Source: an uncultured Blautia sp.
GTDB lineage: Bacteria > Bacillota > Clostridia > Lachnospirales > Lachnospiraceae
Direction of reading: 5' to 3'
Length of the DNA stretch: 64,000 bases
Assembly: GCA_946626695.1 (NCBI GenBank)
Contig: CAMOUV010000001.1
Span: forward strand, 3,339 to 67,338
Positions 1-64,000 of the stretch are shown here, in pieces. The notes under the pieces are model-generated. The model made no database searches and had not been told where the DNA came from. It was given only the letters and a program-made list of their open reading frames with translations. The position numbers were made by a program, and so were the translations under genes. Within the stretch, counting starts at the first letter, position 1. The number at the start of each line of letters is the position of its first letter.

Positions 1-142
1 AAGCCGGACATCAGCAGGAACATATTTGCAGAAGACCGGGCCCGGGCAGCTGTTTTGTTGGTGATTCTCTGAGTGATTTGGCATTTTCAGGAATTGGGCG
101 GCAGGTGGTTGAGGCCGGGACGCTGTTTTGTCTTCCTCTTTC

Positions 143-171
143 TTGACAATTTTGTCCGGATAGCGTATGGT
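143..171 (+). promoter_or_regulatory. sigma-A type promoter for the PAP2-prmA-rsmE-iscS-thiI operon
   Basis: TTGACA (143-148), 17 bp spacer, TATGGT (166-171). Confidence 0.6.
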
Positions 172-198
172 GATTGATGCGAAACATATTTCGGTGCA

Positions 199-1002
199 GT
201 GAAAATGCTTGCTTGCAAGGGCATTTTCACAAACGTCGATGAAAGAACAAAGTTCTTTCATACTTCAGGCGGGAGGTGTTTTCTGATCAAATCAGAATGT
301 GGATTGCGGTCTTTTCTTTCCCGTTGGATTTTCCGGTGGGAGATCATTCCGCTTTTGGTGATCCTGGCAGTGAATATGGTTGTTTATTTCGGTGGGGGCA
401 GGCTGACGCAGAGCTGGAGGCATTATGATCTTACGTTGGCTTTTGACCGGATGGTTCCGTTGATCCCGGGGTTTATCTGGATTTATCTGCTGCCGTCGTA
501 TCTCTTCTGGGGGATCTGTTATATTCTGTCGGCGCAGAAGGGGAAGGATTATTTTTATCGTTTTGTGGCCTGTGATCTGACGATCCATATGATCTGTCTG
601 GTCTTCTTTTTGCTCCTTCCCACCACCAACGTGCGCCCGGAGATCGCGGGGAACACTCTTTCCGAAAGAATGCTGTTGATGACGTATCAGACGGATGGAG
701 GGGATCTGCCTTCCTGTCTGTTTCCGTCGATCCACTGTTATGTAAGCTGGCTCAGTTTCCGGGTGGTTCGGGAGATCCGGACATTGCCCCGATGGGCGTC
801 GCCGGTTTCCTGTGTGATGGCCTTGCTGATCATTGTCTCCACCCAGGTTCTGAAGCAGCATTATATCGTGGATGCCATCGCTGGTGTGGCGCTGGTAGAG
901 ATCTTCTGGCGGTTTTATCGGAAGGGTGAGCGGCATCGGGGAGTGGAGCGTTTTTTTGAAAAAATCAATTCGATTGTCTGGAAAGGAAAACAGGACTTAT
1001 GA
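199..1002 (+). CDS. PAP2-superfamily (Aur1/PAP2_3-like) integral membrane phosphatase/phosphotransferase; true start probably downstream (possibly CTG at 283)
   Basis: Several hydrophobic segments and an FPSIH motif. GGAGG at 272-276 precedes an in-frame CTG at 283, and the computed start at 199 lies inside a hairpin. Confidence 0.7.
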   Translation: MKMLACKGIFTNVDERTKFFHTSGGRCFLIKSECGLRSFLSRWIFRWEIIPLLVILAVNMVVYFGGGRLTQSWRHYDLTLAFDRMVPLIPGFIWIYLLPSYLFWGICYILSAQKGKDYFYRFVACDLTIHMICLVFFLLLPTTNVRPEIAGNTLSERMLLMTYQTDGGDLPSCLFPSIHCYVSWLSFRVVREIRTLPRWASPVSCVMALLIIVSTQVLKQHYIVDAIAGVALVEIFWRFYRKGERHRGVERFFEKINSIVWKGKQDL

Positions 1003-1949
1003 GATGGAACCGATGTACGGTACGAACGACGGTGGAAGCCGAGGAGATGGTGATCTATACCCTGACGGAGCTGGGGATCGAGGGTGTTGAGATTCAGGAC
1101 AGCCAGCCTCTTACCGAGGAGGACAAGGCGCAGATGTTTGTGGATATCATGCCGGACCAGCCGGAGAACGACGGGCGCGCGGTCCTGAATTTTTATCTGG
1201 ACGAGGAGGATCCGGAGGGAATCCTGCCGAAGGCCCGGGAGGCGCTTCAGGAGCTGAAGAGCTTCATGGATATCGGAGAGGGCACCATCGAGGTGTCGAA
1301 GACGGAGGACAAGGACTGGATCAACAACTGGAAGGAGTATTTCCATCAGTTTTATGTGGATGATATCCTGATCGTCCCCTCCTGGGAGGAGGTCCGTCCG
1401 GAGGACCGGGACAAACTGATCCTGCACATCGATCCGGGGACCGCTTTCGGCACGGGAATGCACGAGACGACTCAGCTGGTGATCCGGCAGATCCGGAAAC
1501 AGATCCGGCCCGGCATGCGGGTGCTGGATGTGGGAACCGGATCCGGCATTCTCGGCATGGTTGCCCTGAAGCTGGGGGCGGGCCATGTGATGGCGACGGA
1601 TCTGGATCCCTGTGCGGAAAATGCCGTGCAGGAAAACCTGGAGGCTAACGATATTCCGGCAGAGGATTTTACCCTTCGGATCGGAAATCTGATCGATGAT
1701 CCGGAGACCCAGGTCTGGGCCGGAAAGGAACAGTATGATATCGTGCTGGCGAACATCCTCACGGAGGTGCTTCTGCCGCTGACTCCCGTGGCGGCAGCCT
1801 GCCTGAAAAAGGGCGGTCTCTATATTACCTCCGGCATCCTGGATACCAAGGAGGAGCAGATCGTTTCGGCCGTGCAGAAGGCGGGCCTGACTCTTGTGGA
1901 AGTGACACGCCAGGGCGAATGGGTATCCGTTACGGCCAGAAAGGACTGA
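999..1949 (+). CDS. prmA: 50S ribosomal protein L11 methyltransferase
   Basis: DWINNWKEYF, IDPGTAFGTGMHETT, VLDVGTGSGIL and ANIL motifs. Confidence 0.95.
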   Translation: MRWNRCTVRTTVEAEEMVIYTLTELGIEGVEIQDSQPLTEEDKAQMFVDIMPDQPENDGRAVLNFYLDEEDPEGILPKAREALQELKSFMDIGEGTIEVSKTEDKDWINNWKEYFHQFYVDDILIVPSWEEVRPEDRDKLILHIDPGTAFGTGMHETTQLVIRQIRKQIRPGMRVLDVGTGSGILGMVALKLGAGHVMATDLDPCAENAVQENLEANDIPAEDFTLRIGNLIDDPETQVWAGKEQYDIVLANILTEVLLPLTPVAAACLKKGGLYITSGILDTKEEQIVSAVQKAGLTLVEVTRQGEWVSVTARKD

Positions 1950-1953
1950 GGAC

Positions 1954-2700
1954 ATGCAGCGTTTTTTTGCGGACCCGTCCTGTATCGATGAAGCGGGAAG
2001 AGAGATCCGTATCGGCGGTACGGATGTCAATCATATCCAGAACGTCCTCCGGATGCGCCCGGGAGAAGAGCTCTGGGTCAGCGACGGTGAACGGAAAGAG
2101 TATCATTGCTCGATCCGGGAATATACGAAGGACCAGGTGATCCTGGAGATTCTGTATGCCCAGGAGCCGGAGTACGAGCTGCCCTGCGATCTGTATCTGT
2201 TCCAGTGCATTCCCAAGGGAGACAAGATGGACATGATCGTCCAGAAGGCGGTGGAGCTGGGAGCGGCGGGAATCGTTCCCGTGGAATCAGCCCGCTGCAT
2301 TGTAAAACTGGATGCCAAGAAGGCGGAAAAGAGACAGGCCCGCTGGCAGCAGATCGCCGAGGGGGCGGCAAAGCAGTCCCGGCGGATGCGTATCCCGGCG
2401 GTGGAAAGGGTCCTGTCTTTTCGGGAAGCGCTGGAAAGAGCCGGAGAGCTGGATCTTCTGCTGATTCCCTATGAGCTGGAAAAAGGGATGAAAAGAACAA
2501 AGGAAGTCCTGCAGGAGATCCGCCCGGGTCGTTCTGTGGGGATCCTGATCGGGCCGGAGGGGGGCTTCGAGGCTTCGGAGGTCGCCCTCGCAGAAAGCAG
2601 AGGAGCCGTTCCTGTTTCTCTGGGAAGGCGGATTCTGCGGACGGAAACGGCCGGAATGGCTCTGCTGTCAGTGCTGATGTTCCGGCTGGAAGAGGAGTAA
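1954..2700 (+). CDS. rsmE: 16S rRNA m3U1498 methyltransferase
   Basis: MQRFF start, HIQNVLRM, KAVELG, IGPEGGF, LGRRILRTETA. Confidence 0.95.
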   Translation: MQRFFADPSCIDEAGREIRIGGTDVNHIQNVLRMRPGEELWVSDGERKEYHCSIREYTKDQVILEILYAQEPEYELPCDLYLFQCIPKGDKMDMIVQKAVELGAAGIVPVESARCIVKLDAKKAEKRQARWQQIAEGAAKQSRRMRIPAVERVLSFREALERAGELDLLLIPYELEKGMKRTKEVLQEIRPGRSVGILIGPEGGFEASEVALAESRGAVPVSLGRRILRTETAGMALLSVLMFRLEEE

Positions 2701-2706
2701 ACAGAC

Positions 2707-3861
2707 ATGGAGGCATATTTTGACAATTCTGCCACCACCCGGGTGTGTGCGGAAGCAGCGGAGATCGTACTCCGGACCATGACGGAGGAGTATGGAAATC
2801 CCTCCGCCATGCACAGCAAGGGTGTGGAGGCGGAACAGTATGTGAGGAAAGCGGCGGAGATCCTTGCCGGGATTCTGAAGGTGCAGCCGAAGGAGATCCT
2901 TTTTACATCCGGAGGGACGGAATCGGACAATCTGGCCCTGATCGGCGGCGCTCTTGCCAACCAGAGAGCGGGGCGTCATATCATCACGACGGCGGTGGAG
3001 CATCCGGCAGTGACGGGCCCGGCAGCCTTTCTGGAGGAGCAGGGCTTTGAGGTGACGTATCTGCCGGTGGACCGGCAGGGCGTGGTGCGTCTGGATGCAC
3101 TGCGGGATGCGCTGCGGGAGGATACCATCCTGGTGTCTGTGATGATGGTGAACAATGAGACCGGTTCCCGGATGCCGGTGGAAGAGATCGCAGAGACGGT
3201 ACACCGGAAGAACCCGAAGATCCTTTTTCATGTGGATGCCATTCAGGCCTTCGGGAAATACCGGATTTTCCCCTCGAGGATGGGGATCGATCTGCTTTCC
3301 GTAAGCAGCCACAAGTTTCATGGGCCGAAGGGGGCCGGGTTTCTCTACATCCGGAACGGTGTGAAGATCCGTCCGCTGATCCTGGGCGGAGGCCAGCAGA
3401 ACGGGATGCGGTCCGGGACGGACAATGTTCCCGGGATCGCCGGGATGGCCGCGGCCGCACAGAAGGTCTGCGGAAATCTGGAGGAGAATGCCGCCCGACT
3501 GCTGCAGCTGAAGAAAAGAATGGCGGAGGGTCTGCTGCTGATTCCCGGGGTCCGGATCAACGGAATGGCTCTGGAGGAAGGAGCCCCGCATATCCTGAGC
3601 GTCACCGTGGAAGGCGTGCGGAGCGAAGTGCTTCTGCACACCCTGGAGGAAAAGAATATCTATGTATCGGCCGGCAGCGCCTGCTCCAGCCATAAAAGAC
3701 GTCCCAGCGCCGTCCTCACTGCGATGGGACTGTCCAAAGCGGATATTGAAAGTACGGTCCGGATCAGCTTTTCAGAAGAGAATACCATCGAGGAGGTCGA
3801 CTATGCCCTGCAGGTTCTGAGGGAGGTCGTACCGGTCCTGCGCCGCTTTGCGCGCAGATAA
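2707..3861 (+). CDS. iscS: Cysteine desulfurase (IscS/NifS family)
   Basis: YFDNSATT, FTSGGTESDN, SSHKFHGPKG PLP-lysine motif, SAGSACSS; adjacent to thiI. Confidence 0.9.
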   Translation: MEAYFDNSATTRVCAEAAEIVLRTMTEEYGNPSAMHSKGVEAEQYVRKAAEILAGILKVQPKEILFTSGGTESDNLALIGGALANQRAGRHIITTAVEHPAVTGPAAFLEEQGFEVTYLPVDRQGVVRLDALRDALREDTILVSVMMVNNETGSRMPVEEIAETVHRKNPKILFHVDAIQAFGKYRIFPSRMGIDLLSVSSHKFHGPKGAGFLYIRNGVKIRPLILGGGQQNGMRSGTDNVPGIAGMAAAAQKVCGNLEENAARLLQLKKRMAEGLLLIPGVRINGMALEEGAPHILSVTVEGVRSEVLLHTLEEKNIYVSAGSACSSHKRRPSAVLTAMGLSKADIESTVRISFSEENTIEEVDYALQVLREVVPVLRRFARR

Positions 3862-3877
3862 AAAGGAGGCAGAGAAA

Positions 3878-5065
3878 ATGCAGCTTATGTATCATGCATT
3901 TCTGATCAAGTATGCGGAAATCGCCATCAAGGGGAAAAACCGCTACCTGTTCGAGGATGCGCTGGTGCGGGAGATCAGACGGTCTCTGGCCCGGACGGGC
4001 GAAGGCTTCAAGGTGGAAAAGGAACAGGGACGGATCTATGTCTATTGTCCGGAAGAATACGATTACGAAGAGACCAGAAGCGCTCTGGAGAAGGTTTTCG
4101 GAATCGTGGAGTTCTGCCCTGTGATGATCTATGAGGATCAGGGAACCGAAAGAATGGCGGAGGATGTCCTTTCCTATATGGAAAAGACCCATCCGGGGTA
4201 CAGCGGATCCTTCAAGGTACATACCCGGAGAGCGAAAAAAAGCTATCCGGTGACTTCGATGGAGGTCAATGCGTTTCTGGGGGAAAGGATCCTGGAGGCA
4301 TTTCCTGCGTCCCATGTGGATGTCCATGATCCGGAGCTGGTCCTCCGGCTGGAGATCCGGGAACGGATCTATGTCTATTCCCTTTCCTATAAAGGACCGG
4401 GAGGAATGCCGGTGGGAACCAGCGGAAAGGCGATGGTGCTGCTTTCCGGCGGGATCGACAGTCCGGTGGCGGGCTATATGATCGCCAAGAGGGGCGTGAC
4501 CATCGACGCGGTCTATTTCCACGCACCGCCCTACACCAGCGAACGCGCAAAGCAGAAGGTGGTGGACCTTGCGCGGATCGTTGCACAGTACAGCGGCCGG
4601 ATCCGTCTGCATGTGGTGAATTTTACGGATATTCAGCTTTATATCTACGAGCAGTGTCCCCATGATGAGCTTACGATCATCATGCGCAGGTACATGATGC
4701 GGATCGCAGAGCATTTCGCGGAGGAATGCAGGTGCCTGGGACTTGTGACCGGAGAGAGCATCGGTCAGGTGGCCAGCCAGACCATGCAGAGCCTGGCGGC
4801 GACGGACGAGGTCTGCACCATGCCCGTGTACCGGCCGGTGATCGGGATGGACAAGCAGGAGATCGTGGAGCTGGCCCGGAAGATCGGGACCTTTGACACC
4901 TCGATTCTGCCCTATGAGGACTGCTGTACCATCTTCGTGGCAAAGCATCCTGTGACAAAGCCCAGTGTGAAGGTGATCCGGAAATCGGAGACAAAGCTGG
5001 AAGAGAAGATTGATGCCCTGATGGAGGAAGCCATCCGGACGACGGAAGTGATCGAAGTCGGATAA
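3878..5065 (+). CDS. thiI: tRNA 4-thiouridine synthase ThiI (no rhodanese domain)
   Basis: IKYAEIAIKGKNR, THUMP region, LLSGGIDSPVA PP-loop, GESIGQVASQT, PYEDCC. Start at ATG 3878 after GGAGG. Confidence 0.95.
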   Translation: MQLMYHAFLIKYAEIAIKGKNRYLFEDALVREIRRSLARTGEGFKVEKEQGRIYVYCPEEYDYEETRSALEKVFGIVEFCPVMIYEDQGTERMAEDVLSYMEKTHPGYSGSFKVHTRRAKKSYPVTSMEVNAFLGERILEAFPASHVDVHDPELVLRLEIRERIYVYSLSYKGPGGMPVGTSGKAMVLLSGGIDSPVAGYMIAKRGVTIDAVYFHAPPYTSERAKQKVVDLARIVAQYSGRIRLHVVNFTDIQLYIYEQCPHDELTIIMRRYMMRIAEHFAEECRCLGLVTGESIGQVASQTMQSLAATDEVCTMPVYRPVIGMDKQEIVELARKIGTFDTSILPYEDCCTIFVAKHPVTKPSVKVIRKSETKLEEKIDALMEEAIRTTEVIEVG

Positions 5066-5092
5066 AAAAAAGACTGCCGCTTTGCGGCAGTC
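5064..5092 (-). terminator. Intrinsic terminator between convergent thiI and the HPr-like gene
   Basis: GACTGCCGC-TTT-GCGGCAGTC hairpin (5072-5092) with an A-run on its left, which is the U-tract on the minus strand. Confidence 0.8.
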
Positions 5093-5129
5093 CGATCCTG
5101 ACGATTGGTTCATGATCCGGGAACCGGTA

Positions 5130-5366
5130 TTACTCCACGATGTATTTGCCGATCACGCTCAGAACTTCTTCAAGAGCGGCACCGTCTGCATGGATGTTCA
5201 GGTCGATGGATTTGGAAAGATCCAGGCTGAAGATACCCATGATCGATTTGGCGTCAATGACATATCTACCGGAAACAAGATCAAAATCGCAGTCAAATCT
5301 GCTGATCTCGTTGACAAAGGCTTTTACTTTATCGATCGAATTGAGAGAGATTTTAATGGTTTTCAT
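5130..5366 (-). CDS. HPr-family protein (short clostridial type, lacks the His15 motif)
   Basis: IDAKSIMGIFSL Ser46-type motif; no GLHARP; RBS GGAGG. Confidence 0.85.
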   Translation of the reverse strand: MKTIKISLNSIDKVKAFVNEISRFDCDFDLVSGRYVIDAKSIMGIFSLDLSKSIDLNIHADGAALEEVLSVIGKYIVE

Positions 5367-5426
5367 CTATGATCACCTCCATATGAAATAGTATACAGAA
5401 GCCTGATTCCCCGGAGCAGGCCTCCG

Positions 5427-5455
5427 TTGCACTTACATATTACCTTCAGCATAAT
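5427..5455 (+). promoter_or_regulatory. sigma-A type promoter of the mtaB operon
   Basis: TTGCAC-17 bp-CATAAT. Confidence 0.5.
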
Positions 5456-5475
5456 GAAAAGTCAAGGGGAACAAA

Positions 5476-6810
5476 ATGAAATATAAAGCCGCAGTTCATA
5501 ATCTGGGCTGCAAAGTAAACGCCTACGAGACAGAAGCCATGCAGCAGATGCTGGAAAAGGCCGGATACGAGATCGTACCCTTTGAGCCCGGAGCCGATGT
5601 CTATGTGATCAATACCTGCAGCGTGACGAATATCGCGGACCGCAAATCCCGTCAGATGCTGCACAAGGCAAGGAAAATGAATCCGGATGCCATCATCGTG
5701 GCAGCCGGCTGTTATGTACAGACGGACACGGAGAGGCTGGCTTCGGACGACAATACAGCAGATCTGATCCTCGGGAACAACCGGAAGCAGAATCTGGTGG
5801 AGGCTTTGGAGGAATACCGGCAGAAGAAGGCCCGGATTCTGGATGTGCCGGAGATCGGACGCACCCGGGAATACGAACCGCTGCAGATCCGGAAGACGGC
5901 GGAGCACGTGCGGGCCTATATCAAGGTGCAGGACGGCTGCAATCAGTTCTGCAGCTACTGTATCATTCCCTATGCGCGGGGACGGGTGCGAAGCAGAAAA
6001 CAGGAAGAGATCGTCTCCGAGATCCGTGCTCTGGCAGAGGCCGGATACAAGGAAGCGGTCCTGACGGGAATCCACCTCAGTTCCTACGGAACGGATTTTC
6101 CGGAAGATGAACGCGCTTCCCTTCTGGACCTGATCCGGACCGTCCACGACATATCCGGGATCGAACGGATCCGTCTGGGATCTTTGGAGCCCGGGATCGT
6201 CACGGAGGAATTTGCCAGGACGCTTTCGGAGATGCCGAAGATCTGCCCTCACTTTCATCTGTCGCTTCAGAGCGGCTGCGACCGGACCCTGGAGCGGATG
6301 AACCGGCGCTACCGGACTGCGGAGTACCGGGAGAAATGCGGGCTTCTCCGGAAATATTTTGTCATGCCGGCCCTCACCACGGACGTGATCACCGGCTTTC
6401 CCGGCGAGACCGACGCGGACTTTGAAGAGTCCCGGCGGTTTGTGGAGGAAATGCATTTCTTCGAGACCCATGTGTTCCCCTATTCCCGCAGACAGGGAAC
6501 CCGGGCAGCTGCGATGGACGGGCAGCTTACGGAAGCGGTCAAGAAGGAACGGGCGGATGTGCTGATCCGGCTCAGCAGAAAACGCGAGCGGGAATTTGCG
6601 GAGGCTTTTGCCGGCCGCAGTCTGTCGGTCCTTCTGGAAGAAGAGATCCTCTCGGGGGACAGAAGATATCTGACAGGGCACAGCAAGGAGTACCTGCGGG
6701 TGTCAGTGCCGGTTACAGAAGGACTGGCAGTCAATGATATCATAACCGTACGGGCAGAGGGTTTTCTGGAAGATTATCATTGTAATTTAACCGGAAATAG
6801 ATTAGAATAA
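5476..6810 (+). CDS. mtaB: tRNA t6A37 methylthiotransferase
   Basis: NLGCKVNAYE, NTCSVT, IKVQDGCNQFCSYCIIP radical SAM motif, TTDVITGFPGE. Confidence 0.93.
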   Translation: MKYKAAVHNLGCKVNAYETEAMQQMLEKAGYEIVPFEPGADVYVINTCSVTNIADRKSRQMLHKARKMNPDAIIVAAGCYVQTDTERLASDDNTADLILGNNRKQNLVEALEEYRQKKARILDVPEIGRTREYEPLQIRKTAEHVRAYIKVQDGCNQFCSYCIIPYARGRVRSRKQEEIVSEIRALAEAGYKEAVLTGIHLSSYGTDFPEDERASLLDLIRTVHDISGIERIRLGSLEPGIVTEEFARTLSEMPKICPHFHLSLQSGCDRTLERMNRRYRTAEYREKCGLLRKYFVMPALTTDVITGFPGETDADFEESRRFVEEMHFFETHVFPYSRRQGTRAAAMDGQLTEAVKKERADVLIRLSRKREREFAEAFAGRSLSVLLEEEILSGDRRYLTGHSKEYLRVSVPVTEGLAVNDIITVRAEGFLEDYHCNLTGNRLE

Positions 6811-6849
6811 AATCAGGTTTCTGGATTTTTTGGGAGAGGCGTGAACGAT

Positions 6850-7122
6850 ATGGCAGATACAAATCTTGGCAATACGCAGTTTTTCAGTACGAAGCCTGAG
6901 CAGGAGCTGCAGGTGAAGGAGGTTCTCGATCTGGTATACAATGCCATGGAAGAAAAGGGGTATAATCCTGTGAACCAGATCGTGGGTTATATCATGTCGG
7001 GAGATCCGACCTACATCACCAGCCATAAAGGCGCCCGCAGCATGATCATGAAGGTGGAACGGGACGAGCTGGTGGAAGAACTGCTGTACGAATATATTAA
7101 GAACCGGGCCTGGGAAGAGTGA
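6850..7122 (+). CDS. IreB/ReoM (UPF0297) family regulatory phosphoprotein
   Basis: [24 protein letters not shown] signature. Confidence 0.92.
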
Positions 7123-7124
7123 GC

Positions 7125-7550
7125 ATGCGGATACTTGGACTGGACTATGGATCCAAAACGGTGGGTGTGGCCGTGAGTGATCCTCTGGGACTGACCGCCC
7201 AGGGGCTGGAGACCATCTGGCGGGAGAAGGAGAACCATCTGCGCCGGACGCTTACACGGCTTTCGGAGATCATCCGGGAATACCAGGTGACGGAGATCGT
7301 CCTTGGATATCCCAAAAATATGAATAACACAGTCGGCGAGCGGGCTTTGAAATCTCTGGAATTCCGGCAGATGCTGGAGAGACGGACAGGCCTGCCTGTT
7401 GTTATGTGGGACGAACGGCTCACGACAGCGGCTGCGGAGCGCGTACTGACGGAAGCGGAGGTGCGCAGGGAAAACCAAAAACAATATCTGGACCAGATGG
7501 CTGCGGTGTTCATCCTGCAGGGATATCTGGACCGGAAACAGAAGATGTAA
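7125..7550 (+). CDS. ruvX: YqgF/RuvX family pre-16S rRNA nuclease / putative Holliday junction resolvase
   Basis: [36 protein letters not shown]. Confidence 0.93.
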
Positions 7551-7565
7551 ACAAGGAAAAATAAG

Positions 7566-7823
7566 ATGGATAAGATCAGTTTTGTGACAGAAGACGGCAC
7601 GACGGTGGAATTTTTCGTGGAGGAACAGACCTGTATTGCGGGAAAAAACTACCTGCTTGTTTCGGATTCCCTGGATGAGGAGGCAAACGCCTACATCATG
7701 CGGGATATTTCAGATCCTGACAGTACGGATGCCTGTTATGAAATGGTAGAGGATGATTCGGAGCTGGCCGCCGTGTCAAAAGTATTCCAGTCACTTCTGG
7801 AGGATGCTGATCTGGAATTCTGA
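7566..7823 (+). CDS. DUF1292 family protein
   Basis: Small acidic protein in the conserved ireB-ruvX-DUF1292 order. Confidence 0.8.
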   Translation: MDKISFVTEDGTTVEFFVEEQTCIAGKNYLLVSDSLDEEANAYIMRDISDPDSTDACYEMVEDDSELAAVSKVFQSLLEDADLEF

Positions 7824-7834
7824 ACCATGGAGGT

Positions 7835-9739
7835 ATGTTTTTGAACAGCAATAAAAACCGTAACAGACATTTTGTCAATAATAAAAATCATCAGGGAAAA
7901 GACGCGAAGAAGATTCCGGCAAAGAATACCGGTAAAAATGCCGAACCTGTTAAGAATAAAACCAAAGAACCTACCAGGAATACCGCTGCCAAGAACAGCA
8001 GAAACAATACAAAAAGCCCATCCCGTCCCGTGACGGGAAAATTCTTCCCGGTGCAGACCAAGGGGAACGGAAAAAAAGGAAAGAAGCATGTCTCTCGGCT
8101 GAAAATCATCCCCCTGGGCGGTCTGGAGCAGATCGGCATGAACATCACGGTCTTCGAGTATGGGGACAGCATCGTTGTGGTGGACTGCGGGCTTTCCTTC
8201 CCGGAAGATGATATGCTCGGCATCGATCTGGTGATCCCGGATATCACCTATCTGAAGGAAAATATTCATAAAGTGAAGGGGTTTGTGATCACCCACGGAC
8301 ATGAGGATCATATCGGCGCCCTTCCCTATGTCCTGCGGGAAGTCAACGTCCCGATCTATTCCACCAAGCTGACCCTCGGCCTGATCACCAACAAGCTGAA
8401 AGAGCACGACATGGTCAAGACGACTAAGATGAAGGAGGTCCGTCATGGCCAGGTGATCAATCTGGGCGATTTCTCCATCGAATTCATCAAGACCAATCAC
8501 AGCATTCAGGATGCGTCGGCCCTGGCGATCTATTCGCCGGTGGGGATCGTTGTCCATACAGGCGATTTCAAGGTGGACTATACACCCGTCTTCGGGGATG
8601 CCATCGATCTGCAGCGTTTTGCGGAGATCGGCAAAAAGGGCGTGCTGGCTCTGATGTGCGACAGCACCAACGCCGAAAGACCGGGCTTTACCATGTCCGA
8701 ACGGACCGTGGGTCATGTGTTCGACAACCTGTTTAATGAAAACCGGAATTCCCGGATCATCATTGCAACCTTCGCTTCCAACGTGGACCGGGTGCAGCAG
8801 ATCATCAATACAGCCTACCGGTATGGCCGGAAGGTCGCCGTGGAAGGCCGCAGCATGGTCAACATCATCGCGGTGGCTTCGGAGCTGGGTTATCTGCGGG
8901 TTCCGGACCAGACCCTGATCGAGATCGATGAAGTCCGGAATTATCCGGACGAGCAGGTGGTGCTGATCACCACCGGAAGCCAGGGAGAGTCCATGGCGGC
9001 GCTTTCCAGAATGGCAGCGAGCATTCATAAAAAGATTACCATCAAGCCGAACGATACCATTATCTTCAGTTCGCATCCCATCCCGGGCAACGAGAAAGCG
9101 GTCTCCAAGGTGATCAACGAGCTTTCCATGAAGGGAGCCAAGGTCATTTTCCAGGATGCCCACGTATCCGGACATGCCTGCCAGGAGGAGATCAAGCTCC
9201 TTTATTCCCTGGTACGGCCGCGCTATGCGATCCCGGTGCACGGGGAATACCGTCATCTGACCGCCCAGGCCCATGTGGTGGAAGAGCTGGGGATCCCGAA
9301 GGACAATATCTTCATCCTTTCCTCCGGGAATGTGCTGGAGCTGGATGAGAGCGGCGCTTCCGTGACCGGAAGCGTACAGACCGGGGCGATCCTGGTGGAC
9401 GGCCTCGGCGTCGGCGATGTCGGCAATGTGGTCCTGCGGGACCGTCAGAGACTGGCGGAGGACGGCATCATCATCGTGGTGATGACACTGGAACGCCGGA
9501 GCAATGTGGTGCTGTCGGGACCGGATATCGTGTCCCGGGGCTTTGTGTATGTCAAGGAATCGGAGGATCTGATGGAGCATGCCAGGGAGGCCGTGCAGGA
9601 AGCCCTGGACACCTGCAGCGCCAGACGGATCAACGACTGGGGCCGGATCAAGAACGAGGTGAAGGACGCCCTTTCTTCCTACGTGTGGAAACGCACGAAA
9701 AGAAGCCCGATGATCCTTCCCATCATCATGGAGGCATAA
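7835..9739 (+). CDS. rnj: Ribonuclease J with a Lys/Asn-rich N-terminal extension
   Basis: IIPLGGLEQIGMN, THGHEDHIG, HTGDFKVD, HVSGHA, PMILPIIME. Confidence 0.95.
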   Translation: MFLNSNKNRNRHFVNNKNHQGKDAKKIPAKNTGKNAEPVKNKTKEPTRNTAAKNSRNNTKSPSRPVTGKFFPVQTKGNGKKGKKHVSRLKIIPLGGLEQIGMNITVFEYGDSIVVVDCGLSFPEDDMLGIDLVIPDITYLKENIHKVKGFVITHGHEDHIGALPYVLREVNVPIYSTKLTLGLITNKLKEHDMVKTTKMKEVRHGQVINLGDFSIEFIKTNHSIQDASALAIYSPVGIVVHTGDFKVDYTPVFGDAIDLQRFAEIGKKGVLALMCDSTNAERPGFTMSERTVGHVFDNLFNENRNSRIIIATFASNVDRVQQIINTAYRYGRKVAVEGRSMVNIIAVASELGYLRVPDQTLIEIDEVRNYPDEQVVLITTGSQGESMAALSRMAASIHKKITIKPNDTIIFSSHPIPGNEKAVSKVINELSMKGAKVIFQDAHVSGHACQEEIKLLYSLVRPRYAIPVHGEYRHLTAQAHVVEELGIPKDNIFILSSGNVLELDESGASVTGSVQTGAILVDGLGVGDVGNVVLRDRQRLAEDGIIIVVMTLERRSNVVLSGPDIVSRGFVYVKESEDLMEHAREAVQEALDTCSARRINDWGRIKNEVKDALSSYVWKRTKRSPMILPIIMEA

Positions 9740-9740
9740 T

Positions 9741-10079
9741 ATGGACCGGATCGAGATGCTTACGGAGCAGCTTCTGCAGGCGATCCTGGAGAGCGATATC
9801 TATAAGGACTACGTGGAACAGGAAGAAAGACTGGAACATATCCCCGGACTCAAAGACCGGGTGAACCGGTTCCGGGCCGATAATTTCCTGATGCAGCAGG
9901 AGAATCCGTCGGATCTCTATGCGGTCTCGGAGATCATGGAACAGCGGTCCGCCGAGCTTCGGAAGGTTCCGGAGGCAAACGCCTATCTGGAGGCGGAGCT
10001 GGCGGTCAACAAAATGATGCAGAAAATCTGCGGGACCCTGTTTGCGGGCATCCGGTACAGCGTACCGGAGGATGTGTGA
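9741..10079 (+). CDS. YlbF/YmcA (RicAFT-like) family regulator
   Basis: Small helical protein with AYLEAELAVNKMMQ; typical position after rnj. Confidence 0.7.
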   Translation: MDRIEMLTEQLLQAILESDIYKDYVEQEERLEHIPGLKDRVNRFRADNFLMQQENPSDLYAVSEIMEQRSAELRKVPEANAYLEAELAVNKMMQKICGTLFAGIRYSVPEDV

Positions 10080-10094
10080 GAAAGGAGACCGGTC

Positions 10095-10499
10095 ATGGGA
10101 AATGCGAAGGATAAAGCCGGAAAGGTAGGTCTTGCGCTGGCGGGCGGCGTCTTTCATATCGCATTGTATGCGTGTGTTGCGGTGCTTTTGTTCTGGCTGG
10201 GCAAAACCGCTTACTACTTCGGCTACGATGTTTTCAACCAGCAGGCCATGAATCCCGGCGCCGGGCAGGAGGTCACGGTGGTGATCCAGGAAAACAGTAC
10301 GCCCTACAAGATCGGAAAGACCCTGGAGAGCAAGGGTCTGATCCGCAATGCCTATGTTTTTGTGGTACAGGAACGGCTTTCCAATTATCACGGAAAGCTG
10401 CAGCCGGGAACCTATCTGCTGAGCACGGCGTATACGCCGAACCGCATCATGGGAATCCTGGCGGGGGATAAAGAACAGGAAGGGGCCGCAAGCTCGTGA
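10095..10499 (+). CDS. Short MltG/YceG-like membrane protein (N-terminal part only)
   Basis: One TM helix, then IGKTLESKGLIRN and KLQPGTYLLS motifs; occupies the mltG (yrrL) position before the O-methyltransferase. Confidence 0.7.
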   Translation: MGNAKDKAGKVGLALAGGVFHIALYACVAVLLFWLGKTAYYFGYDVFNQQAMNPGAGQEVTVVIQENSTPYKIGKTLESKGLIRNAYVFVVQERLSNYHGKLQPGTYLLSTAYTPNRIMGILAGDKEQEGAASS

Positions 10500-11152
10500 C
10501 CGACGGAGAGAGACTGAAGGTTTTTATCGACTCCTTTGACAAAGGAAATACCGGGTTTCTGGACAGCCTGGAACAGGAAGCCCTGGAGATGCATGTGCCT
10601 GTGATCCGCAGGGAGACACAGAAGCTGATCCGGACTCTTCTTGCGCTGCAGAAACCGAAGCAGATTCTGGAGGTGGGGACGGCCGTTGGCTTCTCCACAC
10701 TTCTTATGTGTGAGTATGGTCCTGCGGATCTTCATGTCACCACCATCGAAAATGATGAAGAACGGATCCGCAAGGCTGCCGACAACTTCCGGAGAGCGGG
10801 AAGAGAAGAACAGATCACGCTTCTGGCCGGAGATGCCCAGGATGTCCTGGAACGTCTCGCGGGGCCCTTCGACCTGATCTTTATGGATGCGGCGAAGGGA
10901 CAGTATATCCGCTGGCTGCCGGAGCTGCTGCGGCTCATGCGGCCCGGAAGTCTTCTGATTTCGGACAATGTCCTTCAGAACGGAGATCTGGTGCAGTCCC
11001 ATTATCTGGTGGAACGGCGGAAACGGACCATCTATAAACGGATGCGGGAATATCTGCATGCCCTTACCCATGATCCCGCTCTGGAGACGGTGATCCTTCC
11101 GTCGGGGGACGGAGCTTCACTGAGTGTAAAACTGGAGGAACCTGGAGAATGA
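10496..11152 (+). CDS. trmR: O-methyltransferase (TrmR/YrrM family, tRNA 5-hydroxyuridine methyltransferase)
   Basis: ILEVGTAVGFS, FDLIFMDAAKGQY, LISDNVL; followed by a U32 gene. Confidence 0.8.
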   Translation: MTDGERLKVFIDSFDKGNTGFLDSLEQEALEMHVPVIRRETQKLIRTLLALQKPKQILEVGTAVGFSTLLMCEYGPADLHVTTIENDEERIRKAADNFRRAGREEQITLLAGDAQDVLERLAGPFDLIFMDAAKGQYIRWLPELLRLMRPGSLLISDNVLQNGDLVQSHYLVERRKRTIYKRMREYLHALTHDPALETVILPSGDGASLSVKLEEPGE

Positions 11153-12381
11153 AAAAACCGGAACTGCTGGTGCCTGCCAGCAGCCTTGAGGTGCTGAAGA
11201 TCGCGGTGCTTTACGGAGCGGACGCGGTCTATATCGGCGGGGAAGCCTACGGCCTTCGGGCGAAGGCCAGAAATTTTTCCATGGAGGATATGGAGAAGGG
11301 CATTCGTTTTGCCCATGAACACGGGGTCAAGGTGCACGTGACCGTCAATATCCTGGCGCATAACCGTGATCTGGCCGGTGTGCGGGAATATCTGCAGGAG
11401 CTGAAAGGCCTGGCTCCGGATGCCCTGATCATCGCGGATCCCGGAATTTTCACCCTGGCCCGGGAGATCTGTCCGGAGATCGACATTCATATCAGCACCC
11501 AGGCCAACAACACCAATTCGGAGACCTTCCGGTTCTGGCACAGACTGGGAGCCCGGCGGGTCGTGACAGCCAGGGAGCTTTCCCTGGAGGAAATCCGGGA
11601 GATCCGCGCATCCGTGCCGGAGGATCTGGAGATCGAGACGTTTATTCACGGGGCCATGTGCATTTCCTATTCCGGCCGCTGTCTGCTGAGCAATTTTCTG
11701 ACCGGCAGGGATGCGAACCGGGGAGAATGCACCCATCCCTGCCGCTGGAAATATTCCCTGATGGAAGAAACACGGCCGGGAGAGTACATGCCGGTTTTTG
11801 AAAATGAAAGAGGAACCTATATTTTTAATTCCAAGGATCTGTGCATGATCGAGCATCTGGAGGATCTGGCGGAGAGCGGTGTGGACAGCATGAAGATCGA
11901 GGGCAGGATGAAGACGGCCCTGTATGTCGCCACCGTGGCCCGGACCTACCGGAGAGCCATCGACGATCTGATGAAGGATCCGGCCTTGTATCAGGCCCAC
12001 ATGGACTGGTACAGGGAACAGATCTCCAACTGTACCTACCGGCAGTTCACCACCGGTTTCTTTTATGGCAGACCGACGGAGGAAAGCCAGATCTACGACA
12101 GCAATACCTATATCCGGGAATACACCTATCTCGGATACGCGGAGGAGGTATGCCCGGACGGACGGGTGCGTATCACGCAGCGGAATAAATTTGTGACCGG
12201 GGAGACCATAGAGATCATGAAGCCGGACGGACGGGACATTCCCGTGCAGATCCGCTCGATCCGGGACGAAAGTGGCGCAGAGGTGGAAAGCGCGCCCCAT
12301 CCGCAGCAGGTGCTCTACGTGGATCTGGGACCGGGAATCGAGACCTATGACATTCTTCGCCGTCCGGAGGACGGCCAGTGA
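11149..12381 (+). CDS. U32 family protein (TrhP-like tRNA hydroxylation)
   Basis: KPELLVPA, GADAVYIGG, HGAMCISYSGRC, NRGECTHPCRW, SMKIEGRMK. Confidence 0.9.
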   Translation: MKKPELLVPASSLEVLKIAVLYGADAVYIGGEAYGLRAKARNFSMEDMEKGIRFAHEHGVKVHVTVNILAHNRDLAGVREYLQELKGLAPDALIIADPGIFTLAREICPEIDIHISTQANNTNSETFRFWHRLGARRVVTARELSLEEIREIRASVPEDLEIETFIHGAMCISYSGRCLLSNFLTGRDANRGECTHPCRWKYSLMEETRPGEYMPVFENERGTYIFNSKDLCMIEHLEDLAESGVDSMKIEGRMKTALYVATVARTYRRAIDDLMKDPALYQAHMDWYREQISNCTYRQFTTGFFYGRPTEESQIYDSNTYIREYTYLGYAEEVCPDGRVRITQRNKFVTGETIEIMKPDGRDIPVQIRSIRDESGAEVESAPHPQQVLYVDLGPGIETYDILRRPEDGQ

Positions 12382-12399
12382 CAGAAAAGGGGACCCGAA

Positions 12400-15300
12400 T
12401 TGAAAAAGAGGATCGATGAGCTTTTGAATGGAGAATTTGAATATGAGCCGCCCGTTCTCATGTTTTCCCAGGAAAGCGTGGAGGTGGAGCTTCCGGCCGG
12501 CGAGACAGCCCAGAGAGAGCTGTATATCGGCACGGAACAGAACCGGAAGATCCGCGGGTATGTGACGTCCTCTGACCGGAGACTGGTGCCGGGACTGGAA
12601 ATCTTTTCCGGGACCACCATACGCCTTCCCTTCGGCATCGATGCGGTGGGCCTGCTTCCCGGCGAAGTCCGTGAGGAGTGGCTCTGCTTCACCACGAATG
12701 TGGGCGAGTATAAGATCCCGGTCACGATCCGTACCGGATCGGGGGTCCTGTCCACATCGGAGGGGGAGGTCCGCTCCCTCGATGATTTTGCGAAGATCGC
12801 GGAGGAGGATTTCCGGGAAGCTTATCGAATGTTCACGGATCCGGAGTTTGAGAGACTGTGCGAAAAGCAGTCCGACGGGAGGATCCGTTCCTTGTATGCC
12901 GGTCTGTCCGCGCAGCCGGTCACCTATCAGAACCTGGAGGAATTCCTGATCGCCGCCGGCCGGAAGGAGAAGGTCACGGTGCGACTCCAGGAATACCGGA
13001 GAGAAATTTTCGAGATCACCGAATCCACCCGGGAGTCGGTGCTCCTTACCCGCAGCGGCTGGGGCCATCTGCGGATGGATGTGGTGGTGGAAGGCGGCTT
13101 TATCGAGACGGAAAAGCGTGTGATCACCGATGAAGATTTTATCGGAAGCTCCTACAACCTGGCCTATGTGATCCGGCAGGAAAAGCTGGGAGAGGGCAAT
13201 CAGTACGGAGGGATCCGCATCATCACGCCCTATCAGGAGCTGTTCTTTGAGGTGGTCGCCTCCAGGACCATGCGCTCGGGGGTGCAGATCCATCTGGAGG
13301 AACAGAAATGCCGGCTGAATCTGATGCGGGATTATCTGGATTACCGCTGCCAGACGCTGGACTGTCCCGCCTGGGCGGCGCAGTCGCATTATGAACTGAA
13401 CCGGCTGAAGGATTCGGGCTTTGATTATCCGGAATACCGGATCTATGAGGTTTTTGTCCTCTGGAAGGAGGGCAAAAAGGAAGAGGCAGCGGATCTGCTG
13501 AGAGAGTTTCACAGCCAGTCCTTTATCCGTGACAACCCGGAGATCGCCGGACTGTATCTGTATCTCTGCTCCGAGGCCGGCCTGTACAAGGACAAGGATG
13601 CGGTCCTCCGCAGAATCCAGGCTTTGCGGGCCCGGAACGAAAAAAGCTTTGTCCTGCAGGAGATCCTGCTTCAGGTGGATCCGGAGCTGGTGCGGCTGCC
13701 CTCGAGGGCACTGTACGAGCTGGAGGAGCTTTTTGAGAGAGGCTGCCGGAACCCGGTCCTGTATCTGGAGGCCTGGGTGCGCATCTGCATGGATGAGAGC
13801 CTCCTGCACCGGCTCAGCCGTTTCTGGATCCAGGTATTTCTGTTCGCGGGACGGAAAGGGCTTCTGACCCAGGAGCTTACCAACCGTTTCACCTTCCTGT
13901 CCGGAAACGAAAAAGAATTCCGGGAGAGCCTGTACCGGGCGCTGGTGTACGGGTACGAGGCGTATCCCTCCGACGATTCGCTGGAGGCGATCTGCCAGTA
14001 TATCATGCGCGGAAACCCGCGGAAGAAGGAGTATTTCCGCTGGTTCGAGCTGGCCGTGGAGCGGGACATCCGTCTCACAAGGGTGTTTGAATATTATATG
14101 GAGACCCTGGACATTTCCTATCACCGGGAGCTGCCCAAGTCTCTTCTGATGTATTTCAACTACAACAACAGCAATCTGGGGGATACAAGAAAAGCCTACA
14201 TCTATGCGGATGTGATCGCGAACCGCGATCAGGATCCCCAGACCTACAAAAGCTATCAGGAGACCATCCGTTCCTTTGCCGCCCAGAAGATCCGGGAGGG
14301 CAGGGTCAGCGAGGATTATGCGCTCCTGTATCAGGAATATCTCCATTCACCGGAAAATCAGGAGGAGGCACGGATCCTTTCGGGCATCCTTTTCGTCAAT
14401 CGTCTGTACTGCGACAGCAAGAAGGTCCGCTGTGTGATCGTGCGGCACAGCCAGCTGGTGCGGGAAGAGCTGTATCCCTGTGTCCAGGGCGTTGCGTACC
14501 CGCGGATCTACACGTCGGACGCGGCTGTCCTGTTCCAGGACGACAAGCAGCGCCGTTACAGCGCCACGGTGGATTACAATCTGAAGAAACTGATGGACGA
14601 GCGGGATCTCATCCCGCAGATCCTTGAAAAACGATATACGGAGCCCGGGATCCTTCTGAATTACTGTGAGACCCGGGAGATCACCGAACAGAATCTGGCG
14701 GTTTTCCAGCAGGTGGTCCAGTCCGATTCCTTCACGCCGGAATACCAGAAAGAGATCCGCAGGAGGATCCTTTCCTGGTACCGGGAGAATGTGCGGGGCT
14801 CCGAGCTGGACGGACTTCTGAAAAAGCTGGACTATCGGGAATATGCCCTGGTGGACCGGAAGACGCTTCTGGAGATCCTGATCGAAAGGGGACTGTTCCG
14901 CCAGGCCTACAGGATCGTGGAGGAGTTCGGGGCAGAAGAGGTGAGCCGGCCGGATCTGCTGAAGCTGGTAAGCCGCATGATCATCCGGCGGGATATGCGG
15001 GAGGATGACGAGCTGATCGCGCTTTCTTCCCAGGTGTTCCGGAACGGACTTTATGACGAAATGATCCTCCGTTATCTGATGATGTACCGCAACGGTCCGG
15101 TGGATGAGCTGTTTGCCATCCGCAAAAGCGCCGAGGGCTTTGAACTGGACACCTATTCCTTTGACGAGAAGATCCTGCAGCTTCTGATGCTGACCCAGGA
15201 TTACCGGAAGGAAGGGGAAAAGGTCCTGGAAAGCTATGTCCGTGAGTCCGGCAGGGAGAAAATCATCGGGGCGTATCTGACCCAGCTTTCCTACGGCGCG

Positions 15301-15933
15301 TTCGTGAAGGAGCACGGGATCAGTCCCTTTGTGCGGAGCTGTCTGGAGACGGCCTTCCGGAACGAATGGGAAGTGGATCAGGTCTGCCATCTGGCGCTGT
15401 TCAAATCCCTGGTGCGGGAGAAGGACAGCCGGGGCGATTATAAAGAAATGAAAGAAAAGCTGCTCCGGGAGTGCATGGAAAAAGGAATGGTATTCGGCTT
15501 CTTCCGGAAGCTTCCCCAGGATATCCTGAGCCCCTGGCAGCTGGATGACAAAACCTTTGTGGAATGTCATGCCGGGCCCGATGCCTCGGTGACCCTGTTC
15601 TACCGGCTGGATTCGGGACTGGGGGATGACGGGAATTATGTGTCCCAGCCGCTTGCCCCGGTGTATCAGGGGATTTTTGTGAGAACCTTTACCTTGTTTT
15701 ACGGAGAAACGCTGCGGTATTATTTTGTCATCGAGGAAAACGGGAAGAGCCGTAAGACCTCGGAGCGCGTGCTTACCATGAACCGGGTGGAGGGGAATCC
15801 TTCCTCCCGTTATCAGCTGATCAATCAGCTGCTGTCCTCCCGGAAGCTGAAGAAGGACCGGGAGACGGCTGCGGGCCTGAAACAGTATCTCCGTCAGGAA
15901 CAGTATGTCAATGAAATGTTCAGACTGCAATAA
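12400..15933 (+). CDS. DUF5717-family large cytoplasmic protein (beta-rich N- and C-terminal domains, long helical core)
   Basis: 1177 aa ORF with native codon usage, TTG start after GGGG RBS. MKKRIDELLNGEFEY start and C-terminal FTLFYGETLRYY recalled as DUF5717. Confidence 0.7.
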   Translation: MKKRIDELLNGEFEYEPPVLMFSQESVEVELPAGETAQRELYIGTEQNRKIRGYVTSSDRRLVPGLEIFSGTTIRLPFGIDAVGLLPGEVREEWLCFTTNVGEYKIPVTIRTGSGVLSTSEGEVRSLDDFAKIAEEDFREAYRMFTDPEFERLCEKQSDGRIRSLYAGLSAQPVTYQNLEEFLIAAGRKEKVTVRLQEYRREIFEITESTRESVLLTRSGWGHLRMDVVVEGGFIETEKRVITDEDFIGSSYNLAYVIRQEKLGEGNQYGGIRIITPYQELFFEVVASRTMRSGVQIHLEEQKCRLNLMRDYLDYRCQTLDCPAWAAQSHYELNRLKDSGFDYPEYRIYEVFVLWKEGKKEEAADLLREFHSQSFIRDNPEIAGLYLYLCSEAGLYKDKDAVLRRIQALRARNEKSFVLQEILLQVDPELVRLPSRALYELEELFERGCRNPVLYLEAWVRICMDESLLHRLSRFWIQVFLFAGRKGLLTQELTNRFTFLSGNEKEFRESLYRALVYGYEAYPSDDSLEAICQYIMRGNPRKKEYFRWFELAVERDIRLTRVFEYYMETLDISYHRELPKSLLMYFNYNNSNLGDTRKAYIYADVIANRDQDPQTYKSYQETIRSFAAQKIREGRVSEDYALLYQEYLHSPENQEEARILSGILFVNRLYCDSKKVRCVIVRHSQLVREELYPCVQGVAYPRIYTSDAAVLFQDDKQRRYSATVDYNLKKLMDERDLIPQILEKRYTEPGILLNYCETREITEQNLAVFQQVVQSDSFTPEYQKEIRRRILSWYRENVRGSELDGLLKKLDYREYALVDRKTLLEILIERGLFRQAYRIVEEFGAEEVSRPDLLKLVSRMIIRRDMREDDELIALSSQVFRNGLYDEMILRYLMMYRNGPVDELFAIRKSAEGFELDTYSFDEKILQLLMLTQDYRKEGEKVLESYVRESGREKIIGAYLTQLSYGAFVKEHGISPFVRSCLETAFRNEWEVDQVCHLALFKSLVREKDSRGDYKEMKEKLLRECMEKGMVFGFFRKLPQDILSPWQLDDKTFVECHAGPDASVTLFYRLDSGLGDDGNYVSQPLAPVYQGIFVRTFTLFYGETLRYYFVIEENGKSRKTSERVLTMNRVEGNPSSRYQLINQLLSSRKLKKDRETAAGLKQYLRQEQYVNEMFRLQ

Positions 15934-15944
15934 GGAGCTATGGA

Positions 15945-17210
15945 ATGAATGAGATTCGGGATCTGATCATCGGAATCGATTTTGGAAAAGAAAATACACA
16001 GCTCTGCTACTATGACCGCAAGGCGGATGAGCCCCGCTCGATCTCCATGAAGGTGGGAGCCAATGTCTACGAAGCTCCAACGGCTTTATGCCGGAGAGCC
16101 GGGCAGGCCGAATACTCGGTGGGAATCGAGGCGGAATATTTTTCCCGGGAGAAAAACGGTTATCTGATCGAGAATCTCTACGAGATCACCGGGAAGGAGG
16201 AGCCGGTGCAGGTGCTGGAGGAATCCAGGGAGCCCTGGGAGCTGGCGGCTTCTTTTATCAAAGGCATGCTGCGGTATCTCGGGGTGATGGAAGTGATCCG
16301 GAACACCCGCTGCCTGTGCATCGCCACCCCGTCTCTCACGGATATCCGGGTGAAAAACCTGAAGCGTGCCTGCACATCCCTCGGGATCCCGGAGGACCGT
16401 TTTCTGCTGATGGATTACGGGGAAAGCTTCTTTTATTATGTGATGACGCAGAAAAAAGAGGTGGTGAACCGCAGTGTGGCCTGGTACATTTTTGACGGCA
16501 ATGAGGTCACCTTCCGGAAGCTTTCGGTCAACAACGCCAGAAAGCCCGTCCTGGTACAGCTTGAGGAGCCGGTAACGACGACGCTGCCGGAGACGGCCCG
16601 GGAAAGAGATTCGGCCTTCTGCACGTTTATCCAGGAAACGGTGGGGACGGAGCTGTTCTCCAGCATTCAGATCAGCGGGGAAGGCTTTGACACCGACTGG
16701 GCGAAACAGGCGGTAAAGCTTCTGTGTTTTCAGAAACGGAAGGTATATTATGGAAACAATCTTCATGCGGGAGGAGCCTGCGCGGCGGGAAAGGAACGCA
16801 TGGAGGACCGGAATCTTAAGAATATCCGCTTCTTGAGCCAGTCCATTGTCAGGGAAGACGTGGGGATGGAAATGCTGGTCATGGGGTCTCCGGCCTATGT
16901 GCCGCTGATCACCGGCGGAGAAAACTGGTATGAATGCAGCAGCCGCTGCGAGCTGATCCTCAATAAGACCGAAGACCTGGTGTTTGTGGTTCTGCGGATG
17001 GGCGAGACCGAGAAAAAGCGGGTCGTGATGCATCTTCCCGGACTGCCGGCAAGACCGGACAAGACGACCCGGCTTCTGCTGGAGCTGGCCTATGTTTCGC
17101 CGGACCGCTGCCGCATCACGGTGACGGATCTCGGCTTTGGCGATATGTTCCCCTCCAGCGGAAAGGTCTGGAAGGAGACAGTGAACTGGACAGAGGAGGG
17201 AGTATCATGA
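15945..17210 (+). CDS. DUF5716-family protein; divergent Hsp70/actin-like fold
   Basis: N-terminal IIGIDFG (cf. DnaK IIGIDLG); C-terminal LPGLPARPDKTTRL...VTDLGFG (cf. DnaK SBD-beta). Confidence 0.7.
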   Translation: MNEIRDLIIGIDFGKENTQLCYYDRKADEPRSISMKVGANVYEAPTALCRRAGQAEYSVGIEAEYFSREKNGYLIENLYEITGKEEPVQVLEESREPWELAASFIKGMLRYLGVMEVIRNTRCLCIATPSLTDIRVKNLKRACTSLGIPEDRFLLMDYGESFFYYVMTQKKEVVNRSVAWYIFDGNEVTFRKLSVNNARKPVLVQLEEPVTTTLPETARERDSAFCTFIQETVGTELFSSIQISGEGFDTDWAKQAVKLLCFQKRKVYYGNNLHAGGACAAGKERMEDRNLKNIRFLSQSIVREDVGMEMLVMGSPAYVPLITGGENWYECSSRCELILNKTEDLVFVVLRMGETEKKRVVMHLPGLPARPDKTTRLLLELAYVSPDRCRITVTDLGFGDMFPSSGKVWKETVNWTEEGVS

Positions 17211-18010
17211 CCGGATATATCCTTTGTCAGACAAAACGGACCGAAGTTCCCTTTTATCTGGAGAATATCAGCACCAACATCTACTCTCTGGAGGAGCTTT
17301 GCTATTTTCTGTACAACAATCTGTATCTTGTGGATGAGACTGTGATCCGGGAGGATCTGTGCCGCTGGATCGACACGGAGCTGCATCTGCCCGCCTTGGC
17401 GGCGAAGCTCCGGCCTCATCTGGGCAAGTTTGCGGATCTGCAGGATTTCCTGTATCCGATTTTCAAGGAGATCAATTACCTGACCTATGAGGAGCTGCGG
17501 AATCTGAACGGCCGCCTTGCCTCCCTGGAGGGGGAGACCCTCAGTGTGCGGAAGAAGCTGAAGGGGGATGCCCTGGTGCAGAACGGAATGTATGTCAATG
17601 CCATCCGTTCCTACCGGGAGATCCTTTCTTATGCGGAGTATCGTGTCGAACCGGAGCAGATGACCGAGGGAGAAAGAGAATTCGCATCGAAGGTCTGGCA
17701 TAATCTGGGCTGTGCCTATGCCCGCCTCTTTCAGATGGAAAAAGCGCTGGAATGCTTCTGGAAAAGCTTCGGGATCAGCGGAAAACGGGAGGAACTGAAA
17801 GTTTACCTGCTGGCCTTCCGGAGTGTGAGGACACCGCTGGAATATGAGAGCCGCCTGGCGGAGACCGGAGCGGATCAGGAAATGACGGCGGAGATCGAGC
17901 AGGAGCTGGATCGCTTTGCCCGTCTTCCGGAGACCCCGGTGTACGGGCGGAATATCGACAGTACCCTGGAACGGATCACCCGGGAATATCACAGGAGCAC
18001 AGGATCATAA
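17207..18010 (+). CDS. Conserved hypothetical protein with a TPR-like segment
   Basis: Overlaps the previous stop (ATGA). GDALVQNGMYVNAIRSY and KVWHNLGCAYARLFQMEKALECF are TPR-like helices. Confidence 0.75.
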   Translation: MTGYILCQTKRTEVPFYLENISTNIYSLEELCYFLYNNLYLVDETVIREDLCRWIDTELHLPALAAKLRPHLGKFADLQDFLYPIFKEINYLTYEELRNLNGRLASLEGETLSVRKKLKGDALVQNGMYVNAIRSYREILSYAEYRVEPEQMTEGEREFASKVWHNLGCAYARLFQMEKALECFWKSFGISGKREELKVYLLAFRSVRTPLEYESRLAETGADQEMTAEIEQELDRFARLPETPVYGRNIDSTLERITREYHRSTGS

Positions 18011-18018
18011 TTTTCCGG

Positions 18019-18047
18019 TTGCTTTTGAGAAAGGCCTGTTATATAAT
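18019..18047 (+). promoter_or_regulatory. sigma-A promoter of purC-purB-purA
   Basis: TTGCTT-17 bp-TATAAT. Confidence 0.7.
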
Positions 18048-18116
18048 ACGTGGGTGTGTTAGCCTGAAACATCATTATGAACAATCTGTGTACATCGAAA
18101 GGAACAGGTGCTGGAC

Positions 18117-18824
18117 ATGGAAAAAAGAGAACAGCTCTACGAAGGAAAAGCAAAGAAGGTTTTTGCCACAGAGGATCCGGATGTCGTGATCGTCAGCTAC
18201 AAGGATGATGCCACCGCATTCAACGGAGAGAAGAAAGGCACGATCCAGGGCAAAGGCGTGATCAACAACCGCATGACGAATCTTGTTTTCCGGAAGTTTG
18301 AAGAAGCCGGCATTCCGACGCATTTTATTTCGGAGCTGAATGACAGAGAGACAGCGGTCAAAAAGGTTGACATCGTCCCGCTGGAGGTGATCATCCGGAA
18401 CGTAGCCGCAGGCAGCTTTTCCAAGAGAATGGGCGTGGCGGAAGGAACGGCGCTTCTCTGCCCGATCCTGGAGTTCAGCTACAAGAACGATGCGCTGGGC
18501 GATCCTTTTATCAACGATGATTATGCTCTGGCCCTGGGCCTTGCCACAAAGGAGGAGCTGGACCAGATCCGTGAATATACCCTGAAGGTCAACGAGATCA
18601 TGAAGGAGTATTTCCTTCAGGCCGGTCTGAAGCTGATCGACTTCAAGATCGAGTTCGGCCGTTATCATGGCCAGATCCTGCTGGCGGACGAAGTATCCCC
18701 GGATACCTGCCGTCTCTGGGATGTGGAGACCAACGAAAAACTGGATAAAGACCGTTTCCGCCGGGATCTCGGCAATGTGGAAGAGGCCTACAACGAAGTC
18801 TTCCATCGTCTGGGACTGGATTGA
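18117..18824 (+). CDS. purC: SAICAR synthetase
   Basis: [50 protein letters not shown]. Confidence 0.96.
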
Positions 18825-18852
18825 TCCCGCAGAAGAATATAGGGAGAACAGT

Positions 18853-20286
18853 ATGAGCACAGACCGTTATACAAGCCCCCTGTCCGAGCGCTATGCCAGC
18901 AGGGAAATGCAGTATATATTTTCCCAGGATATGAAATTCCGCACCTGGCGGCGCCTGTGGATCGCCCTGGCCGAGACGGAAAAAGAGCTTGGTCTCGATA
19001 TTACCCAGGAGCAGATCGACGAGCTGAAGGCCCATGCGGAAGACATCAACTATGATGTGGCTGTCGAGAGAGAAAAAGTGGTTCGGCATGATGTGATGTC
19101 CCATGTGTACGCCTATGGCGTGCAGTGCCCCAAGGCCAAGGGGATCATCCATCTTGGCGCCACCTCCTGCTATGTGGGAGACAATACGGACATGATCGTC
19201 ATGCGGGAAGCCCTCCGCCTGATCCGGCGCAAGCTGGTCAACGTGATCGGGCGTCTGGCCTCCTTCGCGGACGAGTACAAGGCGCTTCCGACCCTGGCCT
19301 TCACCCATTTTCAGCCGGCCCAGCCCACCACGGTGGGGAAAAGAGCCACCCTCTGGATCCAGGAATTCATGATGGACCTGGAGGATCTGGAATATGTGCT
19401 GGGAACCCTGAAGCTTCTGGGATCCAAGGGAACCACCGGAACCCAGGCCAGCTTTCTGGAGCTGTTTGAAGGGGATCAGGAGAAGATCGACCGGATCGAT
19501 CCGATGATCGCGGAGAAAATGGGCTTTGAAGCCTGCTATCCCGTGTCCGGGCAGACCTATTCGAGAAAGGTGGACACCCGGGTCCTGAACATTCTTGCGG
19601 GAATCGCATCCAGCGCCCATAAAATGTCCAATGACATCCGTCTCCTGCAACATCTGAAGGAGGTGGAGGAGCCCTTCGAGAAAACCCAGATCGGTTCCTC
19701 GGCCATGGCGTACAAACGAAACCCGATGCGGAGCGAGCGGATCGCTTCGCTGTCCAGATATGTGATGATCGATGCCCTGAATCCGGCCATAACCGCTGCG
19801 ACCCAGTGGTTTGAGCGGACTCTGGATGATTCCGCCAACAAGAGACTTTCCGTGCCGGAAGGCTTCCTGGCGGTGGACGGGATCCTGGACCTGTGCCTGA
19901 ACGTGGCGGATGGTCTTGTGGTCTATCCGAAGGTCATCGAAAAGCACCTGCGTTCGGAGCTTCCTTTTATGGCCACCGAAAATATCATGATGGATGCGGT
20001 AAAGGCCGGCGGTGACCGTCAGGAGCTGCATGAACGGATCCGGACCCTGTCCATGGAAGCCGGACGTCATGTGAAGGAAGAGGGACGCGACAATGATCTG
20101 CTGGAGCTGATCGCGGCGGATCCGGCTTTTGACCTGACTCTGGAGGAGCTTCAGGCCGCGATGGATCCCTCCCGTTATACAGGACGGGCGGCGGAACAGA
20201 CCGGACGGTATCTGGATACCGTGGTACGTCCGGTGCTGGCAGAGCGAGAGGACCTTCTCGGGCTTACAGCCGAGATCAAGGTATGA
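18853..20286 (+). CDS. purB: Adenylosuccinate lyase
   Basis: SPLSERYAS, RHDVMSH, GSSAMAYKRNPMRSE signature. Start at ATG 18853 after GGAG. Confidence 0.96.
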   Translation: MSTDRYTSPLSERYASREMQYIFSQDMKFRTWRRLWIALAETEKELGLDITQEQIDELKAHAEDINYDVAVEREKVVRHDVMSHVYAYGVQCPKAKGIIHLGATSCYVGDNTDMIVMREALRLIRRKLVNVIGRLASFADEYKALPTLAFTHFQPAQPTTVGKRATLWIQEFMMDLEDLEYVLGTLKLLGSKGTTGTQASFLELFEGDQEKIDRIDPMIAEKMGFEACYPVSGQTYSRKVDTRVLNILAGIASSAHKMSNDIRLLQHLKEVEEPFEKTQIGSSAMAYKRNPMRSERIASLSRYVMIDALNPAITAATQWFERTLDDSANKRLSVPEGFLAVDGILDLCLNVADGLVVYPKVIEKHLRSELPFMATENIMMDAVKAGGDRQELHERIRTLSMEAGRHVKEEGRDNDLLELIAADPAFDLTLEELQAAMDPSRYTGRAAEQTGRYLDTVVRPVLAEREDLLGLTAEIKV

Positions 20287-20303
20287 AAGGAATGCGATAG
20301 TCT

Positions 20304-21578
20304 ATGGTAAAAGCAGTTGTAGGAGCAAACTGGGGAGACGAAGGAAAGGGCAAGATCACGGATATGCTTGCCAGAGAGGCGGATATCATCGTCCGTTTTC
20401 AGGGGGGAGCCAACGCGGGGCATACCATCGTAAACAATTACGGAAAATTCGCGCTTCACACTCTTCCCTCCGGTGTCTTTTATAACCATACCACCAGCAT
20501 CATCGGAAATGGTGTGGCGCTGAACATCCCGGTTTTCTTTAAGGAATATCAGGAAGTGGTGGAAAGAGGCGTTCCGGCACCGAAGGTACTGATCTCGGAC
20601 CGGGCCCAGATCGTCATGCCGTATCACATCCTGTTTGATCAGTATGAAGAGGAACGGCTGGGCGGAAAATCCTTCGGATCGACCAAGTCCGGCATCGCTC
20701 CGTTTTATTCGGATAAATATGCAAAGATCGGCTTCCAGGTGAATGAGCTGTTCTTTGAGGATACCCTGAAGGAGAAGCTTGCCCGGGTGCTGGAGACCAA
20801 AAATGTGCTTCTGGAGCATCTGTATCACAAGCCGCTGCTGAAGGTGGATGAGATTTTTGAGGAGCTGATGCGTTACAGAGAGATGGCGGCACCCTATGTG
20901 TGCGATGTTTCCGCCTATCTGTGGAACGCGATCCGGGAAGGAAAACAGATCCTTCTGGAGGGGCAGCTGGGTTCCCTGAAGGATCCCGATCACGGCATTT
21001 ATCCCATGGTGACCTCCTCCTCGACCCTGGCGGCCTTCGGCGCCATCGGCGCGGGGATTCCGCCTTACGAGATCGGAAAGATCGTGACGGTGGTGAAGGC
21101 GTACTCCAGCGCCGTCGGAGCAGGGGCTTTTGTCTCCGAGATCTTCGGGGAAGAAGCCGATGAACTGAGACGCCGCGGCGGTGACGGCGGAGAATACGGC
21201 GCCACCACAGGCCGGCCGAGAAGAATGGGCTGGTTTGACTGCGTTGCCTCCCGGTATGGCTGCCGGATCCAGGGGACGACGGATGTGGCCTTTACGGTTC
21301 TGGATGTTCTCGGATATCTGGATGAGATCCCGGTATGCACCGGATATGAGATCGATGGAAAGGTGACCACGGATTTCCCGACCACCGGGCTTCTGGAAAA
21401 GGCAAAACCGGTGTTCGAAGTGCTTCCGGGATGGAAGACGGACATCCGCGGAATCCGTACCTACGAAGAGCTTCCGGAGAACTGCCGGAATTACATCGAA
21501 TTTGTGGAAAAGAAGATCGGCTTCCCCATCACCATGATCTCCAACGGTCCCGGACGGGATGATATCATTTATCGGTGA
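20304..21578 (+). CDS. purA: Adenylosuccinate synthetase
   Basis: GANWGDEGKGK, RFQGGANAGHT, GATTGRPRRMGWFD. Confidence 0.97.
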   Translation: MVKAVVGANWGDEGKGKITDMLAREADIIVRFQGGANAGHTIVNNYGKFALHTLPSGVFYNHTTSIIGNGVALNIPVFFKEYQEVVERGVPAPKVLISDRAQIVMPYHILFDQYEEERLGGKSFGSTKSGIAPFYSDKYAKIGFQVNELFFEDTLKEKLARVLETKNVLLEHLYHKPLLKVDEIFEELMRYREMAAPYVCDVSAYLWNAIREGKQILLEGQLGSLKDPDHGIYPMVTSSSTLAAFGAIGAGIPPYEIGKIVTVVKAYSSAVGAGAFVSEIFGEEADELRRRGGDGGEYGATTGRPRRMGWFDCVASRYGCRIQGTTDVAFTVLDVLGYLDEIPVCTGYEIDGKVTTDFPTTGLLEKAKPVFEVLPGWKTDIRGIRTYEELPENCRNYIEFVEKKIGFPITMISNGPGRDDIIYR

Positions 21579-22402
21579 AATGCATGAAAGATAAGAAACG
21601 TATCCTGGCTCTGCTGGGGGTGGGACTGCTGCTGATCGTCTGCTGTCTTCCCATGATCTTTGCCTTCCGGAGCGGCGAAAACTCCCAGGGCGAATTCATG
21701 GCGGTCGTGGGGATCGCGATCTTTGTCCCGGTGTTCGCCTATATCTGCATGACGGTCTACCGTGTGCTGAAGGGACGAAAAACGCAGACAAGGGAAGAGG
21801 GGATCCGGAATGTGGTGTTTGACGTCGGAAATGTCCTGATGGATTATAACTGGCCGGATTACCTGAAAAGCTTTGGCTTTGATAAGGAAAAATACGAACG
21901 GCTGGCGGATGTGATCTTCCGGAGCACGACCTGGAACGAACGGGACCGGGGCGGAAAAGAAGAGGAAGAATACATCCAGGCCATGGTGAAGGAAGCCCCG
22001 GAATACGAGAGTGAGATCCGTGAGATCATGCGGCGTTCCTACGAATGTATTCATCCCATGGAATATAATGTGACCTGGGTCCGTTTTCTGAAGGAGCAGG
22101 GCTGCCGTCTGTATGTTCTTTCCAATTTCTGCCGGTACATGCTGGATGTAAACCGGAAGGACATGGCGTTCCTTCCCTATATGGACGGAGCGATCTTTTC
22201 CTGTGAGGTCAATCTGATCAAACCGGGACCGGAGATCTACCGGAAGCTTCTGGAAGAATACCGGCTGGATCCTTCGGAATGCGTCTTCATCGACGACCGG
22301 CAGGAAAACTGTGACACGGCCGCATCTCTGGGAATGAAAACGATCCGTTTTGAAAACTTCCCCCAGGCGGCGAAAAAGCTGGAGGCCATGTTAAAACCGT
22401 GA
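21575..22402 (+). CDS. HAD-family phosphatase fused to two N-terminal transmembrane helices
   Basis: Two hydrophobic segments, then VVFDVGNVL, LSN, KPGPEIY, FIDDRQEN motifs. Confidence 0.85.
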   Translation: MKCMKDKKRILALLGVGLLLIVCCLPMIFAFRSGENSQGEFMAVVGIAIFVPVFAYICMTVYRVLKGRKTQTREEGIRNVVFDVGNVLMDYNWPDYLKSFGFDKEKYERLADVIFRSTTWNERDRGGKEEEEYIQAMVKEAPEYESEIREIMRRSYECIHPMEYNVTWVRFLKEQGCRLYVLSNFCRYMLDVNRKDMAFLPYMDGAIFSCEVNLIKPGPEIYRKLLEEYRLDPSECVFIDDRQENCDTAASLGMKTIRFENFPQAAKKLEAMLKP

Positions 22403-22453
22403 ATGTCCGTGCTGCCCCTGGCAGTCCGGAAAAGATAGAAAAGAGGAGTTATT

Positions 22454-22966
22454 ATGAGCGAAAAGACACTTTTGGAACAGTGGCGCGGGATCGCCTACGA
22501 TCAGAACGCCGACAAAGGAAAGCTCCAGAGATTCTGGGCAGAATATTTCAACATCGAAAAAGGAATCTATGAGCAGCTTCTGTCTGAGCCGGATGTGCAG
22601 GTGACCGGAACCGTGAAAGAGCTGGCGGAAAAATACGGCCAGTCCGTGATGACCATGACCGGTTTTCTGGATGGCATCAATGACAGCCTTGTGGAGCCGA
22701 ACCCCATCGAGACCATGGATGAGGACACTCCGGTTTCCCTGGCCTTTGACAAGGAAAAGCTGTACAAGAATATGGTGGATGCGAAGGCAGACTGGCTGTA
22801 CGGCCTTCCGCAGTGGAACGATATTTTCAGCGAAGAGAAGCAGAAGGAACTGTATCTGGAACAGAAAAAGTCCGGTACCATTGTAAAGCCCCAGAAGATC
22901 GGCCGCAATGATCCCTGCCCCTGCGGAAGCGGGAAAAAGTACAAATACTGCTGCGGCAGAGCATAA
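22454..22966 (+). CDS. SEC-C metal-binding domain protein
   Basis: C-terminal [21 protein letters not shown]. Confidence 0.92.
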
Positions 22967-22979
22967 GATGATTAAGAAG

Positions 22980-23013
22980 AACACCCGTCAGGATGACTCC
23001 CGGCGGGTGTTTT
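22980..23013 (+). terminator. Intrinsic terminator after the SEC-C gene
   Basis: AACACCCGTC...GGCGGGTGTT stem followed by TT. Confidence 0.65.
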
Positions 23014-23057
23014 AAAAAGAGACGGAGACTCCTGTGATCAGCAGGAAAAAGGAAATC

Positions 23058-23813
23058 ATGGAAGCAGTATTTCTTATCCTGGCGGTACTGAGCCTGGCCT
23101 ATTATATGGTTGTAATTATATGCTCCGGATACGGGACCAGCTTTGCATGGTTCTGGATCCTGACGGGAGCTGTTTTTCTGCTGCTTTTCGTTCTTCTCCG
23201 ATATGACCGCACCCATCCGGGGAACGTTCCCCTCTGGGGAAAGAGGATCCTGTTCGGCCTCCTTCTGACCGGGTTTGCCGCCTTTCTTTTTCTGTTTTCC
23301 AGAGTGGTCAGCGGCATGCATGCCCAGGCGCCGGAAGGACTCTCTTATCTGGTGGTTCTGGGAGCGAAGGTCCGGGATGACCGGCCCTCCAGAGCCCTGC
23401 GGAAAAGGCTGGAGACGGCGCTTGCCTACGCGGAGCAGAATCCGGAAACAATGCTGATCCTGTCCGGCGGACAGGGGCCCGACGAGCAGATCTCAGAAGC
23501 CGCCTGCATGGAGAAATGGCTCACGGAGAAGGGGATGGATCCTTCCAGGCTGATCCTGGAGGATGCCTCCACGGACACCCGGGAAAATCTGATCTACGCA
23601 GCGGAGAAAAGCGGCTGCGGGGAAAGTCCGACCGGGATCGTCACCAACAATTTTCATGTATACAGAGCGCTAAGGCTGGCGGAGAGTCTGGGATATACAC
23701 AGGCCAGCGGCATGGCGGCGCCTACAAGCCCGGCGGTCATTCTGCCGCATTATATGGTCCGGGAGGCTTTCGCCCTGGCAAAGGAGCTCGTTACCGGAAA
23801 TATTTCATTCTGA
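23058..23813 (+). CDS. YdcF/DUF218 (ElyC/SanA-like) membrane protein
   Basis: N-terminal TMs, LVVLGAKV, LSGGQG.DE..SEA..M, EDASTDTREN, IVTNNFHVYRA, REAFA. Confidence 0.88.
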   Translation: MEAVFLILAVLSLAYYMVVIICSGYGTSFAWFWILTGAVFLLLFVLLRYDRTHPGNVPLWGKRILFGLLLTGFAAFLFLFSRVVSGMHAQAPEGLSYLVVLGAKVRDDRPSRALRKRLETALAYAEQNPETMLILSGGQGPDEQISEAACMEKWLTEKGMDPSRLILEDASTDTRENLIYAAEKSGCGESPTGIVTNNFHVYRALRLAESLGYTQASGMAAPTSPAVILPHYMVREAFALAKELVTGNISF

Positions 23814-24660
23814 TCTCTTCCACAGGCATCTCCTGTCCGGTCCAGAGCCGGAAGGCTTCGGCGCCCTGATACAGCAGCATGTACATGCCGTTGAAAACGG
23901 CGCAGCCGGCGTCCTCAGCCTGCCTGAGAAGAAGAGTCCGCCTGGGATTGTAAATGATATCCGCCACGGTGAGACCAGGATGAAGGACGGAGGGATCCGG
24001 GAGGATGGATGTTCCGGTATCCGGAGCCATCCCCACGCTGGTGGCATTGATCAGCATGTCAGAGCCGCCCAGTACCTGCGCGAGCGTTTCCGTGTCCTCG
24101 TTGTCATGAAGGCAAGCTCTGCAGGGAAGCGTATCGTTGATGGTACGGATCAGGGCCTCGGCCCTGTCCCGGAAACGGCTTTGGGAGCGGACAAACTGAT
24201 GGATCTCGGCTGCACCGCTTAAGGCAGCCTGGGCACAGATGGCGGTAGCTGCGCCTCCGGCACCCATCAGTACGAGCTTTTTGCCGGTTATGTCATGGCC
24301 GGCATCCCGCGCGGACCGCACAAAACCGATCCCGTCGGTGTTGTACCCGGTCATCCGTCCGTCCGGATCCACCACCACCGTGTTGACGGCGCCGATCAGT
24401 CTGGCTTCGGGAGAAAGGTCATCCAGCAGAGGAACGATCCGGTTCTTCAGCGGCATGGTGAGGTTAAAGCCCCGGATGCGGCAGGCCCGCAGACCGCGGA
24501 CAGCTTCCTCCAGCGTTTCTTCCGTGACGTCAAAGCAGAGATAGACCGAGTCGATTCCCAGCAGCCGGAAGGCTTCGTTGTGCATGAGGGGAGAGATGCT
24601 GTGAGAGACCGGACTGCCCAGCAGGGCGGTCAGACCGGTGGTTCCTGTGATTGTATTCAT
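23791..24660 (-). CDS. aroE: Shikimate/quinate dehydrogenase (AroE/YdiB-like)
   Basis: LLGSPVSHSISPLMHN, GFNLTMP, GAVNT, YNTDGIG, GAGGAA, INATSVGM, MLLYQGA. Confidence 0.93.
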   Translation of the reverse strand: MNTITGTTGLTALLGSPVSHSISPLMHNEAFRLLGIDSVYLCFDVTEETLEEAVRGLRACRIRGFNLTMPLKNRIVPLLDDLSPEARLIGAVNTVVVDPDGRMTGYNTDGIGFVRSARDAGHDITGKKLVLMGAGGAATAICAQAALSGAAEIHQFVRSQSRFRDRAEALIRTINDTLPCRACLHDNEDTETLAQVLGGSDMLINATSVGMAPDTGTSILPDPSVLHPGLTVADIIYNPRRTLLLRQAEDAGCAVFNGMYMLLYQGAEAFRLWTGQEMPVEEIRMKYFR

Positions 24661-24782
24661 GGGTAAATCCTTTCAGAACATGATTACGGCGCTGCGGGAG
24701 AGGCAGCAGACGCTGGTCTCCGGCCTGCCTTCAGCTGAATCTATGATAAAGAAATGCGTCTGATTTTGTCAAGGAGGAACAT

Positions 24783-25544
24783 ATGACAAAACCCGTTTTT
24801 GTGAAAGACTGTATCATCGGGGAGGGAATCCCCTGTATCTGTGTGCCGGTGACCGGTAAAACCCGGGAGGAGATCCTCTCTCAGACGGCCGAAGCAGTAA
24901 AGGCCGGAGCCGATCTGGTGGAATGGCGGGCGGATCTGTGGGAAGAAGAGAACCGCCTGGCCCGGGTGGAAGAAATGCTCTTTGCCCTGGACGGTGTCCT
25001 GAAGGGAATTCCGCTTCTGTTCACGGTCCGGTCCTCGGAGGAGGGGGGGATCCTTGCGATCTCGCCGGAGGAGCAGACGGCACTGATCGAACGGGCGGCC
25101 GCCAGCGGAAAAACGGATCTGGCGGATGTGGAATATCTGCGGGATCCCGAGGCGATGAAACGTCTGATCCGGAATCTGCATTCCCGGGGCGTGGCCGTGA
25201 TCGCTTCCTCCCATGATTTTGAAAGAACGGGAACCAGGGAGGAGCTTCTGGAAAAGCTGGACCGGCTGGATCAAAGCGGGGCAGACATCCTGAAACTGGC
25301 CGTCATGCCGGAAAACAGCGAAGATGTGGAGGTGCTGATGGAAGCGGTCTCCGAGATGAGCCGGAACCATACGCAGAAACCGCTGATCGCCATGTCCATG
25401 GGAGACCTGGGGCAGATCAGCCGGATCCGGGGCGAAGCCTTCGGATCTTCCGTCACCTTCGGAACAGCCGGACCCGGGTCTGCGCCCGGACAGCTTCCCG
25501 TGGCGGAGCTGCGTGAAAAGATGGAAGCCTTTCATACCGTGTAA
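24783..25544 (+). CDS. aroD: Type I 3-dehydroquinate dehydratase
   Basis: ADLVEWRAD, LLFTVRSSEEGG, SSHDFERT, KLAVMP, IAMSMGDLGQISR, APGQ. Confidence 0.94.
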   Translation: MTKPVFVKDCIIGEGIPCICVPVTGKTREEILSQTAEAVKAGADLVEWRADLWEEENRLARVEEMLFALDGVLKGIPLLFTVRSSEEGGILAISPEEQTALIERAAASGKTDLADVEYLRDPEAMKRLIRNLHSRGVAVIASSHDFERTGTREELLEKLDRLDQSGADILKLAVMPENSEDVEVLMEAVSEMSRNHTQKPLIAMSMGDLGQISRIRGEAFGSSVTFGTAGPGSAPGQLPVAELREKMEAFHTV

Positions 25545-25559
25545 CCGGTTTTCGTGCAA

Positions 25560-25593
25560 CAAAATCTCGAAAAACCTCGAAAAAGCTCGAACG
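25560..25593. repeat. Three-unit 10-bp tandem array (A)AAAA[T/C/G]CTCG + AACG, copy 1
   Basis: caaaatctcg aaaaacctcg aaaaagctcg aacg; nearly identical array at 61661-61704. Confidence 0.9.
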
Positions 25594-25606
25594 ATTTTCC
25601 TTCGGA

Positions 25607-25650
25607 TTCGACAGGGTTCGACAAGATTCTGAAAAGAGATCCGTTATAAT
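25607..25650 (+). promoter_or_regulatory. Putative Spo0A-dependent promoter: two perfect 0A boxes over the -35 region plus TATAAT
   Basis: TTCGACA at 25607-25613 and 25617-25623 (reverse complement of TGTCGAA); TATAAT at 25645-25650; no consensus -35. Confidence 0.7.
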
Positions 25651-25718
25651 ACCCCTGCACAACATACAGTAAGCGAAGCGTTTTTCTTCGTTTACGGGAA
25701 AGTGAGGGGGCAGGGCGT

Positions 25719-26336
25719 ATGTACGGCACACAGGCGGAAAAAACGGCCGGTTACAAAGAAGAACAGGATCTGCTGCGGCGGATGCGGAGAGAGAAGGACA
25801 GGAAGGCCCGGGAACGGCTGATCTGCGGATCTCTCTGGATGGTCCGGCATATTGCAGGGCAGTTTCACGTATATGGAACCGCTGAGGATCTGGTTTCCGT
25901 GGGAACACTGGGCCTGATCAAGGCCGTGGATTCCTACGACAGCCGGAAGAAAAACCGGCTTGGCTGTTACGCGGTCCGCTGTATTGCCAACGAGATCCGC
26001 ACCTATCTTCGCAAAGAAGGCGCTCACATGACGGTATCGCTGGAGACATTGCCGGACCAGAATCTGTTGTACAGGGAGGGCTCCATGGAACCGATCGGAA
26101 AAACCTATCCAGAGCCGCAGAAAGCGGCGGAAAAAGCCTGGGAGCTGCAGTGCCTCGCGGCGCTGCTGGAGAAACTGCCGGAGATGGACCGGGAGCTGCT
26201 CCGTCTTCGGTTTCTGGAGGACCGGCCGATGACCCAGAGGGAAACGGCAGAGAAACTCGGAACCAGCCAGTCCTATGTCTCCCGCCGGGAAAAAAAGATC
26301 CTCGCCGCTTTACGGGGCGGACTGGAGGCAGAATGA
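25719..26336 (+). CDS. SigE/SigK-family RNA polymerase sigma factor without pro-sequence (SigE-like, divergent)
   Basis: EDLVSVGTLGLIKAVDSY (region 2.2-2.3), YAVRCIANEI, TQRETAEKLGTSQSYVSRREKKIL (region 4.2, SigE-like SQSY); RBS GAGGGGG. Confidence 0.85.
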   Translation: MYGTQAEKTAGYKEEQDLLRRMRREKDRKARERLICGSLWMVRHIAGQFHVYGTAEDLVSVGTLGLIKAVDSYDSRKKNRLGCYAVRCIANEIRTYLRKEGAHMTVSLETLPDQNLLYREGSMEPIGKTYPEPQKAAEKAWELQCLAALLEKLPEMDRELLRLRFLEDRPMTQRETAEKLGTSQSYVSRREKKILAALRGGLEAE

Positions 26337-26386
26337 AGGTTGCTTAATTTATTGCTTTAAAGCGACAATGCTTTACAAAAAAGAAG

Positions 26387-26415
26387 TTTACCTTTCGGGC
26401 AAAGAGTGTTATGAT
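26387..26415 (+). promoter_or_regulatory. sigma-A promoter of the paaK-ACT operon
   Basis: TTTACC-17 bp-TATGAT with extended TG. Confidence 0.55.
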
Positions 26416-26495
26416 TATCCTGTAAACCTTTCATCCGGCCATGCCCGCCGGAACGACCGAGATTCAGATATACAGAAAGAGAGGGAACGAAGCAA

Positions 26496-27803
26496 ATGGG
26501 AAGATATTTTCAGCCGGAGATCGAGACTGCATCGCAGGAACAGATCCGGGAGTGGCAGAGTGAACGTCTTGTAAGACAGATTCAGAACGTCTGGGACAAT
26601 GTACCAATATATCGTAAAAGGATGGAAGAAGCAGGGCTGACCCCCGCGGACATTCAGTCGGTGGATGACCTGAAAAAGCTTCCGTTTATCACAAAAGATG
26701 ATCTCAGAGATGAATACCCCTTTGGACTTCTGGCAAGACCTCTCAGTGAGTGTGTCCGTATTCAGTCAACAAGCGGTACTACCGGACGCCGTGTGGTAGC
26801 CTTCTACACCCAGCATGACGTGGACCTGTGGGAGGAGTGCTGTGCAAGAGCGATCGTGGCAGCCGGAGGAACGGAAGAGGATGTCTGCCAGATCTGCTAC
26901 GGCTATGGACTGTTTACCGGCGGCCCCGGACTGAACGGCGGTTCCCACAAGGTGGGATGCCTTACCCTTCCCATGTCTTCCGGAAATACAGAGAGACAGA
27001 TCCAGTTCATGACGGACCTTGGCTCCACCATTCTCTGCTGCACGCCTTCCTATGCAGCCTATCTGGCAGAAAGCATTCATGAAAGAGGCGTTCGCGACCA
27101 GATCAGACTGAAGGCAGGCATCTTCGGCGCAGAAGCATGGACCGAAGAAATGCGTCATGACATCGAAGACAAGCTTGGCATCAAGGCATATGATATTTAC
27201 GGACTGACCGAGATCTCCGGCCCCGGCGTATCCTTCGAGTGTTCCGAACAGCGCGGCATGCATGTCAATGAGGATCATTTTATCGCGGAGGTCATCAATC
27301 CGAAGACCGGCGAGGTTCTGCCGGACGGTGAAAAAGGCGAACTGGTGTTTACCAGCATCACCAAGGAAGCCTTCCCGCTGATCCGTTACCGTACAAGGGA
27401 CATCTGCATCCTGACCCACGAGAAGTGCTCCTGCGGCCGTACCCATGTCCGCATGACCAAACCGCTGGGCCGCAGCGACGACATGCTGATCGTCAAGGGC
27501 GTCAATGTATTCCCGTCCCAGATCGAGACCGTTCTGATCAACAAGGGATATCCGGCAAACTATCAGATCATCGTCGACCGTGTGAACAACAGCGATACCA
27601 TTGAGGTTCAGGTGGAGATGACACCGGAGATGTTCTCCGACAGTCTGAGTGCGGTTTCCGCCAAGGAAAAAGAACTGGTCGACGCGCTGAAGGCGATGCT
27701 CGGCATCTATGCGAAAGTGAAGCTGGTCAATCCGAAAGCCATTACCCGGAGCGAGGGCAAGGCCGTCCGTGTCATTGACAAGCGTAACCTGTATCAGGGA
27801 TAA
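26496..27803 (+). CDS. paaK: Phenylacetate (arylacetate)-CoA ligase
   Basis: QSTSGTTG P-loop, YGYGLFTGG, DIYGLTEISGPGV, PLIRYRTRD, GRSDDMLIVKGVNVFPSQIE, GKAVRVID. Confidence 0.92.
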   Translation: MGRYFQPEIETASQEQIREWQSERLVRQIQNVWDNVPIYRKRMEEAGLTPADIQSVDDLKKLPFITKDDLRDEYPFGLLARPLSECVRIQSTSGTTGRRVVAFYTQHDVDLWEECCARAIVAAGGTEEDVCQICYGYGLFTGGPGLNGGSHKVGCLTLPMSSGNTERQIQFMTDLGSTILCCTPSYAAYLAESIHERGVRDQIRLKAGIFGAEAWTEEMRHDIEDKLGIKAYDIYGLTEISGPGVSFECSEQRGMHVNEDHFIAEVINPKTGEVLPDGEKGELVFTSITKEAFPLIRYRTRDICILTHEKCSCGRTHVRMTKPLGRSDDMLIVKGVNVFPSQIETVLINKGYPANYQIIVDRVNNSDTIEVQVEMTPEMFSDSLSAVSAKEKELVDALKAMLGIYAKVKLVNPKAITRSEGKAVRVIDKRNLYQG

Positions 27804-27837
27804 GGATCCTGCAAGGAAGAGAAAAGGAGGGAAGACC

Positions 27838-28269
27838 ATGACAGTAAAACAGATTTCTGTATTTTTGGAGAACAAACCCGGAAAACTGGCTGATTTTACG
27901 GATGTCCTTTCCGCAAACGGCATCGACATGCGTGCGATGTCCCTGGCGGAAGCGGCGGATTTCGGTATTGTCCGTATTATCGTGGATGACGTGTACAATG
28001 CGTCGACGGTGATCAAGGATGCCGGCTATATCTTCTCCATCACCAAGGTCCTGGCAATCGAGATGCCGGATGAGCCCGGCGCACTTTCCAGGATCATCCG
28101 CCTGCTGGGCGACAACGAGATCAATCTGGAGTACATGTATGCTTTTACGGCTCCGAAAAAGAACTCTGCGTATATGATCCTCCGCGTGCCGGATAATGAG
28201 AAAGCCATCGAGGTGCTGGGAAGAAAAGGAATCCGTCCCGTGTGTCATGATGACCTGGTGGAGATGTGA
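27838..28269 (+). CDS. Tandem ACT-domain protein
   Basis: MTVKQISVFLENKPGKLA and DEPGALS; typical paaK neighbour. ATG at 27838 after GGAGG. Confidence 0.9.
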   Translation: MTVKQISVFLENKPGKLADFTDVLSANGIDMRAMSLAEAADFGIVRIIVDDVYNASTVIKDAGYIFSITKVLAIEMPDEPGALSRIIRLLGDNEINLEYMYAFTAPKKNSAYMILRVPDNEKAIEVLGRKGIRPVCHDDLVEM

Positions 28270-28292
28270 TACCGACCGTGAGAGAAGAGGAA

Positions 28293-29183
28293 ATGAATCA
28301 TTGTTGTCTGTGCCCGCGTAACTGCAGCGCTTCACGCAGTGAGGGAATGGCAGGTTTCTGCGGGATGACAGACCGGATAAGGGCGGCGAGAGCCGCCCTT
28401 CATATGTGGGAAGAACCCTGCATATCCGGGACAAAGGGCTCGGGCGCGGTCTTTTTCAGCGGATGCTCCCTGCGGTGCATTTTCTGCCAGAATCATGAGA
28501 TCGCGGCAGGAAAGGCAGGAAAAGAGATTTCCGAAGAACGCCTGGCGGAAATCTTTCTGGAGCTCCAGGAAAAAGGCGCCGCGAATATCAACCTCGTGAC
28601 AGGAACCCATTTTGCGCCTTCGATCCGGAAGGCTCTGGAACGAGCCAGAGAACAAGGCCTGTCCCTTCCGGTCGTCTATAACTGCGGAGGCTATGAAAGC
28701 CTCCGGACCCTTCGCATGCTGGAGGGCTTTGTCGATGTCTATCTGCCTGATTTCAAGTACATGGATTCTCAGCTGGCTGAGAAGTTTTCCCATGCTCCGG
28801 ATTACCCGGAGGCAGCGAAAACCGCTCTGGCAGAGATGGTTCGTCAGACCGGCCCCTGCGTTTTTGATCCGGAAGGGTATATCCGGAAAGGCACCATCGT
28901 GCGGCATCTGATCCTTCCGGGTCACACACGGAATTCGAAGGATGTGCTGCGCTATCTCCATGAAACCTACGGAGACCGGATCTACATCAGCATCATGAAC
29001 CAGTACACGCCTGTCCGTCCTCTCCCGGACTATCCCGAACTGAACCGCAAGGTAACACGGCGGGAGTACGAGAAGGTACTGGATGAGGCAGTCCGGCTGG
29101 GAATCGAAAAAGCCTATATCCAGGAAGGGGAAACGGCAGACGAAAGCTTCATTCCCGCTTTTGATCTGGAAGGCATTGAGTGA
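28293..29183 (+). CDS. Radical SAM protein (PflX-like family)
   Basis: CCLCPRNC, HMWEEPCISG, FFSGCSLRCIFCQN, INLVTGTH, YLPDFKY, IVRHLILPG. Confidence 0.88.
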   Translation: MNHCCLCPRNCSASRSEGMAGFCGMTDRIRAARAALHMWEEPCISGTKGSGAVFFSGCSLRCIFCQNHEIAAGKAGKEISEERLAEIFLELQEKGAANINLVTGTHFAPSIRKALERAREQGLSLPVVYNCGGYESLRTLRMLEGFVDVYLPDFKYMDSQLAEKFSHAPDYPEAAKTALAEMVRQTGPCVFDPEGYIRKGTIVRHLILPGHTRNSKDVLRYLHETYGDRIYISIMNQYTPVRPLPDYPELNRKVTRREYEKVLDEAVRLGIEKAYIQEGETADESFIPAFDLEGIE

Positions 29184-29311
29184 GTCACCCGGGCTCTCCG
29201 GGCAGGTAATTCGTAATTTTACTATGGCAATTTTATATGAAATGTCTTATAATACAGAGAATGGGCACTTTGATACGTTGAAGAGTAACAGAAGCAAATC
29301 AGGAGGATCCT

Positions 29312-31090
29312 ATGAAAAAACTGATGACAGGCGATGAAGCCATTGCGAGAGGCGCATATGAAGCAGGCGTTTCCTATGCCTCCGCATATCCGGGAACCCC
29401 GAGTACCGAGATCCTGGAGAATCTGTCCACTTATAAAGAAATCTACGCGGAATGGGCACCGAATGAAAAGGTAGCCATGGAATCCGCGATCGGCGCTTCG
29501 GTAGCAGGGCTCCGCAGCATGGTATCCATGAAGCATGTCGGAATGAACGTGGCTGCAGACCCGATGTTTACCTGGGCTTATATGGGCGTCAACGGCGGTA
29601 ACGTGATCGTGACGGCGGATGAACCGGGAATGTTTTCCTCCCAGAACGAACAGGACAACAGAAATTACGCCAAAGCGGCCAATATCGCCATGCTGGAGCC
29701 CTCGGACAGCCAGGAGTGCATCGATATGATGAAGGCTGCCTTCGAGCTGGGTGAACAGTATGACACCCCCTTTATCATTCGTATGACCACCCGGGTCTGC
29801 CATTCCAAATCCATCGTGGAACTGAAGGAAAGAGCAGATGTGCAGCCGAAGGAATGGAGCAAAAACCCGGCTAAATATGTATGTCTTCCGGCCATAGCCC
29901 GCAAGCTGAAGGTCCGGCTCATGGAAAGAATGGAACAGCTTGCCGCATACAGCGAGACGTCTCCCTTTAACCGTGTGGAGATGGGCAGCGGCAGGACCGG
30001 TGTGATCGCATCGGGGATCTGTTATTACTACGCGAAGGAAGTTTTCGGAGAAGAGGCTTCCTATCTGAAGCTTGGATTTACCAATCCTCTTCCCGCAGGC
30101 CTGATCAAGGATTTCTGTTCGAAGATGGACAAGGTCTACGTCCTGGAAGAGAATGATCCCTATATTGAAGAGTTTGTCCGCCAGCAGGGCTGTGAATGCA
30201 TCGGAAAGGATCTGTTCCCCTCAACGGGCGAGCTGACACCGGATGTGATCCGTGAGTGCGTGACCGGCAAAGCGGCCGAGACCATCGCCTTTGACCGGAG
30301 CAGACTCATCAGCCGGGCGCCGGCTTTCTGCGCGGGATGTCCCCACAGAGGACTTTTCTACCGGCTGGGCAAACGGAAGGACATCATGATCAGCGGCGAT
30401 ATCGGGTGCTATACCCTGGCGGCCGGAAAACCCTACCAGGCGATGGATTCCACGGTATGCATGGGCGCCAGCATCAGTCTGGGAGCCGGTGCACAGCGGG
30501 CCTTCAACATGATCGGAGAAAAACGCCGGGTCGTCACCGTGCTCGGGGATTCCACCTTCTTCCACACGGGAATCAATTCGCTGATCAATACCGTCTACAA
30601 CAAGACCAATACCGTCAATATCATTCTGGATAACCGGATCACGGGCATGACCGGACATCAGGACAATCCCGGAACCGGCTACACAGCCAAAGGGGACGAG
30701 ACCACGGCCATCGTGATCGAGGATCTGGTGCGCGCCATCGGTGTGAAGCATGTGTTTGTGATCAACCCGAATGATCTGAAGGAAGTGGACGAGACACTGG
30801 ACAAATGCCTTGCCATCACGGATGAACCCTCGGTGATCATCACCCGCTGGCCCTGCGCCCTGAAGAAGTTCTCAAAGGAGGACAAAGCGGAGTTTGACAG
30901 TCTGTTCGTGACCCGGAACAAAGTGGTGGAAGAGGACTGCATCGGCTGCCGGGCCTGCCTGAAGGCCGGCTGTCCCGCCATGTCCTACAATGCGGAAACG
31001 AAGAAGGTTTCCATCAACGGTGCACAGTGCGTCGGATGTGATGTCTGCACCCAGATCTGTCCGAAAAAAGCCATTGTGAAGGAGGACTGA
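29312..31090 (+). CDS. iorA: Indolepyruvate:ferredoxin oxidoreductase alpha subunit
   Basis: MTGDEAIARG, YPGTPSTE, SMKHVGMN, FCAGCPHR, GDIGCY, LDNRITGMTG, two C-terminal 4Fe-4S motifs. Confidence 0.95.
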   Translation: MKKLMTGDEAIARGAYEAGVSYASAYPGTPSTEILENLSTYKEIYAEWAPNEKVAMESAIGASVAGLRSMVSMKHVGMNVAADPMFTWAYMGVNGGNVIVTADEPGMFSSQNEQDNRNYAKAANIAMLEPSDSQECIDMMKAAFELGEQYDTPFIIRMTTRVCHSKSIVELKERADVQPKEWSKNPAKYVCLPAIARKLKVRLMERMEQLAAYSETSPFNRVEMGSGRTGVIASGICYYYAKEVFGEEASYLKLGFTNPLPAGLIKDFCSKMDKVYVLEENDPYIEEFVRQQGCECIGKDLFPSTGELTPDVIRECVTGKAAETIAFDRSRLISRAPAFCAGCPHRGLFYRLGKRKDIMISGDIGCYTLAAGKPYQAMDSTVCMGASISLGAGAQRAFNMIGEKRRVVTVLGDSTFFHTGINSLINTVYNKTNTVNIILDNRITGMTGHQDNPGTGYTAKGDETTAIVIEDLVRAIGVKHVFVINPNDLKEVDETLDKCLAITDEPSVIITRWPCALKKFSKEDKAEFDSLFVTRNKVVEEDCIGCRACLKAGCPAMSYNAETKKVSINGAQCVGCDVCTQICPKKAIVKED

Positions 31091-31093
31091 AAT

Positions 31094-31666
31094 ATGACGA
31101 AGAGTATTCTGCTGGTGGGTGTCGGCGGACAGGGAACCATTCTTGCAAGCAAGATCCTGACCAACGGCCTGATGGAAGCCGGCTATGACGTAAAGATGAG
31201 TGAGATCCACGGTATGTCCCAGAGAGGCGGCTCCGTTTCCTCCCAGGTACGGTACGGGGAAAAGGTGATGTCTCCGGTGATCGAAAAGGGACAGGCAGAC
31301 ATCATTGTGTCCTTTGAAAAAATGGAAGCGCTGCGGGCTCTGGATTATCTGAAGCCGGACGGAACCATTGTGGTCAACACGGTGGAGATCCCGTCCATGT
31401 CCGTCATCACGGGCGATGAGGTCTATCCGGAGGATGTCCTTCAGGAGATCGAGAAGCATGCGAAGACGGTGGCCGTGGATGCGACGGCACTGGCCCGGGA
31501 GCTTGGAAACGAAAAAGCCGCCAACATCATTCTTCTGGGAACCATCATCAAGGCGATGGGACTGACCCAGATCGACTGGGATGCCATTCTGGAAGCCAAT
31601 ATCAAGCCGCGTTTCCTGGAGCTCAACAAAAAGGCGCTGCAGGTGGGCATCGAGGCGGTTGCATAA
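31094..31666 (+). CDS. iorB: Indolepyruvate:ferredoxin oxidoreductase beta subunit
   Basis: GVGGQGTILAS, SEIHGMSQRGGSV. Confidence 0.95.
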   Translation: MTKSILLVGVGGQGTILASKILTNGLMEAGYDVKMSEIHGMSQRGGSVSSQVRYGEKVMSPVIEKGQADIIVSFEKMEALRALDYLKPDGTIVVNTVEIPSMSVITGDEVYPEDVLQEIEKHAKTVAVDATALARELGNEKAANIILLGTIIKAMGLTQIDWDAILEANIKPRFLELNKKALQVGIEAVA

Positions 31667-31708
31667 GAATAAACAGCATCATATGAACTGACAGAAGGAG
31701 ACGAGATC

Positions 31709-32893
31709 ATGGTTGCAGAAAAAATGAAACCTTATCTGAAAAACAATTCGGCGATCCGGATGATGTTTGAGGAAGGAAACCGCCTGAAGGCTTTGTACGG
31801 CCCGGAGAATGTGTTCGATTTCAGCCTGGGCAATCCGTCGGTGCCGGCTCCGGACAGCGTCCGGAAGGCGATCATCGACCTGGTCAACGAGACAGAGCCT
31901 ACGGTGATCCACGGTTATATGAGCAATGCCGGCTTCGAGGATGTCCGCCAGACGATCGCGGAGTCCCTGAACCGCCGTTTCGGAACCGCCTTTTCAGCAA
32001 AAAACCTGATCATGACCGTCGGCGCGGCCAGCGGACTGAATGTGATTCTGAAAACCGTCCTGAATCCCGGCGAAGAGGTGATCGTTTTTGCACCGTATTT
32101 TCTGGAGTACGGCGCCTATGTCCGGAACTATGACGGGGTGCTGGTGGAAGTGTCGCCGGATACGGAGACCTTCCAGCCGAACCTGGAGGAGCTGGCCGGG
32201 AAGATCAATAAGAACACCCGTGCGGTGATCGTGAATACGCCCCATAATCCCACGGGTGTCGTGTACTCGGAAGAGACGATCCGCCGTCTTGCAGCGATCC
32301 TGGAAGAAAAGCAGAAGGAATACAACTCCGTGATCTATCTGATCTCGGATGAACCCTACCGCGAGCTGGCCTATGACGGAGTCGAGGTCCCCTATCTGAC
32401 AAAGTATTACAACAATACGGTGGTAGGCTATTCCTACAGCAAATCCCTTTCGCTCCCCGGAGAACGGATCGGGTATCTGGTCATTCCCGACGAAGTGGAC
32501 GGAGCGGAGGATGTGATCTCTGCGGCCACCATCGCCAACCGGATCAGCGGCGCGGTGAATGCGCCTTCACTGATCCAGAAGGTGATCGCCCGCTGTGTGG
32601 ATGAGCAGACGGATGTGGCGGCTTATGACCGAAACCGGAAGGCACTGTATGAAGGGCTTACCAGCCTGGGCTTTACCTGCGTAAAACCCGAAGGCGCCTT
32701 TTACCTGTTTGTCAAATCTCCGGTGCCCAATGAAAAAGAATTCATTGAAGCGGGGAAAAAGTATAATATCCTGATGGTTCCCGGATCCTCCTTCGCCTGC
32801 CCGGGCTATGTGCGGCTGGCCTACTGTGTGTCCTACGATACCATCATCCATTCTCTGCCGCAGTTTAAAAAGCTGGCGGAGGAATTCTTCTGA
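31709..32893 (+). CDS. PLP-dependent class I/II aminotransferase (aspartate/aromatic)
   Basis: DFSLGNP, NTPHNPTG, SDEPYREL, SYSKSLSLPGERIG. Confidence 0.92.
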   Translation: MVAEKMKPYLKNNSAIRMMFEEGNRLKALYGPENVFDFSLGNPSVPAPDSVRKAIIDLVNETEPTVIHGYMSNAGFEDVRQTIAESLNRRFGTAFSAKNLIMTVGAASGLNVILKTVLNPGEEVIVFAPYFLEYGAYVRNYDGVLVEVSPDTETFQPNLEELAGKINKNTRAVIVNTPHNPTGVVYSEETIRRLAAILEEKQKEYNSVIYLISDEPYRELAYDGVEVPYLTKYYNNTVVGYSYSKSLSLPGERIGYLVIPDEVDGAEDVISAATIANRISGAVNAPSLIQKVIARCVDEQTDVAAYDRNRKALYEGLTSLGFTCVKPEGAFYLFVKSPVPNEKEFIEAGKKYNILMVPGSSFACPGYVRLAYCVSYDTIIHSLPQFKKLAEEFF

Positions 32894-32900
32894 TTTCTGC

Positions 32901-32936
32901 AGAACGGTGACAGCCCTCCGGGGCTGTCACCGTTCT
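32901..32936. terminator. 16-bp perfect inverted repeat between convergent genes (probably bidirectional terminator)
   Basis: AGAACGGTGACAGCCC-tccg-GGGCTGTCACCGTTCT. Confidence 0.8.
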
Positions 32937-33586
32937 TCCATATGCTGTACGGAAACCTCACAGACCGTGTGAAACTCCGGCCCGCCGCAGGCGGGCCTTT
33001 TTACGTAGACCCGGCTCTGAATCTCCCCCCAGACAGCCAGATGGGATCCGGGATGAAACGCTGCGGCGGACTCTGCGGCATCGTCCCGGAAAACGCAGGG
33101 AATATAATCCGTGCGGGAATAGTTCCGGTTGACCGCAAGGATGAGACTGGTGATCAGCCGTCTGGTCCGGAGCTGCCGGATCGACGGTTCTTTGCAGACA
33201 AAACCGTCCAGAAAGATCTGGTCCATGCAGGGAAGGGCTTGGAAGCGTCCCTTCGGATTCATCTGACGGGCATAAACCTGCATGGCCGTGTGCTCTTTGT
33301 CGCCTTCCGTATAATTGTAAGACCGGAATTCGCCGATGATCTCCACGAAACGGCCCCGGTTGCTTCCCCGGACAGGGATCGACGACTGGGGAACCAGGAC
33401 CGGGATCGAGAACTCCGTGCCTGTGTTCCGCAGGATACATAGGGTATTTGTAAAATAGCTGTCGCTTCTCCCGCGCCGCAGGAACGAAAACTCCTCTGTC
33501 AGTGTGCCGGCCAGCGCTGCCTGATTTGTGACGATCCTTCTCCCCGGAGTGACCGTCCGTCTGTCTCTGAGTCTGATGCTTTCCAT
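32927..33586 (-). CDS. Divergent tandem-OB single-stranded DNA-binding protein paralog
   Basis: GEFRSYN, QIFLDGFVCKEP, LAVNR..RTDYIPC, WGEIQSRVYVK, EVSV; RBS GGGGAGG. Confidence 0.75.
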   Translation of the reverse strand: MESIRLRDRRTVTPGRRIVTNQAALAGTLTEEFSFLRRGRSDSYFTNTLCILRNTGTEFSIPVLVPQSSIPVRGSNRGRFVEIIGEFRSYNYTEGDKEHTAMQVYARQMNPKGRFQALPCMDQIFLDGFVCKEPSIRQLRTRRLITSLILAVNRNYSRTDYIPCVFRDDAAESAAAFHPGSHLAVWGEIQSRVYVKRPACGGPEFHTVCEVSVQHMEER

Positions 33587-33806
33587 AAAAAACCTCCCCT
33601 TGTCTTTTGTGATGGGCCTGCCGTGAGGACTGAAATCAGCCTCTTGTTCCCGCCCTCATAGTATATATACTCGGCATCCCCGGATTTTATGCAGAAAAAT
33701 CCGGTTTTTCTGATTTTTTTTGACAAAAGGAATAACGCGCAGTTCTGCGGGCGGGCTTTGTCCTTCTGCGGGGATCCGGATCCTGGCAGGAAAACAAAAA
33801 AAGGAT

Positions 33807-33835
33807 TGGACAGTGTGGAGGTTCTGTGGTACTAT
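33807..33835 (+). promoter_or_regulatory. sigma-A promoter of typA
   Basis: TGGACA-17 bp-TACTAT with TG extension. Confidence 0.55.
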
Positions 33836-33875
33836 AGGGTTTTGAGAAAACGAGAAAGAAGAGGAATGACCAGAT

Positions 33876-35708
33876 ATGAAAATAAAACGGGATGATGTCC
33901 GGAATGTTGCCATAATCGCCCATGTAGATCATGGCAAGACGACCCTGGTGGATCAGCTGCTGAGGCAGAGCGGCGTTTTCCGTGAGAATCAGGAAGTCGT
34001 GGAACGTGTGATGGACTCGAATGACATTGAAAGAGAGAGAGGCATCACGATCCTGTCCAAGAATACAGCCGTGCATTATAAGGGAGTAAAGATCAATATC
34101 GTTGACACCCCGGGCCACGCGGATTTCGGCGGCGAGGTGGAACGTGTACTGAAGATGGTGGACGGCGTGATCCTTCTGGTGGATGCCTTTGAAGGAGCCA
34201 TGCCCCAGACCCGGTTCGTGCTGAAAAAGGCGCTGGAGCTGGATCTGCATGTGATCGTCTGCATCAACAAGATCGACCGTCCGGAAGCAAGACCCAACGA
34301 AGTCATCGACGAGGTGCTGGAGCTTCTGATGGATCTGGACGCATCGGATGAACAGCTGGACTGCCCCTTCCTGTACGCCTCCGCCAAGACCGGCCATGCC
34401 GTGCTGGATCTGCAGGATACGCCGGAGAACATGGCGCCGCTGTTTGAGACGATCCTCAAATATATTCCTGCGCCGGAGGGAGATCCGGAGGCGGATACCC
34501 AGGTTCTGATCAGTACCATCGATTACAATGAATATGTGGGCCGGATCGGCGTAGGAAAGGTGGAGAACGGCACCATCGCCGTCAATCAGGAGCTGACTCT
34601 TCTGAATCATCACGAGCCGGACAAAAAGCATAAGGTGAAGATCAGCCGGCTGTATGAGTTTGACGGCCTGAACAAGATCGATGTGAAGGAAGCCACCGTG
34701 GGCTCCATCGTGGCGATCTCCGGCATCTCCGAGATCCATATCGGGGATACGCTGGCCGGAGGGGAAAATCCGGAGGCGATCCCGTTCCAGAAGATCTCCG
34801 AGCCGACCATCGCCATGAACTTCCTGGTCAATGACAGTCCGCTGGCCGGCCAGGAGGGCAAATACGTGACCTCCCGCCATATCCGGGACCGTCTGTACCG
34901 GGAGCTGAACACGGACGTGAGTCTCCGGGTCGAGGACACCGATACCACGGAATGCTTTAAGGTTTCCGGAAGAGGAGAGCTCCATCTGTCGGTCCTGATC
35001 GAGAACATGCGCAGAGAAGGCTACGAGTTCGCGGTGAGCAAACCCGAGGTTCTGTATAAATATGACGAACGGGGCAAGAAGCTGGAACCCATGGAAATTG
35101 CCTATGTGGATGTGCCGGAGGAATACTCCGGGACCGTGATCCAGATGCTGAGCGAACGGAAGGGAGAACTGCAGGGGATGAGCACCCTGTCGGACGGGTC
35201 CATGCGTCTAGAGTTTCACATTCCCTCCAGAGGGCTGATCGGTTTCCGGGGCGATTTTCTGACCTCCACCAAGGGAACCGGTATCCTGAATACGATGTTT
35301 GACGGGTATTCTCCGTATAAAGGAGACCTCAACTACCGGAAGCAGGGATCTCTGATCGCCTTCGAAGCGGGCGAGACCGTCACCTATGGTCTTTTCTCCG
35401 CCCAGGAAAGAGGAACCCTCTTTGTGGGCCCCGGGGAAAAGGTATACAGCGGCATGGTCATCGGACAGAACGGAAAGACCGATGACATCGAGCTGAATGT
35501 GTGCAAGACGAAGCACCTGACCAATACCCGTTCTTCCAATGCGGATGAGGCGCTGAAGCTCACACCGCCCAGGATTCTTTCTCTGGAGCAGGCCATCGAG
35601 TATATTGACCGGGACGAGCTCCTGGAGGTGACCCCCCAGAGCCTGCGGATCCGCAAACGGATCCTGGATCCCAGAGAACGGAAAAGAGCCGCCTTTAAGA
35701 AAGAATAA
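33876..35708 (+). CDS. typA: Translational GTPase TypA/BipA
   Basis: RNVAIIAHVDHGKTTLVD, ERERGITI, DTPGHADFGGEVER, GRGELHL. Confidence 0.97.
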   Translation: MKIKRDDVRNVAIIAHVDHGKTTLVDQLLRQSGVFRENQEVVERVMDSNDIERERGITILSKNTAVHYKGVKINIVDTPGHADFGGEVERVLKMVDGVILLVDAFEGAMPQTRFVLKKALELDLHVIVCINKIDRPEARPNEVIDEVLELLMDLDASDEQLDCPFLYASAKTGHAVLDLQDTPENMAPLFETILKYIPAPEGDPEADTQVLISTIDYNEYVGRIGVGKVENGTIAVNQELTLLNHHEPDKKHKVKISRLYEFDGLNKIDVKEATVGSIVAISGISEIHIGDTLAGGENPEAIPFQKISEPTIAMNFLVNDSPLAGQEGKYVTSRHIRDRLYRELNTDVSLRVEDTDTTECFKVSGRGELHLSVLIENMRREGYEFAVSKPEVLYKYDERGKKLEPMEIAYVDVPEEYSGTVIQMLSERKGELQGMSTLSDGSMRLEFHIPSRGLIGFRGDFLTSTKGTGILNTMFDGYSPYKGDLNYRKQGSLIAFEAGETVTYGLFSAQERGTLFVGPGEKVYSGMVIGQNGKTDDIELNVCKTKHLTNTRSSNADEALKLTPPRILSLEQAIEYIDRDELLEVTPQSLRIRKRILDPRERKRAAFKKE

Positions 35709-35711
35709 TAT

Positions 35712-35793
35712 AAAAGAGTCACGGGGACAGGTTCCCTGACTCATTGCCGCCGAGTGGCAACGAGTCAGCGGAACCTGTCCCCGTGACTCTTTT
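35712..35793. repeat. REP/REPIN-like element: two inverted copies of a ~27-bp palindromic unit
   Basis: AAAAGAGTCACGGGGACAGGTTCCCTGACTC...GAGTCAGCGGAACCTGTCCCCGTGACTCTTTT; the same unit recurs at 45470-45496. Confidence 0.8.
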
Positions 35794-35797
35794 TTCT

Positions 35798-37237
35798 TTA
35801 CAGTTTACGCCATGTCCTGGGATAGAAGAGCATCAGCAGGGGGAAGATTTCCAGTCTGCCGGCCAGCATATCGAAGGTCAGGACAAGCTTGGGGAGGGAC
35901 GAGAACAGAGAATAATTCTGTGCCGGTCCCACCAGATCAAGGCCGGGGCCGATGTTGTTGAGGGTGGCGGCCACGGCGGAAAAATTGGTGGTATAGTCAA
36001 AGTTGTCCACGCTGATGATCAGGGTGGAGAAGGCGAAGATGACCACATACACGACGATGAAGATGTTCGTGGAACGGACCACCTCGTGGGCCACCGGCTT
36101 TCCGTCGATCTTGATCTTTTTGACCGCATTCGGATGCAGGAACAGAAGAAGCTCCTTTCCGACGGACTTGATCAGGATCATGATCCGGGAGACCTTGATG
36201 CCTCCTCCTGTACTGCCGGCGCAGGCGCCGATGAACATCAGCATCAGAAGGATGGTCTTGGAAAACATGGGCCACTGGTCAAAGTCCACGGTGGAATATC
36301 CCGTGGTGGTGATGATGGAGCCCACCTGGAAGGCGGCATGATGGAAGGCCTGGAACACATTCCCGAACATGTGGGAAATATTGATGGTAATGGTGATGAC
36401 CGCCACCGCGATGATGCCCAGATAGTAGCGGACCTCCTCCGTGTGGAAGGCCTGACCGAACTTTTTCATGATCAGGAAAAAGTAGACGTTGAAATTAACG
36501 CCGAACAGGATCATGAATACGGTGATGATCCCCTGCTGCAGCATGGTATAGTCCCCGCAGCTGGAGTTCAGGACTCCGAAGCCACCGGTTCCTGCCGTAC
36601 CAAAAGAGATACAGAGCGCATCGAAGAGCGGCATCCGGGTCAGAAGCATCAGGGCGATCTGGATCAGGGTCAGACCGATGTAGATGGCATAGAGGATCTT
36701 TGCGGTGGACTGTACCTTCGGAAGCATACGGCTGACCGAAGGGCCCGGGCTCTCTGCCTTCATCAAGGCCATATGATAGCCGCCGGTCAGAGGCAGGATC
36801 GCCAGCACAAAGACCAGCACGCCCATGCCGCCGATCCAGTGCGTGAAGCTGCGCCAGAGCAGCACACATTTGGGAAGGACCTCCACATCCGTCAGGATGC
36901 TGGCTCCCGTGGTGGTAAAACCGGAAACCGTCTCGAAAAGCGCGTTGACCGGATTGGGGATGCTGCCTGTCAGGACAAAGGGCGCGGCGCCTACGATACT
37001 CAGCGTGATCCAGCTCAAGGCAACCGCCACAAAGCTTTCCCTGGCATAAAAGGCCTTTTTCTTCGGCTTGTGCAGGGCAATGGGAATGCCAAAAACCAGA
37101 CAGAACAGGATGACAGCCAGAAAAGAAAAGCCTGCTTTTTCGCCGTAGATCAGGGCCGTAATGGATGGGAGCAGCATCAGCGCGGCTTCCAGATTCAGGA
37201 TCATCCCGACAATGTAGACAATGATCGAATAATTCAT
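35798..37237 (-). CDS. trkH: Trk potassium uptake membrane subunit
   Basis: FETVSGFTTTGAS, WIGGMG, GTAGTGGF, TTTGYST, GSTGGGIKV, NNIGPG, MLAGRLE. Confidence 0.95.
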   Translation of the reverse strand: MNYSIIVYIVGMILNLEAALMLLPSITALIYGEKAGFSFLAVILFCLVFGIPIALHKPKKKAFYARESFVAVALSWITLSIVGAAPFVLTGSIPNPVNALFETVSGFTTTGASILTDVEVLPKCVLLWRSFTHWIGGMGVLVFVLAILPLTGGYHMALMKAESPGPSVSRMLPKVQSTAKILYAIYIGLTLIQIALMLLTRMPLFDALCISFGTAGTGGFGVLNSSCGDYTMLQQGIITVFMILFGVNFNVYFFLIMKKFGQAFHTEEVRYYLGIIAVAVITITINISHMFGNVFQAFHHAAFQVGSIITTTGYSTVDFDQWPMFSKTILLMLMFIGACAGSTGGGIKVSRIMILIKSVGKELLLFLHPNAVKKIKIDGKPVAHEVVRSTNIFIVVYVVIFAFSTLIISVDNFDYTTNFSAVAATLNNIGPGLDLVGPAQNYSLFSSLPKLVLTFDMLAGRLEIFPLLMLFYPRTWRKL

Positions 37238-37246
37238 GCTGTCGGC

Positions 37247-38605
37247 CTACCTTTCCAGAATGTCGGTAATGTCCCGCAGTCCGCGGTTCGTGGTGACAAT
37301 GATGACAGAGTCGTCGATCTGGATCATGTCCTGGCCGCGGGGGATACGGATCTCGCCGCGGCGGTTGATGCAGGCCACCAGCAGGTCCTTTTTGAGGTTC
37401 AGCTTTGCCAGAGGAACGCCCACCACCGGAGAAGACTCACGGATCCGGAACTCCAGCGCTTCCGCCCGGTTGTCCAGAATATGGTACAGTGTCTCCACAT
37501 TGCTTCCGATGCTGTTCTGCATGGCACGTACATACTGCAGAATATAATCGGCGGTGATGTATTTGGGATAGATCACGCTTCCGATATCCAGCTCATCGAT
37601 GACATCATCGTAGGAAAGCCGGTTGACCTTGGCGATCCGTTTGGCGTTGGAATACTTGCGGGCGGACAGGGAAAGGAAAATATTCTCCTCGTCCATATTG
37701 GTGAGGGTGACGACCGCTTCCGCCTGCCGGAGCCCTTCCTCGAGAAGCAGAGAACGGTCGGTGCCGTCCCCGCAGATGATGGTGGCCTCCGGGAGCAGCT
37801 CGCACAGAAGCTCACACCGGTCCTTGTCCTTCTCGATGATCTTGACGGAGATCTTCATTTCCATCAGCATCTGGGCCAGATAATAAGAGATGGTGCCGCC
37901 GCCGATAATCATGGCATCCCGCACCTGCGTGGTCTTCAGACCAATCTTCCGGAAGAAAAGGGCAGCGTTCCGGGGTGTGGTCATCACGGAAATCAGGTCT
38001 CCGTCATGCACCACCGAGTCGCCGTTGGGGATCTCGATGCCGCGGTTGTTCTCTATGGCGCAGAACAGCATGTCAAAATGAAAGCGTTCCGCGATCGTTG
38101 ACAGGGAAAGATCGTTCAGCCCGAATTCGGGTTCGACCTTGAATTTGATCAGCTCCACCTTCCCCCTGGCGAAGGTATCGATCTTCATGGCGGAAGGGAA
38201 ACGGAGAATCCGGGAGATCTCCATGGCAGCGGCATACTCCGGATTGATGAAGGCGGAAAGCCCCAGCCTCTCACGGATAAAACCGATCTCCTTGCTGTAG
38301 ATGGGATTGCGTACCCGGGCGATGGTGTGACATTTGCTGGTCTTCTGTGCGATGAGGCAGCAGAGCAGATTCAGCTCGTCCGAGTTGGTTACCGCGATCA
38401 GGATGTCGGTGGATTCGATACCGGCCTCCATCAGGGTATTGATACTGGCGCCATTGCCGACGATGGCCAGCGCGTCGATATCGTCGCTCAGCTCGTTCAG
38501 CTTGCTTTCCCGGGTATCCACCAGGGTCAGATCTATGTTTTCTTCCTGCAGCTGTTCTGCAAGGGTACGTCCCACTTTGCCGCAGCCGACTATCATTACT
38601 CTCAT
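37247..38605 (-). CDS. trkA: Trk potassium uptake RCK regulatory subunit
   Basis: MRVMIVGCGKVG, VTNSDELN, TIARVRN, second RCK_N IIGGG. Start at 38605 after GAGG. Confidence 0.95.
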   Translation of the reverse strand: MRVMIVGCGKVGRTLAEQLQEENIDLTLVDTRESKLNELSDDIDALAIVGNGASINTLMEAGIESTDILIAVTNSDELNLLCCLIAQKTSKCHTIARVRNPIYSKEIGFIRERLGLSAFINPEYAAAMEISRILRFPSAMKIDTFARGKVELIKFKVEPEFGLNDLSLSTIAERFHFDMLFCAIENNRGIEIPNGDSVVHDGDLISVMTTPRNAALFFRKIGLKTTQVRDAMIIGGGTISYYLAQMLMEMKISVKIIEKDKDRCELLCELLPEATIICGDGTDRSLLLEEGLRQAEAVVTLTNMDEENIFLSLSARKYSNAKRIAKVNRLSYDDVIDELDIGSVIYPKYITADYILQYVRAMQNSIGSNVETLYHILDNRAEALEFRIRESSPVVGVPLAKLNLKKDLLVACINRRGEIRIPRGQDMIQIDDSVIIVTTNRGLRDITDILER

Positions 38606-38663
38606 GATCCACCTCGTATTTGTGTTGTATGAACAATGCGGTTCCACATGAACCGTACATTTC

Positions 38664-38691
38664 ATTATAACACTCCCGGTTTTTTTATCAA
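38664..38691 (-). promoter_or_regulatory. sigma-A promoter of trkA-trkH
   Basis: Minus strand TTGATA-16 bp-TATAAT with TG extension. Confidence 0.6.
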
Positions 38692-38740
38692 TCCTTTTTC
38701 ACAGAATTCCCTTCGATTCACGTTGCGGTTCACGGGCATC

Positions 38741-39340
38741 TCAGTACATGTGCGCCGCGAGAATGGCCCGGATGGTGTGATACAGATCCGGCTTGTAGGC
38801 GGAAAGCTCCACCGGCTGCTGGAAAAGAATGCAGCTGTAGCACGCCGAACCCACCAGTTCCAGGATGGAAAAAAGCATCAGCTCCGGATCCCGGTATCGG
38901 ACGCCGGCCTGGCGCAGGATATCGGGGAAGGCATTTCCGTAGGGATCGTCCTCCTCCGAGATCTCGCGGTCCAGGATCCCGCGGAACATCCCCCAGGAAA
39001 GATTCTTGGAGATAAAAATAAGAAGCGGATGATTATGCTCCAGCTCGTTCAGAATATAATCAACGATGAAAAGAAGCTGATCCTCGAAGGAGGTGAGGGA
39101 GGTCCCTGCCAGGGCGAGGCGCGCCTTATGAAACAGTTCTCCGGTTTTCCGGGAAACCAGCTTGTTCCGGATGTCGTACTTATCCTTGAAATAGAGATAA
39201 AAGGTTCCTTTTGCGACACCGGCCTGTTCCACGATGTCTGAGATGGTCGTTTTTGTCAGTCCCTTTGTGGTAAAAAGCTCAAAGGCGGTCTGGTACATGG
39301 CGTCCTTTTTTTGTTTTTTGTTTACTTCCAGTTTTCCCAT
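38741..39340 (-). CDS. TetR/AcrR family transcriptional regulator
   Basis: AFELFTTKGLTKTTISDIVEQAGVAKGTFYLYFKDK HTH. Confidence 0.93.
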   Translation of the reverse strand: MGKLEVNKKQKKDAMYQTAFELFTTKGLTKTTISDIVEQAGVAKGTFYLYFKDKYDIRNKLVSRKTGELFHKARLALAGTSLTSFEDQLLFIVDYILNELEHNHPLLIFISKNLSWGMFRGILDREISEEDDPYGNAFPDILRQAGVRYRDPELMLFSILELVGSACYSCILFQQPVELSAYKPDLYHTIRAILAAHMY

Positions 39341-39415
39341 TTTAAATCACCCCGCAAAAAAACTTCCGGCACGGTCCGACAGCGGGAGACCGGCCTTTTC
39401 TGTACAGTATGAAGC

Positions 39416-39521
39416 AAAAATGACCGTAAGTCAATTATTTTCCTGAAAATAAAGAAAATAGTTGACTAATGGTCATTTTTGGAGTATAACAGGAACGTGA
39501 TAAAAAATGACCGACAGTCAA
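39416..39521. promoter_or_regulatory. Three AAAAATGAC-N5-GTCAA operator sites and the MMPL-operon promoter
   Basis: Sites at 39416-39434, 39462-39480 (inverted) and 39503-39521; TTGACT(39462)-17 bp-TATAAC(39485-39490) overlaps site 2. Confidence 0.8.
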
Positions 39522-39598
39522 AAAGCCCGAAGAGGAATGGACAGACAGCGAAGTTCGGGTCTTTTGGCAAGTAACAGAAAAAGAAGGAGAAGAGAAGA

Positions 39599-41731
39599 AT
39601 GATACAGACAGGGAAATGGATTGCAAAACATAAAAAGCTGATCCTCCTGATCTCCGTGCTGCTTCTGATCCCGTCCGCGTTCGGGTATGTATCCACCAGA
39701 GTCAATTATGACCTGCTGAGCTACCTGCCCACATCGCTGGATACGGTGAAGGGCCAGAACATCATGGTGGATGATTTCGGGATGGGAGCTTTTTCCATGA
39801 TCGTTGTTGAGGACATGCCTTTGAAGGATGTCGCCGCTATGAAGGAGGATCTGGAGAAGGTGGATCATGTGAAGAGCGTTCTCTGGTATGACAGCATCAT
39901 GGATCTGTCGGTGCCGGTGGAAATGCTTCCGGAGAGGATCCGGGAGGCGTTCTTCCAGGGAGACGCCACGATGATGATCGCGCTTTTTGATGACTCCACA
40001 TCCTCCGACGCTTCCATGAAAGCCGTGGAGGATCTGCGGAAGATCGTGAAGAAGGACTGTTTTGTGAGCGGCATGACCAGCGTGATCCTGGACGTTCGGG
40101 ATCTTGCCATGCAGGAAATGCCGATCTATGTGGTGATCGCCGCCCTCCTTTCCCTGGTGGTCCTGATGCTGGCCATGGAATCGACGCTGGTGCCTGTATT
40201 GTTCCTCTTAAGCATCGGCTTTGCCGTGGTCTACAACCTGGGCACCAATTTCCTGATGGGACAGATTTCCTATGTGACCCAGGCGCTGGCGGCGGTGCTG
40301 CAGCTGGGTGTGACCATGGATTACTCCATCTTCCTGCTGCACAGCTATCAGCGTTTCAAAAAGGAAATGGAAGGAGACAATGATACGGCCATGGCCTATG
40401 CCATAGCGGCCACCTTCAAATCCGTGGTCGGAAGCTCCGTTACCACCATCGCAGGGTTTGTGGCTCTTTGCTTCATGACCTTCACGCTGGGGCTGGATAT
40501 GGGGATCGTCATGGCCAAGGGTGTCGTGATCGGAGTGATCGTCTGCATCACGGTGCTGCCGGCGATGGTGCTCCTTTTTGACAAGGCGATCGAAAAGACG
40601 ACCCACCGCTCGATCCTTCCTTCCTTTGAAAAAACATCGGCTTTCATCACAAAGCATTCGATCTTCGGACTGGTCCTGTTTGCAGTGCTCTTGTATCCGG
40701 CCGTATACGGCAACAATCATGTGAATGTTTACTACAATATGGATGCCACGCTTCCGAAGGATCTGCCGAGCCAGGTGGCCAACGCAAAGCTGGAAGAGGA
40801 CTTCAACATGAACACCGTCCACATGGTGATGCTGAAAAAAGGAATGTCCTCCAGCGACAAGATTGCCATGAGCGATGAGATCAAAGCGCTGGACGGTGTC
40901 CGCTGGGCACTGGGGGGAAGCACGCTGATCGGCCCGGCCTTCCCGGAATCCATGATCCCGCAGACGCTTCGGGACAAGCTGGAGAGCGACGAGTACGAGA
41001 TGCTTTTTGTCTGCTCGGAGTACCATGTGGCCACGCCGGAGATCAACCGGCAGATCGACCAGCTGAAGGAGATCGTGGAACGGTACAGTCCGTCCTCTCT
41101 GGTGATCGGCGAAGGACCGCTGACCGAGGATCTGATCAAGGTGACGGATACGGACTTCAAAAACGTGAGCGCGGTATCCATCATCGCGATCCTGGTGATC
41201 ATCCTGATTGTGTTCCGTTCGGTGTCCCTGCCGTTCATCCTGGTGGCCGTGATCGAATTTGCCATTTTCATCAACATGGCGGTGCCTTACTACCAGGGCG
41301 TCACGCTTCCCTTTGTGGCGAGCATTATCATCGGAACGGTACAGCTGGGGTCCACCGTTGACTACGCGATCCTGATGACCAGCCGCTTTCAGGCCGAAAG
41401 GTCGGCGGGGAAGAGCAAGAAGGAAGCCATCGCCATCGCCCACAGCGCCAACATGAAATCCATCGTGACAAGCGGTCTGGCTTTCTTTGCGGCGACCTTC
41501 GGCGTAGGTCTGTACTCCGAGGTAGATATGATCAGTGCGATCTGCACGCTGCTGGCCAGAGGCGCTTTGGTCAGCATGGCGGTGGTGCTCCTGGTGCTGC
41601 CGGCCATGTTCATGATCTTTGATCCGCTGATCTGCCATACATCGATGGGCTTTCTGCCCCCGAAGGCAAAGAAAAACAAAAACCAGAACGCAGTATCGGA
41701 CACGGATCTGCGCTCATCACATACCGCGTAA
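39599..41731 (+). CDS. MMPL/RND-family transporter
   Basis: Two repeats of TM + extracytoplasmic domain + 5 TM; QLGVTMDYSIFL and QLGSTVDYAILM motifs. Confidence 0.9.
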   Translation: MIQTGKWIAKHKKLILLISVLLLIPSAFGYVSTRVNYDLLSYLPTSLDTVKGQNIMVDDFGMGAFSMIVVEDMPLKDVAAMKEDLEKVDHVKSVLWYDSIMDLSVPVEMLPERIREAFFQGDATMMIALFDDSTSSDASMKAVEDLRKIVKKDCFVSGMTSVILDVRDLAMQEMPIYVVIAALLSLVVLMLAMESTLVPVLFLLSIGFAVVYNLGTNFLMGQISYVTQALAAVLQLGVTMDYSIFLLHSYQRFKKEMEGDNDTAMAYAIAATFKSVVGSSVTTIAGFVALCFMTFTLGLDMGIVMAKGVVIGVIVCITVLPAMVLLFDKAIEKTTHRSILPSFEKTSAFITKHSIFGLVLFAVLLYPAVYGNNHVNVYYNMDATLPKDLPSQVANAKLEEDFNMNTVHMVMLKKGMSSSDKIAMSDEIKALDGVRWALGGSTLIGPAFPESMIPQTLRDKLESDEYEMLFVCSEYHVATPEINRQIDQLKEIVERYSPSSLVIGEGPLTEDLIKVTDTDFKNVSAVSIIAILVIILIVFRSVSLPFILVAVIEFAIFINMAVPYYQGVTLPFVASIIIGTVQLGSTVDYAILMTSRFQAERSAGKSKKEAIAIAHSANMKSIVTSGLAFFAATFGVGLYSEVDMISAICTLLARGALVSMAVVLLVLPAMFMIFDPLICHTSMGFLPPKAKKNKNQNAVSDTDLRSSHTA

Positions 41732-41789
41732 GGAGCTGCTCTGCTTCTGCAACAGATCCTGAGCTTCATCTGGATGGAGGAATGATAGT

Positions 41790-44700
41790 ATGAACAGAAA
41801 CAGGAAAATAGCAAGTGTGACCATGGCAGCAGGAATGGCTGTGGTTCTGGGCAGCAGCCCGGTCCTTGCCGCCGGAGACGAAACGCTTCCGGTGACGAAG
41901 GAAGAGACCGTATACGTCAATGCAGATGCGTCCGGAGAGACCGAACAGATCATCGTTTCCGACTGGCTGAAAAATTCCGGGAATGCCGGAGGCCAGGTGG
42001 AAGATCTGTCAGATCTTTCGGATATTGAAAATGTGAAGGGCGATGAGACCTTTACCCAGGAAGGAAGCAGGCTGATATGGAATACAGACGGGGCCGATAT
42101 CTATTATCAGGGAACCACGGACAAAGAGCTTCCGGTTTCCATGAAGATCACCTATTATCTGGACGGGCAGGAGATCAGCGCGAAGGAGCTGGCAGGAAAG
42201 AGTGGTCATCTTCGCATGGAGGTTTCGTATGAGAACCATACCGGAGTGGAAAAAATGATCGGCGGAGAAAAGACCACGGTGTATTCCCCCTTCCTTCTGG
42301 CCACGGCCACGCTGCTTCCGACAGACAAATTCACCAATGTGGAGGTGACCAACGGGAAGCTGATCTCGGACGGCAGCCGGGATGTGGTGATCGGATTTGC
42401 GATCCCGGGACTTCAGGAGAGCCTCGATCTTCCGGAAGAGCTTACGGATGAGCTCGAGATCCCGGAAGGTTTTTCCATGGAGGCGGATGTGACGGACTGC
42501 GAACTGAATTCCACCTATACCATCGCCCTGACGGACAGCATCAAGGATCTGGACCTGACCGGCATGGACGGGCTGGACAGCCTGAAGGACAAGATGGATC
42601 AGCTGGAAGAGGCTTCGATGAAGCTGGTGGACGGATCCGGTGAACTGTATGACGGCGTGGATACATTATATACGAAATACAAGGATTTCCACGATGGCGT
42701 GAAGGAGCTGATGAACGGCTCTGCCGAGCTGAACAGCGGCGTGGGGACGCTTGCCTCCGGCGCCGGCGATCTGGCGGATGGAGCGGCAGCTCTCCGGGAC
42801 GGCGCAAGGGATCTGAACAGCGGCGTATCCCAGGTGAATTCCGGGGCTGCGGAACTGGACAGCGGTGCGGGAGAGCTGCGGGACGGCGCCCGGGAACTGG
42901 CAACGGGAGCCCTGCAGGTGAACAGCGGAACGACTGCGCTGTATGACGGTGCGGTGCAGCTGCGGGACGGCGCCCGGGAACTGAGTACGGGAGCCGGATC
43001 CCTGAAGAGCGGAGCATCGGAAGTAAACGACGGTGCAGTGAAGCTTCGCGACGGAGCAAAGGAACTGAGCGCCGGCGCCGATACGCTGAAAGATGGTATT
43101 CAGAGTGCGAAGAGCGGGACGGACGAACTGAAAAGCGGCGCAGCCAGCCTGAATACCGGTGCCGGAACCTTGAAAGCCGGTACCCGGAAGCTTTCCGACG
43201 GAGCGAAGGATCTGGCAGGCGGCGCAGGACAGCTGTCCTCAGGCGTAAAGAATTACACGGACGGAGCGGACAGTCTCTCTGCCGGCGTACAGCAATTCGT
43301 AAGCGGCGTACAGGAAGCACTCACCAAGGTTTCTGAGTACGGGAAAGGCGTGAATACGCTGGCAGAAGGCGTAAAGTCCTATGTGGCCGGCAGCAGCCAG
43401 CTGACCGCCGGTGTAACAGAGTATACGACCGGAGCAGCTTCGCTGGCCAACGGAGTCTTGAGCCTGAACGAGAAATCCGGCGCGCTGATCAGCGGCATCA
43501 CGGATCTTTCCGACGGGATCGATGCATATACATCGGGCGTAGAGTCCGTAAAGAAAGGCTTTGATCAGTATTCGCAGGCTGTCGGTACTCTTTCACAGGG
43601 AACGGCGGCCTTGCAGGAAGGGGCAAAGGCTCTTCCGGATGGAATGGCATCTCTTTCGGAAGGAATCACTGCGGCACAGACAGGAGCTGCGGATCTGCAG
43701 ACCGGCAGCGATTCGCTCGCGTCGAACCTCTCCTCCATAGCAGAGCAGCTGCAGACGGCGGCCGGATCGGTTCCTTCCGTGGATCTTTCCGGCATCAGCG
43801 GTGCGAAGGACAACATCGCAGGAGGGCTTACCACCGCGCAGACCGGTGTTCAGTCCGCAGCCGGATCCGCAGCATCCGTACAGGCAGACCTGACACAGGC
43901 AGCTGCCGTTCTCCAGGGAATCGACACGAGCGCACTGTCTCCGGAAGCCCAGACCGCCATTGCCGGTGCCCTCGCCCAGATCGGGGCGGCGGGAACAGAC
44001 CTTGGCGGGGTATCCGCGGGACTTACCAGCGCGGGCGGCGGACTGCAGACAGCCGCAGCCGGAGCCGAAGCGATCGGTACGGCGGCAGCATCGTTGTCAG
44101 GGATCGATGTATCCGGGATCCAGAGCAGTCTGACTGCCGCCGCTTCCGGAATCAGCCAGTGCGCAGACGGAGCCGGCCGGCTCAGTGCAGGGATCACCCA
44201 GCTGTCCGGCGGACTCACCCAGCTGAAGAGCGGCGCCGATGCGGCGAAGCAGGGAGCTTCCGAAGTCGTTGACAATCTGGGCAAGGTTTCGGAAGGGCTG
44301 AAGGAGCTGGCTTCCAACACACAGCTTACCGAAGGACTGGAGGAGCTCTCCTCCAAGGGAACGGAACTCTCTTCCGGTGCACAGCAGCTGAGCGGTGCCG
44401 TTCCGGAACTGAGCACGGGTCTTTCCCAGCTGGCAGCAGGAGCCCGGACCCTGATCTCTTCCGGCCAGACACTGGCGGCAGGGGCAAAATCTCTGCAGGA
44501 GAACGATACTACACTGACATCCGGGGCAAACGAGCTTTCGGAGGCGACCGGTCAGCTTTCCGGCGGCCTTACACAGATCACGGATGCCGCCGGAAAACTC
44601 TCCGACGGCGCAAAGGAGCTCTCGGCAAACAGCGCAGCTTTGAACAGCGGTGCATCTCAGATCGCGGCGGGCTCGACAGCGCTCGCCTCCGGTGCCGCCG

Positions 44701-45446
44701 AATTGGATACCGGAGCCGCTGCTCTTTCCGGCGGCAGCGGGAAACTGTATGAGGGAATCCGCACTCTTTCTTCCGGCGCAGCCAGACTCTATGACGGAGC
44801 GGCAAATCTTGCGACCGGAGCCGGAACCCTGTACAGCGGGACGAGTACTCTTGCGTCAGGAACAAAGCAGCTCTCTGACGGAGCCGCCGAGCTCTCTACA
44901 GGAGCCGGAACCCTGTACAAAGGAACCCGGGATCTTACGTCCGGGACACAGACTCTTTCGAGCGGAACCTCTCAGCTTGCGGATGGCGCAAAGACATTGT
45001 ATGCCGGCACCAGAACACTGAAATCCGGGACGAGTGAGCTGAGCAGCGGCACTTCGAAGCTCGCAGAAGGAAGCAGTACTTTGTACAAAGGAACCCAGGA
45101 TCTGGCAGCCGGTTCCAACAAACTGTACGCCGGAACGGGAACATTACAGGACGGTACGCTCCAGCTGGCGGACGGAAGCCGTGACCTGTTCAAGGGCAGC
45201 CGTCAGGTGTATGACGGGATCGAAGATCTCCGGGACGGCGCTGAGCAGCTCCGGGATGGAGAAGAGAAATTCAACGAGCAAGGCATAGAAAGGCTGAAAG
45301 AGGTGCTCGGAGATGAGTTTGACAAGATCATGGATCGTCTCGCCGCGGTGCAGGATGAGGATGTGACCTACACCTCCTTTACGGAAAAAGCAGAAGGGAT
45401 GGACGGAAGCATCCGCTTCATCATCGAGACCGAGCCGGTACGATAA
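41790..45446 (+). CDS. Secreted X-X-X-Leu-X-X-Gly heptad-repeat protein (YhgE/Pip-N-like partner of MMPL)
   Basis: Signal peptide, TKEETVYV/YYQGT globular N-domain, roughly 880 residues dominated by xxxLxxG heptads, short C-terminal FIIETEPV. Confidence 0.85.
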   Translation: MNRNRKIASVTMAAGMAVVLGSSPVLAAGDETLPVTKEETVYVNADASGETEQIIVSDWLKNSGNAGGQVEDLSDLSDIENVKGDETFTQEGSRLIWNTDGADIYYQGTTDKELPVSMKITYYLDGQEISAKELAGKSGHLRMEVSYENHTGVEKMIGGEKTTVYSPFLLATATLLPTDKFTNVEVTNGKLISDGSRDVVIGFAIPGLQESLDLPEELTDELEIPEGFSMEADVTDCELNSTYTIALTDSIKDLDLTGMDGLDSLKDKMDQLEEASMKLVDGSGELYDGVDTLYTKYKDFHDGVKELMNGSAELNSGVGTLASGAGDLADGAAALRDGARDLNSGVSQVNSGAAELDSGAGELRDGARELATGALQVNSGTTALYDGAVQLRDGARELSTGAGSLKSGASEVNDGAVKLRDGAKELSAGADTLKDGIQSAKSGTDELKSGAASLNTGAGTLKAGTRKLSDGAKDLAGGAGQLSSGVKNYTDGADSLSAGVQQFVSGVQEALTKVSEYGKGVNTLAEGVKSYVAGSSQLTAGVTEYTTGAASLANGVLSLNEKSGALISGITDLSDGIDAYTSGVESVKKGFDQYSQAVGTLSQGTAALQEGAKALPDGMASLSEGITAAQTGAADLQTGSDSLASNLSSIAEQLQTAAGSVPSVDLSGISGAKDNIAGGLTTAQTGVQSAAGSAASVQADLTQAAAVLQGIDTSALSPEAQTAIAGALAQIGAAGTDLGGVSAGLTSAGGGLQTAAAGAEAIGTAAASLSGIDVSGIQSSLTAAASGISQCADGAGRLSAGITQLSGGLTQLKSGADAAKQGASEVVDNLGKVSEGLKELASNTQLTEGLEELSSKGTELSSGAQQLSGAVPELSTGLSQLAAGARTLISSGQTLAAGAKSLQENDTTLTSGANELSEATGQLSGGLTQITDAAGKLSDGAKELSANSAALNSGASQIAAGSTALASGAAELDTGAAALSGGSGKLYEGIRTLSSGAARLYDGAANLATGAGTLYSGTSTLASGTKQLSDGAAELSTGAGTLYKGTRDLTSGTQTLSSGTSQLADGAKTLYAGTRTLKSGTSELSSGTSKLAEGSSTLYKGTQDLAAGSNKLYAGTGTLQDGTLQLADGSRDLFKGSRQVYDGIEDLRDGAEQLRDGEEKFNEQGIERLKEVLGDEFDKIMDRLAAVQDEDVTYTSFTEKAEGMDGSIRFIIETEPVR

Positions 45447-45451
45447 ACTTT

Positions 45452-45513
45452 GAGCCGCGGGGGCGGTTTGAGTCACGGGGACAGGTTCCCTGACTCAAAC
45501 CCCTCCGCGACTC
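45452..45513. repeat. Second REP-like element (single unit with extended inverted repeats)
   Basis: GGTTTGAGTCA-cggggacaggttccc-TGACTCAAACC; 27 nt identical to 35716-35742. Confidence 0.8.
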
Positions 45514-45517
45514 GCTC

Positions 45518-45546
45518 TTGCGTCTTGTTTTCTTCTTTGCTATAAT
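45518..45546 (+). promoter_or_regulatory. sigma-A promoter of the ftsW-like gene
   Basis: TTGCGT-17 bp-TATAAT with TG extension. Confidence 0.65.
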
Positions 45547-45600
45547 CAGGAGATAAACTGTTGACATAGGTGCGGCTTTGCCGGATGAGCGGGTGTTTCC

Positions 45601-46812
45601 ATGGCGGATAGCAAACAGAAAAAGAATCCCCTGGCCCGGGTGTTCCCGGGGAATAAGGGGAAGCTGAAAGAAAAAAAATATGATTATTATGACTTCAGTC
45701 TGCTGGCGGTGATCATTCTTCTGACCTGTTTCGGCCTGGTCATGCTCTACAGCACCAGCGCCTATATGGCGGAGCTGGACTTCGATGACGACATGCATTA
45801 CTTCCGACGGCAGGCGCTGATCAGTGTGTTCAGCATTGCCATGGCGATCGTGATCTCGAAGATCGATTATCATATCCTTTCGAATTTCACCTCCATCGCC
45901 TATTTCGGATCCCTGTTTCTGATGGCCCTGGTCAAAACGCCCTTGGGGGTGACCTCCCACGGCGCGAGACGATGGCTGGGGGTTACGGAGACCATCAGCT
46001 TTCAGCCGGCGGAGGTGGCCAAGATCGCTTTGATCCTGTATCTGGCGCAGCTGGTCGTTACGATGGGACGAAGCATTCGGAGCACGCGGGCCTTTTTCCT
46101 GATGCTCATTGCGGGAGGCTTCCAGGCCTTTGCCGCCTATGCCTTTACAGACAACCTGAGTACCGCCATCATCATTCTCGGCATCACCGTAGGGATGGTG
46201 TTCATAGCCCATCCCAACAGGCGCCTTTTCTGGCTGTTGATGGGAGCCGGCGCTTTTGTGGTTCTCATCGCGGTCATCGTCATCATGACAACGATGCAGG
46301 GAAGCGACAACTTCCGGATCCAGCGTATCCTGGTATGGCTTCATCCCGAGGATTATGCTTCCGGGGACGGCTACCAGACGCTTCAGGCCCTGTATGCCAT
46401 CGGGTCCGGCGGATTTTTCGGAAGAGGGCTGGGCAACAGCATCCAGAAGCTCGGCAGTGTGCCGGAGGCGCAGAACGACTTCATTTTCTCCATCATCTGC
46501 GAAGAGCTGGGGATGGTGGGGGGCATCATCGTGCTTCTGTTTTTCGGCTATCTTCTGTACAGACTGTTTTTTATCGCCCAGAATGCCCCGGACATGTACG
46601 GGTCCCTGATCGTGACGGGGATCTTCATCCATATTTCTCTGCAGGTGATCCTGAACATTGCGGTGGTATTGAACATCCTTCCGAACACGGGCGTGACGCT
46701 GCCGTTTATCAGCTACGGGGGCACCTCGGTCCTCTTTCTGATGGCGGAAATGGGCCTTGCTCTTTCGGTGGCGAGAAAAATACGGCTGCAGGATTCACAA
46801 GTGCTGCTCTGA
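45601..46812 (+). CDS. SEDS family peptidoglycan polymerase (FtsW/RodA/SpoVE)
   Basis: FGLVMLYSTS, GARRW, FQPAEVAK, AIGSGG.FGRG, DFIFSIICEELG, TGVTLPFISYGG. Confidence 0.92.
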   Translation: MADSKQKKNPLARVFPGNKGKLKEKKYDYYDFSLLAVIILLTCFGLVMLYSTSAYMAELDFDDDMHYFRRQALISVFSIAMAIVISKIDYHILSNFTSIAYFGSLFLMALVKTPLGVTSHGARRWLGVTETISFQPAEVAKIALILYLAQLVVTMGRSIRSTRAFFLMLIAGGFQAFAAYAFTDNLSTAIIILGITVGMVFIAHPNRRLFWLLMGAGAFVVLIAVIVIMTTMQGSDNFRIQRILVWLHPEDYASGDGYQTLQALYAIGSGGFFGRGLGNSIQKLGSVPEAQNDFIFSIICEELGMVGGIIVLLFFGYLLYRLFFIAQNAPDMYGSLIVTGIFIHISLQVILNIAVVLNILPNTGVTLPFISYGGTSVLFLMAEMGLALSVARKIRLQDSQVLL

Positions 46813-46825
46813 CATGAACTAAGAC

Positions 46826-46854
46826 TTGACAAACAGAAAGACGGATACTATGAT
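46826..46854 (+). promoter_or_regulatory. sigma-A promoter of acpP
   Basis: TTGACA-17 bp-TATGAT. Confidence 0.75.
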
Positions 46855-46918
46855 GAAAATTGCAGCAGCGCCATGTGCTGCCTGCCAGGAAAAGAAAATG
46901 ATTTGAGGAGACAACACG

Positions 46919-47152
46919 ATGTTAGAGAAGATGAAAACCATGCTGGCAGAACAGCTGAACTGTGATGCCGAATCCATTACACCGGACACTTCATTCAAGG
47001 ATGACCTCGGCGCCGATTCGCTGGACCTGTTCGAGCTGATCATGCTTCTTGAGGATGAATACAACATGGAGTTTCCGGCCGATGAGCTGGCCGGGCTTAA
47101 CACGGTGGGAGATGTTATCGAGTATCTGAAACAGAACGGTATCGACGCATAA
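46919..47152 (+). CDS. acpP: Acyl carrier protein
   Basis: SFKDDLGADSLDLFEL phosphopantetheine site. Confidence 0.93.
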   Translation: MLEKMKTMLAEQLNCDAESITPDTSFKDDLGADSLDLFELIMLLEDEYNMEFPADELAGLNTVGDVIEYLKQNGIDA

Positions 47153-47215
47153 ACAGATCCTGAATGATAATGGCTCTTCGGATTTTTCCGGAGAGCTTCT
47201 TTATGGGAGGAAATC

Positions 47216-48670
47216 ATGAGCACAAAGATCAGAACCAGATTTGCACCGAGCCCCACGGGAAGAATGCATGTGGGCAACCTGAGAACCGCACTGTACGCCT
47301 ATCTGATCACAAAACACGAGGGCGGCGATTTCATTCTGCGGATCGAGGATACGGATCAGGAGCGCCTGGTGGAAGGCGCAGTGGATATTATCTACCGCAC
47401 GCTGGAGGCTACGGGACTTGTCCATGACGAGGGCCCGGACAAGGATGGCGGAGTGGGTCCCTATGTGCAGAGTGAACGGCAGGCCCAGGGCATCTATCAG
47501 AAATATGCGCAGCAGCTGATCGATCAGGGGGATGCCTACTGCTGCTTCTGTAAAAAGGAAGAGCTGGAAGGCATGAAGAGGGTTGTTGGAGGCAAGGAAA
47601 TCTCCATCTATGACAAACGCTGTCTGCATCTTTCCAAGGAAGAAGTGCAGCGCCGCCTGGAGGCAGGAGAGCCCCATGTGGTGCGGTTCAACATGCCCAC
47701 CGAAGGCACCACGACCTTCCACGATGTCATCTACGGGGACATCAGTGTGGACAACGCGGAGATGGAGGATCTGATTCTGATCAAATCCGACGGATATCCG
47801 ACCTACAATTTTGCCAATGTGGTGGATGATCATCTGATGGGAATCACCCATGTGGTCCGCGGAAACGAATATCTTTCCTCCGCGCCGAAATACAACCGGA
47901 TCTACGAAGCCTTCGGCTGGGAGATCCCGACCTATGTACACTGCCCGCTGATCACGGACGAAGAGCACCAGAAGCTGTCCAAGCGGTCCGGCCATTCCTC
48001 CTATGAGGATCTGATCGATCAGGGATATGTGACCGAGGCGGTCGTCAACTACGTGGCTCTTCTGGGCTGGAGCCCGGCCGAAAACCGGGAGATCTTCAGC
48101 CTCCCCGAGCTGGTGGAAGCCTTCGACTATCATCATATCAACAAGTCCCCGGCGGTCTTTGACGTGCCGAAGCTGAAATGGATGAACGGGGAATACATCA
48201 AGAATATGGACCCGGAGGTCTTTTATGAGAGAGCCCTTCCCTACATGAAGAAGGTTCTCAAGGGGGATTATGACTTCCGCCGGATCGCAGCGATGGTGCA
48301 GACCCGGATCGAGATCTTCCCGGACATCTGTGAGCTGATCGACTTTTTTGCCGAGGTACAGCCCTATGATATCTCCATGTACACCCATAAAAAGATGAAG
48401 ACCACGGCCGAATCCTCCCTGGAGGTTCTGAAGGAGACCCTTCCCATCCTGGAAAAGCAGGAGGACTATTCCAATGACGCACTGTACGCGTCTCTTTCCG
48501 CCTATGTGCAGGAAAAGGGAGTCAAAAACGGGTATGTGATGTGGCCGCTCCGCACGGCACTTTCGGGCAAGCAGATGACCCCGGCCGGCGCGACGGAGAT
48601 CATGGAGATCATCGGAAAAGAAGAAACCCTGCAGCGCGTCCGCGCGGCCATCGAGAAACTATCCGCATGA
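47216..48670 (+). CDS. gltX: Glutamate--tRNA ligase
   Basis: [39 protein letters not shown]. Confidence 0.96.
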
Positions 48671-50493
48671 AACTGAATTCTTCTCAGAAGAGGGCAGTCG
48701 CCCACCTGTCGGGACCGATGCTGGTCCTGGCAGGCCCCGGTTCGGGGAAAACTTCCGTTATCGTTGAGCGAATTTCATATCTGACCGAAGAAGGCAAGGT
48801 GCCGCCGGGGCATATCCTGGTGGTGACCTTTTCTCGTGCTGCCGCGAAGGAGATGAAGGACCGGTATCTGGCAAAGACCGGCCAGAGCCGTTCGGATGTG
48901 ACCTTCGGGACCTTTCACGGCGTGTTTTTCGGGATCCTCATGCAGGCCTATCATCTTACCTCCGCCAATATTCTGTCCGGAAACGAAAAGATGAACATTC
49001 TGCGGGAGCTGGCTTTGGAAGAATGCCCGGATCTGGCGGGAGAGGGAGATTTCCTCGAGGATATCGCCAGGGAAATCAGTACGGTCAAAGAGAACCGGAT
49101 CGATCCGGAGCATTACTATTCGGCCTCCTGTCCCGACGAGATCTTCCGGAAGCTGTTCCACGGATACGTGCGCTGTCTGAATGAGAAGAGAAAGCTGGAT
49201 TTTGACGATATGCTGCTGTACAGCTACAGGCTGTTTGTCACGAGGCCGGATATCCTGAAGGTCTGGCAGCAGAAATTCACCTACATTCTGGTAGATGAAT
49301 TCCAGGACATCAACCATCTGCAGTATGATGTGATCCGTATGCTTGCGGAGCCGGAAAAGAACCTTTTTGCGGTGGGAGATGACGACCAGTCCATCTATCA
49401 TTTCCGGGGAGCCAGGCCGGAGATCATGCTGCAGTTCGAAAAGGAATACCCGGAGGCCCGGCGCGTGCTGCTGGATGTGAACTACCGCTGCAGCCGGAAT
49501 GTGCTGTCCCGGGCCATGCAGCTGATCGGTCATAACCGGAACCGGTTCGACAAAAAACTGACCACGCCGAATCCGCCGGGGGAAGCGGTCCTCTCCCTTC
49601 CCTTCGAAACGCCGTCGGAGCAGTTCCGCTTCGTGGTGAAAACCCTGCGGGAAAGGCTGGACAGGGGCGAGAAGCTTTCGGATACCGTCCTTCTGTTCAG
49701 AACCAACCAGGAGGCGGAGGAGCTGGTACGGATCCTCATGGAATACCAGGTCCCCTTTGTCATGCGGGAACGGCTTCCCAATCTGTTTGAGCACTGGATC
49801 TGCCAGGACATGCTGGCCTACCTTCATCTGGCCGCAGGCCCCATCACGCGGAAGGATTTTCTCGTGGTGATGAACCGGCCGAACCGCTATATCCGGAGGG
49901 AGGCCGTACCGGCCGTCATGGACAGCCTGAAGCCTCTTCTGGATTATTATGCGGACAAGGACTGGATGGCCGACCGGATCACGACCCTGGAGACTCATCT
50001 GCGGATCCTGTCTGGACTGAACCCTTTTGCCTCCGTCAATTTTATCCGGAAGGCAGCCGGGTACGACGTTTACTTGCAGGAATATGCAGAGTATCGTAAA
50101 ATAAAGCCGGAAGAGCTGACGGAAACGCTGGACAGGATCCAGGAAAGCACCCGGGGAATGAAAACGCTTTCCGACTGGGAAAGGTTCATCGGGGAATACA
50201 CGGAGAAGCTGGCCGAACAGGCCCGACAGACGGAAGCCCGGGCGGAGGGCGTGGTGATCTCGACCCTTCACCGGGTGAAGGGGCTGGAATATCCGAAGGT
50301 GTATATCCTGAATGTGAACGAGGGGAGCATCCCGTACCGGAAAGCCGTGCTGCCGGAAGCGCTGGAAGAGGAAAGACGTCTTTTTTATGTGGGGATGACA
50401 CGGGCATCCGGAGAGCTGACCCTGTGCCATGTCCGCAGACAGTACGAAAAAACGCGGGAGCCGTCACGGTTTTTGAAGGAGGCCGGTTTATGA
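48667..50493 (+). CDS. UvrD/PcrA-family ATP-dependent helicase
   Basis: [61 protein letters not shown] 48667 overlaps the gltX stop. Confidence 0.92.
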
Positions 50494-51038
50494 AAGGGAC
50501 AATCTACTTTACAACCATATCGAAAGAGGAACAGAAAAAACGTCTGAGCCATATGATCGGTGAGGAGCTTCTGCGGATCGGCCTGGAGAAGGAATACGGA
50601 AAAGATCTGCGTTTTGAACCCCGGGCCAAGGGGGAGTTCGGCAAGCCCTTCTTCACCCGGGAACCGGGGATTCACTACAATATCAGCCATTCCGGCAAAT
50701 ATGTCATGTGCATCCTGTCGGACCAGGAGGTAGGGATCGATGTACAGGAGCACCGGCCCGTCAACCGGGAGCGGATGCTTTCCCGCATGGTGCCGGCGGA
50801 GCTGATCCGGCCGATCCTGGACGCGGACGAGCCGGAGAAAGCGTTTTTTGCCCAGTGGGTGCTCCGGGAGGCCTATGTCAAATGGACCGGACAGGGACTG
50901 TCCCGGGATCTGCGGACCATCCCCATGGACGAAGGGACCTCCATGATGCTGGATCTGGAACCGGGATACAGTGCGGCCGTCTGGTCACAGCACCCCATGA
51001 AACTGACAATGCAGGAAGAAACCATCAATCTGCCCTGA
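50490..51038 (+). CDS. 4'-phosphopantetheinyl transferase (Sfp type)
   Basis: GKP, YNISHSG, VGIDVQE, WVLREAYVKWTGQGL. Confidence 0.88.
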   Translation: MKGTIYFTTISKEEQKKRLSHMIGEELLRIGLEKEYGKDLRFEPRAKGEFGKPFFTREPGIHYNISHSGKYVMCILSDQEVGIDVQEHRPVNRERMLSRMVPAELIRPILDADEPEKAFFAQWVLREAYVKWTGQGLSRDLRTIPMDEGTSMMLDLEPGYSAAVWSQHPMKLTMQEETINLP

Positions 51039-51053
51039 GAGAGGAGATACATT

Positions 51054-52643
51054 TTGCCTGACTATAGAAAAGAAATCGAAAAGAGACGCACCTTTGCCAT
51101 CATCTCTCACCCGGATGCAGGCAAGACGACCCTGACCGAGAAATTTCTGCTGTATGGAGGAGCCATCAATCTTGCCGGCTCCGTCAAGGGGAAAGCCACT
51201 GCCAGACATGCGGTTTCGGACTGGATGGAGATCGAGAAGGAGAGAGGTATCTCCGTGACCTCCTCGGTGCTGCAGTTCCATTATGACGGATACTGCATCA
51301 ATATTCTGGACACGCCGGGACACCAGGACTTCTCGGAGGATACCTACCGGACCCTGATGGCGGCCGATTCCGCCGTCATGGTGATCGACGGCTCCAAAGG
51401 TGTGGAGGCCCAGACCCGGAAGCTGTTCAAGGTATGCGTCATGCGGCATATCCCGATCTTCACCTTCATCAATAAGATGGACCGGGACGCCAATGATACC
51501 TTCGACCTCCTGGATGAGATCGAGAAGGAGCTGGGCATCGCCACCTGTCCGGTCAACTGGCCCATCGGATCCGGCAAGAAGTTCCGCGGTGTGTACGACC
51601 GGAATACCCGACGGATCCTGACCTTCTCCGATACCCAGAAGGGAACGAAGGAAGGAATTCAGGAGGAGATTCCGCTTTCCGACGAGCATGCGGCGGAGGT
51701 GATGGACCCGGAGCAGATGGAACAGCTGCTGGAGGAGATCGAGCTTCTGGACGGGGCCAGCGCAGATTTTGACCAGGAAAAAGTGAGCAGGGGAGAGCTG
51801 ACGCCCGTGTTCTTCGGCTCCGCCCTTACGAACTTCGGTGTGGAGACCTTCCTGCAGCATTTCCTGCAGATGACCACATCCCCCCTGCCGAGAAATTCGG
51901 ACAACGGACTGATCGATCCGATGGACGATTATTTTTCCGCCTTCGTATTCAAGATTCAGGCAAACATGAACAAAGCCCACCGGGACCGGATCGCCTTTAT
52001 GCGGATCTGCTCCGGACGTTTTGACGCCTCCGAAGAAATCTATCACGTACAGGGCGGTAAAAAGATGCGTCTGCTGCAGCCCCAGCAGATGATGGCGGAA
52101 TCCCGCCATGTGGTGGATGAAGCCTATGCGGGCGACATCATCGGCGTGTTTGACCCGGGCATTTTCTCCATCGGGGACACTGTGGCCGCTCCGGGACATA
52201 CCTTCGCCTTCGAAGGCATCCCCACCTTCGCGCCGGAACATTTCGCCCGGGTGACCCAGCTGGATACCATGAAGAGAAAACAGTTCGTCAAAGGCATCAA
52301 TCAGATCGCCCAGGAGGGTGCCATCCAGATCTTCCAGGAGCTGAACACGGGTCTCGAAGAGATCATCGTGGGCGTGGTGGGCGTGCTGCAGTTCGATGTG
52401 CTGAAATACCGCCTGGAGAACGAATACAATGTGGACATCCGTCTTGACATGCTTCCCTACGAGCATATCCGCTGGATCTCCAACAAGGAGGAAGTGGATG
52501 TGGGCAGGCTCACCGGAACCTCCGACATGAAAAAGGTGACGGACCTCAAAGGCAATCCCCTGCTTCTCTTTGTGAACGCCTGGAGCGTCGGCATGACCCT
52601 CGACCGCAACCCGGGGCTGGTCCTGGCGGAATTCTCGCGCTAA
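51054..52643 (+). CDS. prfC: Peptide chain release factor 3
   Basis: RRTFAIISHPDAGKTT, DWMEIEKERGISV, DTPGHQDFSEDTYR, FKIQANM...HRDRIAF. Confidence 0.97.
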   Translation: MPDYRKEIEKRRTFAIISHPDAGKTTLTEKFLLYGGAINLAGSVKGKATARHAVSDWMEIEKERGISVTSSVLQFHYDGYCINILDTPGHQDFSEDTYRTLMAADSAVMVIDGSKGVEAQTRKLFKVCVMRHIPIFTFINKMDRDANDTFDLLDEIEKELGIATCPVNWPIGSGKKFRGVYDRNTRRILTFSDTQKGTKEGIQEEIPLSDEHAAEVMDPEQMEQLLEEIELLDGASADFDQEKVSRGELTPVFFGSALTNFGVETFLQHFLQMTTSPLPRNSDNGLIDPMDDYFSAFVFKIQANMNKAHRDRIAFMRICSGRFDASEEIYHVQGGKKMRLLQPQQMMAESRHVVDEAYAGDIIGVFDPGIFSIGDTVAAPGHTFAFEGIPTFAPEHFARVTQLDTMKRKQFVKGINQIAQEGAIQIFQELNTGLEEIIVGVVGVLQFDVLKYRLENEYNVDIRLDMLPYEHIRWISNKEEVDVGRLTGTSDMKKVTDLKGNPLLLFVNAWSVGMTLDRNPGLVLAEFSR

Positions 52644-52668
52644 AACATCCTGCGGAAAAGAATTTCCG

Positions 52669-52697
52669 TTTACTTTTCATGCCGGATATGCTATAAT
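52669..52697 (+). promoter_or_regulatory. sigma-A promoter of the asp23-nusB-xse-isp-dxs operon
   Basis: TTTACT-17 bp-TATAAT with TG extension. Confidence 0.65.
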
Positions 52698-52766
52698 TCT
52701 TGTTCAGGATTTATTTCGTTTACGATCCGGTAAGGAACCGTTCCTAAGCGGGACATGGAGGTCACA

Positions 52767-53150
52767 ATGGCTGAGAAAAGAACAGTATATAAAATCAAAG
52801 ATGCAGAAGGGATCGGAGAGGTCCACATTTCCGACGAAGTCATCGCCATGATCGCGGCTCTGGCAGCGACGGACGCGGAAGGCGTTTCCCTGAACGGAAA
52901 CAGCACAAAAGAACTTCGCTCAAAGTCGAGCACAAAGAACCTGTCCAAGGGCGTACGCCTGACGATCCAGGACGGTACGGTCAAGGCAGACCTGAACCTG
53001 AACCTTGCCTATGGCAAAAACATTCTGGAAACCAGCAAGACAGTACAGGAAAGAGTAAAATCTTCCATCGAGAACATGACGGGACTGAGTGTTTCCGATG
53101 TAAACATTCATGTCGGAAGCGTCAACATGGTAGAAGAAAAAGCAAAGTAA
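52767..53150 (+). CDS. Asp23/Gls24 family protein (YqhY-like)
   Basis: GEVHISDEVIAMIA, YGKNI, VQERVKSSIENMTGLSV..VNIHV; precedes nusB. Confidence 0.9.
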   Translation: MAEKRTVYKIKDAEGIGEVHISDEVIAMIAALAATDAEGVSLNGNSTKELRSKSSTKNLSKGVRLTIQDGTVKADLNLNLAYGKNILETSKTVQERVKSSIENMTGLSVSDVNIHVGSVNMVEEKAK

Positions 53151-53246
53151 AGAAATGTCTGCTTTGGGACATTGGGCAGGGCTGTTGCAAAATTCAGTAT
53201 GCATCTGTTTTTTACAACAGCCTTCTGTATTATTCGGGAGGAAATC

Positions 53247-53660
53247 ATGCGTCGACGGGAATTGCGGGAGCATATTTTCAAGCTGCTTTTCATGGCAGAA
53301 TTCAACACGCCGGAGGAAATGCCGGAGCAGCTCAGACTGTATTTTGAGAACATGGAGGCCCTGGAGGAGAGCGATCAGCAGTACATGGAGCAGAAGTATG
53401 CGGCGGTCCGGGAAAAGCTGTCCGGGATCGATGAACGGCTGAACGGGACCAGCAAGGGGTGGAAGACCGGCAGAATGAACAAGGTGGATCTTTCCGCGCT
53501 CCGCCTGGCGGTCTACGAAATGCTCTATGACGAGACGATCCCGGCAGGGGTTGCCATCAACGAGGCGGTGGAGATCGCGAAGAAATTCGGCGGGGAAGAT
53601 TCCCGGTCCTTCGTGAACGGGATCCTCGGAAAGATCGCCGCAGGGGAAGAGAATGCATAA
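53247..53660 (+). CDS. nusB: Transcription antitermination factor NusB
   Basis: RRRELRE, GWKTGRMNKVD..ALRLA, VAINEAVEIAKKFG, FVNGIL. Confidence 0.95.
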   Translation: MRRRELREHIFKLLFMAEFNTPEEMPEQLRLYFENMEALEESDQQYMEQKYAAVREKLSGIDERLNGTSKGWKTGRMNKVDLSALRLAVYEMLYDETIPAGVAINEAVEIAKKFGGEDSRSFVNGILGKIAAGEENA

Positions 53661-54870
53661 TGTCTATTCGGTGGGCCAGGTGAACCGCTATATCAAAAAC
53701 ATGTTCACCCAGGATTTTTTTCTGCAGCGGATCCATGTCAAGGGAGAGGTATCCAACTGCAAGTACCACACCAGCGGCCATATCTATTTTTCCCTGAAGG
53801 ACGAGACCGGGTCCATCAGCTGCGTCATGTTTGCCGGCGCCCGCAGAGGTCTTGCCTTCCGGATGAAGGACGGGGACCGGATCGTGGCCGGCGGGTCGGT
53901 GGATACCTATGAGCGGGACGGAAAATACCAGCTCTATGTCCGGGAGATCACGCTGGAGGGTGCAGGCGCCCTGTACGAGCGGTATCTTGCCCTGAAGCAG
54001 GAGCTGGAGGATATGGGGATGTTTGCCGAAGAGTACAAACAGCCGATCCCGCGGTATATCCGCCGGCTCGGCGTGGTGACGGCTCCGACCGGGGCGGCCG
54101 TGCAGGATATCCGCACGGTATCGCTTCGCAGAAATCCCTATCTGCAGATCATCCTGTACCCTGCGCTGGTGCAGGGAGAAGGAGCGGCGGAAAGCATTGC
54201 CCGGGGCATCCGCATGCTGGATGCGGCCGGGGTGGATGTGATCATAGCAGGCCGGGGAGGCGGTTCCATCGAGGATCTCTGGGCCTTCAACGAAGAGACC
54301 GTGGCCCGGGCCATTTTTGAGTGCCGGACACCGGTCATTTCCGCCGTGGGACATGAGACGGATTTTACGATCGCGGATTTTGTGGCGGATCTGCGGGCGC
54401 CCACGCCTTCGGCGGCGGCCGAGCTGGCGGTGGACGATTTTGCATCCCTTTTGGATTCCATCGAAAAGGAAAGACGGAGGATGAGCCTTGCCATGACGGA
54501 AAAGATCCGCCGGGAACGGCAGAATCTGAGCTTTCTGCAGCAGCGGCTGCGCTATCTGAGTCCGGAAAACCGGCTCCGGGAGGACCGGCTACATCTGGAC
54601 CAGCTGGACGAACGGATCCGCAGTCTGTTCGACCGCATCCTGCAGAGGGACCGGCAGCGGCTTCTTCTGCTCGCGGAACGGTTTTCCGGTCTGTCTCCGC
54701 TGGAGAAGCTGAAGAGCGGCTATGCCTATGTGCAGGGACAGGACGGAAAGGCAGTGACGCGGGCCGGACAGGTACGGCCGGGGGATGAGCTGACGATCTT
54801 TGTGACGGACGGGCAGATTCATGCCCGGGTCACGGATACGGAGGAAAAGAATGGCTTTACAGGAAAATGA
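53653..54870 (+). CDS. xseA: Exodeoxyribonuclease VII large subunit
   Basis: GEVSN, SGHIYFSLKD, AGRGGGSIEDLWAFNEE, SAVGHETD, RAPTPSAAAE. Confidence 0.96.
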   Translation: MHNVYSVGQVNRYIKNMFTQDFFLQRIHVKGEVSNCKYHTSGHIYFSLKDETGSISCVMFAGARRGLAFRMKDGDRIVAGGSVDTYERDGKYQLYVREITLEGAGALYERYLALKQELEDMGMFAEEYKQPIPRYIRRLGVVTAPTGAAVQDIRTVSLRRNPYLQIILYPALVQGEGAAESIARGIRMLDAAGVDVIIAGRGGGSIEDLWAFNEETVARAIFECRTPVISAVGHETDFTIADFVADLRAPTPSAAAELAVDDFASLLDSIEKERRRMSLAMTEKIRRERQNLSFLQQRLRYLSPENRLREDRLHLDQLDERIRSLFDRILQRDRQRLLLLAERFSGLSPLEKLKSGYAYVQGQDGKAVTRAGQVRPGDELTIFVTDGQIHARVTDTEEKNGFTGK

Positions 54871-55084
54871 AAACATGGAGGAAAAGACGCTGCAGGAGGC
54901 CTTTTCGGAGCTGGAAAAGCTGGCGGAGCGTCTGGAGGACAGGGAGACCTCTCTGGAGGAATCCTTTGCCCTGTACCAGAAGGGAATCGGGCTGATCCGT
55001 TCCTGTACGGAAAAGCTGGATACGGTGGAAAAAAAGATGCTTCAGCTGAATGAGGATGGGACATACAGTGAATTTTCAAGATGA
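54851..55084 (+). CDS. xseB: Exodeoxyribonuclease VII small subunit
   Basis: EAFSELE..LE....SLEESFALYQKG; follows xseA. Confidence 0.9.
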   Translation: MALQENENMEEKTLQEAFSELEKLAERLEDRETSLEESFALYQKGIGLIRSCTEKLDTVEKKMLQLNEDGTYSEFSR

Positions 55085-55955
55085 GTTGACCAGAAAAACA
55101 ACGGAAGCGGATCAGATCCTGCGGAATTATCTTCCGGACAGCGAGGGTTTTCCCAGGACGCTGGCGGAAGCAATGAGCTACAGTCTCACGGCGGGAGGAA
55201 AGCGTCTCCGCATGCTTCTGCTGGCGGAAAGCTACCGGGCGGCCGGCGGCAGGGAGAAGGTATACGAGCCTTTCATGGCAGGGATCGAGATGATCCATAC
55301 CCATTCTCTGATCCATGATGATCTGCCGGCGCTGGATAACGATGATTACCGGCGGGGACGCCTTACGACCCACAAGGTTTACGGCGAAGCCCTGGGGATC
55401 CTGGCGGGGGATGCGCTGCTGAATTATGCCTACGAGGTGATGCTGGAGGGCTTTTCCCTGACCGCATATCCGGACCGGGCAGCCGCCGCTTTGTCGGTCA
55501 TCGCGCGTAAAACCGGGATCCGGGGCATGCTGGGCGGGCAGAGCTTTGATGTAGAAAATGACGGAAAGCCGCTGGATGCGGCTTCCCTGGACTATATATA
55601 CCGGAATAAGACCTCGGCTCTGATCGAAGCGCCGCTGATGGCGGGGGCGGTCCTTGCGGGGGCGGACAGCCGGACGGAACAGCTTCTGGAACAGGCCGGC
55701 ACCTATATCGGCCTTGCCTTTCAGATCCGGGACGATATCCTGGATGTGACGTCGGACAGCAAGACGCTCGGCAAACCGGTATACAGCGATGAAAAGAACC
55801 ACAAGGTCACCTATGTGACCCTGTATGGAACCGGGAAGGCCGCCGAAAAAGTACATGACCTGACCGGCAGGGCTGTTGAATATCTGCGCTCTGCTTTCGG
55901 GCAGGAAAGCTTTCTGGAGGAGCTGGTACAGAGCATGGCGGTCAGAAATAAATAA
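55068..55955 (+). CDS. ispA: Polyprenyl (farnesyl/geranylgeranyl) diphosphate synthase
   Basis: GGKRLR, HTHSLIHDDLPALDNDDYRRG, AGDALL, FQIRDDILD. Confidence 0.93.
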   Translation: MNFQDELTRKTTEADQILRNYLPDSEGFPRTLAEAMSYSLTAGGKRLRMLLLAESYRAAGGREKVYEPFMAGIEMIHTHSLIHDDLPALDNDDYRRGRLTTHKVYGEALGILAGDALLNYAYEVMLEGFSLTAYPDRAAAALSVIARKTGIRGMLGGQSFDVENDGKPLDAASLDYIYRNKTSALIEAPLMAGAVLAGADSRTEQLLEQAGTYIGLAFQIRDDILDVTSDSKTLGKPVYSDEKNHKVTYVTLYGTGKAAEKVHDLTGRAVEYLRSAFGQESFLEELVQSMAVRNK

Positions 55956-55970
55956 AAAGGAACTATTGAA

Positions 55971-57827
55971 ATGATTCTTGACAGGATTAACCAACCGAAT
56001 GATCTTCATGGAATCCCCCTGGAGGACTTTCCGGCCCTGGCCGCAGAGATCCGGGAGCTTCTGATCCGTACCGTGAGCACAAACGGCGGGCATCTGGCCT
56101 CCAATCTGGGGACGGTGGAGCTTACGCTGGCGCTTCATAACGTGCTGCATCTGCCCGAGGACAAGATCATCTGGGACGTGGGGCACCAATGCTACACCCA
56201 CAAAATACTGACCGGACGGAAGGAGGAGTTTTCCACCCTTCGTACGGAAAAGGGGCTCAGCGGATTTCCGAAACGGAATGAGAGCCCCTGTGATGTCTTT
56301 GACACGGGACACAGCTCCAACTCCATCTCTGCGGGACTGGGATATGTCCGGGCCCGCGATTTTTGTCATGAAGAGTATCATGTGGTCTCGGTGATCGGGG
56401 ACGGCTCGCTGACAGGAGGCATGGCCTATGAGGCCATGAACAACGCGGCTCTCCTGAAGACCAATTTTATCATCGTTCTGAACGACAACACCATGTCCAT
56501 CTCCAAAAACGTGGGGGGCATGTCCACCTATCTGAGCGCCATCCGGACGGCGGAAACCTACACGGGGATGAAAATGGGCGTCACGAAAGCGCTGAACCGT
56601 GTGCCCGTGGTGGGCGAATCCATCGTGGAATCGGTCCGCAGGACCAAGAAAAGCATCAAACAGCTGTTCATTCCGGGCATGCTTTTCGAGAATATCGGGC
56701 TGACCTACCTGGGGCCGGTGAACGGTCACGACATGCGGCAGATGATGCGGCTTTTCAACGAAGCCAAAAAGGTCAAAGGACCGGTGCTTGTCCATGTCCT
56801 GACGGAAAAGGGTCATGGGTATGAGCCGGCGGAGAAGAATCCGGACCGGTTCCACGGGACCGGCCCCTTCGAGATCGCCACGGGCAGACAGAAGGAAAGC
56901 GGCGGTACGAGCTTTACCGACGTCTTTTCCGATGCGCTGACGGAGCTTGGCAGAAAGAATAAAAGGCTGGCCGCCATCACGGCCGCCATGCCTTCGGGAA
57001 CCGGCCTCCAGAGATTTTCGGAGGAATTCCCTTCCCGTTTTTTTGACGTGGGAATCGCGGAGGAGCATGCGGTGACCTTTGCGGCGGGACTGGCCCTGGG
57101 AGGGATGATCCCCGTCGCGGCGGTCTATTCCTCCTTCCTGCAGAGAGCGGTGGATCAGATCCTGCAGGATGTATGCATGCAGAATCTGCATGTGATCTTT
57201 GCGGTGGATCGGGCCGGCCTGGTCGGAGCGGACGGAGAAACCCATCAGGGCTGTTTTGATCTGTCGTACCTGAGCATGATGCCGAATATGACGGTGATGG
57301 CTCCGTCGAATGCTTCCGAGCTGCGGGAGATGCTCGCCTGGGCAGTATCCTGCGACGGTCCCGTGGCCATCCGCTATCCCCGGGGAGGAGCCCCGGAGGG
57401 GGCCGGAGAGGCAATGGTGCCGGTGCAGAGCGGACGGAGCGAGGTCGTGATCGAAGGAGAAGGAATCGCTTTCCTGGCCGTGGGCAGCATGAACGGTCCA
57501 TGCCGGGAGGCGGTCGGACGTCTCGCCGGGGAGGGGCTTCATCCCACCCTGGTCAACGTACGGTTCGTAAAACCCATGGATACGGAGCTTCTGGACCAAC
57601 TTGCCCGGACCCATTCCCTGGTGATCACCGTGGAAGAAAACACCTTATGCGGCGGATACGGATCTGCTGTCTGCGCCTATATGGAAAGCAGCCATCCCGA
57701 AGACCGTGTGGTCAGCATGGGGATTCCCGACCGGTTTATCCCCCACGGGAAAACGGAGGATCTTCTCTCGGAGATCGGACTGGATGCGGACGGAATCGTA
57801 AAAAGGACAAAAGAGGAGTTTCGATGA
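55971..57827 (+). CDS. dxs: 1-deoxy-D-xylulose-5-phosphate synthase
   Basis: GGHLASNLG, WDVGHQCY, GHSSNSIS, GDGSLTGG, DVGIAEEHA, DRAGLVG.DGETHQG, IRYPRG. Confidence 0.97.
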   Translation: MILDRINQPNDLHGIPLEDFPALAAEIRELLIRTVSTNGGHLASNLGTVELTLALHNVLHLPEDKIIWDVGHQCYTHKILTGRKEEFSTLRTEKGLSGFPKRNESPCDVFDTGHSSNSISAGLGYVRARDFCHEEYHVVSVIGDGSLTGGMAYEAMNNAALLKTNFIIVLNDNTMSISKNVGGMSTYLSAIRTAETYTGMKMGVTKALNRVPVVGESIVESVRRTKKSIKQLFIPGMLFENIGLTYLGPVNGHDMRQMMRLFNEAKKVKGPVLVHVLTEKGHGYEPAEKNPDRFHGTGPFEIATGRQKESGGTSFTDVFSDALTELGRKNKRLAAITAAMPSGTGLQRFSEEFPSRFFDVGIAEEHAVTFAAGLALGGMIPVAAVYSSFLQRAVDQILQDVCMQNLHVIFAVDRAGLVGADGETHQGCFDLSYLSMMPNMTVMAPSNASELREMLAWAVSCDGPVAIRYPRGGAPEGAGEAMVPVQSGRSEVVIEGEGIAFLAVGSMNGPCREAVGRLAGEGLHPTLVNVRFVKPMDTELLDQLARTHSLVITVEENTLCGGYGSAVCAYMESSHPEDRVVSMGIPDRFIPHGKTEDLLSEIGLDADGIVKRTKEEFR

Positions 57828-58654
57828 AAAAACGTTTGGATTTGCTGCTGACGGAGAAGGGCCTTGCCGCCTCCCGGGAGAAGGCAAAGGCATTGATCAT
57901 GGCCGGCAATGTCTATGTGAACGGACAGAAGGTAGAGAAAGCCGGGACCCTGTTCCCGGAGGAAGCGTCTCTGGAGGTGCGGGGAAACCCGCTTCCATAC
58001 GTGAGCCGGGGAGGCCTGAAGCTGGCCAAGGCAGTGCAGACCTTTTCCCTTGGCTTCGACGGCATGGTCTGTATGGACATCGGGGCTTCCACGGGAGGCT
58101 TTACGGACTGCATGCTGCAGAACGGAGCCGCAAAGGTCTATGCGGTGGACGTGGGATACGGCCAGCTGGACTGGGGACTCCGGAACGATCCGAGAGTCGT
58201 CTGCATGGAAAAAACCAATATCCGGTATGTGAAACCGGAGGACATCCCGGACCGGATCCGTTTTGCTTCGGTGGATGTTTCCTTCATTTCCCTGACGAAG
58301 GTGCTTCCCCCGGCGAAGGAGCTGATGACGGAGGATGGTGAGATCGTCTGTCTGATCAAGCCCCAGTTTGAAGCCGGGAGGGAAAAGGTGGGCAAGAAGG
58401 GTGTGGTGAGGGACCCTTCGGTGCACGAGGAAGTGATCCGGAAGGTGATGGAGTTTGCTTCCGGAGAAGGCTTCGTGCTGAAAGGCCTGACCTGGTCTCC
58501 GGTGAAGGGGCCGGAAGGAAATATCGAATATCTGCTGTATATGGCTCTGCAGGGAACCGCTGTGCCGTTGGATGCGAAATGTACGGAAATTGTGAAAGAG
58601 GCACACGAAAATCTGGACCGGCAGGCACTGCCGGGTCCGAAACAGGAAATCTGA
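57824..58654 (+). CDS. tlyA: TlyA family rRNA 2'-O-methyltransferase
   Basis: S4 domain, YVSRGGLKL, DIGASTGGFTD, DVSFISL, LIKPQFE, GPEGNIEY. Confidence 0.93.
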   Translation: MKKRLDLLLTEKGLAASREKAKALIMAGNVYVNGQKVEKAGTLFPEEASLEVRGNPLPYVSRGGLKLAKAVQTFSLGFDGMVCMDIGASTGGFTDCMLQNGAAKVYAVDVGYGQLDWGLRNDPRVVCMEKTNIRYVKPEDIPDRIRFASVDVSFISLTKVLPPAKELMTEDGEIVCLIKPQFEAGREKVGKKGVVRDPSVHEEVIRKVMEFASGEGFVLKGLTWSPVKGPEGNIEYLLYMALQGTAVPLDAKCTEIVKEAHENLDRQALPGPKQEI

Positions 58655-58658
58655 AGAA

Positions 58659-59528
58659 ATGAAGTCTTTTTATATCATTACCAACAGGAGTAAAGATACG
58701 GACCTTCGTCTGACCGGCGAGATCGCGTCCTTCCTGGAAAAAAACGGCTGCCGCTGCCGGATCTGCCCGGAAACCCGGGAGGCCGGAGGAAGGTGGCATT
58801 ATACCGATCCGTCTGCGGTTCCGGAGGATACGGAATGCGTGCTGGTGCTGGGAGGCGACGGAACGCTTCTTCAGGCGGCGCGGGACCTGGTGGGAAGGAA
58901 TATCCCGCTTCTGGGGATCAATATGGGAACCCTGGGATTTCTGGCGGAGGTGGAGCAGAGCTCCATCCATTCCTCCTTGGAAAAGGTGATCTGCGGAGAA
59001 TACGCGGTGGAAGAGCGGATGATGCTGAAGGGGACGGTCTGGCATGAAAACCGGATATCCGGAGCGGATGTGGCCCTGAATGACATCACCATCGCCCGGG
59101 AAGGCCATCTCCGCGTTGTCCGCTTCAAAAATTTTGTCAACGATGAATTTCTGAACGCCTATTCGGCGGACGGCATCATCATCGCGACTCCCACCGGCTC
59201 GACGGGGTATAATCTGTCCGCCGGAGGACCGCTGGTATCGCCGCAGGCATCGATGTTTATCATGACTCCGGTGGCTCCCCATACGATGAACAGCCGGAGC
59301 TTTGTTTTTCCGCCGGAGGATGTGATCACGGTGGAGATCGGTCAGAGCCGACGCTATGAGAACGAAAAGGCCTTTGCCTGCTTTGACGGGGACACGGTCT
59401 TTCCCATGGCTACCGGAGACCGCATAGAGATCCGCAGGGCAGAGACGGCGACAAAGATCATCAAGCTGAAAAGCCTGAGCTTTGTGGAGGTCCTGCGGCA
59501 GAAAATGAGCGCCACACAGGAGGTGTAG
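58659..59528 (+). CDS. nadK: NAD kinase
   Basis: LGGDGTLL, GINMGTLGFL, LND, DGIIIATPTGSTGYNLSAGGP. Confidence 0.95.
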   Translation: MKSFYIITNRSKDTDLRLTGEIASFLEKNGCRCRICPETREAGGRWHYTDPSAVPEDTECVLVLGGDGTLLQAARDLVGRNIPLLGINMGTLGFLAEVEQSSIHSSLEKVICGEYAVEERMMLKGTVWHENRISGADVALNDITIAREGHLRVVRFKNFVNDEFLNAYSADGIIIATPTGSTGYNLSAGGPLVSPQASMFIMTPVAPHTMNSRSFVFPPEDVITVEIGQSRRYENEKAFACFDGDTVFPMATGDRIEIRRAETATKIIKLKSLSFVEVLRQKMSATQEV

Positions 59529-59983
59529 TGTTGAAAACGGAGAGACATAAGAAAATCCTGGAGCTGATCCGGACCGAGTCCATTGACACCCAGGAGGAAC
59601 TGGCGCTGCGGCTGAATGAGGCCGGCTTCGGCGTCACCCAGGCAACGGTCTCCAGAGATATCCGCGCGTTAAAACTGACGAAAGTGACCGGAAAGGACGG
59701 AAAGTCCCATTATGCCGTCCTGCAGGAGCACAGCCCTGTCCTGGGTGACAAATACACCCGGGTCATGCGGGAGGCGCTGGTTTCCATGGATGCCGCCCAG
59801 AATCTTGTGGTGCTCCACACGGTCCCGGGCATGGCCATGGGGGTGGCGGCCGCACTGGATGCCATGAAATGGGAAGAGCTGCTGGGCTGCATTGCCGGCG
59901 ATGACACGATCCTGTGCGCGGCCCGCTCGGAAGCCAGGGCGAAGGATGTTCTCCGGAAACTGTCGGATATGTTGAAGGAGTAA
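59528..59983 (+). CDS. argR: Arginine repressor
   Basis: TQEELA, TQATVSRDI, GCIAGDDT. Confidence 0.95.
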   Translation: MLKTERHKKILELIRTESIDTQEELALRLNEAGFGVTQATVSRDIRALKLTKVTGKDGKSHYAVLQEHSPVLGDKYTRVMREALVSMDAAQNLVVLHTVPGMAMGVAAALDAMKWEELLGCIAGDDTILCAARSEARAKDVLRKLSDMLKE

Positions 59984-59988
59984 TAGAA

Positions 59989-61662
59989 ATGCTGGTACAT
60001 CTTCACGTAAAGAATCTGGCCCTGATCGCGGAGGCGGAGGTATCCTTCGGACCCGGGCTTAACATACTGACCGGCGAGACCGGAGCCGGCAAATCGATCC
60101 TGCTGGGCTCCATGCAGCTGATCCTTGGAAGCAAGATCAGCCGCAGCATGATCCGGGATCCCGAGACCTATGCGCTGGTGGAACTGCTGTTTGAGGTCGA
60201 AAACGAGAAGGCTTTGAAGGAACTGCGCGCGATGGACATCGAGCCGGAGGATGGGCAGGTCCTCCTGTCCCGGAAGATCACCGGCGGCCGGAGCGTGAGC
60301 AAGATCAACGGTGAAACCTGTACGGTCAGCCAGATGAAGGCGGCAGCCTCCTGTCTTCTGGATATTCACGGACAGCATGAGCATCAGTCTCTTCTGTACC
60401 GGGACAGACAACTGGAGATCCTGGACGCCTTTGCGCAGGATACCGTCCGTCCTCTGGCGGAAAAGACGGCTGAAAGCTTCCGGGCACTGCGGGAGAGCCG
60501 GAAGGCGCTTTCGTCTCTCACGATGGATCAGGAACAGCGGGCCAGAGAAATGGCTTTCCTGGAATACGAGATCCAGGAGATCGAACAGGCGGATCTGAAA
60601 CCCGGAGAGGACGAGGAGCTGGAAAAACGCTACCGCAAGCTGTCCAACAGCCGGCGGATGATGGAGACCCTGTCCCGGGTCCGTGCCCTGACGGGATATG
60701 AACAAGGCGCGTCCGAACAGACCGGGGAAGCGGTGCACGAAATGGCGAAGATCCTTCAGTTTGACGAAGATCTGCAGGACTGTCATGAGCTGCTGGTGCA
60801 GGCGGATGCCCTGCTCTCGGATTTCGGCCGTGAGCTGTCCTCCTATATGGACGACCTGGTCTTCGACGAAGAGACCTACTATGAGACGGAAAAACGGCTG
60901 GATCTGATCAACGGTCTGAAATCACGCTTCGGACAAAGCATTCCGGACATACTGGCCTACCGGGACCGGCAGGCGGAAAAATACGCCCTTCTTGCGGATC
61001 TGGAAAAGCATCTGGCGCAGGCTCAGCGAAAAGCACAGGAAGCGAAGGATGTCTATGACAAGGCCGCTTGCGCTCTGTCCGCGGAACGGAAAAAAGCCGC
61101 GTCGGAGCTGGAAAAACAGGTGATCCGGTCCTGCAAGGACCTGAATTTCCTGGATGTCCGGTTCTCGATCCGCTTTGACGAAAAGAACGAGTCGGCGGAC
61201 GGAACGGATGATGTGGAATATGAGATCTCCACCAACCCGGGGGAGGAAATCCGTCCTCTGGGAGAGATCGTGTCGGGCGGAGAACTGTCCCGTATCATGC
61301 TTGCGCTGAAAACCATCCTGGCAGACCGGGATCAGATCGATACGCTGATCTTCGATGAGATCGATACCGGCATCAGCGGCCGCACGGCCCAGAAGGTATC
61401 CGAGAAGATGGCGCAGATCGCCCGTCACCGTCAGGTGATCTGCATCACCCATCTGCCCCAGATCGCGGCCATGGCGGATCAGCATTATGAGATCGAAAAG
61501 CACGGCGATGAGGTGAACGGGACCGAGACCCAGATCCACCTTCTCGACGCGGAGGAGTCCGTGCGGGAACTGGCCAGACTCCTGGGGGGAGCCTCCATCA
61601 CCCCCGCCGTACTGCAGAACGCGCGGGAAATGAGGGCCATGGCTCTGGAACAAAAAGGATAA
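59989..61662 (+). CDS. recN: DNA repair protein RecN
   Basis: LTGETGAGKS, IHGQHEHQ, STNPGE, SGGELSRIML, FDEIDTGISG, ITHLPQIAA. Confidence 0.96.
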   Translation: MLVHLHVKNLALIAEAEVSFGPGLNILTGETGAGKSILLGSMQLILGSKISRSMIRDPETYALVELLFEVENEKALKELRAMDIEPEDGQVLLSRKITGGRSVSKINGETCTVSQMKAAASCLLDIHGQHEHQSLLYRDRQLEILDAFAQDTVRPLAEKTAESFRALRESRKALSSLTMDQEQRAREMAFLEYEIQEIEQADLKPGEDEELEKRYRKLSNSRRMMETLSRVRALTGYEQGASEQTGEAVHEMAKILQFDEDLQDCHELLVQADALLSDFGRELSSYMDDLVFDEETYYETEKRLDLINGLKSRFGQSIPDILAYRDRQAEKYALLADLEKHLAQAQRKAQEAKDVYDKAACALSAERKKAASELEKQVIRSCKDLNFLDVRFSIRFDEKNESADGTDDVEYEISTNPGEEIRPLGEIVSGGELSRIMLALKTILADRDQIDTLIFDEIDTGISGRTAQKVSEKMAQIARHRQVICITHLPQIAAMADQHYEIEKHGDEVNGTETQIHLLDAEESVRELARLLGGASITPAVLQNAREMRAMALEQKG

Positions 61663-61704
61663 AAAGCTCGAAAAACCTCGAAAAATCTCGAAAAAGCTCG
61701 AACG
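61661..61704. repeat. Four-unit 10-bp tandem array AAAAA[G/C/T]CTCG + AACG, copy 2
   Basis: aaaaagctcg aaaaacctcg aaaaatctcg aaaaagctcg aacg; matches 25560-25593. Confidence 0.9.
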
Positions 61705-61740
61705 AAAAAGGGGCCGGAAGGCCTCTTTTTCCTTGCTTTT
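61705..61740 (+). terminator. Probable intrinsic terminator after recN
   Basis: AAAAAGGGGCC-GGAA-GGCCTCTTTTT followed by further T-runs. Confidence 0.6.
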
Positions 61741-61848
61741 TTCGCCGTAAAATGATAAGTATTTGTGTGGGAGGACAATCCGGAAAGCGGAGGGTCCTGC
61801 CGGAAGCGGCCGCTTCGGAAACGAATCGGAAGGAGGGGAGCTTATCCA

Positions 61849-62487
61849 TTGAACAAAATTAATGTTGCCGTTGCCTCGGAGGGAGAGCTGCAGTCGGATG
61901 ATGTGCTGGGACGGATGATCCTGGAGGATGACTCGCTGCAGTATGTGGGAACGGTGAGAGGAGAAAAAGATCTGGAAACGCTGATGGAGGTGAATCCGCC
62001 GGATGTTATCCTGTTCCACACGATCGTCCCGAAGCTCTGGAGACGGAACGGACGGCTCTTTTTCGGGGCCCAGAACGTGGGAGGCACCCGGTATGTCATC
62101 CCGGGAACGGTCCTTCCCCTGCGGGAAGAGAATCTGGAGCTCATCATCAGCAATCTTTTTCATGAGCTGGGGATCCCGGCCCATATCAGCGGGTTCCAGT
62201 TCCTGCGGGACGCGGTGGTCCTGGCGGTCTATGACCGGGAGATGATCCGGAACATCACAAAGGTCATGTATCCCACCATCGCGAAGAAAAACATGACCAC
62301 GCCTTCCCGGGTGGAACGGGCGATCCGCCATGCCATCGACACGGCCTGGGAAAGAGGAAACATGTCCCGCATCAACGAACTCTTCGGCTTTACGGTGAAG
62401 GAGGAGACTGCAAAACCATCCAACCGCGAATTCATCGCGATGATCTCCGACAAGATCCGCACGGACTGGAAAAACCGCAGCTACTGA
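61849..62487 (+). CDS. spo0A: Spo0A ortholog with intact DNA-binding domain and degenerate, truncated receiver domain (212 aa)
   Basis: HELGIPAHISG, ITKVMYPTIAKK, TTPSRVERAIRHAI, KPSNREFIAMISDK; sits after recN; TTG start after GGAGGGGAG. Confidence 0.88.
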   Translation: MNKINVAVASEGELQSDDVLGRMILEDDSLQYVGTVRGEKDLETLMEVNPPDVILFHTIVPKLWRRNGRLFFGAQNVGGTRYVIPGTVLPLREENLELIISNLFHELGIPAHISGFQFLRDAVVLAVYDREMIRNITKVMYPTIAKKNMTTPSRVERAIRHAIDTAWERGNMSRINELFGFTVKEETAKPSNREFIAMISDKIRTDWKNRSY

Positions 62488-62550
62488 AAAAAGAGAGGCT
62501 TTCCGGCCGGAAATTCTAACAATCTGCCGAAATGTTTTCGCTGAAACGGG

Positions 62551-62579
62551 TTGCCCGTTGTGGAATTTTGCGGTATAAT
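62551..62579 (+). promoter_or_regulatory. sigma-A promoter of glgA, with TGCCGAA (0A-box consensus TGNCGAA) at 62525-62531
   Basis: TTGCCC-17 bp-TATAAT. Confidence 0.65.
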
Positions 62580-62649
62580 CAGAGGGAAAGAGCGGGCAGC
62601 GGGCCCGCCGTACGATTCCGTGGAAAAATAACCCTGAGGAGGACACCAA

Positions 62650-64000
62650 ATGAAGAATATACTGTATGCCACATCAGAAGCTGTACCCTTTATCAAAACA
62701 GGAGGACTTGCTGACGTTGCGGGCGCTCTGCCCAAATGCTTTGACAAAAGATATTTTGATGTCCGTGTCATCCTTCCCAAGTATGCCTGCATGAAGCAGG
62801 AGTGGAAGGATCGTATGGAATATGTGACCCATTTTTATATGGACATCGGCTATAAAAACTGTTATGTGGGCGTGATGCACATCGAACATGAAGGGATCCA
62901 TTTCTACTTCATCGACAATGAATATTACTTCAGCGGACCGACCCCCTACGACAGCGCACCGTGGGATCTGGAGAGATTTGCCTACTTCTCCAAAGCGGTT
63001 CTGTCCGTGCTTCCGGTGATCGGCTTCCGCCCGGACATCATTCACTGTCATGACTGGCAGACAGGCCTTGTGCCGGTATATCTGCATGATTCCTTCCAGC
63101 AGAATGAGTTTTTCCGCGGGATCAAGTCGATCATGACGATCCACAACCTGAAATTCCAGGGCGTGTGGGATGTCAAGACCGTACAGGAGCTGACCGGCCT
63201 TTCGGATTATTATTTCACGCCGGACAAGCTGGAAGCCTACAAGGATGCGAATTTCCTGAAGGGCGGCATCGTCTTTGCGGATGCGGTCACGACGGTGAGC
63301 AATACCTATGCCGAGGAGATCAAGACACCCTTCTACGGCGAGCGGCTGGACGGGCTTCTCAATGCGAGATCCAACAGCCTGCGGGGCATTGTCAACGGAA
63401 TCGATTATGACATCTTCAATCCGGAGACCGATCCCTTCATCCCGGCACCCTACAATGCGGTGACCTTCCGCAAGGAGAAGGTCAAGAACAAAATCCAGCT
63501 CCAGAAGGATCTGGGCCTGGATCAGGATCCGAAGGTGATGATGATCGGCATCGTCTCCCGTCTGACGGATCAGAAGGGCTTTGACCTGATCGCCTATATG
63601 ATGGACGAGCTCTGCCAGGATGCGGTGCAGATCGTAGCCCTTGGAACCGGTGAGGAACGGTATGAGAACATGTTCCGTCACTTTGACTGGAAATATCACG
63701 GCAAGGTATCCGCGCAGATCTATTACGATGACGCACTGTCCCACAAGATCTACGCGGCCTCGGATGCGTTCCTGATGCCCTCGCTCTTCGAGCCCTGCGG
63801 CCTCAGTCAGCTGATGAGCCTTCGCTACGGCACACTGCCCATCGTGAGGGAGACCGGCGGCCTGAAGGATACGGTGGAACCTTTCAACGAGTATGAAAGC
63901 ACCGGGACCGGCTTCTCCTTCCGCAACTATAATGCCCATGAGATGCTGAGTACGATCCGCAATGCGGAGAGGATCTTCTACGACAAGAAACGGGAATGGA
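62650..64000 (+). CDS. glgA: Glycogen synthase (runs off the window end)
   Basis: SEAVPFIKTGGLADV, HCHDWQTG, TIHNLKFQG, VSRLTDQKG, PSLFEPCGLSQL. Confidence 0.96.
   Translation, partial: MKNILYATSEAVPFIKTGGLADVAGALPKCFDKRYFDVRVILPKYACMKQEWKDRMEYVTHFYMDIGYKNCYVGVMHIEHEGIHFYFIDNEYYFSGPTPYDSAPWDLERFAYFSKAVLSVLPVIGFRPDIIHCHDWQTGLVPVYLHDSFQQNEFFRGIKSIMTIHNLKFQGVWDVKTVQELTGLSDYYFTPDKLEAYKDANFLKGGIVFADAVTTVSNTYAEEIKTPFYGERLDGLLNARSNSLRGIVNGIDYDIFNPETDPFIPAPYNAVTFRKEKVKNKIQLQKDLGLDQDPKVMMIGIVSRLTDQKGFDLIAYMMDELCQDAVQIVALGTGEERYENMFRHFDWKYHGKVSAQIYYDDALSHKIYAASDAFLMPSLFEPCGLSQLMSLRYGTLPIVRETGGLKDTVEPFNEYESTGTGFSFRNYNAHEMLSTIRNAERIFYDKKREW

Follow-up and report, generated by a model that had tools for sequence, protein, structure and literature searches.

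The 64-kb stretch of DNA analyzed here (64,000 nucleotides, referred to as the window) carries a gene for a short sigma factor that, on the evidence of comparative synteny, is a positional descendant of sigE from which both spoIIGA and the pro-peptide are gone. The gene retains a promoter of the predicted spoIIG type and evolves under what appears to be purifying selection. With moderate confidence, we explain this locus as a sigE gene that lost spoIIGA and its pro-peptide by deletion and was kept by selection in a transcriptional cascade running from Spo0A to a modified SigE (Spo0A -> SigE*).

The sigma gene and its protein

The features of the locus, all on the forward strand, are as follows.

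24783..25544 (+): aroD, type I 3-dehydroquinate dehydratase (Pfam DHquinase_I), the upstream synteny anchor
25704..25710 (+): Shine-Dalgarno-like GAGGGGG, 8 nt 5' of the sigma ATG (direct sequence reading)
25719..26336, stop codon included (+): pro-less, highly divergent SigE-derived sigma gene, 205 aa, ATG start
26387-26415 (+): conserved paaK promoter (sigma-70 promoter scan)
26496..27803 (+): gene for a PaaK-type phenylacetate-CoA ligase, the downstream synteny anchor (gene calls with Pfam)

The sigma gene lies directly 3' of aroD, separated from it by a 174-nt gap, and spoIIGA is not its immediate upstream neighbor. The surroundings consist of aroE and aroD on the 5' side and of the PaaK-type ligase, an ACT protein, a radical-SAM activase and iorAB on the 3' side. 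The 205-aa product belongs to the Sigma-70 family: PF04542 (46.2 bits) and PF04545 (50.3 bits) both score over their cutoffs, with Sigma70_r2 at residues 42-101 and Sigma70_r4 at residues 149-199, and TIGR02937 scores 97.9 against a cutoff of 42.9. The open reading frame cannot be a chance one, because four other lineages have orthologues with the same flanks. An earlier note, made from this DNA alone, had named aroD and paaK as the neighbors, a SigE-type motif in region 4.2 and several altered residues. The gene calls agree on both neighbors, region 4.2 contains TSQSYVSRREKK, and every residue quoted is present, including GSLWMV in place of HNLRLV and CIANEIRTYLRK in place of CIENEILMYLRR (alignment A5).

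Across the orthologues, region 2.2 (EDLVS.G..GLIKAVD) and region 4 (..Q.E.AE..G.SQS..SRRE.KIL) are kept; HNLRLV, residues of region 2.3/2.4 and the region 3 motif DEPL..DGNE are variable or lost (alignment A5). Since the residues of region 2.3/2.4 diverge both from SigE and among the orthologues, promoter specificity may plausibly have shifted. An AlphaFold (AF2) model of the window sigma, for which the input was an alignment of homologues and not the orthologue alignment, has a pLDDT of 84.9, with a confident sigma2 (residues 5-103) and sigma4 (132-204) and a disordered stretch at residues 105-129 (region 3). In a Foldseek search with the model, every match is a sigma factor; one of the nearest is the N-terminal domain of SigE, 8b3z (TM 0.89, 48% identity).

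The same pattern could be read as that of a protein that does not initiate transcription and instead has a regulatory role in binding RNA polymerase or DNA, perhaps as a competitor for the core enzyme. Conservation of the core-binding region 2.2 and of the helix-turn-helix in region 4.2, with residues for -10 recognition and melting free to vary, is what such a role would produce, and the disorder of region 3 in the model would fit it as well. Nevertheless, we regard this role as very improbable: the sigma2-linker-sigma4 architecture is intact in the model, ECF sigma factors function with the same two domains, and the searches that were run yielded no precedent.

Similarity to SigE and SigK

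The best NCBIfam models for the window sigma are those of SigE (121.8 bits) and then SigK (114.2 bits), both of which are far under their cutoffs. For SigE, the scores are 121.8 against 339 (NF006158) and 112.2 against 348.6 (TIGR02835); for SigK, they are 114.2 against 252 (NF004471) and 110.4 against 298.65 (TIGR02846). For comparison, the orthologue P0002 has a SigE model score of 100.7 and the true SigE P0012 one of 381.8. The HMM scores of the window sigma and P0002 do not discriminate between SigE and SigK as the origin. A phylogeny, which the earlier note had called for, was calculated as a neighbor-joining (NJ) tree with bootstrap; it groups four of the orthologues (89%) on very long branches, places that of L104 elsewhere, and does not settle the position of the clade relative to SigE and SigK.

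Because neither the HMM scores nor the NJ tree could decide, the origin was judged from synteny and from the residue corresponding to Q217 of B. subtilis, which sets the specificity of SigE versus SigK for the -35 element (PMC3789822). At this position in region 4.2, Gln is found in all five orthologues, within SQS in four of them and within HQS in L102. The SigE anchors share this Gln; the SigK anchors read SRS, that is, they have Arg (alignment A5). The window sigma thus has the residue of SigE and not that of SigK.

Close relatives of the window sigma are few. In a search of 5.8 billion proteins, only P0001 (near-identical, from metagenome contigs) and P0002 (54%) were closer than ordinary SigE and SigK proteins, which are about 40-45% identical to the window sigma. 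A profile search across 1.8 billion cluster representatives agreed with this, and a scan of the GTDB species genomes with the sigma protein returned no close relative, the best match being 37% identical.

Synteny and origin

Orthologous loci were reached through homologues of the neighboring AroD. They are listed with the identity of AroD to that of the window and with the gene order.

L001/L019 (species B), AroD 76%: aroD - 229-aa sigma - paaK
L103, AroD 70%: aroD - 190-aa sigma - paaK - ACT
L102, AroD 62%: aroD - 200-aa sigma - paaK - ACT
L104, AroD 57%: aroD - 206-aa sigma - DAHP synthase
L107/L106 (outgroup), AroD 53%, 5' part: aroD - sulfatase - small ORF - MatE - nitroreductase-like - spoIIGA
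L107/L106 (outgroup), 3' part: spoIIGA (Peptidase_U4, 283 aa) - sigE (242 aa) - 143-aa ORF - paaK - ACT

A short sigma gene (190-229 aa) directly follows aroD in all five lineages and is itself followed by paaK and ACT in four of them. In the outgroup, the interval that the short sigma gene fills (for L104, on the aroD side only) contains spoIIGA and a fully canonical sigE, with a pro-sequence plus YYIGGTDVLPAPL. Because the outgroup spoIIGA-sigE pair occupies the same interval between aroD and paaK, the window gene is taken to descend from sigE rather than to be an extra paralogue. Among the other SigE/SigK loci that were sampled from metagenomes, not one adjoins aroD or paaK.

The alternative of an extra paralogue assumes that a normal spoIIGA-sigE operon lies elsewhere in the genome, that sporulation is intact, and that the window gene encodes a SigE/SigK-like sigma with a side role. 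Our view of the genome is confined to 64 kb, metagenomes hold many short, divergent SigE/K-like proteins, and neither the HMM scores nor the NJ tree separates the two origins, all of which leaves room for this alternative. However, the window gene stands exactly at the site of the outgroup spoIIGA-sigE pair, between the same flanking genes; spoIVB is missing from its conserved position and the Spo0A of the window lacks its phospho-acceptor (see below); and about 84% of rumen-associated Firmicutes are described as former spore-formers (PMC8340488). We therefore consider a paralogue improbable.

Absence of the pro-peptide

Pro-SigE normally requires SpoIIGA and SpoIIR (PMC3789829). The window sigma has no pro-sequence of the kind that SpoIIGA cleaves from SigE, since its open reading frame begins at about the mature N-terminus. 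As the earlier note had claimed, no start codon precedes the ATG in frame: there is an in-frame TAA at 25647, and from this TAA to the start there are zero ATG, GTG or TTG codons. None of the sigma orthologues from the five lineages has a usable in-frame start farther upstream, and all five have their N-terminus only a few residues away from that of mature SigE, at the YIGG..LPxPL segment (alignment A5). For example, the N-terminus reads MRKYEAGPLPKSF in L104 and MRTDRLPEPLS in L102; the canonical protein reads YIGGTDVLPAPLE. The central proposal of that note, a SigE-like sigma without pro-peptide and without SpoIIGA, is thus supported by the comparative synteny and by five pro-less lineages.

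Promoter of the sigma gene

Three elements were identified between aroD and the sigma gene.

25566..25591 (+): three 10-bp-phased CTCGAAAAAn repeats (repeat-array search; kept in L001, L019 and L103)
25607..25623 (+): perfect Spo0A boxes TTCGACA (reverse complement of TGTCGAA), a direct repeat of two copies 3 bp apart
25645..25650 (+): TATAAT, predicted -10 hexamer (window/L001 upstream alignment and anchored comparison of all orthologues)

In an alignment of the window with species B, the 100 nt 5' of the predicted transcription start are more conserved than the coding sequence, and this conservation breaks off sharply after TATAATACCCCTGCA. The point at which it ends places the predicted start of the sigma transcript at about 25657-25659. 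An Rfam search of the whole window gave zero matches, so the conserved intergenic blocks are not known RNA elements.

The core of the 0A box is TGTCGAA (PMC3485338), and the tandem predicted boxes read TTCGACAgggTTCGACA in reverse orientation. Within the proximal TTCGACA, the letters TCGACA also form a -35-like element, which is followed 21 nt further on by TATAAT. TTCGACA itself occurs six times in the 64-kb window, which is about the chance expectation; two of these copies are the ones that lie 10 bp apart at the sigma promoter. The combination TTCGACA-N21-TAYAAT has one match in the window against 0.07 expected, and among 108 loci it was found only upstream of aroD-linked sigma genes. L001, L019 and L103 have identical tandem boxes, again 21 nt away, and L104 has one box at that distance, so that the arrangement TTCGACA(nnnTTCGACA)-21 nt-TA(T/C)AAT extends to four of the five lineages. 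The exception is L102, which is without a perfect 0A box and has a phased (T/A)CACGAA repeat array instead. Tandem 0A boxes were also sought upstream of other sigma loci, where none were found. The CTCGAAAAAn repeats at 25566..25591 could represent phased A-tracts or else weak 0A-like boxes.

A simple scan for sigma-70 promoters recovered that of paaK; that of the sigma gene escaped it owing to the 21-nt spacer. In B. subtilis, the -35 and -10 elements of the spoIIG promoter are reportedly about 22 bp apart (attributed to Satola, Kenney and Moran), and this over-long spacing makes the promoter dependent on Spo0A~P. We use as direct comparator the canonical spoIIGA promoter of the outgroup L107, in which TGTCGAA lies upstream of TTTGACA-21 nt-TATAAT with equally over-long spacing. 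Taken as a predicted structure, the sigma promoter retains the spoIIG-type layout, in which a Spo0A box lies over a -35-like element 21 nt from the -10 hexamer. The label "orphan", which the earlier note had given to the sigma factor, is therefore not appropriate: a promoter of spoIIG type, Spo0A boxes included, is still in place, and the gene for a remodeled Spo0A is located 36 kb away.

A truncated Spo0A in the same window

The second locus contains the following two features.

61667..61702 (+): four phased CTCGAAAAAn repeats, between the recN stop codon and the spo0A promoter region (repeat-array search)
61849..62487 (+): Spo0A homologue, 212 aa, TTG start, with truncated receiver and intact DNA-binding domain

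The gene sits directly after recN. In the normal relative L098, spoIVB lies between recN and spo0A; it is absent from this position in the window and in L099. The C-terminal domain of the window Spo0A is recognizable by PF08769 and by the conserved recognition helix SRVERAIRHAI. The receiver, in contrast to a complete one, gives no PF00072 match, and the N-terminal part remains unmatched; TIGR02875 scores 166.4 bits against a cutoff of 200, matching only C-terminally over profile positions 144-260. Compared with the normal Lachnospiraceae proteins of 265-268 aa, the receiver is shorter by about 55 residues, and His stands in place of the phospho-acceptor Asp; across the subclade, this position has His, Arg, Arg or Ser (alignment A4). 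The protein falls within a small clade of 212-226 aa members that have Spo0A_C only and in which a receiver domain is undetectable. The closest named full-length Spo0A proteins are from Lachnospiraceae such as Blautia and Fusicatenibacter. Note that the linkage of the truncated Spo0A to the sigma gene is seen on one contig.

Within the window, CTCGAAAAAn arrays are located upstream of the sigma gene and of spo0A only. The search gave five matches against 0.13 expected, and L108 has an orthologous array that includes AGTCGAA; normal spo0A promoters of relatives have consensus TGTCGAA boxes. The sigma gene and spo0A share this cis-element and therefore probably share a common regulator.

The boxes may nevertheless be read otherwise, namely as remnants or repressor sites upstream of a functional SigE derivative that Spo0A does not activate and whose transcription is constitutive or arises by read-through from aroD. 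The interval between aroD and the sigma gene yielded no terminator, L102 has no perfect boxes, and Spo0A acts as a repressor at some other promoters; in addition, a Spo0A without its receiver would lack the dimerization surface that normally aids occupancy of tandem boxes. On the other hand, boxes of perfect consensus and fixed spacing have been kept despite saturated synonymous sites, a -35-like element 21 nt from the -10 would by itself make a poor sigma-A promoter and matches the arrangement of the L107 spoIIGA promoter, and the CTCGAAAAAn array common to the upstream region of spo0A points to one regulator. We judge transcription independent of Spo0A to be unlikely, and activation by Spo0A remains the reading that we prefer.

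Selection and rate of evolution

Between the window and species B (L001), the sigma gene has dN 0.395 and dS 1.66 (saturated), giving an omega of 0.24; the corresponding omegas are 0.20 for aroD and 0.02 for paaK. Within the species, the window allele and the P0001 allele differ by 12 synonymous changes and one conservative non-synonymous change (R174K), which corresponds to an omega of roughly 0.03 with site counts borrowed from the comparison of the window with species B. The 180 nt upstream contain 1-2 changes between these two alleles, against a synonymous divergence of about 8%. The independently found contig L018 has six synonymous and two non-synonymous differences in the sigma gene. 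Among the species B alleles, seven are full-length and intact, two are cut by contig ends, and that of L019 has a TAG at codon 148. The sigma orthologues are only 30-55% identical to each other, compared with 65% for two distantly related true SigE proteins. As far as substitution patterns can tell, the sigma gene is under purifying selection and is no pseudogene, yet it evolves far faster than canonical SigE.

These data bear on the view, which the earlier note had offered as an alternative, that the gene is a decaying relic, i.e., a remnant of sigE that drifts toward a pseudogene after the loss of sporulation, its function gone. Several observations are what decay would produce: the rate of evolution, the variation of promoter-recognition residues between orthologues together with the loss of the region 3 motif DEPL..DGNE, and the nonsense allele in one strain (L019). 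Moreover, gut metatranscriptomes in which the organism is rare contain no sigma transcript contigs. Decay would not, however, be expected to leave an open reading frame that is intact and in place in each of five lineages with AroD diverged to 57% identity, a promoter conserved above the coding sequence, regions 2.2 and 4.2 in every orthologue, or seven intact full-length alleles in species B. Together with the 12:1 ratio of synonymous to non-synonymous changes within the species and the omega between species, these findings lead us to reject the relic for the most part and to consider it distinctly unlikely.

The transcript data can be described further. DNA of the window occurs in goat, sheep and other gut metagenomes; with the Lachnospiraceae affinity of its Spo0A, the organism is probably an uncultured Lachnospiraceae-like inhabitant of the rumen. 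Contigs from gut metatranscriptomes start at 26446 and cover paaK onward, and neither aroD nor the sigma gene is included. In the best sample, the organism is present at about 5-7x in the DNA and is nearly absent from the RNA contigs of that sample. Because the organism is too rare in those samples, the missing sigma transcript contigs do not count against expression.

Proposed mechanism

In the explanation that we favor, the spoIIGA gene and the pro-peptide codons would have been deleted from the sigE locus of a rumen Lachnospiraceae-like lineage. Vegetative sigma-A RNA polymerase would transcribe the resulting gene only when Spo0A occupies the tandem 0A boxes. Spo0A itself, without half of its receiver and without the Asp, probably binds DNA in a phosphorylation-free manner and would activate the sigma-A polymerase at the mis-spaced sigma promoter. 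The sigma factor, already in its "mature" form, would be active once synthesized, would bind core RNA polymerase via the conserved region 2.2 and region 4, and would direct a small lineage-specific set of genes with a -10 motif that no longer follows the SigE consensus. Neither of the two checkpoints that act post-translationally in early sporulation, namely the phosphorelay and cleavage by SpoIIR/SpoIIGA, would then remain, and the circuit left over would be a purely transcriptional Spo0A -> SigE* cascade retained by selection.

The lineage is probably a former spore-former that no longer sporulates, in keeping with the absence of spoIIGA and spoIVB here and with the reports that most rumen Firmicutes are former spore-formers. 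A broader generalization can be made only tentatively, and we place it somewhat short of an even chance: a clade of rumen former spore-formers may maintain under selection a two-gene remnant of sporulation initiation, stripped of both post-translational checkpoints, in which a receiver-truncated, phosphorylation-independent Spo0A directly activates a pro-less, SpoIIGA-independent SigE with a new, fast-evolving, non-spore regulon.

Comparison with known systems

The window sigma resembles the canonical pro-sigma E/SpoIIGA system in its chromosomal position, which is that of the outgroup operon, in its sigma2/sigma4 fold, in the Gln at the Q217 position, and in a promoter that combines Spo0A boxes with an over-long spacer. 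It differs in having neither pro-sequence nor spoIIGA, in its SigE score (122 versus 339), and in the alteration of HNLRLV, of region 2.4 residues and of the region 3 motif. The promoters differ in that the -35-overlapping box of the canonical L107 spoIIGA promoter is imperfect (TTTGACA), whereas the window boxes are of perfect consensus.

The B. subtilis spoIIG promoter is sigma-A dependent and activated by Spo0A~P. In it, as in the window, a 0A box overlaps a -35-like hexamer located far from a consensus -10, and additional boxes lie farther upstream; the window promoter differs in that it has two perfect tandem boxes, drives the sigma gene directly, and has an activator that is predicted to be non-phosphorylatable.

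A pro-less mother-cell sigma is already known in SigK of C. difficile, which is naturally without a pro-sequence and has lost the matching protease (PMC3789829). However, that SigK, which lacks the pro-sequence and SpoIVFB/BofA, is an otherwise conserved protein of a fully sporulating host (PMC3789829), while the present case concerns SigE, is highly divergent, and belongs to a lineage with other signs of sporulation loss.

As for Spo0A, the isolated DNA-binding domain binds its targets, the 0A boxes, without phosphorylation after removal of the receiver (PMC3485338). The truncation in the window is different in that it is natural and clade-wide and retains the first half of the receiver. Sporulation loss is frequent in host-associated Firmicutes, especially in the rumen, and the window lineage would likewise be a former spore-former. 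A few such genomes retain spo0A (PMC8340488; bioRxiv 10.1101/2022.02.25.481979); in the parts consulted, these reports mention neither a remodeled sigE kept under selection nor a Spo0A with truncated receiver. A literature search of incomplete coverage turned up neither a pro-less SigE that had been kept nor a clade of Spo0A proteins with truncated receivers. One published paper reportedly deals with receivers devoid of the Asp (PMC4395418).

Implications

Evolution has here removed the protease and the pro-peptide, yet has kept the sigma factor and its Spo0A-type promoter, and the partner Spo0A has lost its phosphorylation site. For genome annotation, this means that the presence of a spo0A or sigE-like gene should not count as evidence of the ability to sporulate. 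The five orthologues form a graded series, from that of L104, which still has HNLRLV and LPxSF, to the window protein, and this series is useful for asking which residues of a sigma factor may change after loss of the sporulation regulon. An active module would provide natural "constitutive" forms of two much-studied regulators and would illustrate the simplification and reuse of a developmental cascade once the developmental program is lost.

A receiver-truncated Spo0A homologue

The Spo0A homologue of the window has lost about 55 residues of its receiver domain, and it carries His in the position of the phospho-acceptor Asp.

61849..62487, receiver-truncated Spo0A homologue

It is a member of a "Spo0A_C-only" clade of proteins of 212-226 aa from ruminant gut metagenomes, with further examples at four other loci (L099, L100, L101 and L108); the Asp and the ADD pocket are retained in more distant members of this clade. 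In a normal Lachnospiraceae genome (L098, 8554..9756), spoIVB (Peptidase_S55) lies between recN and spo0A. The gene is missing from this position in the window (61662..61849) and in L099 (9811..10001), which represents another lineage with a truncated Spo0A.

L099 also shares with the window the placement of prfC immediately upstream of asp23-nusB (window 51054..53660). In B. subtilis, the spoIIIA operon is located a few genes upstream of the asp23-nusB block; the Lachnospiraceae comparator sequence for this region ends at nusB.

Phased repeats and promoters

Only two 10-bp-phased CTCGAAAAAn arrays are present in the 64 kb.

25566..25591, CTCGAAAAAn array upstream of the sigma gene
61667..61702, CTCGAAAAAn array upstream of spo0A

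These arrays may be weak 0A boxes (Spo0A sites), bent A-tract DNA, or the sites of another protein. In L102, a lineage with an orthologous sigma gene, about eight phased (T/A)CACGAA repeats (6770..6870) replace the TTCGACA boxes upstream of the gene for P0244, the most divergent of the paaK-linked orthologues, and these repeats may reflect a shifted operator specificity.

Downstream of the sigma gene, a conserved promoter precedes paaK.

26387..26415, extended -10 promoter, TTTACC-17-TGTTATGAT, upstream of paaK

Near-identical copies of this promoter occur in two species B loci (L001 and L019), and metatranscriptome contigs start about 30 nt downstream of it.

Other genes of the window

An operon encoding large DUF5717 and DUF5716 proteins and a TPR-like protein, with no assigned function (12400..18010), is also kept in the same-species contig L003. 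A secreted protein of 1218 aa (41790..45446) consists mostly of degenerate Ser/Gly/Ala/Thr-rich repeats, and an MMPL-family transporter (39599..41731) is encoded beside it, as is a TetR regulator.

Sigma alleles and other pro-less sigma factors

In one species B strain (L019, 2237..2239), a premature TAG takes the place of the Glu codon of YPEPQKA; the other full-length alleles in its cluster are all intact. Many further SigE/SigK-like proteins of 200-220 aa without pro-sequences were recovered from metagenomes (among P0241-P0262), including P0261, which resembles the window sigma protein in its HNLWLV..SIAGKY stretch, and P0257, which ends in SRKEKKIL. P0241, from this set, resembles a SigK that was either duplicated internally or misassembled. 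Among SigE/SigK-like proteins, the pro-peptide may have been lost repeatedly.

What the first reader, a model, noticed from the sequence alone, without database searches (positions are those of the whole stretch)
61849..62487. Spo0A with a dead, half-deleted receiver but intact DNA-binding domain: likely a phosphorylation-independent master regulator
Seen: the protein is 212 aa. Its N-terminus KINVAVASEG...PDVILFHTIVP aligns by eye with canonical KIKVCVADDN...PDVLVLDIIMP, so the acidic DD pair is SE and the phospho-acceptor Asp (D56 in B. subtilis) is His. About 55 residues, covering the second half of the receiver (conserved Thr, Lys) and linker, are missing. The recognition helix TTPSRVERAIRHAI and the KPxNxEFIAM tail are well conserved, with no frameshift. 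Established: the isolated Spo0A C-terminal domain and sad-type deletions just after D56 are active without phosphorylation. Inference: this is the genuine spo0A locus, turned into a constitutive or differently controlled transcription factor. It may be the top of a repurposed Spo0A to SigE-like circuit (see the linked findings).
Basis: partly seen in the sequence, partly recalled or inferred. Interest (0 to 1): 0.88.

Follow-up and report, generated by a model that had tools for sequence, protein, structure and literature searches.

The report
Natural half-receiver Spo0A without phospho-acceptor
A group of uncultured rumen bacteria has kept the sporulation master regulator Spo0A at its usual chromosomal place, but with only half of its phosphorylation switch and no phosphorylatable aspartate, so it probably works as a DNA-binding regulator that needs no phosphorylation.

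Summary
Window 61849-62487 (+) encodes a 212-aa protein in three parts. Residues 93-208 are a full Spo0A DNA-binding domain. Residues 1-63 match only the first half (beta1-beta3) of the Spo0A receiver. About 85 receiver and linker positions are replaced by a 29-residue basic segment. The acidic pair is Ser-Glu and the acceptor Asp is His.

It is not an assembly error. At least 15 independent contigs and unitigs from other runs carry it. It sits at the genuine spo0A locus (recN-spo0A-glgA), with spoIVB lost.

It belongs to a small monophyletic clade from ruminant gut metagenomes with two branches. One branch still has the three Asp residues, so the truncation came before the loss of the acceptor.

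All three segments are under purifying selection (dN/dS about 0.1-0.2). The receiver remnant is therefore not "dead".

Two perfect tandem 0A boxes lie 21 nt upstream of the -10 element of an orphan SigE-like sigma gene (25607-25650). This layout is conserved in a relative and matches a canonical spoIIGA promoter, which supports a retained Spo0A-to-sigma link.

Not shown: constitutive activity, expression, and absence of a second spo0A copy.

Verdict: a real, new natural variant of a known regulator.

The parts
61849..62487 (+). Truncated spo0A orthologue, 212 aa, TTG start, stop codon included
61849..62037 (+). Residues 1-63: first half of the Spo0A receiver (beta1-alpha1-beta2-alpha2-beta3 and the PKL motif). 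The DD pair is S10-E11 and the acceptor Asp is H57.
   Evidence: Custom receiver profile, 32 bits, model positions 1-62 only. AF2 strands and helices at pLDDT 71-82. dN/dS 0.12.
62038..62124 (+). Residues 64-92: conserved Arg/Lys-rich segment that replaces alpha3 through alpha5 and the linker. Its fold is unknown.
   Evidence: AF2 pLDDT below 50. Alignable between subclades A and B. No significant similarity to beta4/beta5 (hhalign P 0.17). dN/dS 0.07-0.2 in subclade A.
62125..62484 (+). Residues 93-212: Spo0A_C DNA-binding and transcription-activation domain
   Evidence: PF08769 E 1.6e-39. 1fc3/1lq1 E 1e-40. Foldseek TM 0.91-0.95.
61667..61702 (+). Four 10-bp phased CTCGAAAAAn repeats (0A-box-like TCGAA cores plus A-tracts) between the recN stop codon and the recN terminator, about -101 to -66 from the inferred spo0A start site
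61704..61731 (+). Intrinsic-terminator-like hairpin ending recN
61733..61761 (+). Inferred sigma-A promoter of spo0A: TTGCTT, 17-nt spacer with TG, then TAAGTA. Conserved in the four subclade A relatives.
   Evidence: Alignment A3. Inference only.
61803..61816 (+). Perfect 14-bp palindrome GAAGCGGCCGCTTC in the spo0A leader, conserved in 3 of 4 subclade A relatives
25607..25623 (-). Two perfect tandem 0A boxes (TGTCGAAcccTGTCGAA on the - strand), the only intergenic perfect boxes in the window. They lie about -50 and -40 from the sigma gene start site.
   Evidence: Conserved in L022.
25645..25650 (+). TATAAT -10 element, 21 nt after the proximal 0A box (spoIIG-like long spacer)
   Evidence: Same geometry in L022 and in a canonical spoIIGA promoter, L023.
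25566..25591 (+). Three CTCGAAAAAn repeats of the same kind as those upstream of spo0A, about -91 to -66
25719..26336 (+). Orphan, divergent SigE/SigK-like sigma factor (205 aa) with no pro-sequence and no spoIIGA. Probable target gene.

Best explanation
This is the vertically inherited spo0A orthologue of a small clade of uncultured ruminant-gut Lachnospiraceae. An ancestral in-frame remodelling removed everything after beta3 of the receiver (alpha3 to alpha5 and the linker) and left a conserved 29-residue basic segment. In the window's branch the acidic pocket (DD) and the acceptor Asp were lost afterwards. The protein therefore cannot be switched by Asp phosphorylation. This much is shown by sequence.

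Its intact Spo0A_C domain most likely still binds 0A boxes (TGTCGAA). It probably activates a sigma-A promoter with spoIIG-like geometry in front of an orphan SigE-derived sigma gene that lacks its pro-sequence. It probably also acts on its own promoter region, which shares a phased CTCGAAAAA repeat array with the sigma promoter. These steps are inferred from conserved cis-elements.

Activity would then be set by the amount of protein, or by an unknown partner of the conserved N-terminal half-domain and basic segment, and not by a kinase or phosphorelay. This is inferred by analogy with the phosphorylation-independent Sad67 deletion and the isolated Spo0A C-domain of B. subtilis.
For: Domain anatomy.

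Orthology and loss of spoIVB: identical synteny in both subclades, and a full-length relative carries spoIVB and an FHA gene between recN and spo0A.

Reality of the sequence: at least 15 contigs plus independent unitigs.

Function retained: dN/dS is 0.07-0.22 in all three segments across subclade A and 0.02-0.36 in subclade B. Intact ORFs exist in at least 7 lineages down to 48% identity.

Single origin: the short clade is monophyletic in 195 of 200 bootstraps. Subclade B keeps DD and D56.

DNA-binding residues: S210-H218 (B. subtilis numbering) are identical, and G227, F236 and V240 of the sigma-A-activating region are kept (residue roles from memory of Zhao 2002 and Buckner 1998).

Target: the only intergenic perfect 0A boxes in 64 kb are a tandem pair spaced 10 bp apart, 21 nt upstream of TATAAT of the sigma gene. 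The 96-bp promoter is 83% identical in a relative whose sigma protein is only 54% identical. A canonical spoIIGA promoter shows the same TTCGACA-21 nt-TATAAT layout.

Precedent for phosphorylation-independent forms: Sad67 (PMC4689505, PMC4495169) and receiver-less phage Spo0A (PMC10294663).
Against: There is no direct evidence of expression. Only a 193-nt metatranscriptome contig touches the last 37 nt of the ORF.

DNA binding and activation were not tested.

The N-terminal half-domain and basic segment are conserved, so they do something. They could inhibit the C-domain until a partner acts, in which case the protein is not constitutive.

Subclade B keeps the three Asp residues under very strong constraint (dN/dS 0.017), which is unexplained if phospho-chemistry was abolished by the truncation.

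A second, canonical spo0A elsewhere in the genome could not be excluded. Ten of 118 Spo0A-positive genomes in Galperin 2022 have paralogues, and a Lachnospiraceae member has three.

The total count of 0A boxes in the window is not enriched (6 observed, 8 expected).
Confidence: 0.6

Rival explanations
1. The protein is functional but not constitutive. The conserved half-receiver and basic segment form a new regulatory module, for example for partner-protein or ligand binding, obligate dimerisation, or autoinhibition relieved by a partner. On this reading the protein is 'differently controlled' and not always on.
For: The N-terminal 62 residues and the 64-92 segment are as constrained as the DNA-binding domain. 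The mid segment has motifs shared between subclades at 48% identity. Subclade B keeps its acidic pocket.
Against: No partner is encoded next to the gene in any of the loci. In B. subtilis, deletions after residue 62 relieve inhibition (Sad67; deletion coordinates recalled from Ireton 1993).
Confidence: 0.25
2. It is a second-function paralogue or competitor. A canonical phosphorylatable Spo0A exists elsewhere in the genome and still runs sporulation. The short form only modulates it, for example by competing for 0A boxes.
For: Spo0A paralogues occur in Clostridiales. The whole genome could not be searched here.
Against: The short gene occupies the ancestral spo0A position in all seven lineages. 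spoIVB is deleted next to it, and spoIIIA is absent from its usual place upstream of asp23-nusB. The only sigE-like gene seen is a fast-evolving orphan without spoIIGA.
Confidence: 0.1
3. It is a decaying relic (incipient pseudogene) of sporulation loss and has no function.
For: Sporulation neighbours are lost. The receiver is broken. NCBI's Spo0A model score is below its cutoff.
Against: dN/dS is about 0.1-0.2 with dS of 0.6 to over 1. Reading frames are intact across two subclades. The RBS, promoter and target boxes are conserved.
Confidence: 0.03
4. It is an assembly or frameshift artefact, or a phage-derived receiver-less spo0A inserted at this site.
For: The sequence is MAG-derived. Phages do carry receiver-less spo0A.
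Against: At least 15 independent contigs, unitigs from other hosts and studies, and relatives with the same architecture. The N-terminus is homologous to the Spo0A receiver. The chromosomal synteny is conserved, with no phage genes nearby. GC3 is the same as in the neighbouring genes.
Confidence: 0.02

Closest known systems
Canonical Spo0A (B. subtilis / Clostridia; TIGR02875; PDB 1FC3, 1LQ1)
   Same: Spo0A_C domain, 54% identical to the solved structures, with an identical recognition helix. Same chromosomal neighbourhood (…dxs-tlyA-nadK-argR-recN-spo0A). 0A boxes in front of a sigE-type gene.
   Different: Only beta1-beta3 of the receiver remain. D10, D11 and D56 are replaced by S, E and H. 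The conserved Thr and Lys, alpha4-beta5-alpha5 (the dimerisation face) and the linker are absent. spoIVB is missing next to it.
Spo0A-Sad67 and the isolated Spo0A C-terminal domain (laboratory constructs, B. subtilis)
   Same: The loss of receiver sequence starts right after the PxL motif that follows beta3. The Sad67 deletion was recalled as residues 63-81. Activity is expected to be independent of the phosphorelay (PMC4689505, PMC4495169).
   Different: This form is natural, fixed in a clade and under purifying selection. The deletion is larger. The acceptor Asp is also lost. A conserved new basic segment is present.
Receiver-less spo0A homologues carried by gut phages (Schwartz et al. 2023, PMC10294663)
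   Same: A Spo0A effector domain without a working receiver. The same inference of signal-independent activity applies.
   Different: Those are phage genes with no receiver at all. This one is the chromosomal orthologue, vertically inherited, and retains a constrained half-receiver.
Aspartate-less receiver (ALR) / atypical response regulators (Maule et al. 2015, PMC4395418)
   Same: A response-regulator descendant that has lost the phospho-acceptor yet stays functional.
   Different: ALRs keep a complete receiver fold. Here more than half of the fold is gone, and Pfam REC no longer matches.
Spo0A of asporogenous Firmicutes (Galperin 2012, 2022)
   Same: spo0A is retained after apparent loss of sporulation genes.
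   Different: The described cases are full-length REC+Spo0A_C proteins, or a 'degraded' Macrococcus gene. No half-receiver clade is mentioned.

Membership tests
Spo0A (TIGR02875 equivalog) | Spo0A_C DNA-binding domain (PF08769) | tested here: met
   E 1.6e-39 with full model coverage. Matches 1fc3/1lq1 by sequence and by predicted fold.
Spo0A (TIGR02875 equivalog) | N-terminal receiver domain (PF00072) with acidic pocket, acceptor Asp, and conserved Thr and Lys | tested here: not met
   No PF00072 match at E<=10. Only model positions 1-62 of a Spo0A receiver profile align. DD is S-E and D56 is H.
Spo0A (TIGR02875 equivalog) | Whole-protein score above the curated cutoff | tested here: not met
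   167.2 bits against a cutoff of 200.
Spo0A (TIGR02875 equivalog) | Orthologous position downstream of recN(-spoIVB) | tested here: met
   Synteny compared with the full-length locus L003. spoIVB itself is absent.
Spo0A (TIGR02875 equivalog) | Binds 0A boxes and controls early sporulation promoters such as spoIIG | not testable with these tools
   Indirect evidence only: an identical recognition helix, and conserved tandem 0A boxes with spoIIG-like spacing before a sigE-derived gene.
Two-component response regulators | Activity controlled by phosphorylation of a receiver Asp by a kinase or phosphotransferase | tested here: not met
   No Asp at the acceptor position (H57; R, R and S in the relatives). 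Kinases could not be searched.
Aspartate-less receiver (ALR) regulators | Complete (beta/alpha)5 receiver fold lacking the acceptor Asp | tested here: not met
   AF2 predicts only beta1-alpha1-beta2-alpha2-beta3. Residues 61-91 have pLDDT below 50. hhalign of the mid segment to beta4/beta5 is not significant.
Phage-borne receiver-less Spo0A | Encoded on a phage or prophage, with the effector domain only | tested here: not met
   Housekeeping chromosomal context with no phage genes in 64 kb. The N-terminal receiver half is present.

The most novel reading that the evidence does not exclude
In a non-sporulating rumen Lachnospiraceae lineage, the top of the sporulation cascade has been stripped of both of its checkpoints and reused. 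A Spo0A that needs no phosphorylation drives, through ancestral spoIIG-type 0A boxes, a SigE descendant that needs no SpoIIGA processing. The retained half-receiver has become a new, possibly dimerising or partner-binding, module. The phased CTCGAAAAA arrays shared by both promoters would be a new recognition element for this protein or its basic arm.
Probability: 0.35. Interest if true: 0.75.

Novelty: new variant of a known kind. Interest (0 to 1): 0.6.

Why it matters
Spo0A is the textbook example of a phosphorelay-controlled master regulator. Phosphorylation-independent forms are known only as laboratory alleles (Sad67, the isolated C-domain) and as phage genes.

A chromosomal, vertically inherited half-receiver form kept under selection shows that nature has made the same cut. 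It offers a natural experiment on three questions: what the Spo0A effector domain does once uncoupled from kinases, how response regulators evolve after losing their switch (truncation first, Asp loss later), and what becomes of sporulation circuitry in gut bacteria that stop sporulating.

There is also a practical point. spo0A presence is widely used as a marker of sporulation potential in gut and rumen metagenomes, and this clade would be a false positive.

Tried and rejected
1. Remnants of beta4 and alpha4-beta5 in residues 64-92. MAFFT suggested LWRRNGRLFF ~ LKKTPAFIVV and AQNVGGTRYVI ~ AFNLGAYYYML. hhalign gave P = 0.17, so this is not claimed.

2. RNA evidence. Four metatranscriptomes gave only a 193-nt contig at 62451-62643 and short cross-matches in glgA. 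This is inconclusive.

3. General enrichment of 0A boxes. There were 6 perfect boxes against 8 expected, so there is no enrichment. Only the tandem intergenic pair is meaningful.

4. A relaxed 0A box (TGCCGAA, 62525) before the glgA promoter. It is not conserved in relatives and was dropped.

5. Search for sigma orthologues in JGI metagenome contigs. This returned only one near-identical locus and three distant ones. The informative relative came from the protein search.

6. Second spo0A in the same genome. The single genome-contig scan returned only the 68% relative and two full-length loci of other MAGs. The window's own genome is not in that collection, so this was not testable.

8. Literature searches for a described half-receiver or aspartate-less Spo0A found none. 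They did find the phage precedent.

Full report
**1. What is in the sequence**

Window 61849-62487 (+) is an ORF of 212 codons. It starts at TTG, 12 nt after an AGGAGG. A longer reading from GTG 61765 (240 aa) exists, but all homologues start at M-(N/D)-K-I-N-V-A.

- Pfam finds one domain, Spo0A_C (residues 100-203, E 1.6e-39, full model). It finds no receiver domain even at E <= 10.
- NCBI's Spo0A equivalog TIGR02875 matches only its positions 144-260. It scores 167 bits, below the cutoff of 200. This is probably why no source names the protein.
- The solved Spo0A effector domains 1FC3 and 1LQ1 match residues 92-208 at E about 1e-40 and 54% identity.
- An AlphaFold2 model superposes on 1FC3 and 1LQ1 with TM 0.91-0.95 and rmsd 1.0-1.8 Å.

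**2. The N-terminus**

I built a profile from the receiver plus linker of 81 full-length relatives (147 positions). It aligns residues 1-63 to positions 1-62 at 32 bits and stops there.

In that alignment, canonical A-I-A-D-D-N is A-V-A-S-E-G, and canonical V-L-L-D-I-I-M-P-K-L is V-I-L-F-H-T-I-V-P-K-L. So the acidic pair is Ser-Glu and the acceptor Asp is His57.

The remaining 85 profile positions (alpha3, beta4 with the conserved Thr, alpha4, beta5 with the conserved Lys, alpha5, linker) are replaced by 29 residues (64-92). That is a net loss of 56 residues.

AlphaFold2 predicts beta1 (4-9), alpha1 (19-26), beta2 (30-36), alpha2 (39-48) and beta3 (53-56) at pLDDT 71-82. Residues 61-91 are below 50.

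MAFFT suggested that 64-92 keeps faint remnants of beta4 and alpha4-beta5. A profile-profile test gave P = 0.17, so I do not claim this. The observation as a whole is confirmed.

**3. It is real and it is the genuine locus**

- The identical protein is encoded on at least 15 contigs from several assemblies.
- Read-length unitigs from independent goat and sheep gut runs cross the junction with no indel.
- The gene order is prfC-asp23-nusB-xseA-xseB-ispA-dxs-tlyA-nadK-argR-recN-spo0A-glgA-recA-recX-rny. From general knowledge of B. subtilis, this is the deeply conserved Firmicutes spoIIIA…spo0A region.
- A full-length relative (L003, REC+Spo0A_C) has recN-spoIVB (Peptidase_S55)-FHA protein-spo0A-glgA.
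- So the short gene sits in the ancestral place, and spoIVB has been lost beside it.
- No spoIIIA operon precedes asp23 in the window (its expected position is from memory).

**4. A small clade, and the order of events**

Protein searches find seven short relatives in two groups.

| Group | Members | Length | Identity to the window protein | Receiver residues |
|---|---|---|---|---|
| Subclade A | window protein, P0002, P0003, P0004/P0134 | 212 aa | 86%, 70%, 68% | Acidic pair lost. Acceptor position is H, R, R, S. |
| Subclade B | P0005, P0006, P0010/P0139 | 213-214 aa | about 48% | Same truncation after V-P-K-L, but A-D-D and I-F-D kept. |

- Both groups have the same synteny without spoIVB.
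- The short proteins are monophyletic in 195 of 200 NJ bootstraps (149 of 200 with the C-domain alone).
- The truncation therefore happened once. Loss of the aspartates followed in the window's branch.
- The first 95 residues, searched against 1.84 billion cluster representatives, return only these two groups and a few fragments.
- All samples that could be traced are ruminant gut metagenomes.

**5. Selection**

Nei-Gojobori dN/dS, window versus P0002 (dS about 0.6):

| Segment | dN/dS |
|---|---|
| Residues 2-62 | 0.12 |
| Residues 63-92 | 0.07 |
| Residues 93-212 | 0.12 |

- More distant pairs in subclade A give 0.1-0.2, with dS saturating.
- In subclade B the N-terminal part is at 0.017.
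- The gene is therefore functional.
- Contrary to the word "dead", the half-receiver and the basic segment are as constrained as the DNA-binding domain.
- The mid segment has a motif shared by both subclades: L-x-x-x-N-x-R-L…Y-x-I…L-x-L-R-E.

**6. The DNA-binding domain**

- The recognition helix (S-R-V-E-R-A-I-R-H, B. subtilis 210-218) is identical and lies in invariant columns of 88 homologues.
- G227, F236 and V240 of the sigma-A-activating region are kept.
- A257 is Ser.
- The functional roles of these residues are recalled from the literature and were not tested here.

**7. A probable target**

Perfect 0A boxes (TGTCGAA) are not enriched overall (6 found, 8 expected). However, the only intergenic ones are a tandem pair at 25607-25623, reading TTCGACAgggTTCGACA on the + strand.

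- The 10-bp spacing is that of the tandem sites in the 1LQ1 complex.
- The pair lies 21 nt upstream of TATAAT (25645-25650), in front of a 205-aa sigma gene (25719-26336).
- That sigma scores best against SigE and SigK models, far below their cutoffs (122 bits against 339). It lacks the first ~30 model positions, which are the pro-sequence. aroD lies upstream of it where spoIIGA would be.
- Its only close relative in 5.8 billion proteins is 54% identical. The next relatives (~42%) are canonical sigE genes behind spoIIGA.
- In the 54% relative, the 96-bp promoter is 83% identical, while the coding DNA is 65% identical. Both 0A boxes, the 21-nt spacer and the -10 element are kept.
- A canonical spoIIGA promoter (L023) shows the same TTCGACA-21 nt-TATAAT layout.

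This is a phylogenetic footprint of a Spo0A-activated, spoIIG-type promoter. It has been retained in front of a sigE descendant that has lost SpoIIGA processing.

**8. A shared repeat array**

Three phased CTCGAAAAAn repeats lie at 25566-25591, and four lie at 61667-61702, upstream of spo0A itself (none of 100 shuffles reached this count).

- Both arrays are about -66 to -100 from the inferred start sites.
- The array is present in subclade A relatives in evolving form (GTCGAA, CACGAA cores). It varies in copy number between strains.
- Subclade B and full-length relatives have ordinary TGTCGAA boxes upstream of spo0A instead.
- The repeats may be weak 0A-like sites, bent DNA, or sites for the basic segment. 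This is unexplained.

**9. Mechanism**

Shown by sequence: the protein cannot be controlled by Asp phosphorylation, it is the orthologue, and it is under selection.

Inferred:
- It binds 0A boxes through an unchanged effector domain.
- It activates the sigma gene.
- It may autoregulate.
- It is active without a kinase, by analogy with Sad67 (active without the phosphorelay; PMC4689505, PMC4495169) and with the isolated C-domain.

The Sad67 deletion coordinates (63-81), recalled from Ireton 1993, would start at the same point as this natural truncation.

Whether the protein is constitutive or gated by a partner of the conserved N-terminal module is open. The strong conservation of that module, and the retained Asp residues in subclade B, argue that it still has a role.

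**10. Comparison and novelty**

- Spo0A in non-spore-formers is well known. Paralogues also occur, so a second copy cannot be excluded (Galperin 2012, 2022).
- Receiver-less spo0A has been reported in gut phages, with the same inference of signal independence (PMC10294663).
- Aspartate-less receivers are a known class, but they keep the whole fold (PMC4395418).
- I found no description of a chromosomal, conserved half-receiver Spo0A.
- I therefore rate it a new variant of a known kind.

**11. What could not be done**

- A whole-genome search for a second spo0A, for kinases and for the sporulation gene set.
- Proof of expression. Metatranscriptome contigs barely touch the gene.
- Any biochemical test.

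**12. Verdict**

Interest is moderate to high for specialists in sporulation and two-component signalling (0.6). The finding also shows that spo0A presence can mislead when used as a marker of sporulation in metagenomes.

Noticed in passing
window 25719-26336 (+), promoter 25566-25650: An orphan SigE/SigK-like sigma factor (205 aa). It has no pro-sequence and no spoIIGA, and it evolves fast (nearest relative 54% identical). Its promoter carries two perfect tandem 0A boxes 21 nt from TATAAT. This layout is conserved in L022 and resembles a canonical spoIIGA promoter (L023).
   Followed up: yes
window 25566-25591 and 61667-61702; L004 9830-9854; L022 494-519: 10-bp phased CTCGAAAAAn repeat arrays at the same distance upstream of both the sigma gene and spo0A. 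Copy number differs between strains (3 in L004, 4 in the window). The binding factor or role (weak 0A boxes, A-tract bending) is unknown.
   Followed up: partly
window 61803-61816: A perfect 14-bp palindrome GAAGCGGCCGCTTC in the inferred spo0A leader, conserved in 3 of 4 subclade A relatives. It could be an operator or an RNA hairpin.
   Followed up: no
window 51054-53660 and 59989-61848: Sporulation genes are missing from their usual places. No spoIIIA operon lies between prfC and asp23-nusB. No spoIVB (and no FHA gene) lies between recN and spo0A, although the full-length relative L003 has both of the latter.
   Followed up: partly
P0005, P0006, P0010 (loci L013, L008, L016): Sister subclade B has the same truncation but keeps D10, D11 and D56, with dN/dS of 0.017 in the half-receiver. 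It is unclear why an acidic pocket is preserved in half a receiver.
   Followed up: partly
P0040 (223 aa), P0030 (252 aa): Single-contig Blautia-like Spo0A proteins with other internal receiver deletions. They may be assembly artefacts or independent rare variants.
   Followed up: no
window 12400-18010 (+): A large conserved gene trio of unknown function: DUF5717 (1177 aa), DUF5716 (421 aa) and a TPR protein (267 aa).
   Followed up: no
window 39599-45446 (+): An MMPL-family membrane protein followed by a 1218-aa protein with 11 XXXLXXG heptad repeats. A divergent TetR regulator lies at 38741-39340 (-).
   Followed up: no
window 62451-62643: A 193-nt metatranscriptome contig (run X14) is identical to the spo0A 3' end plus the spo0A-glgA spacer. 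It could be read-through transcription or DNA carry-over.
   Followed up: partly
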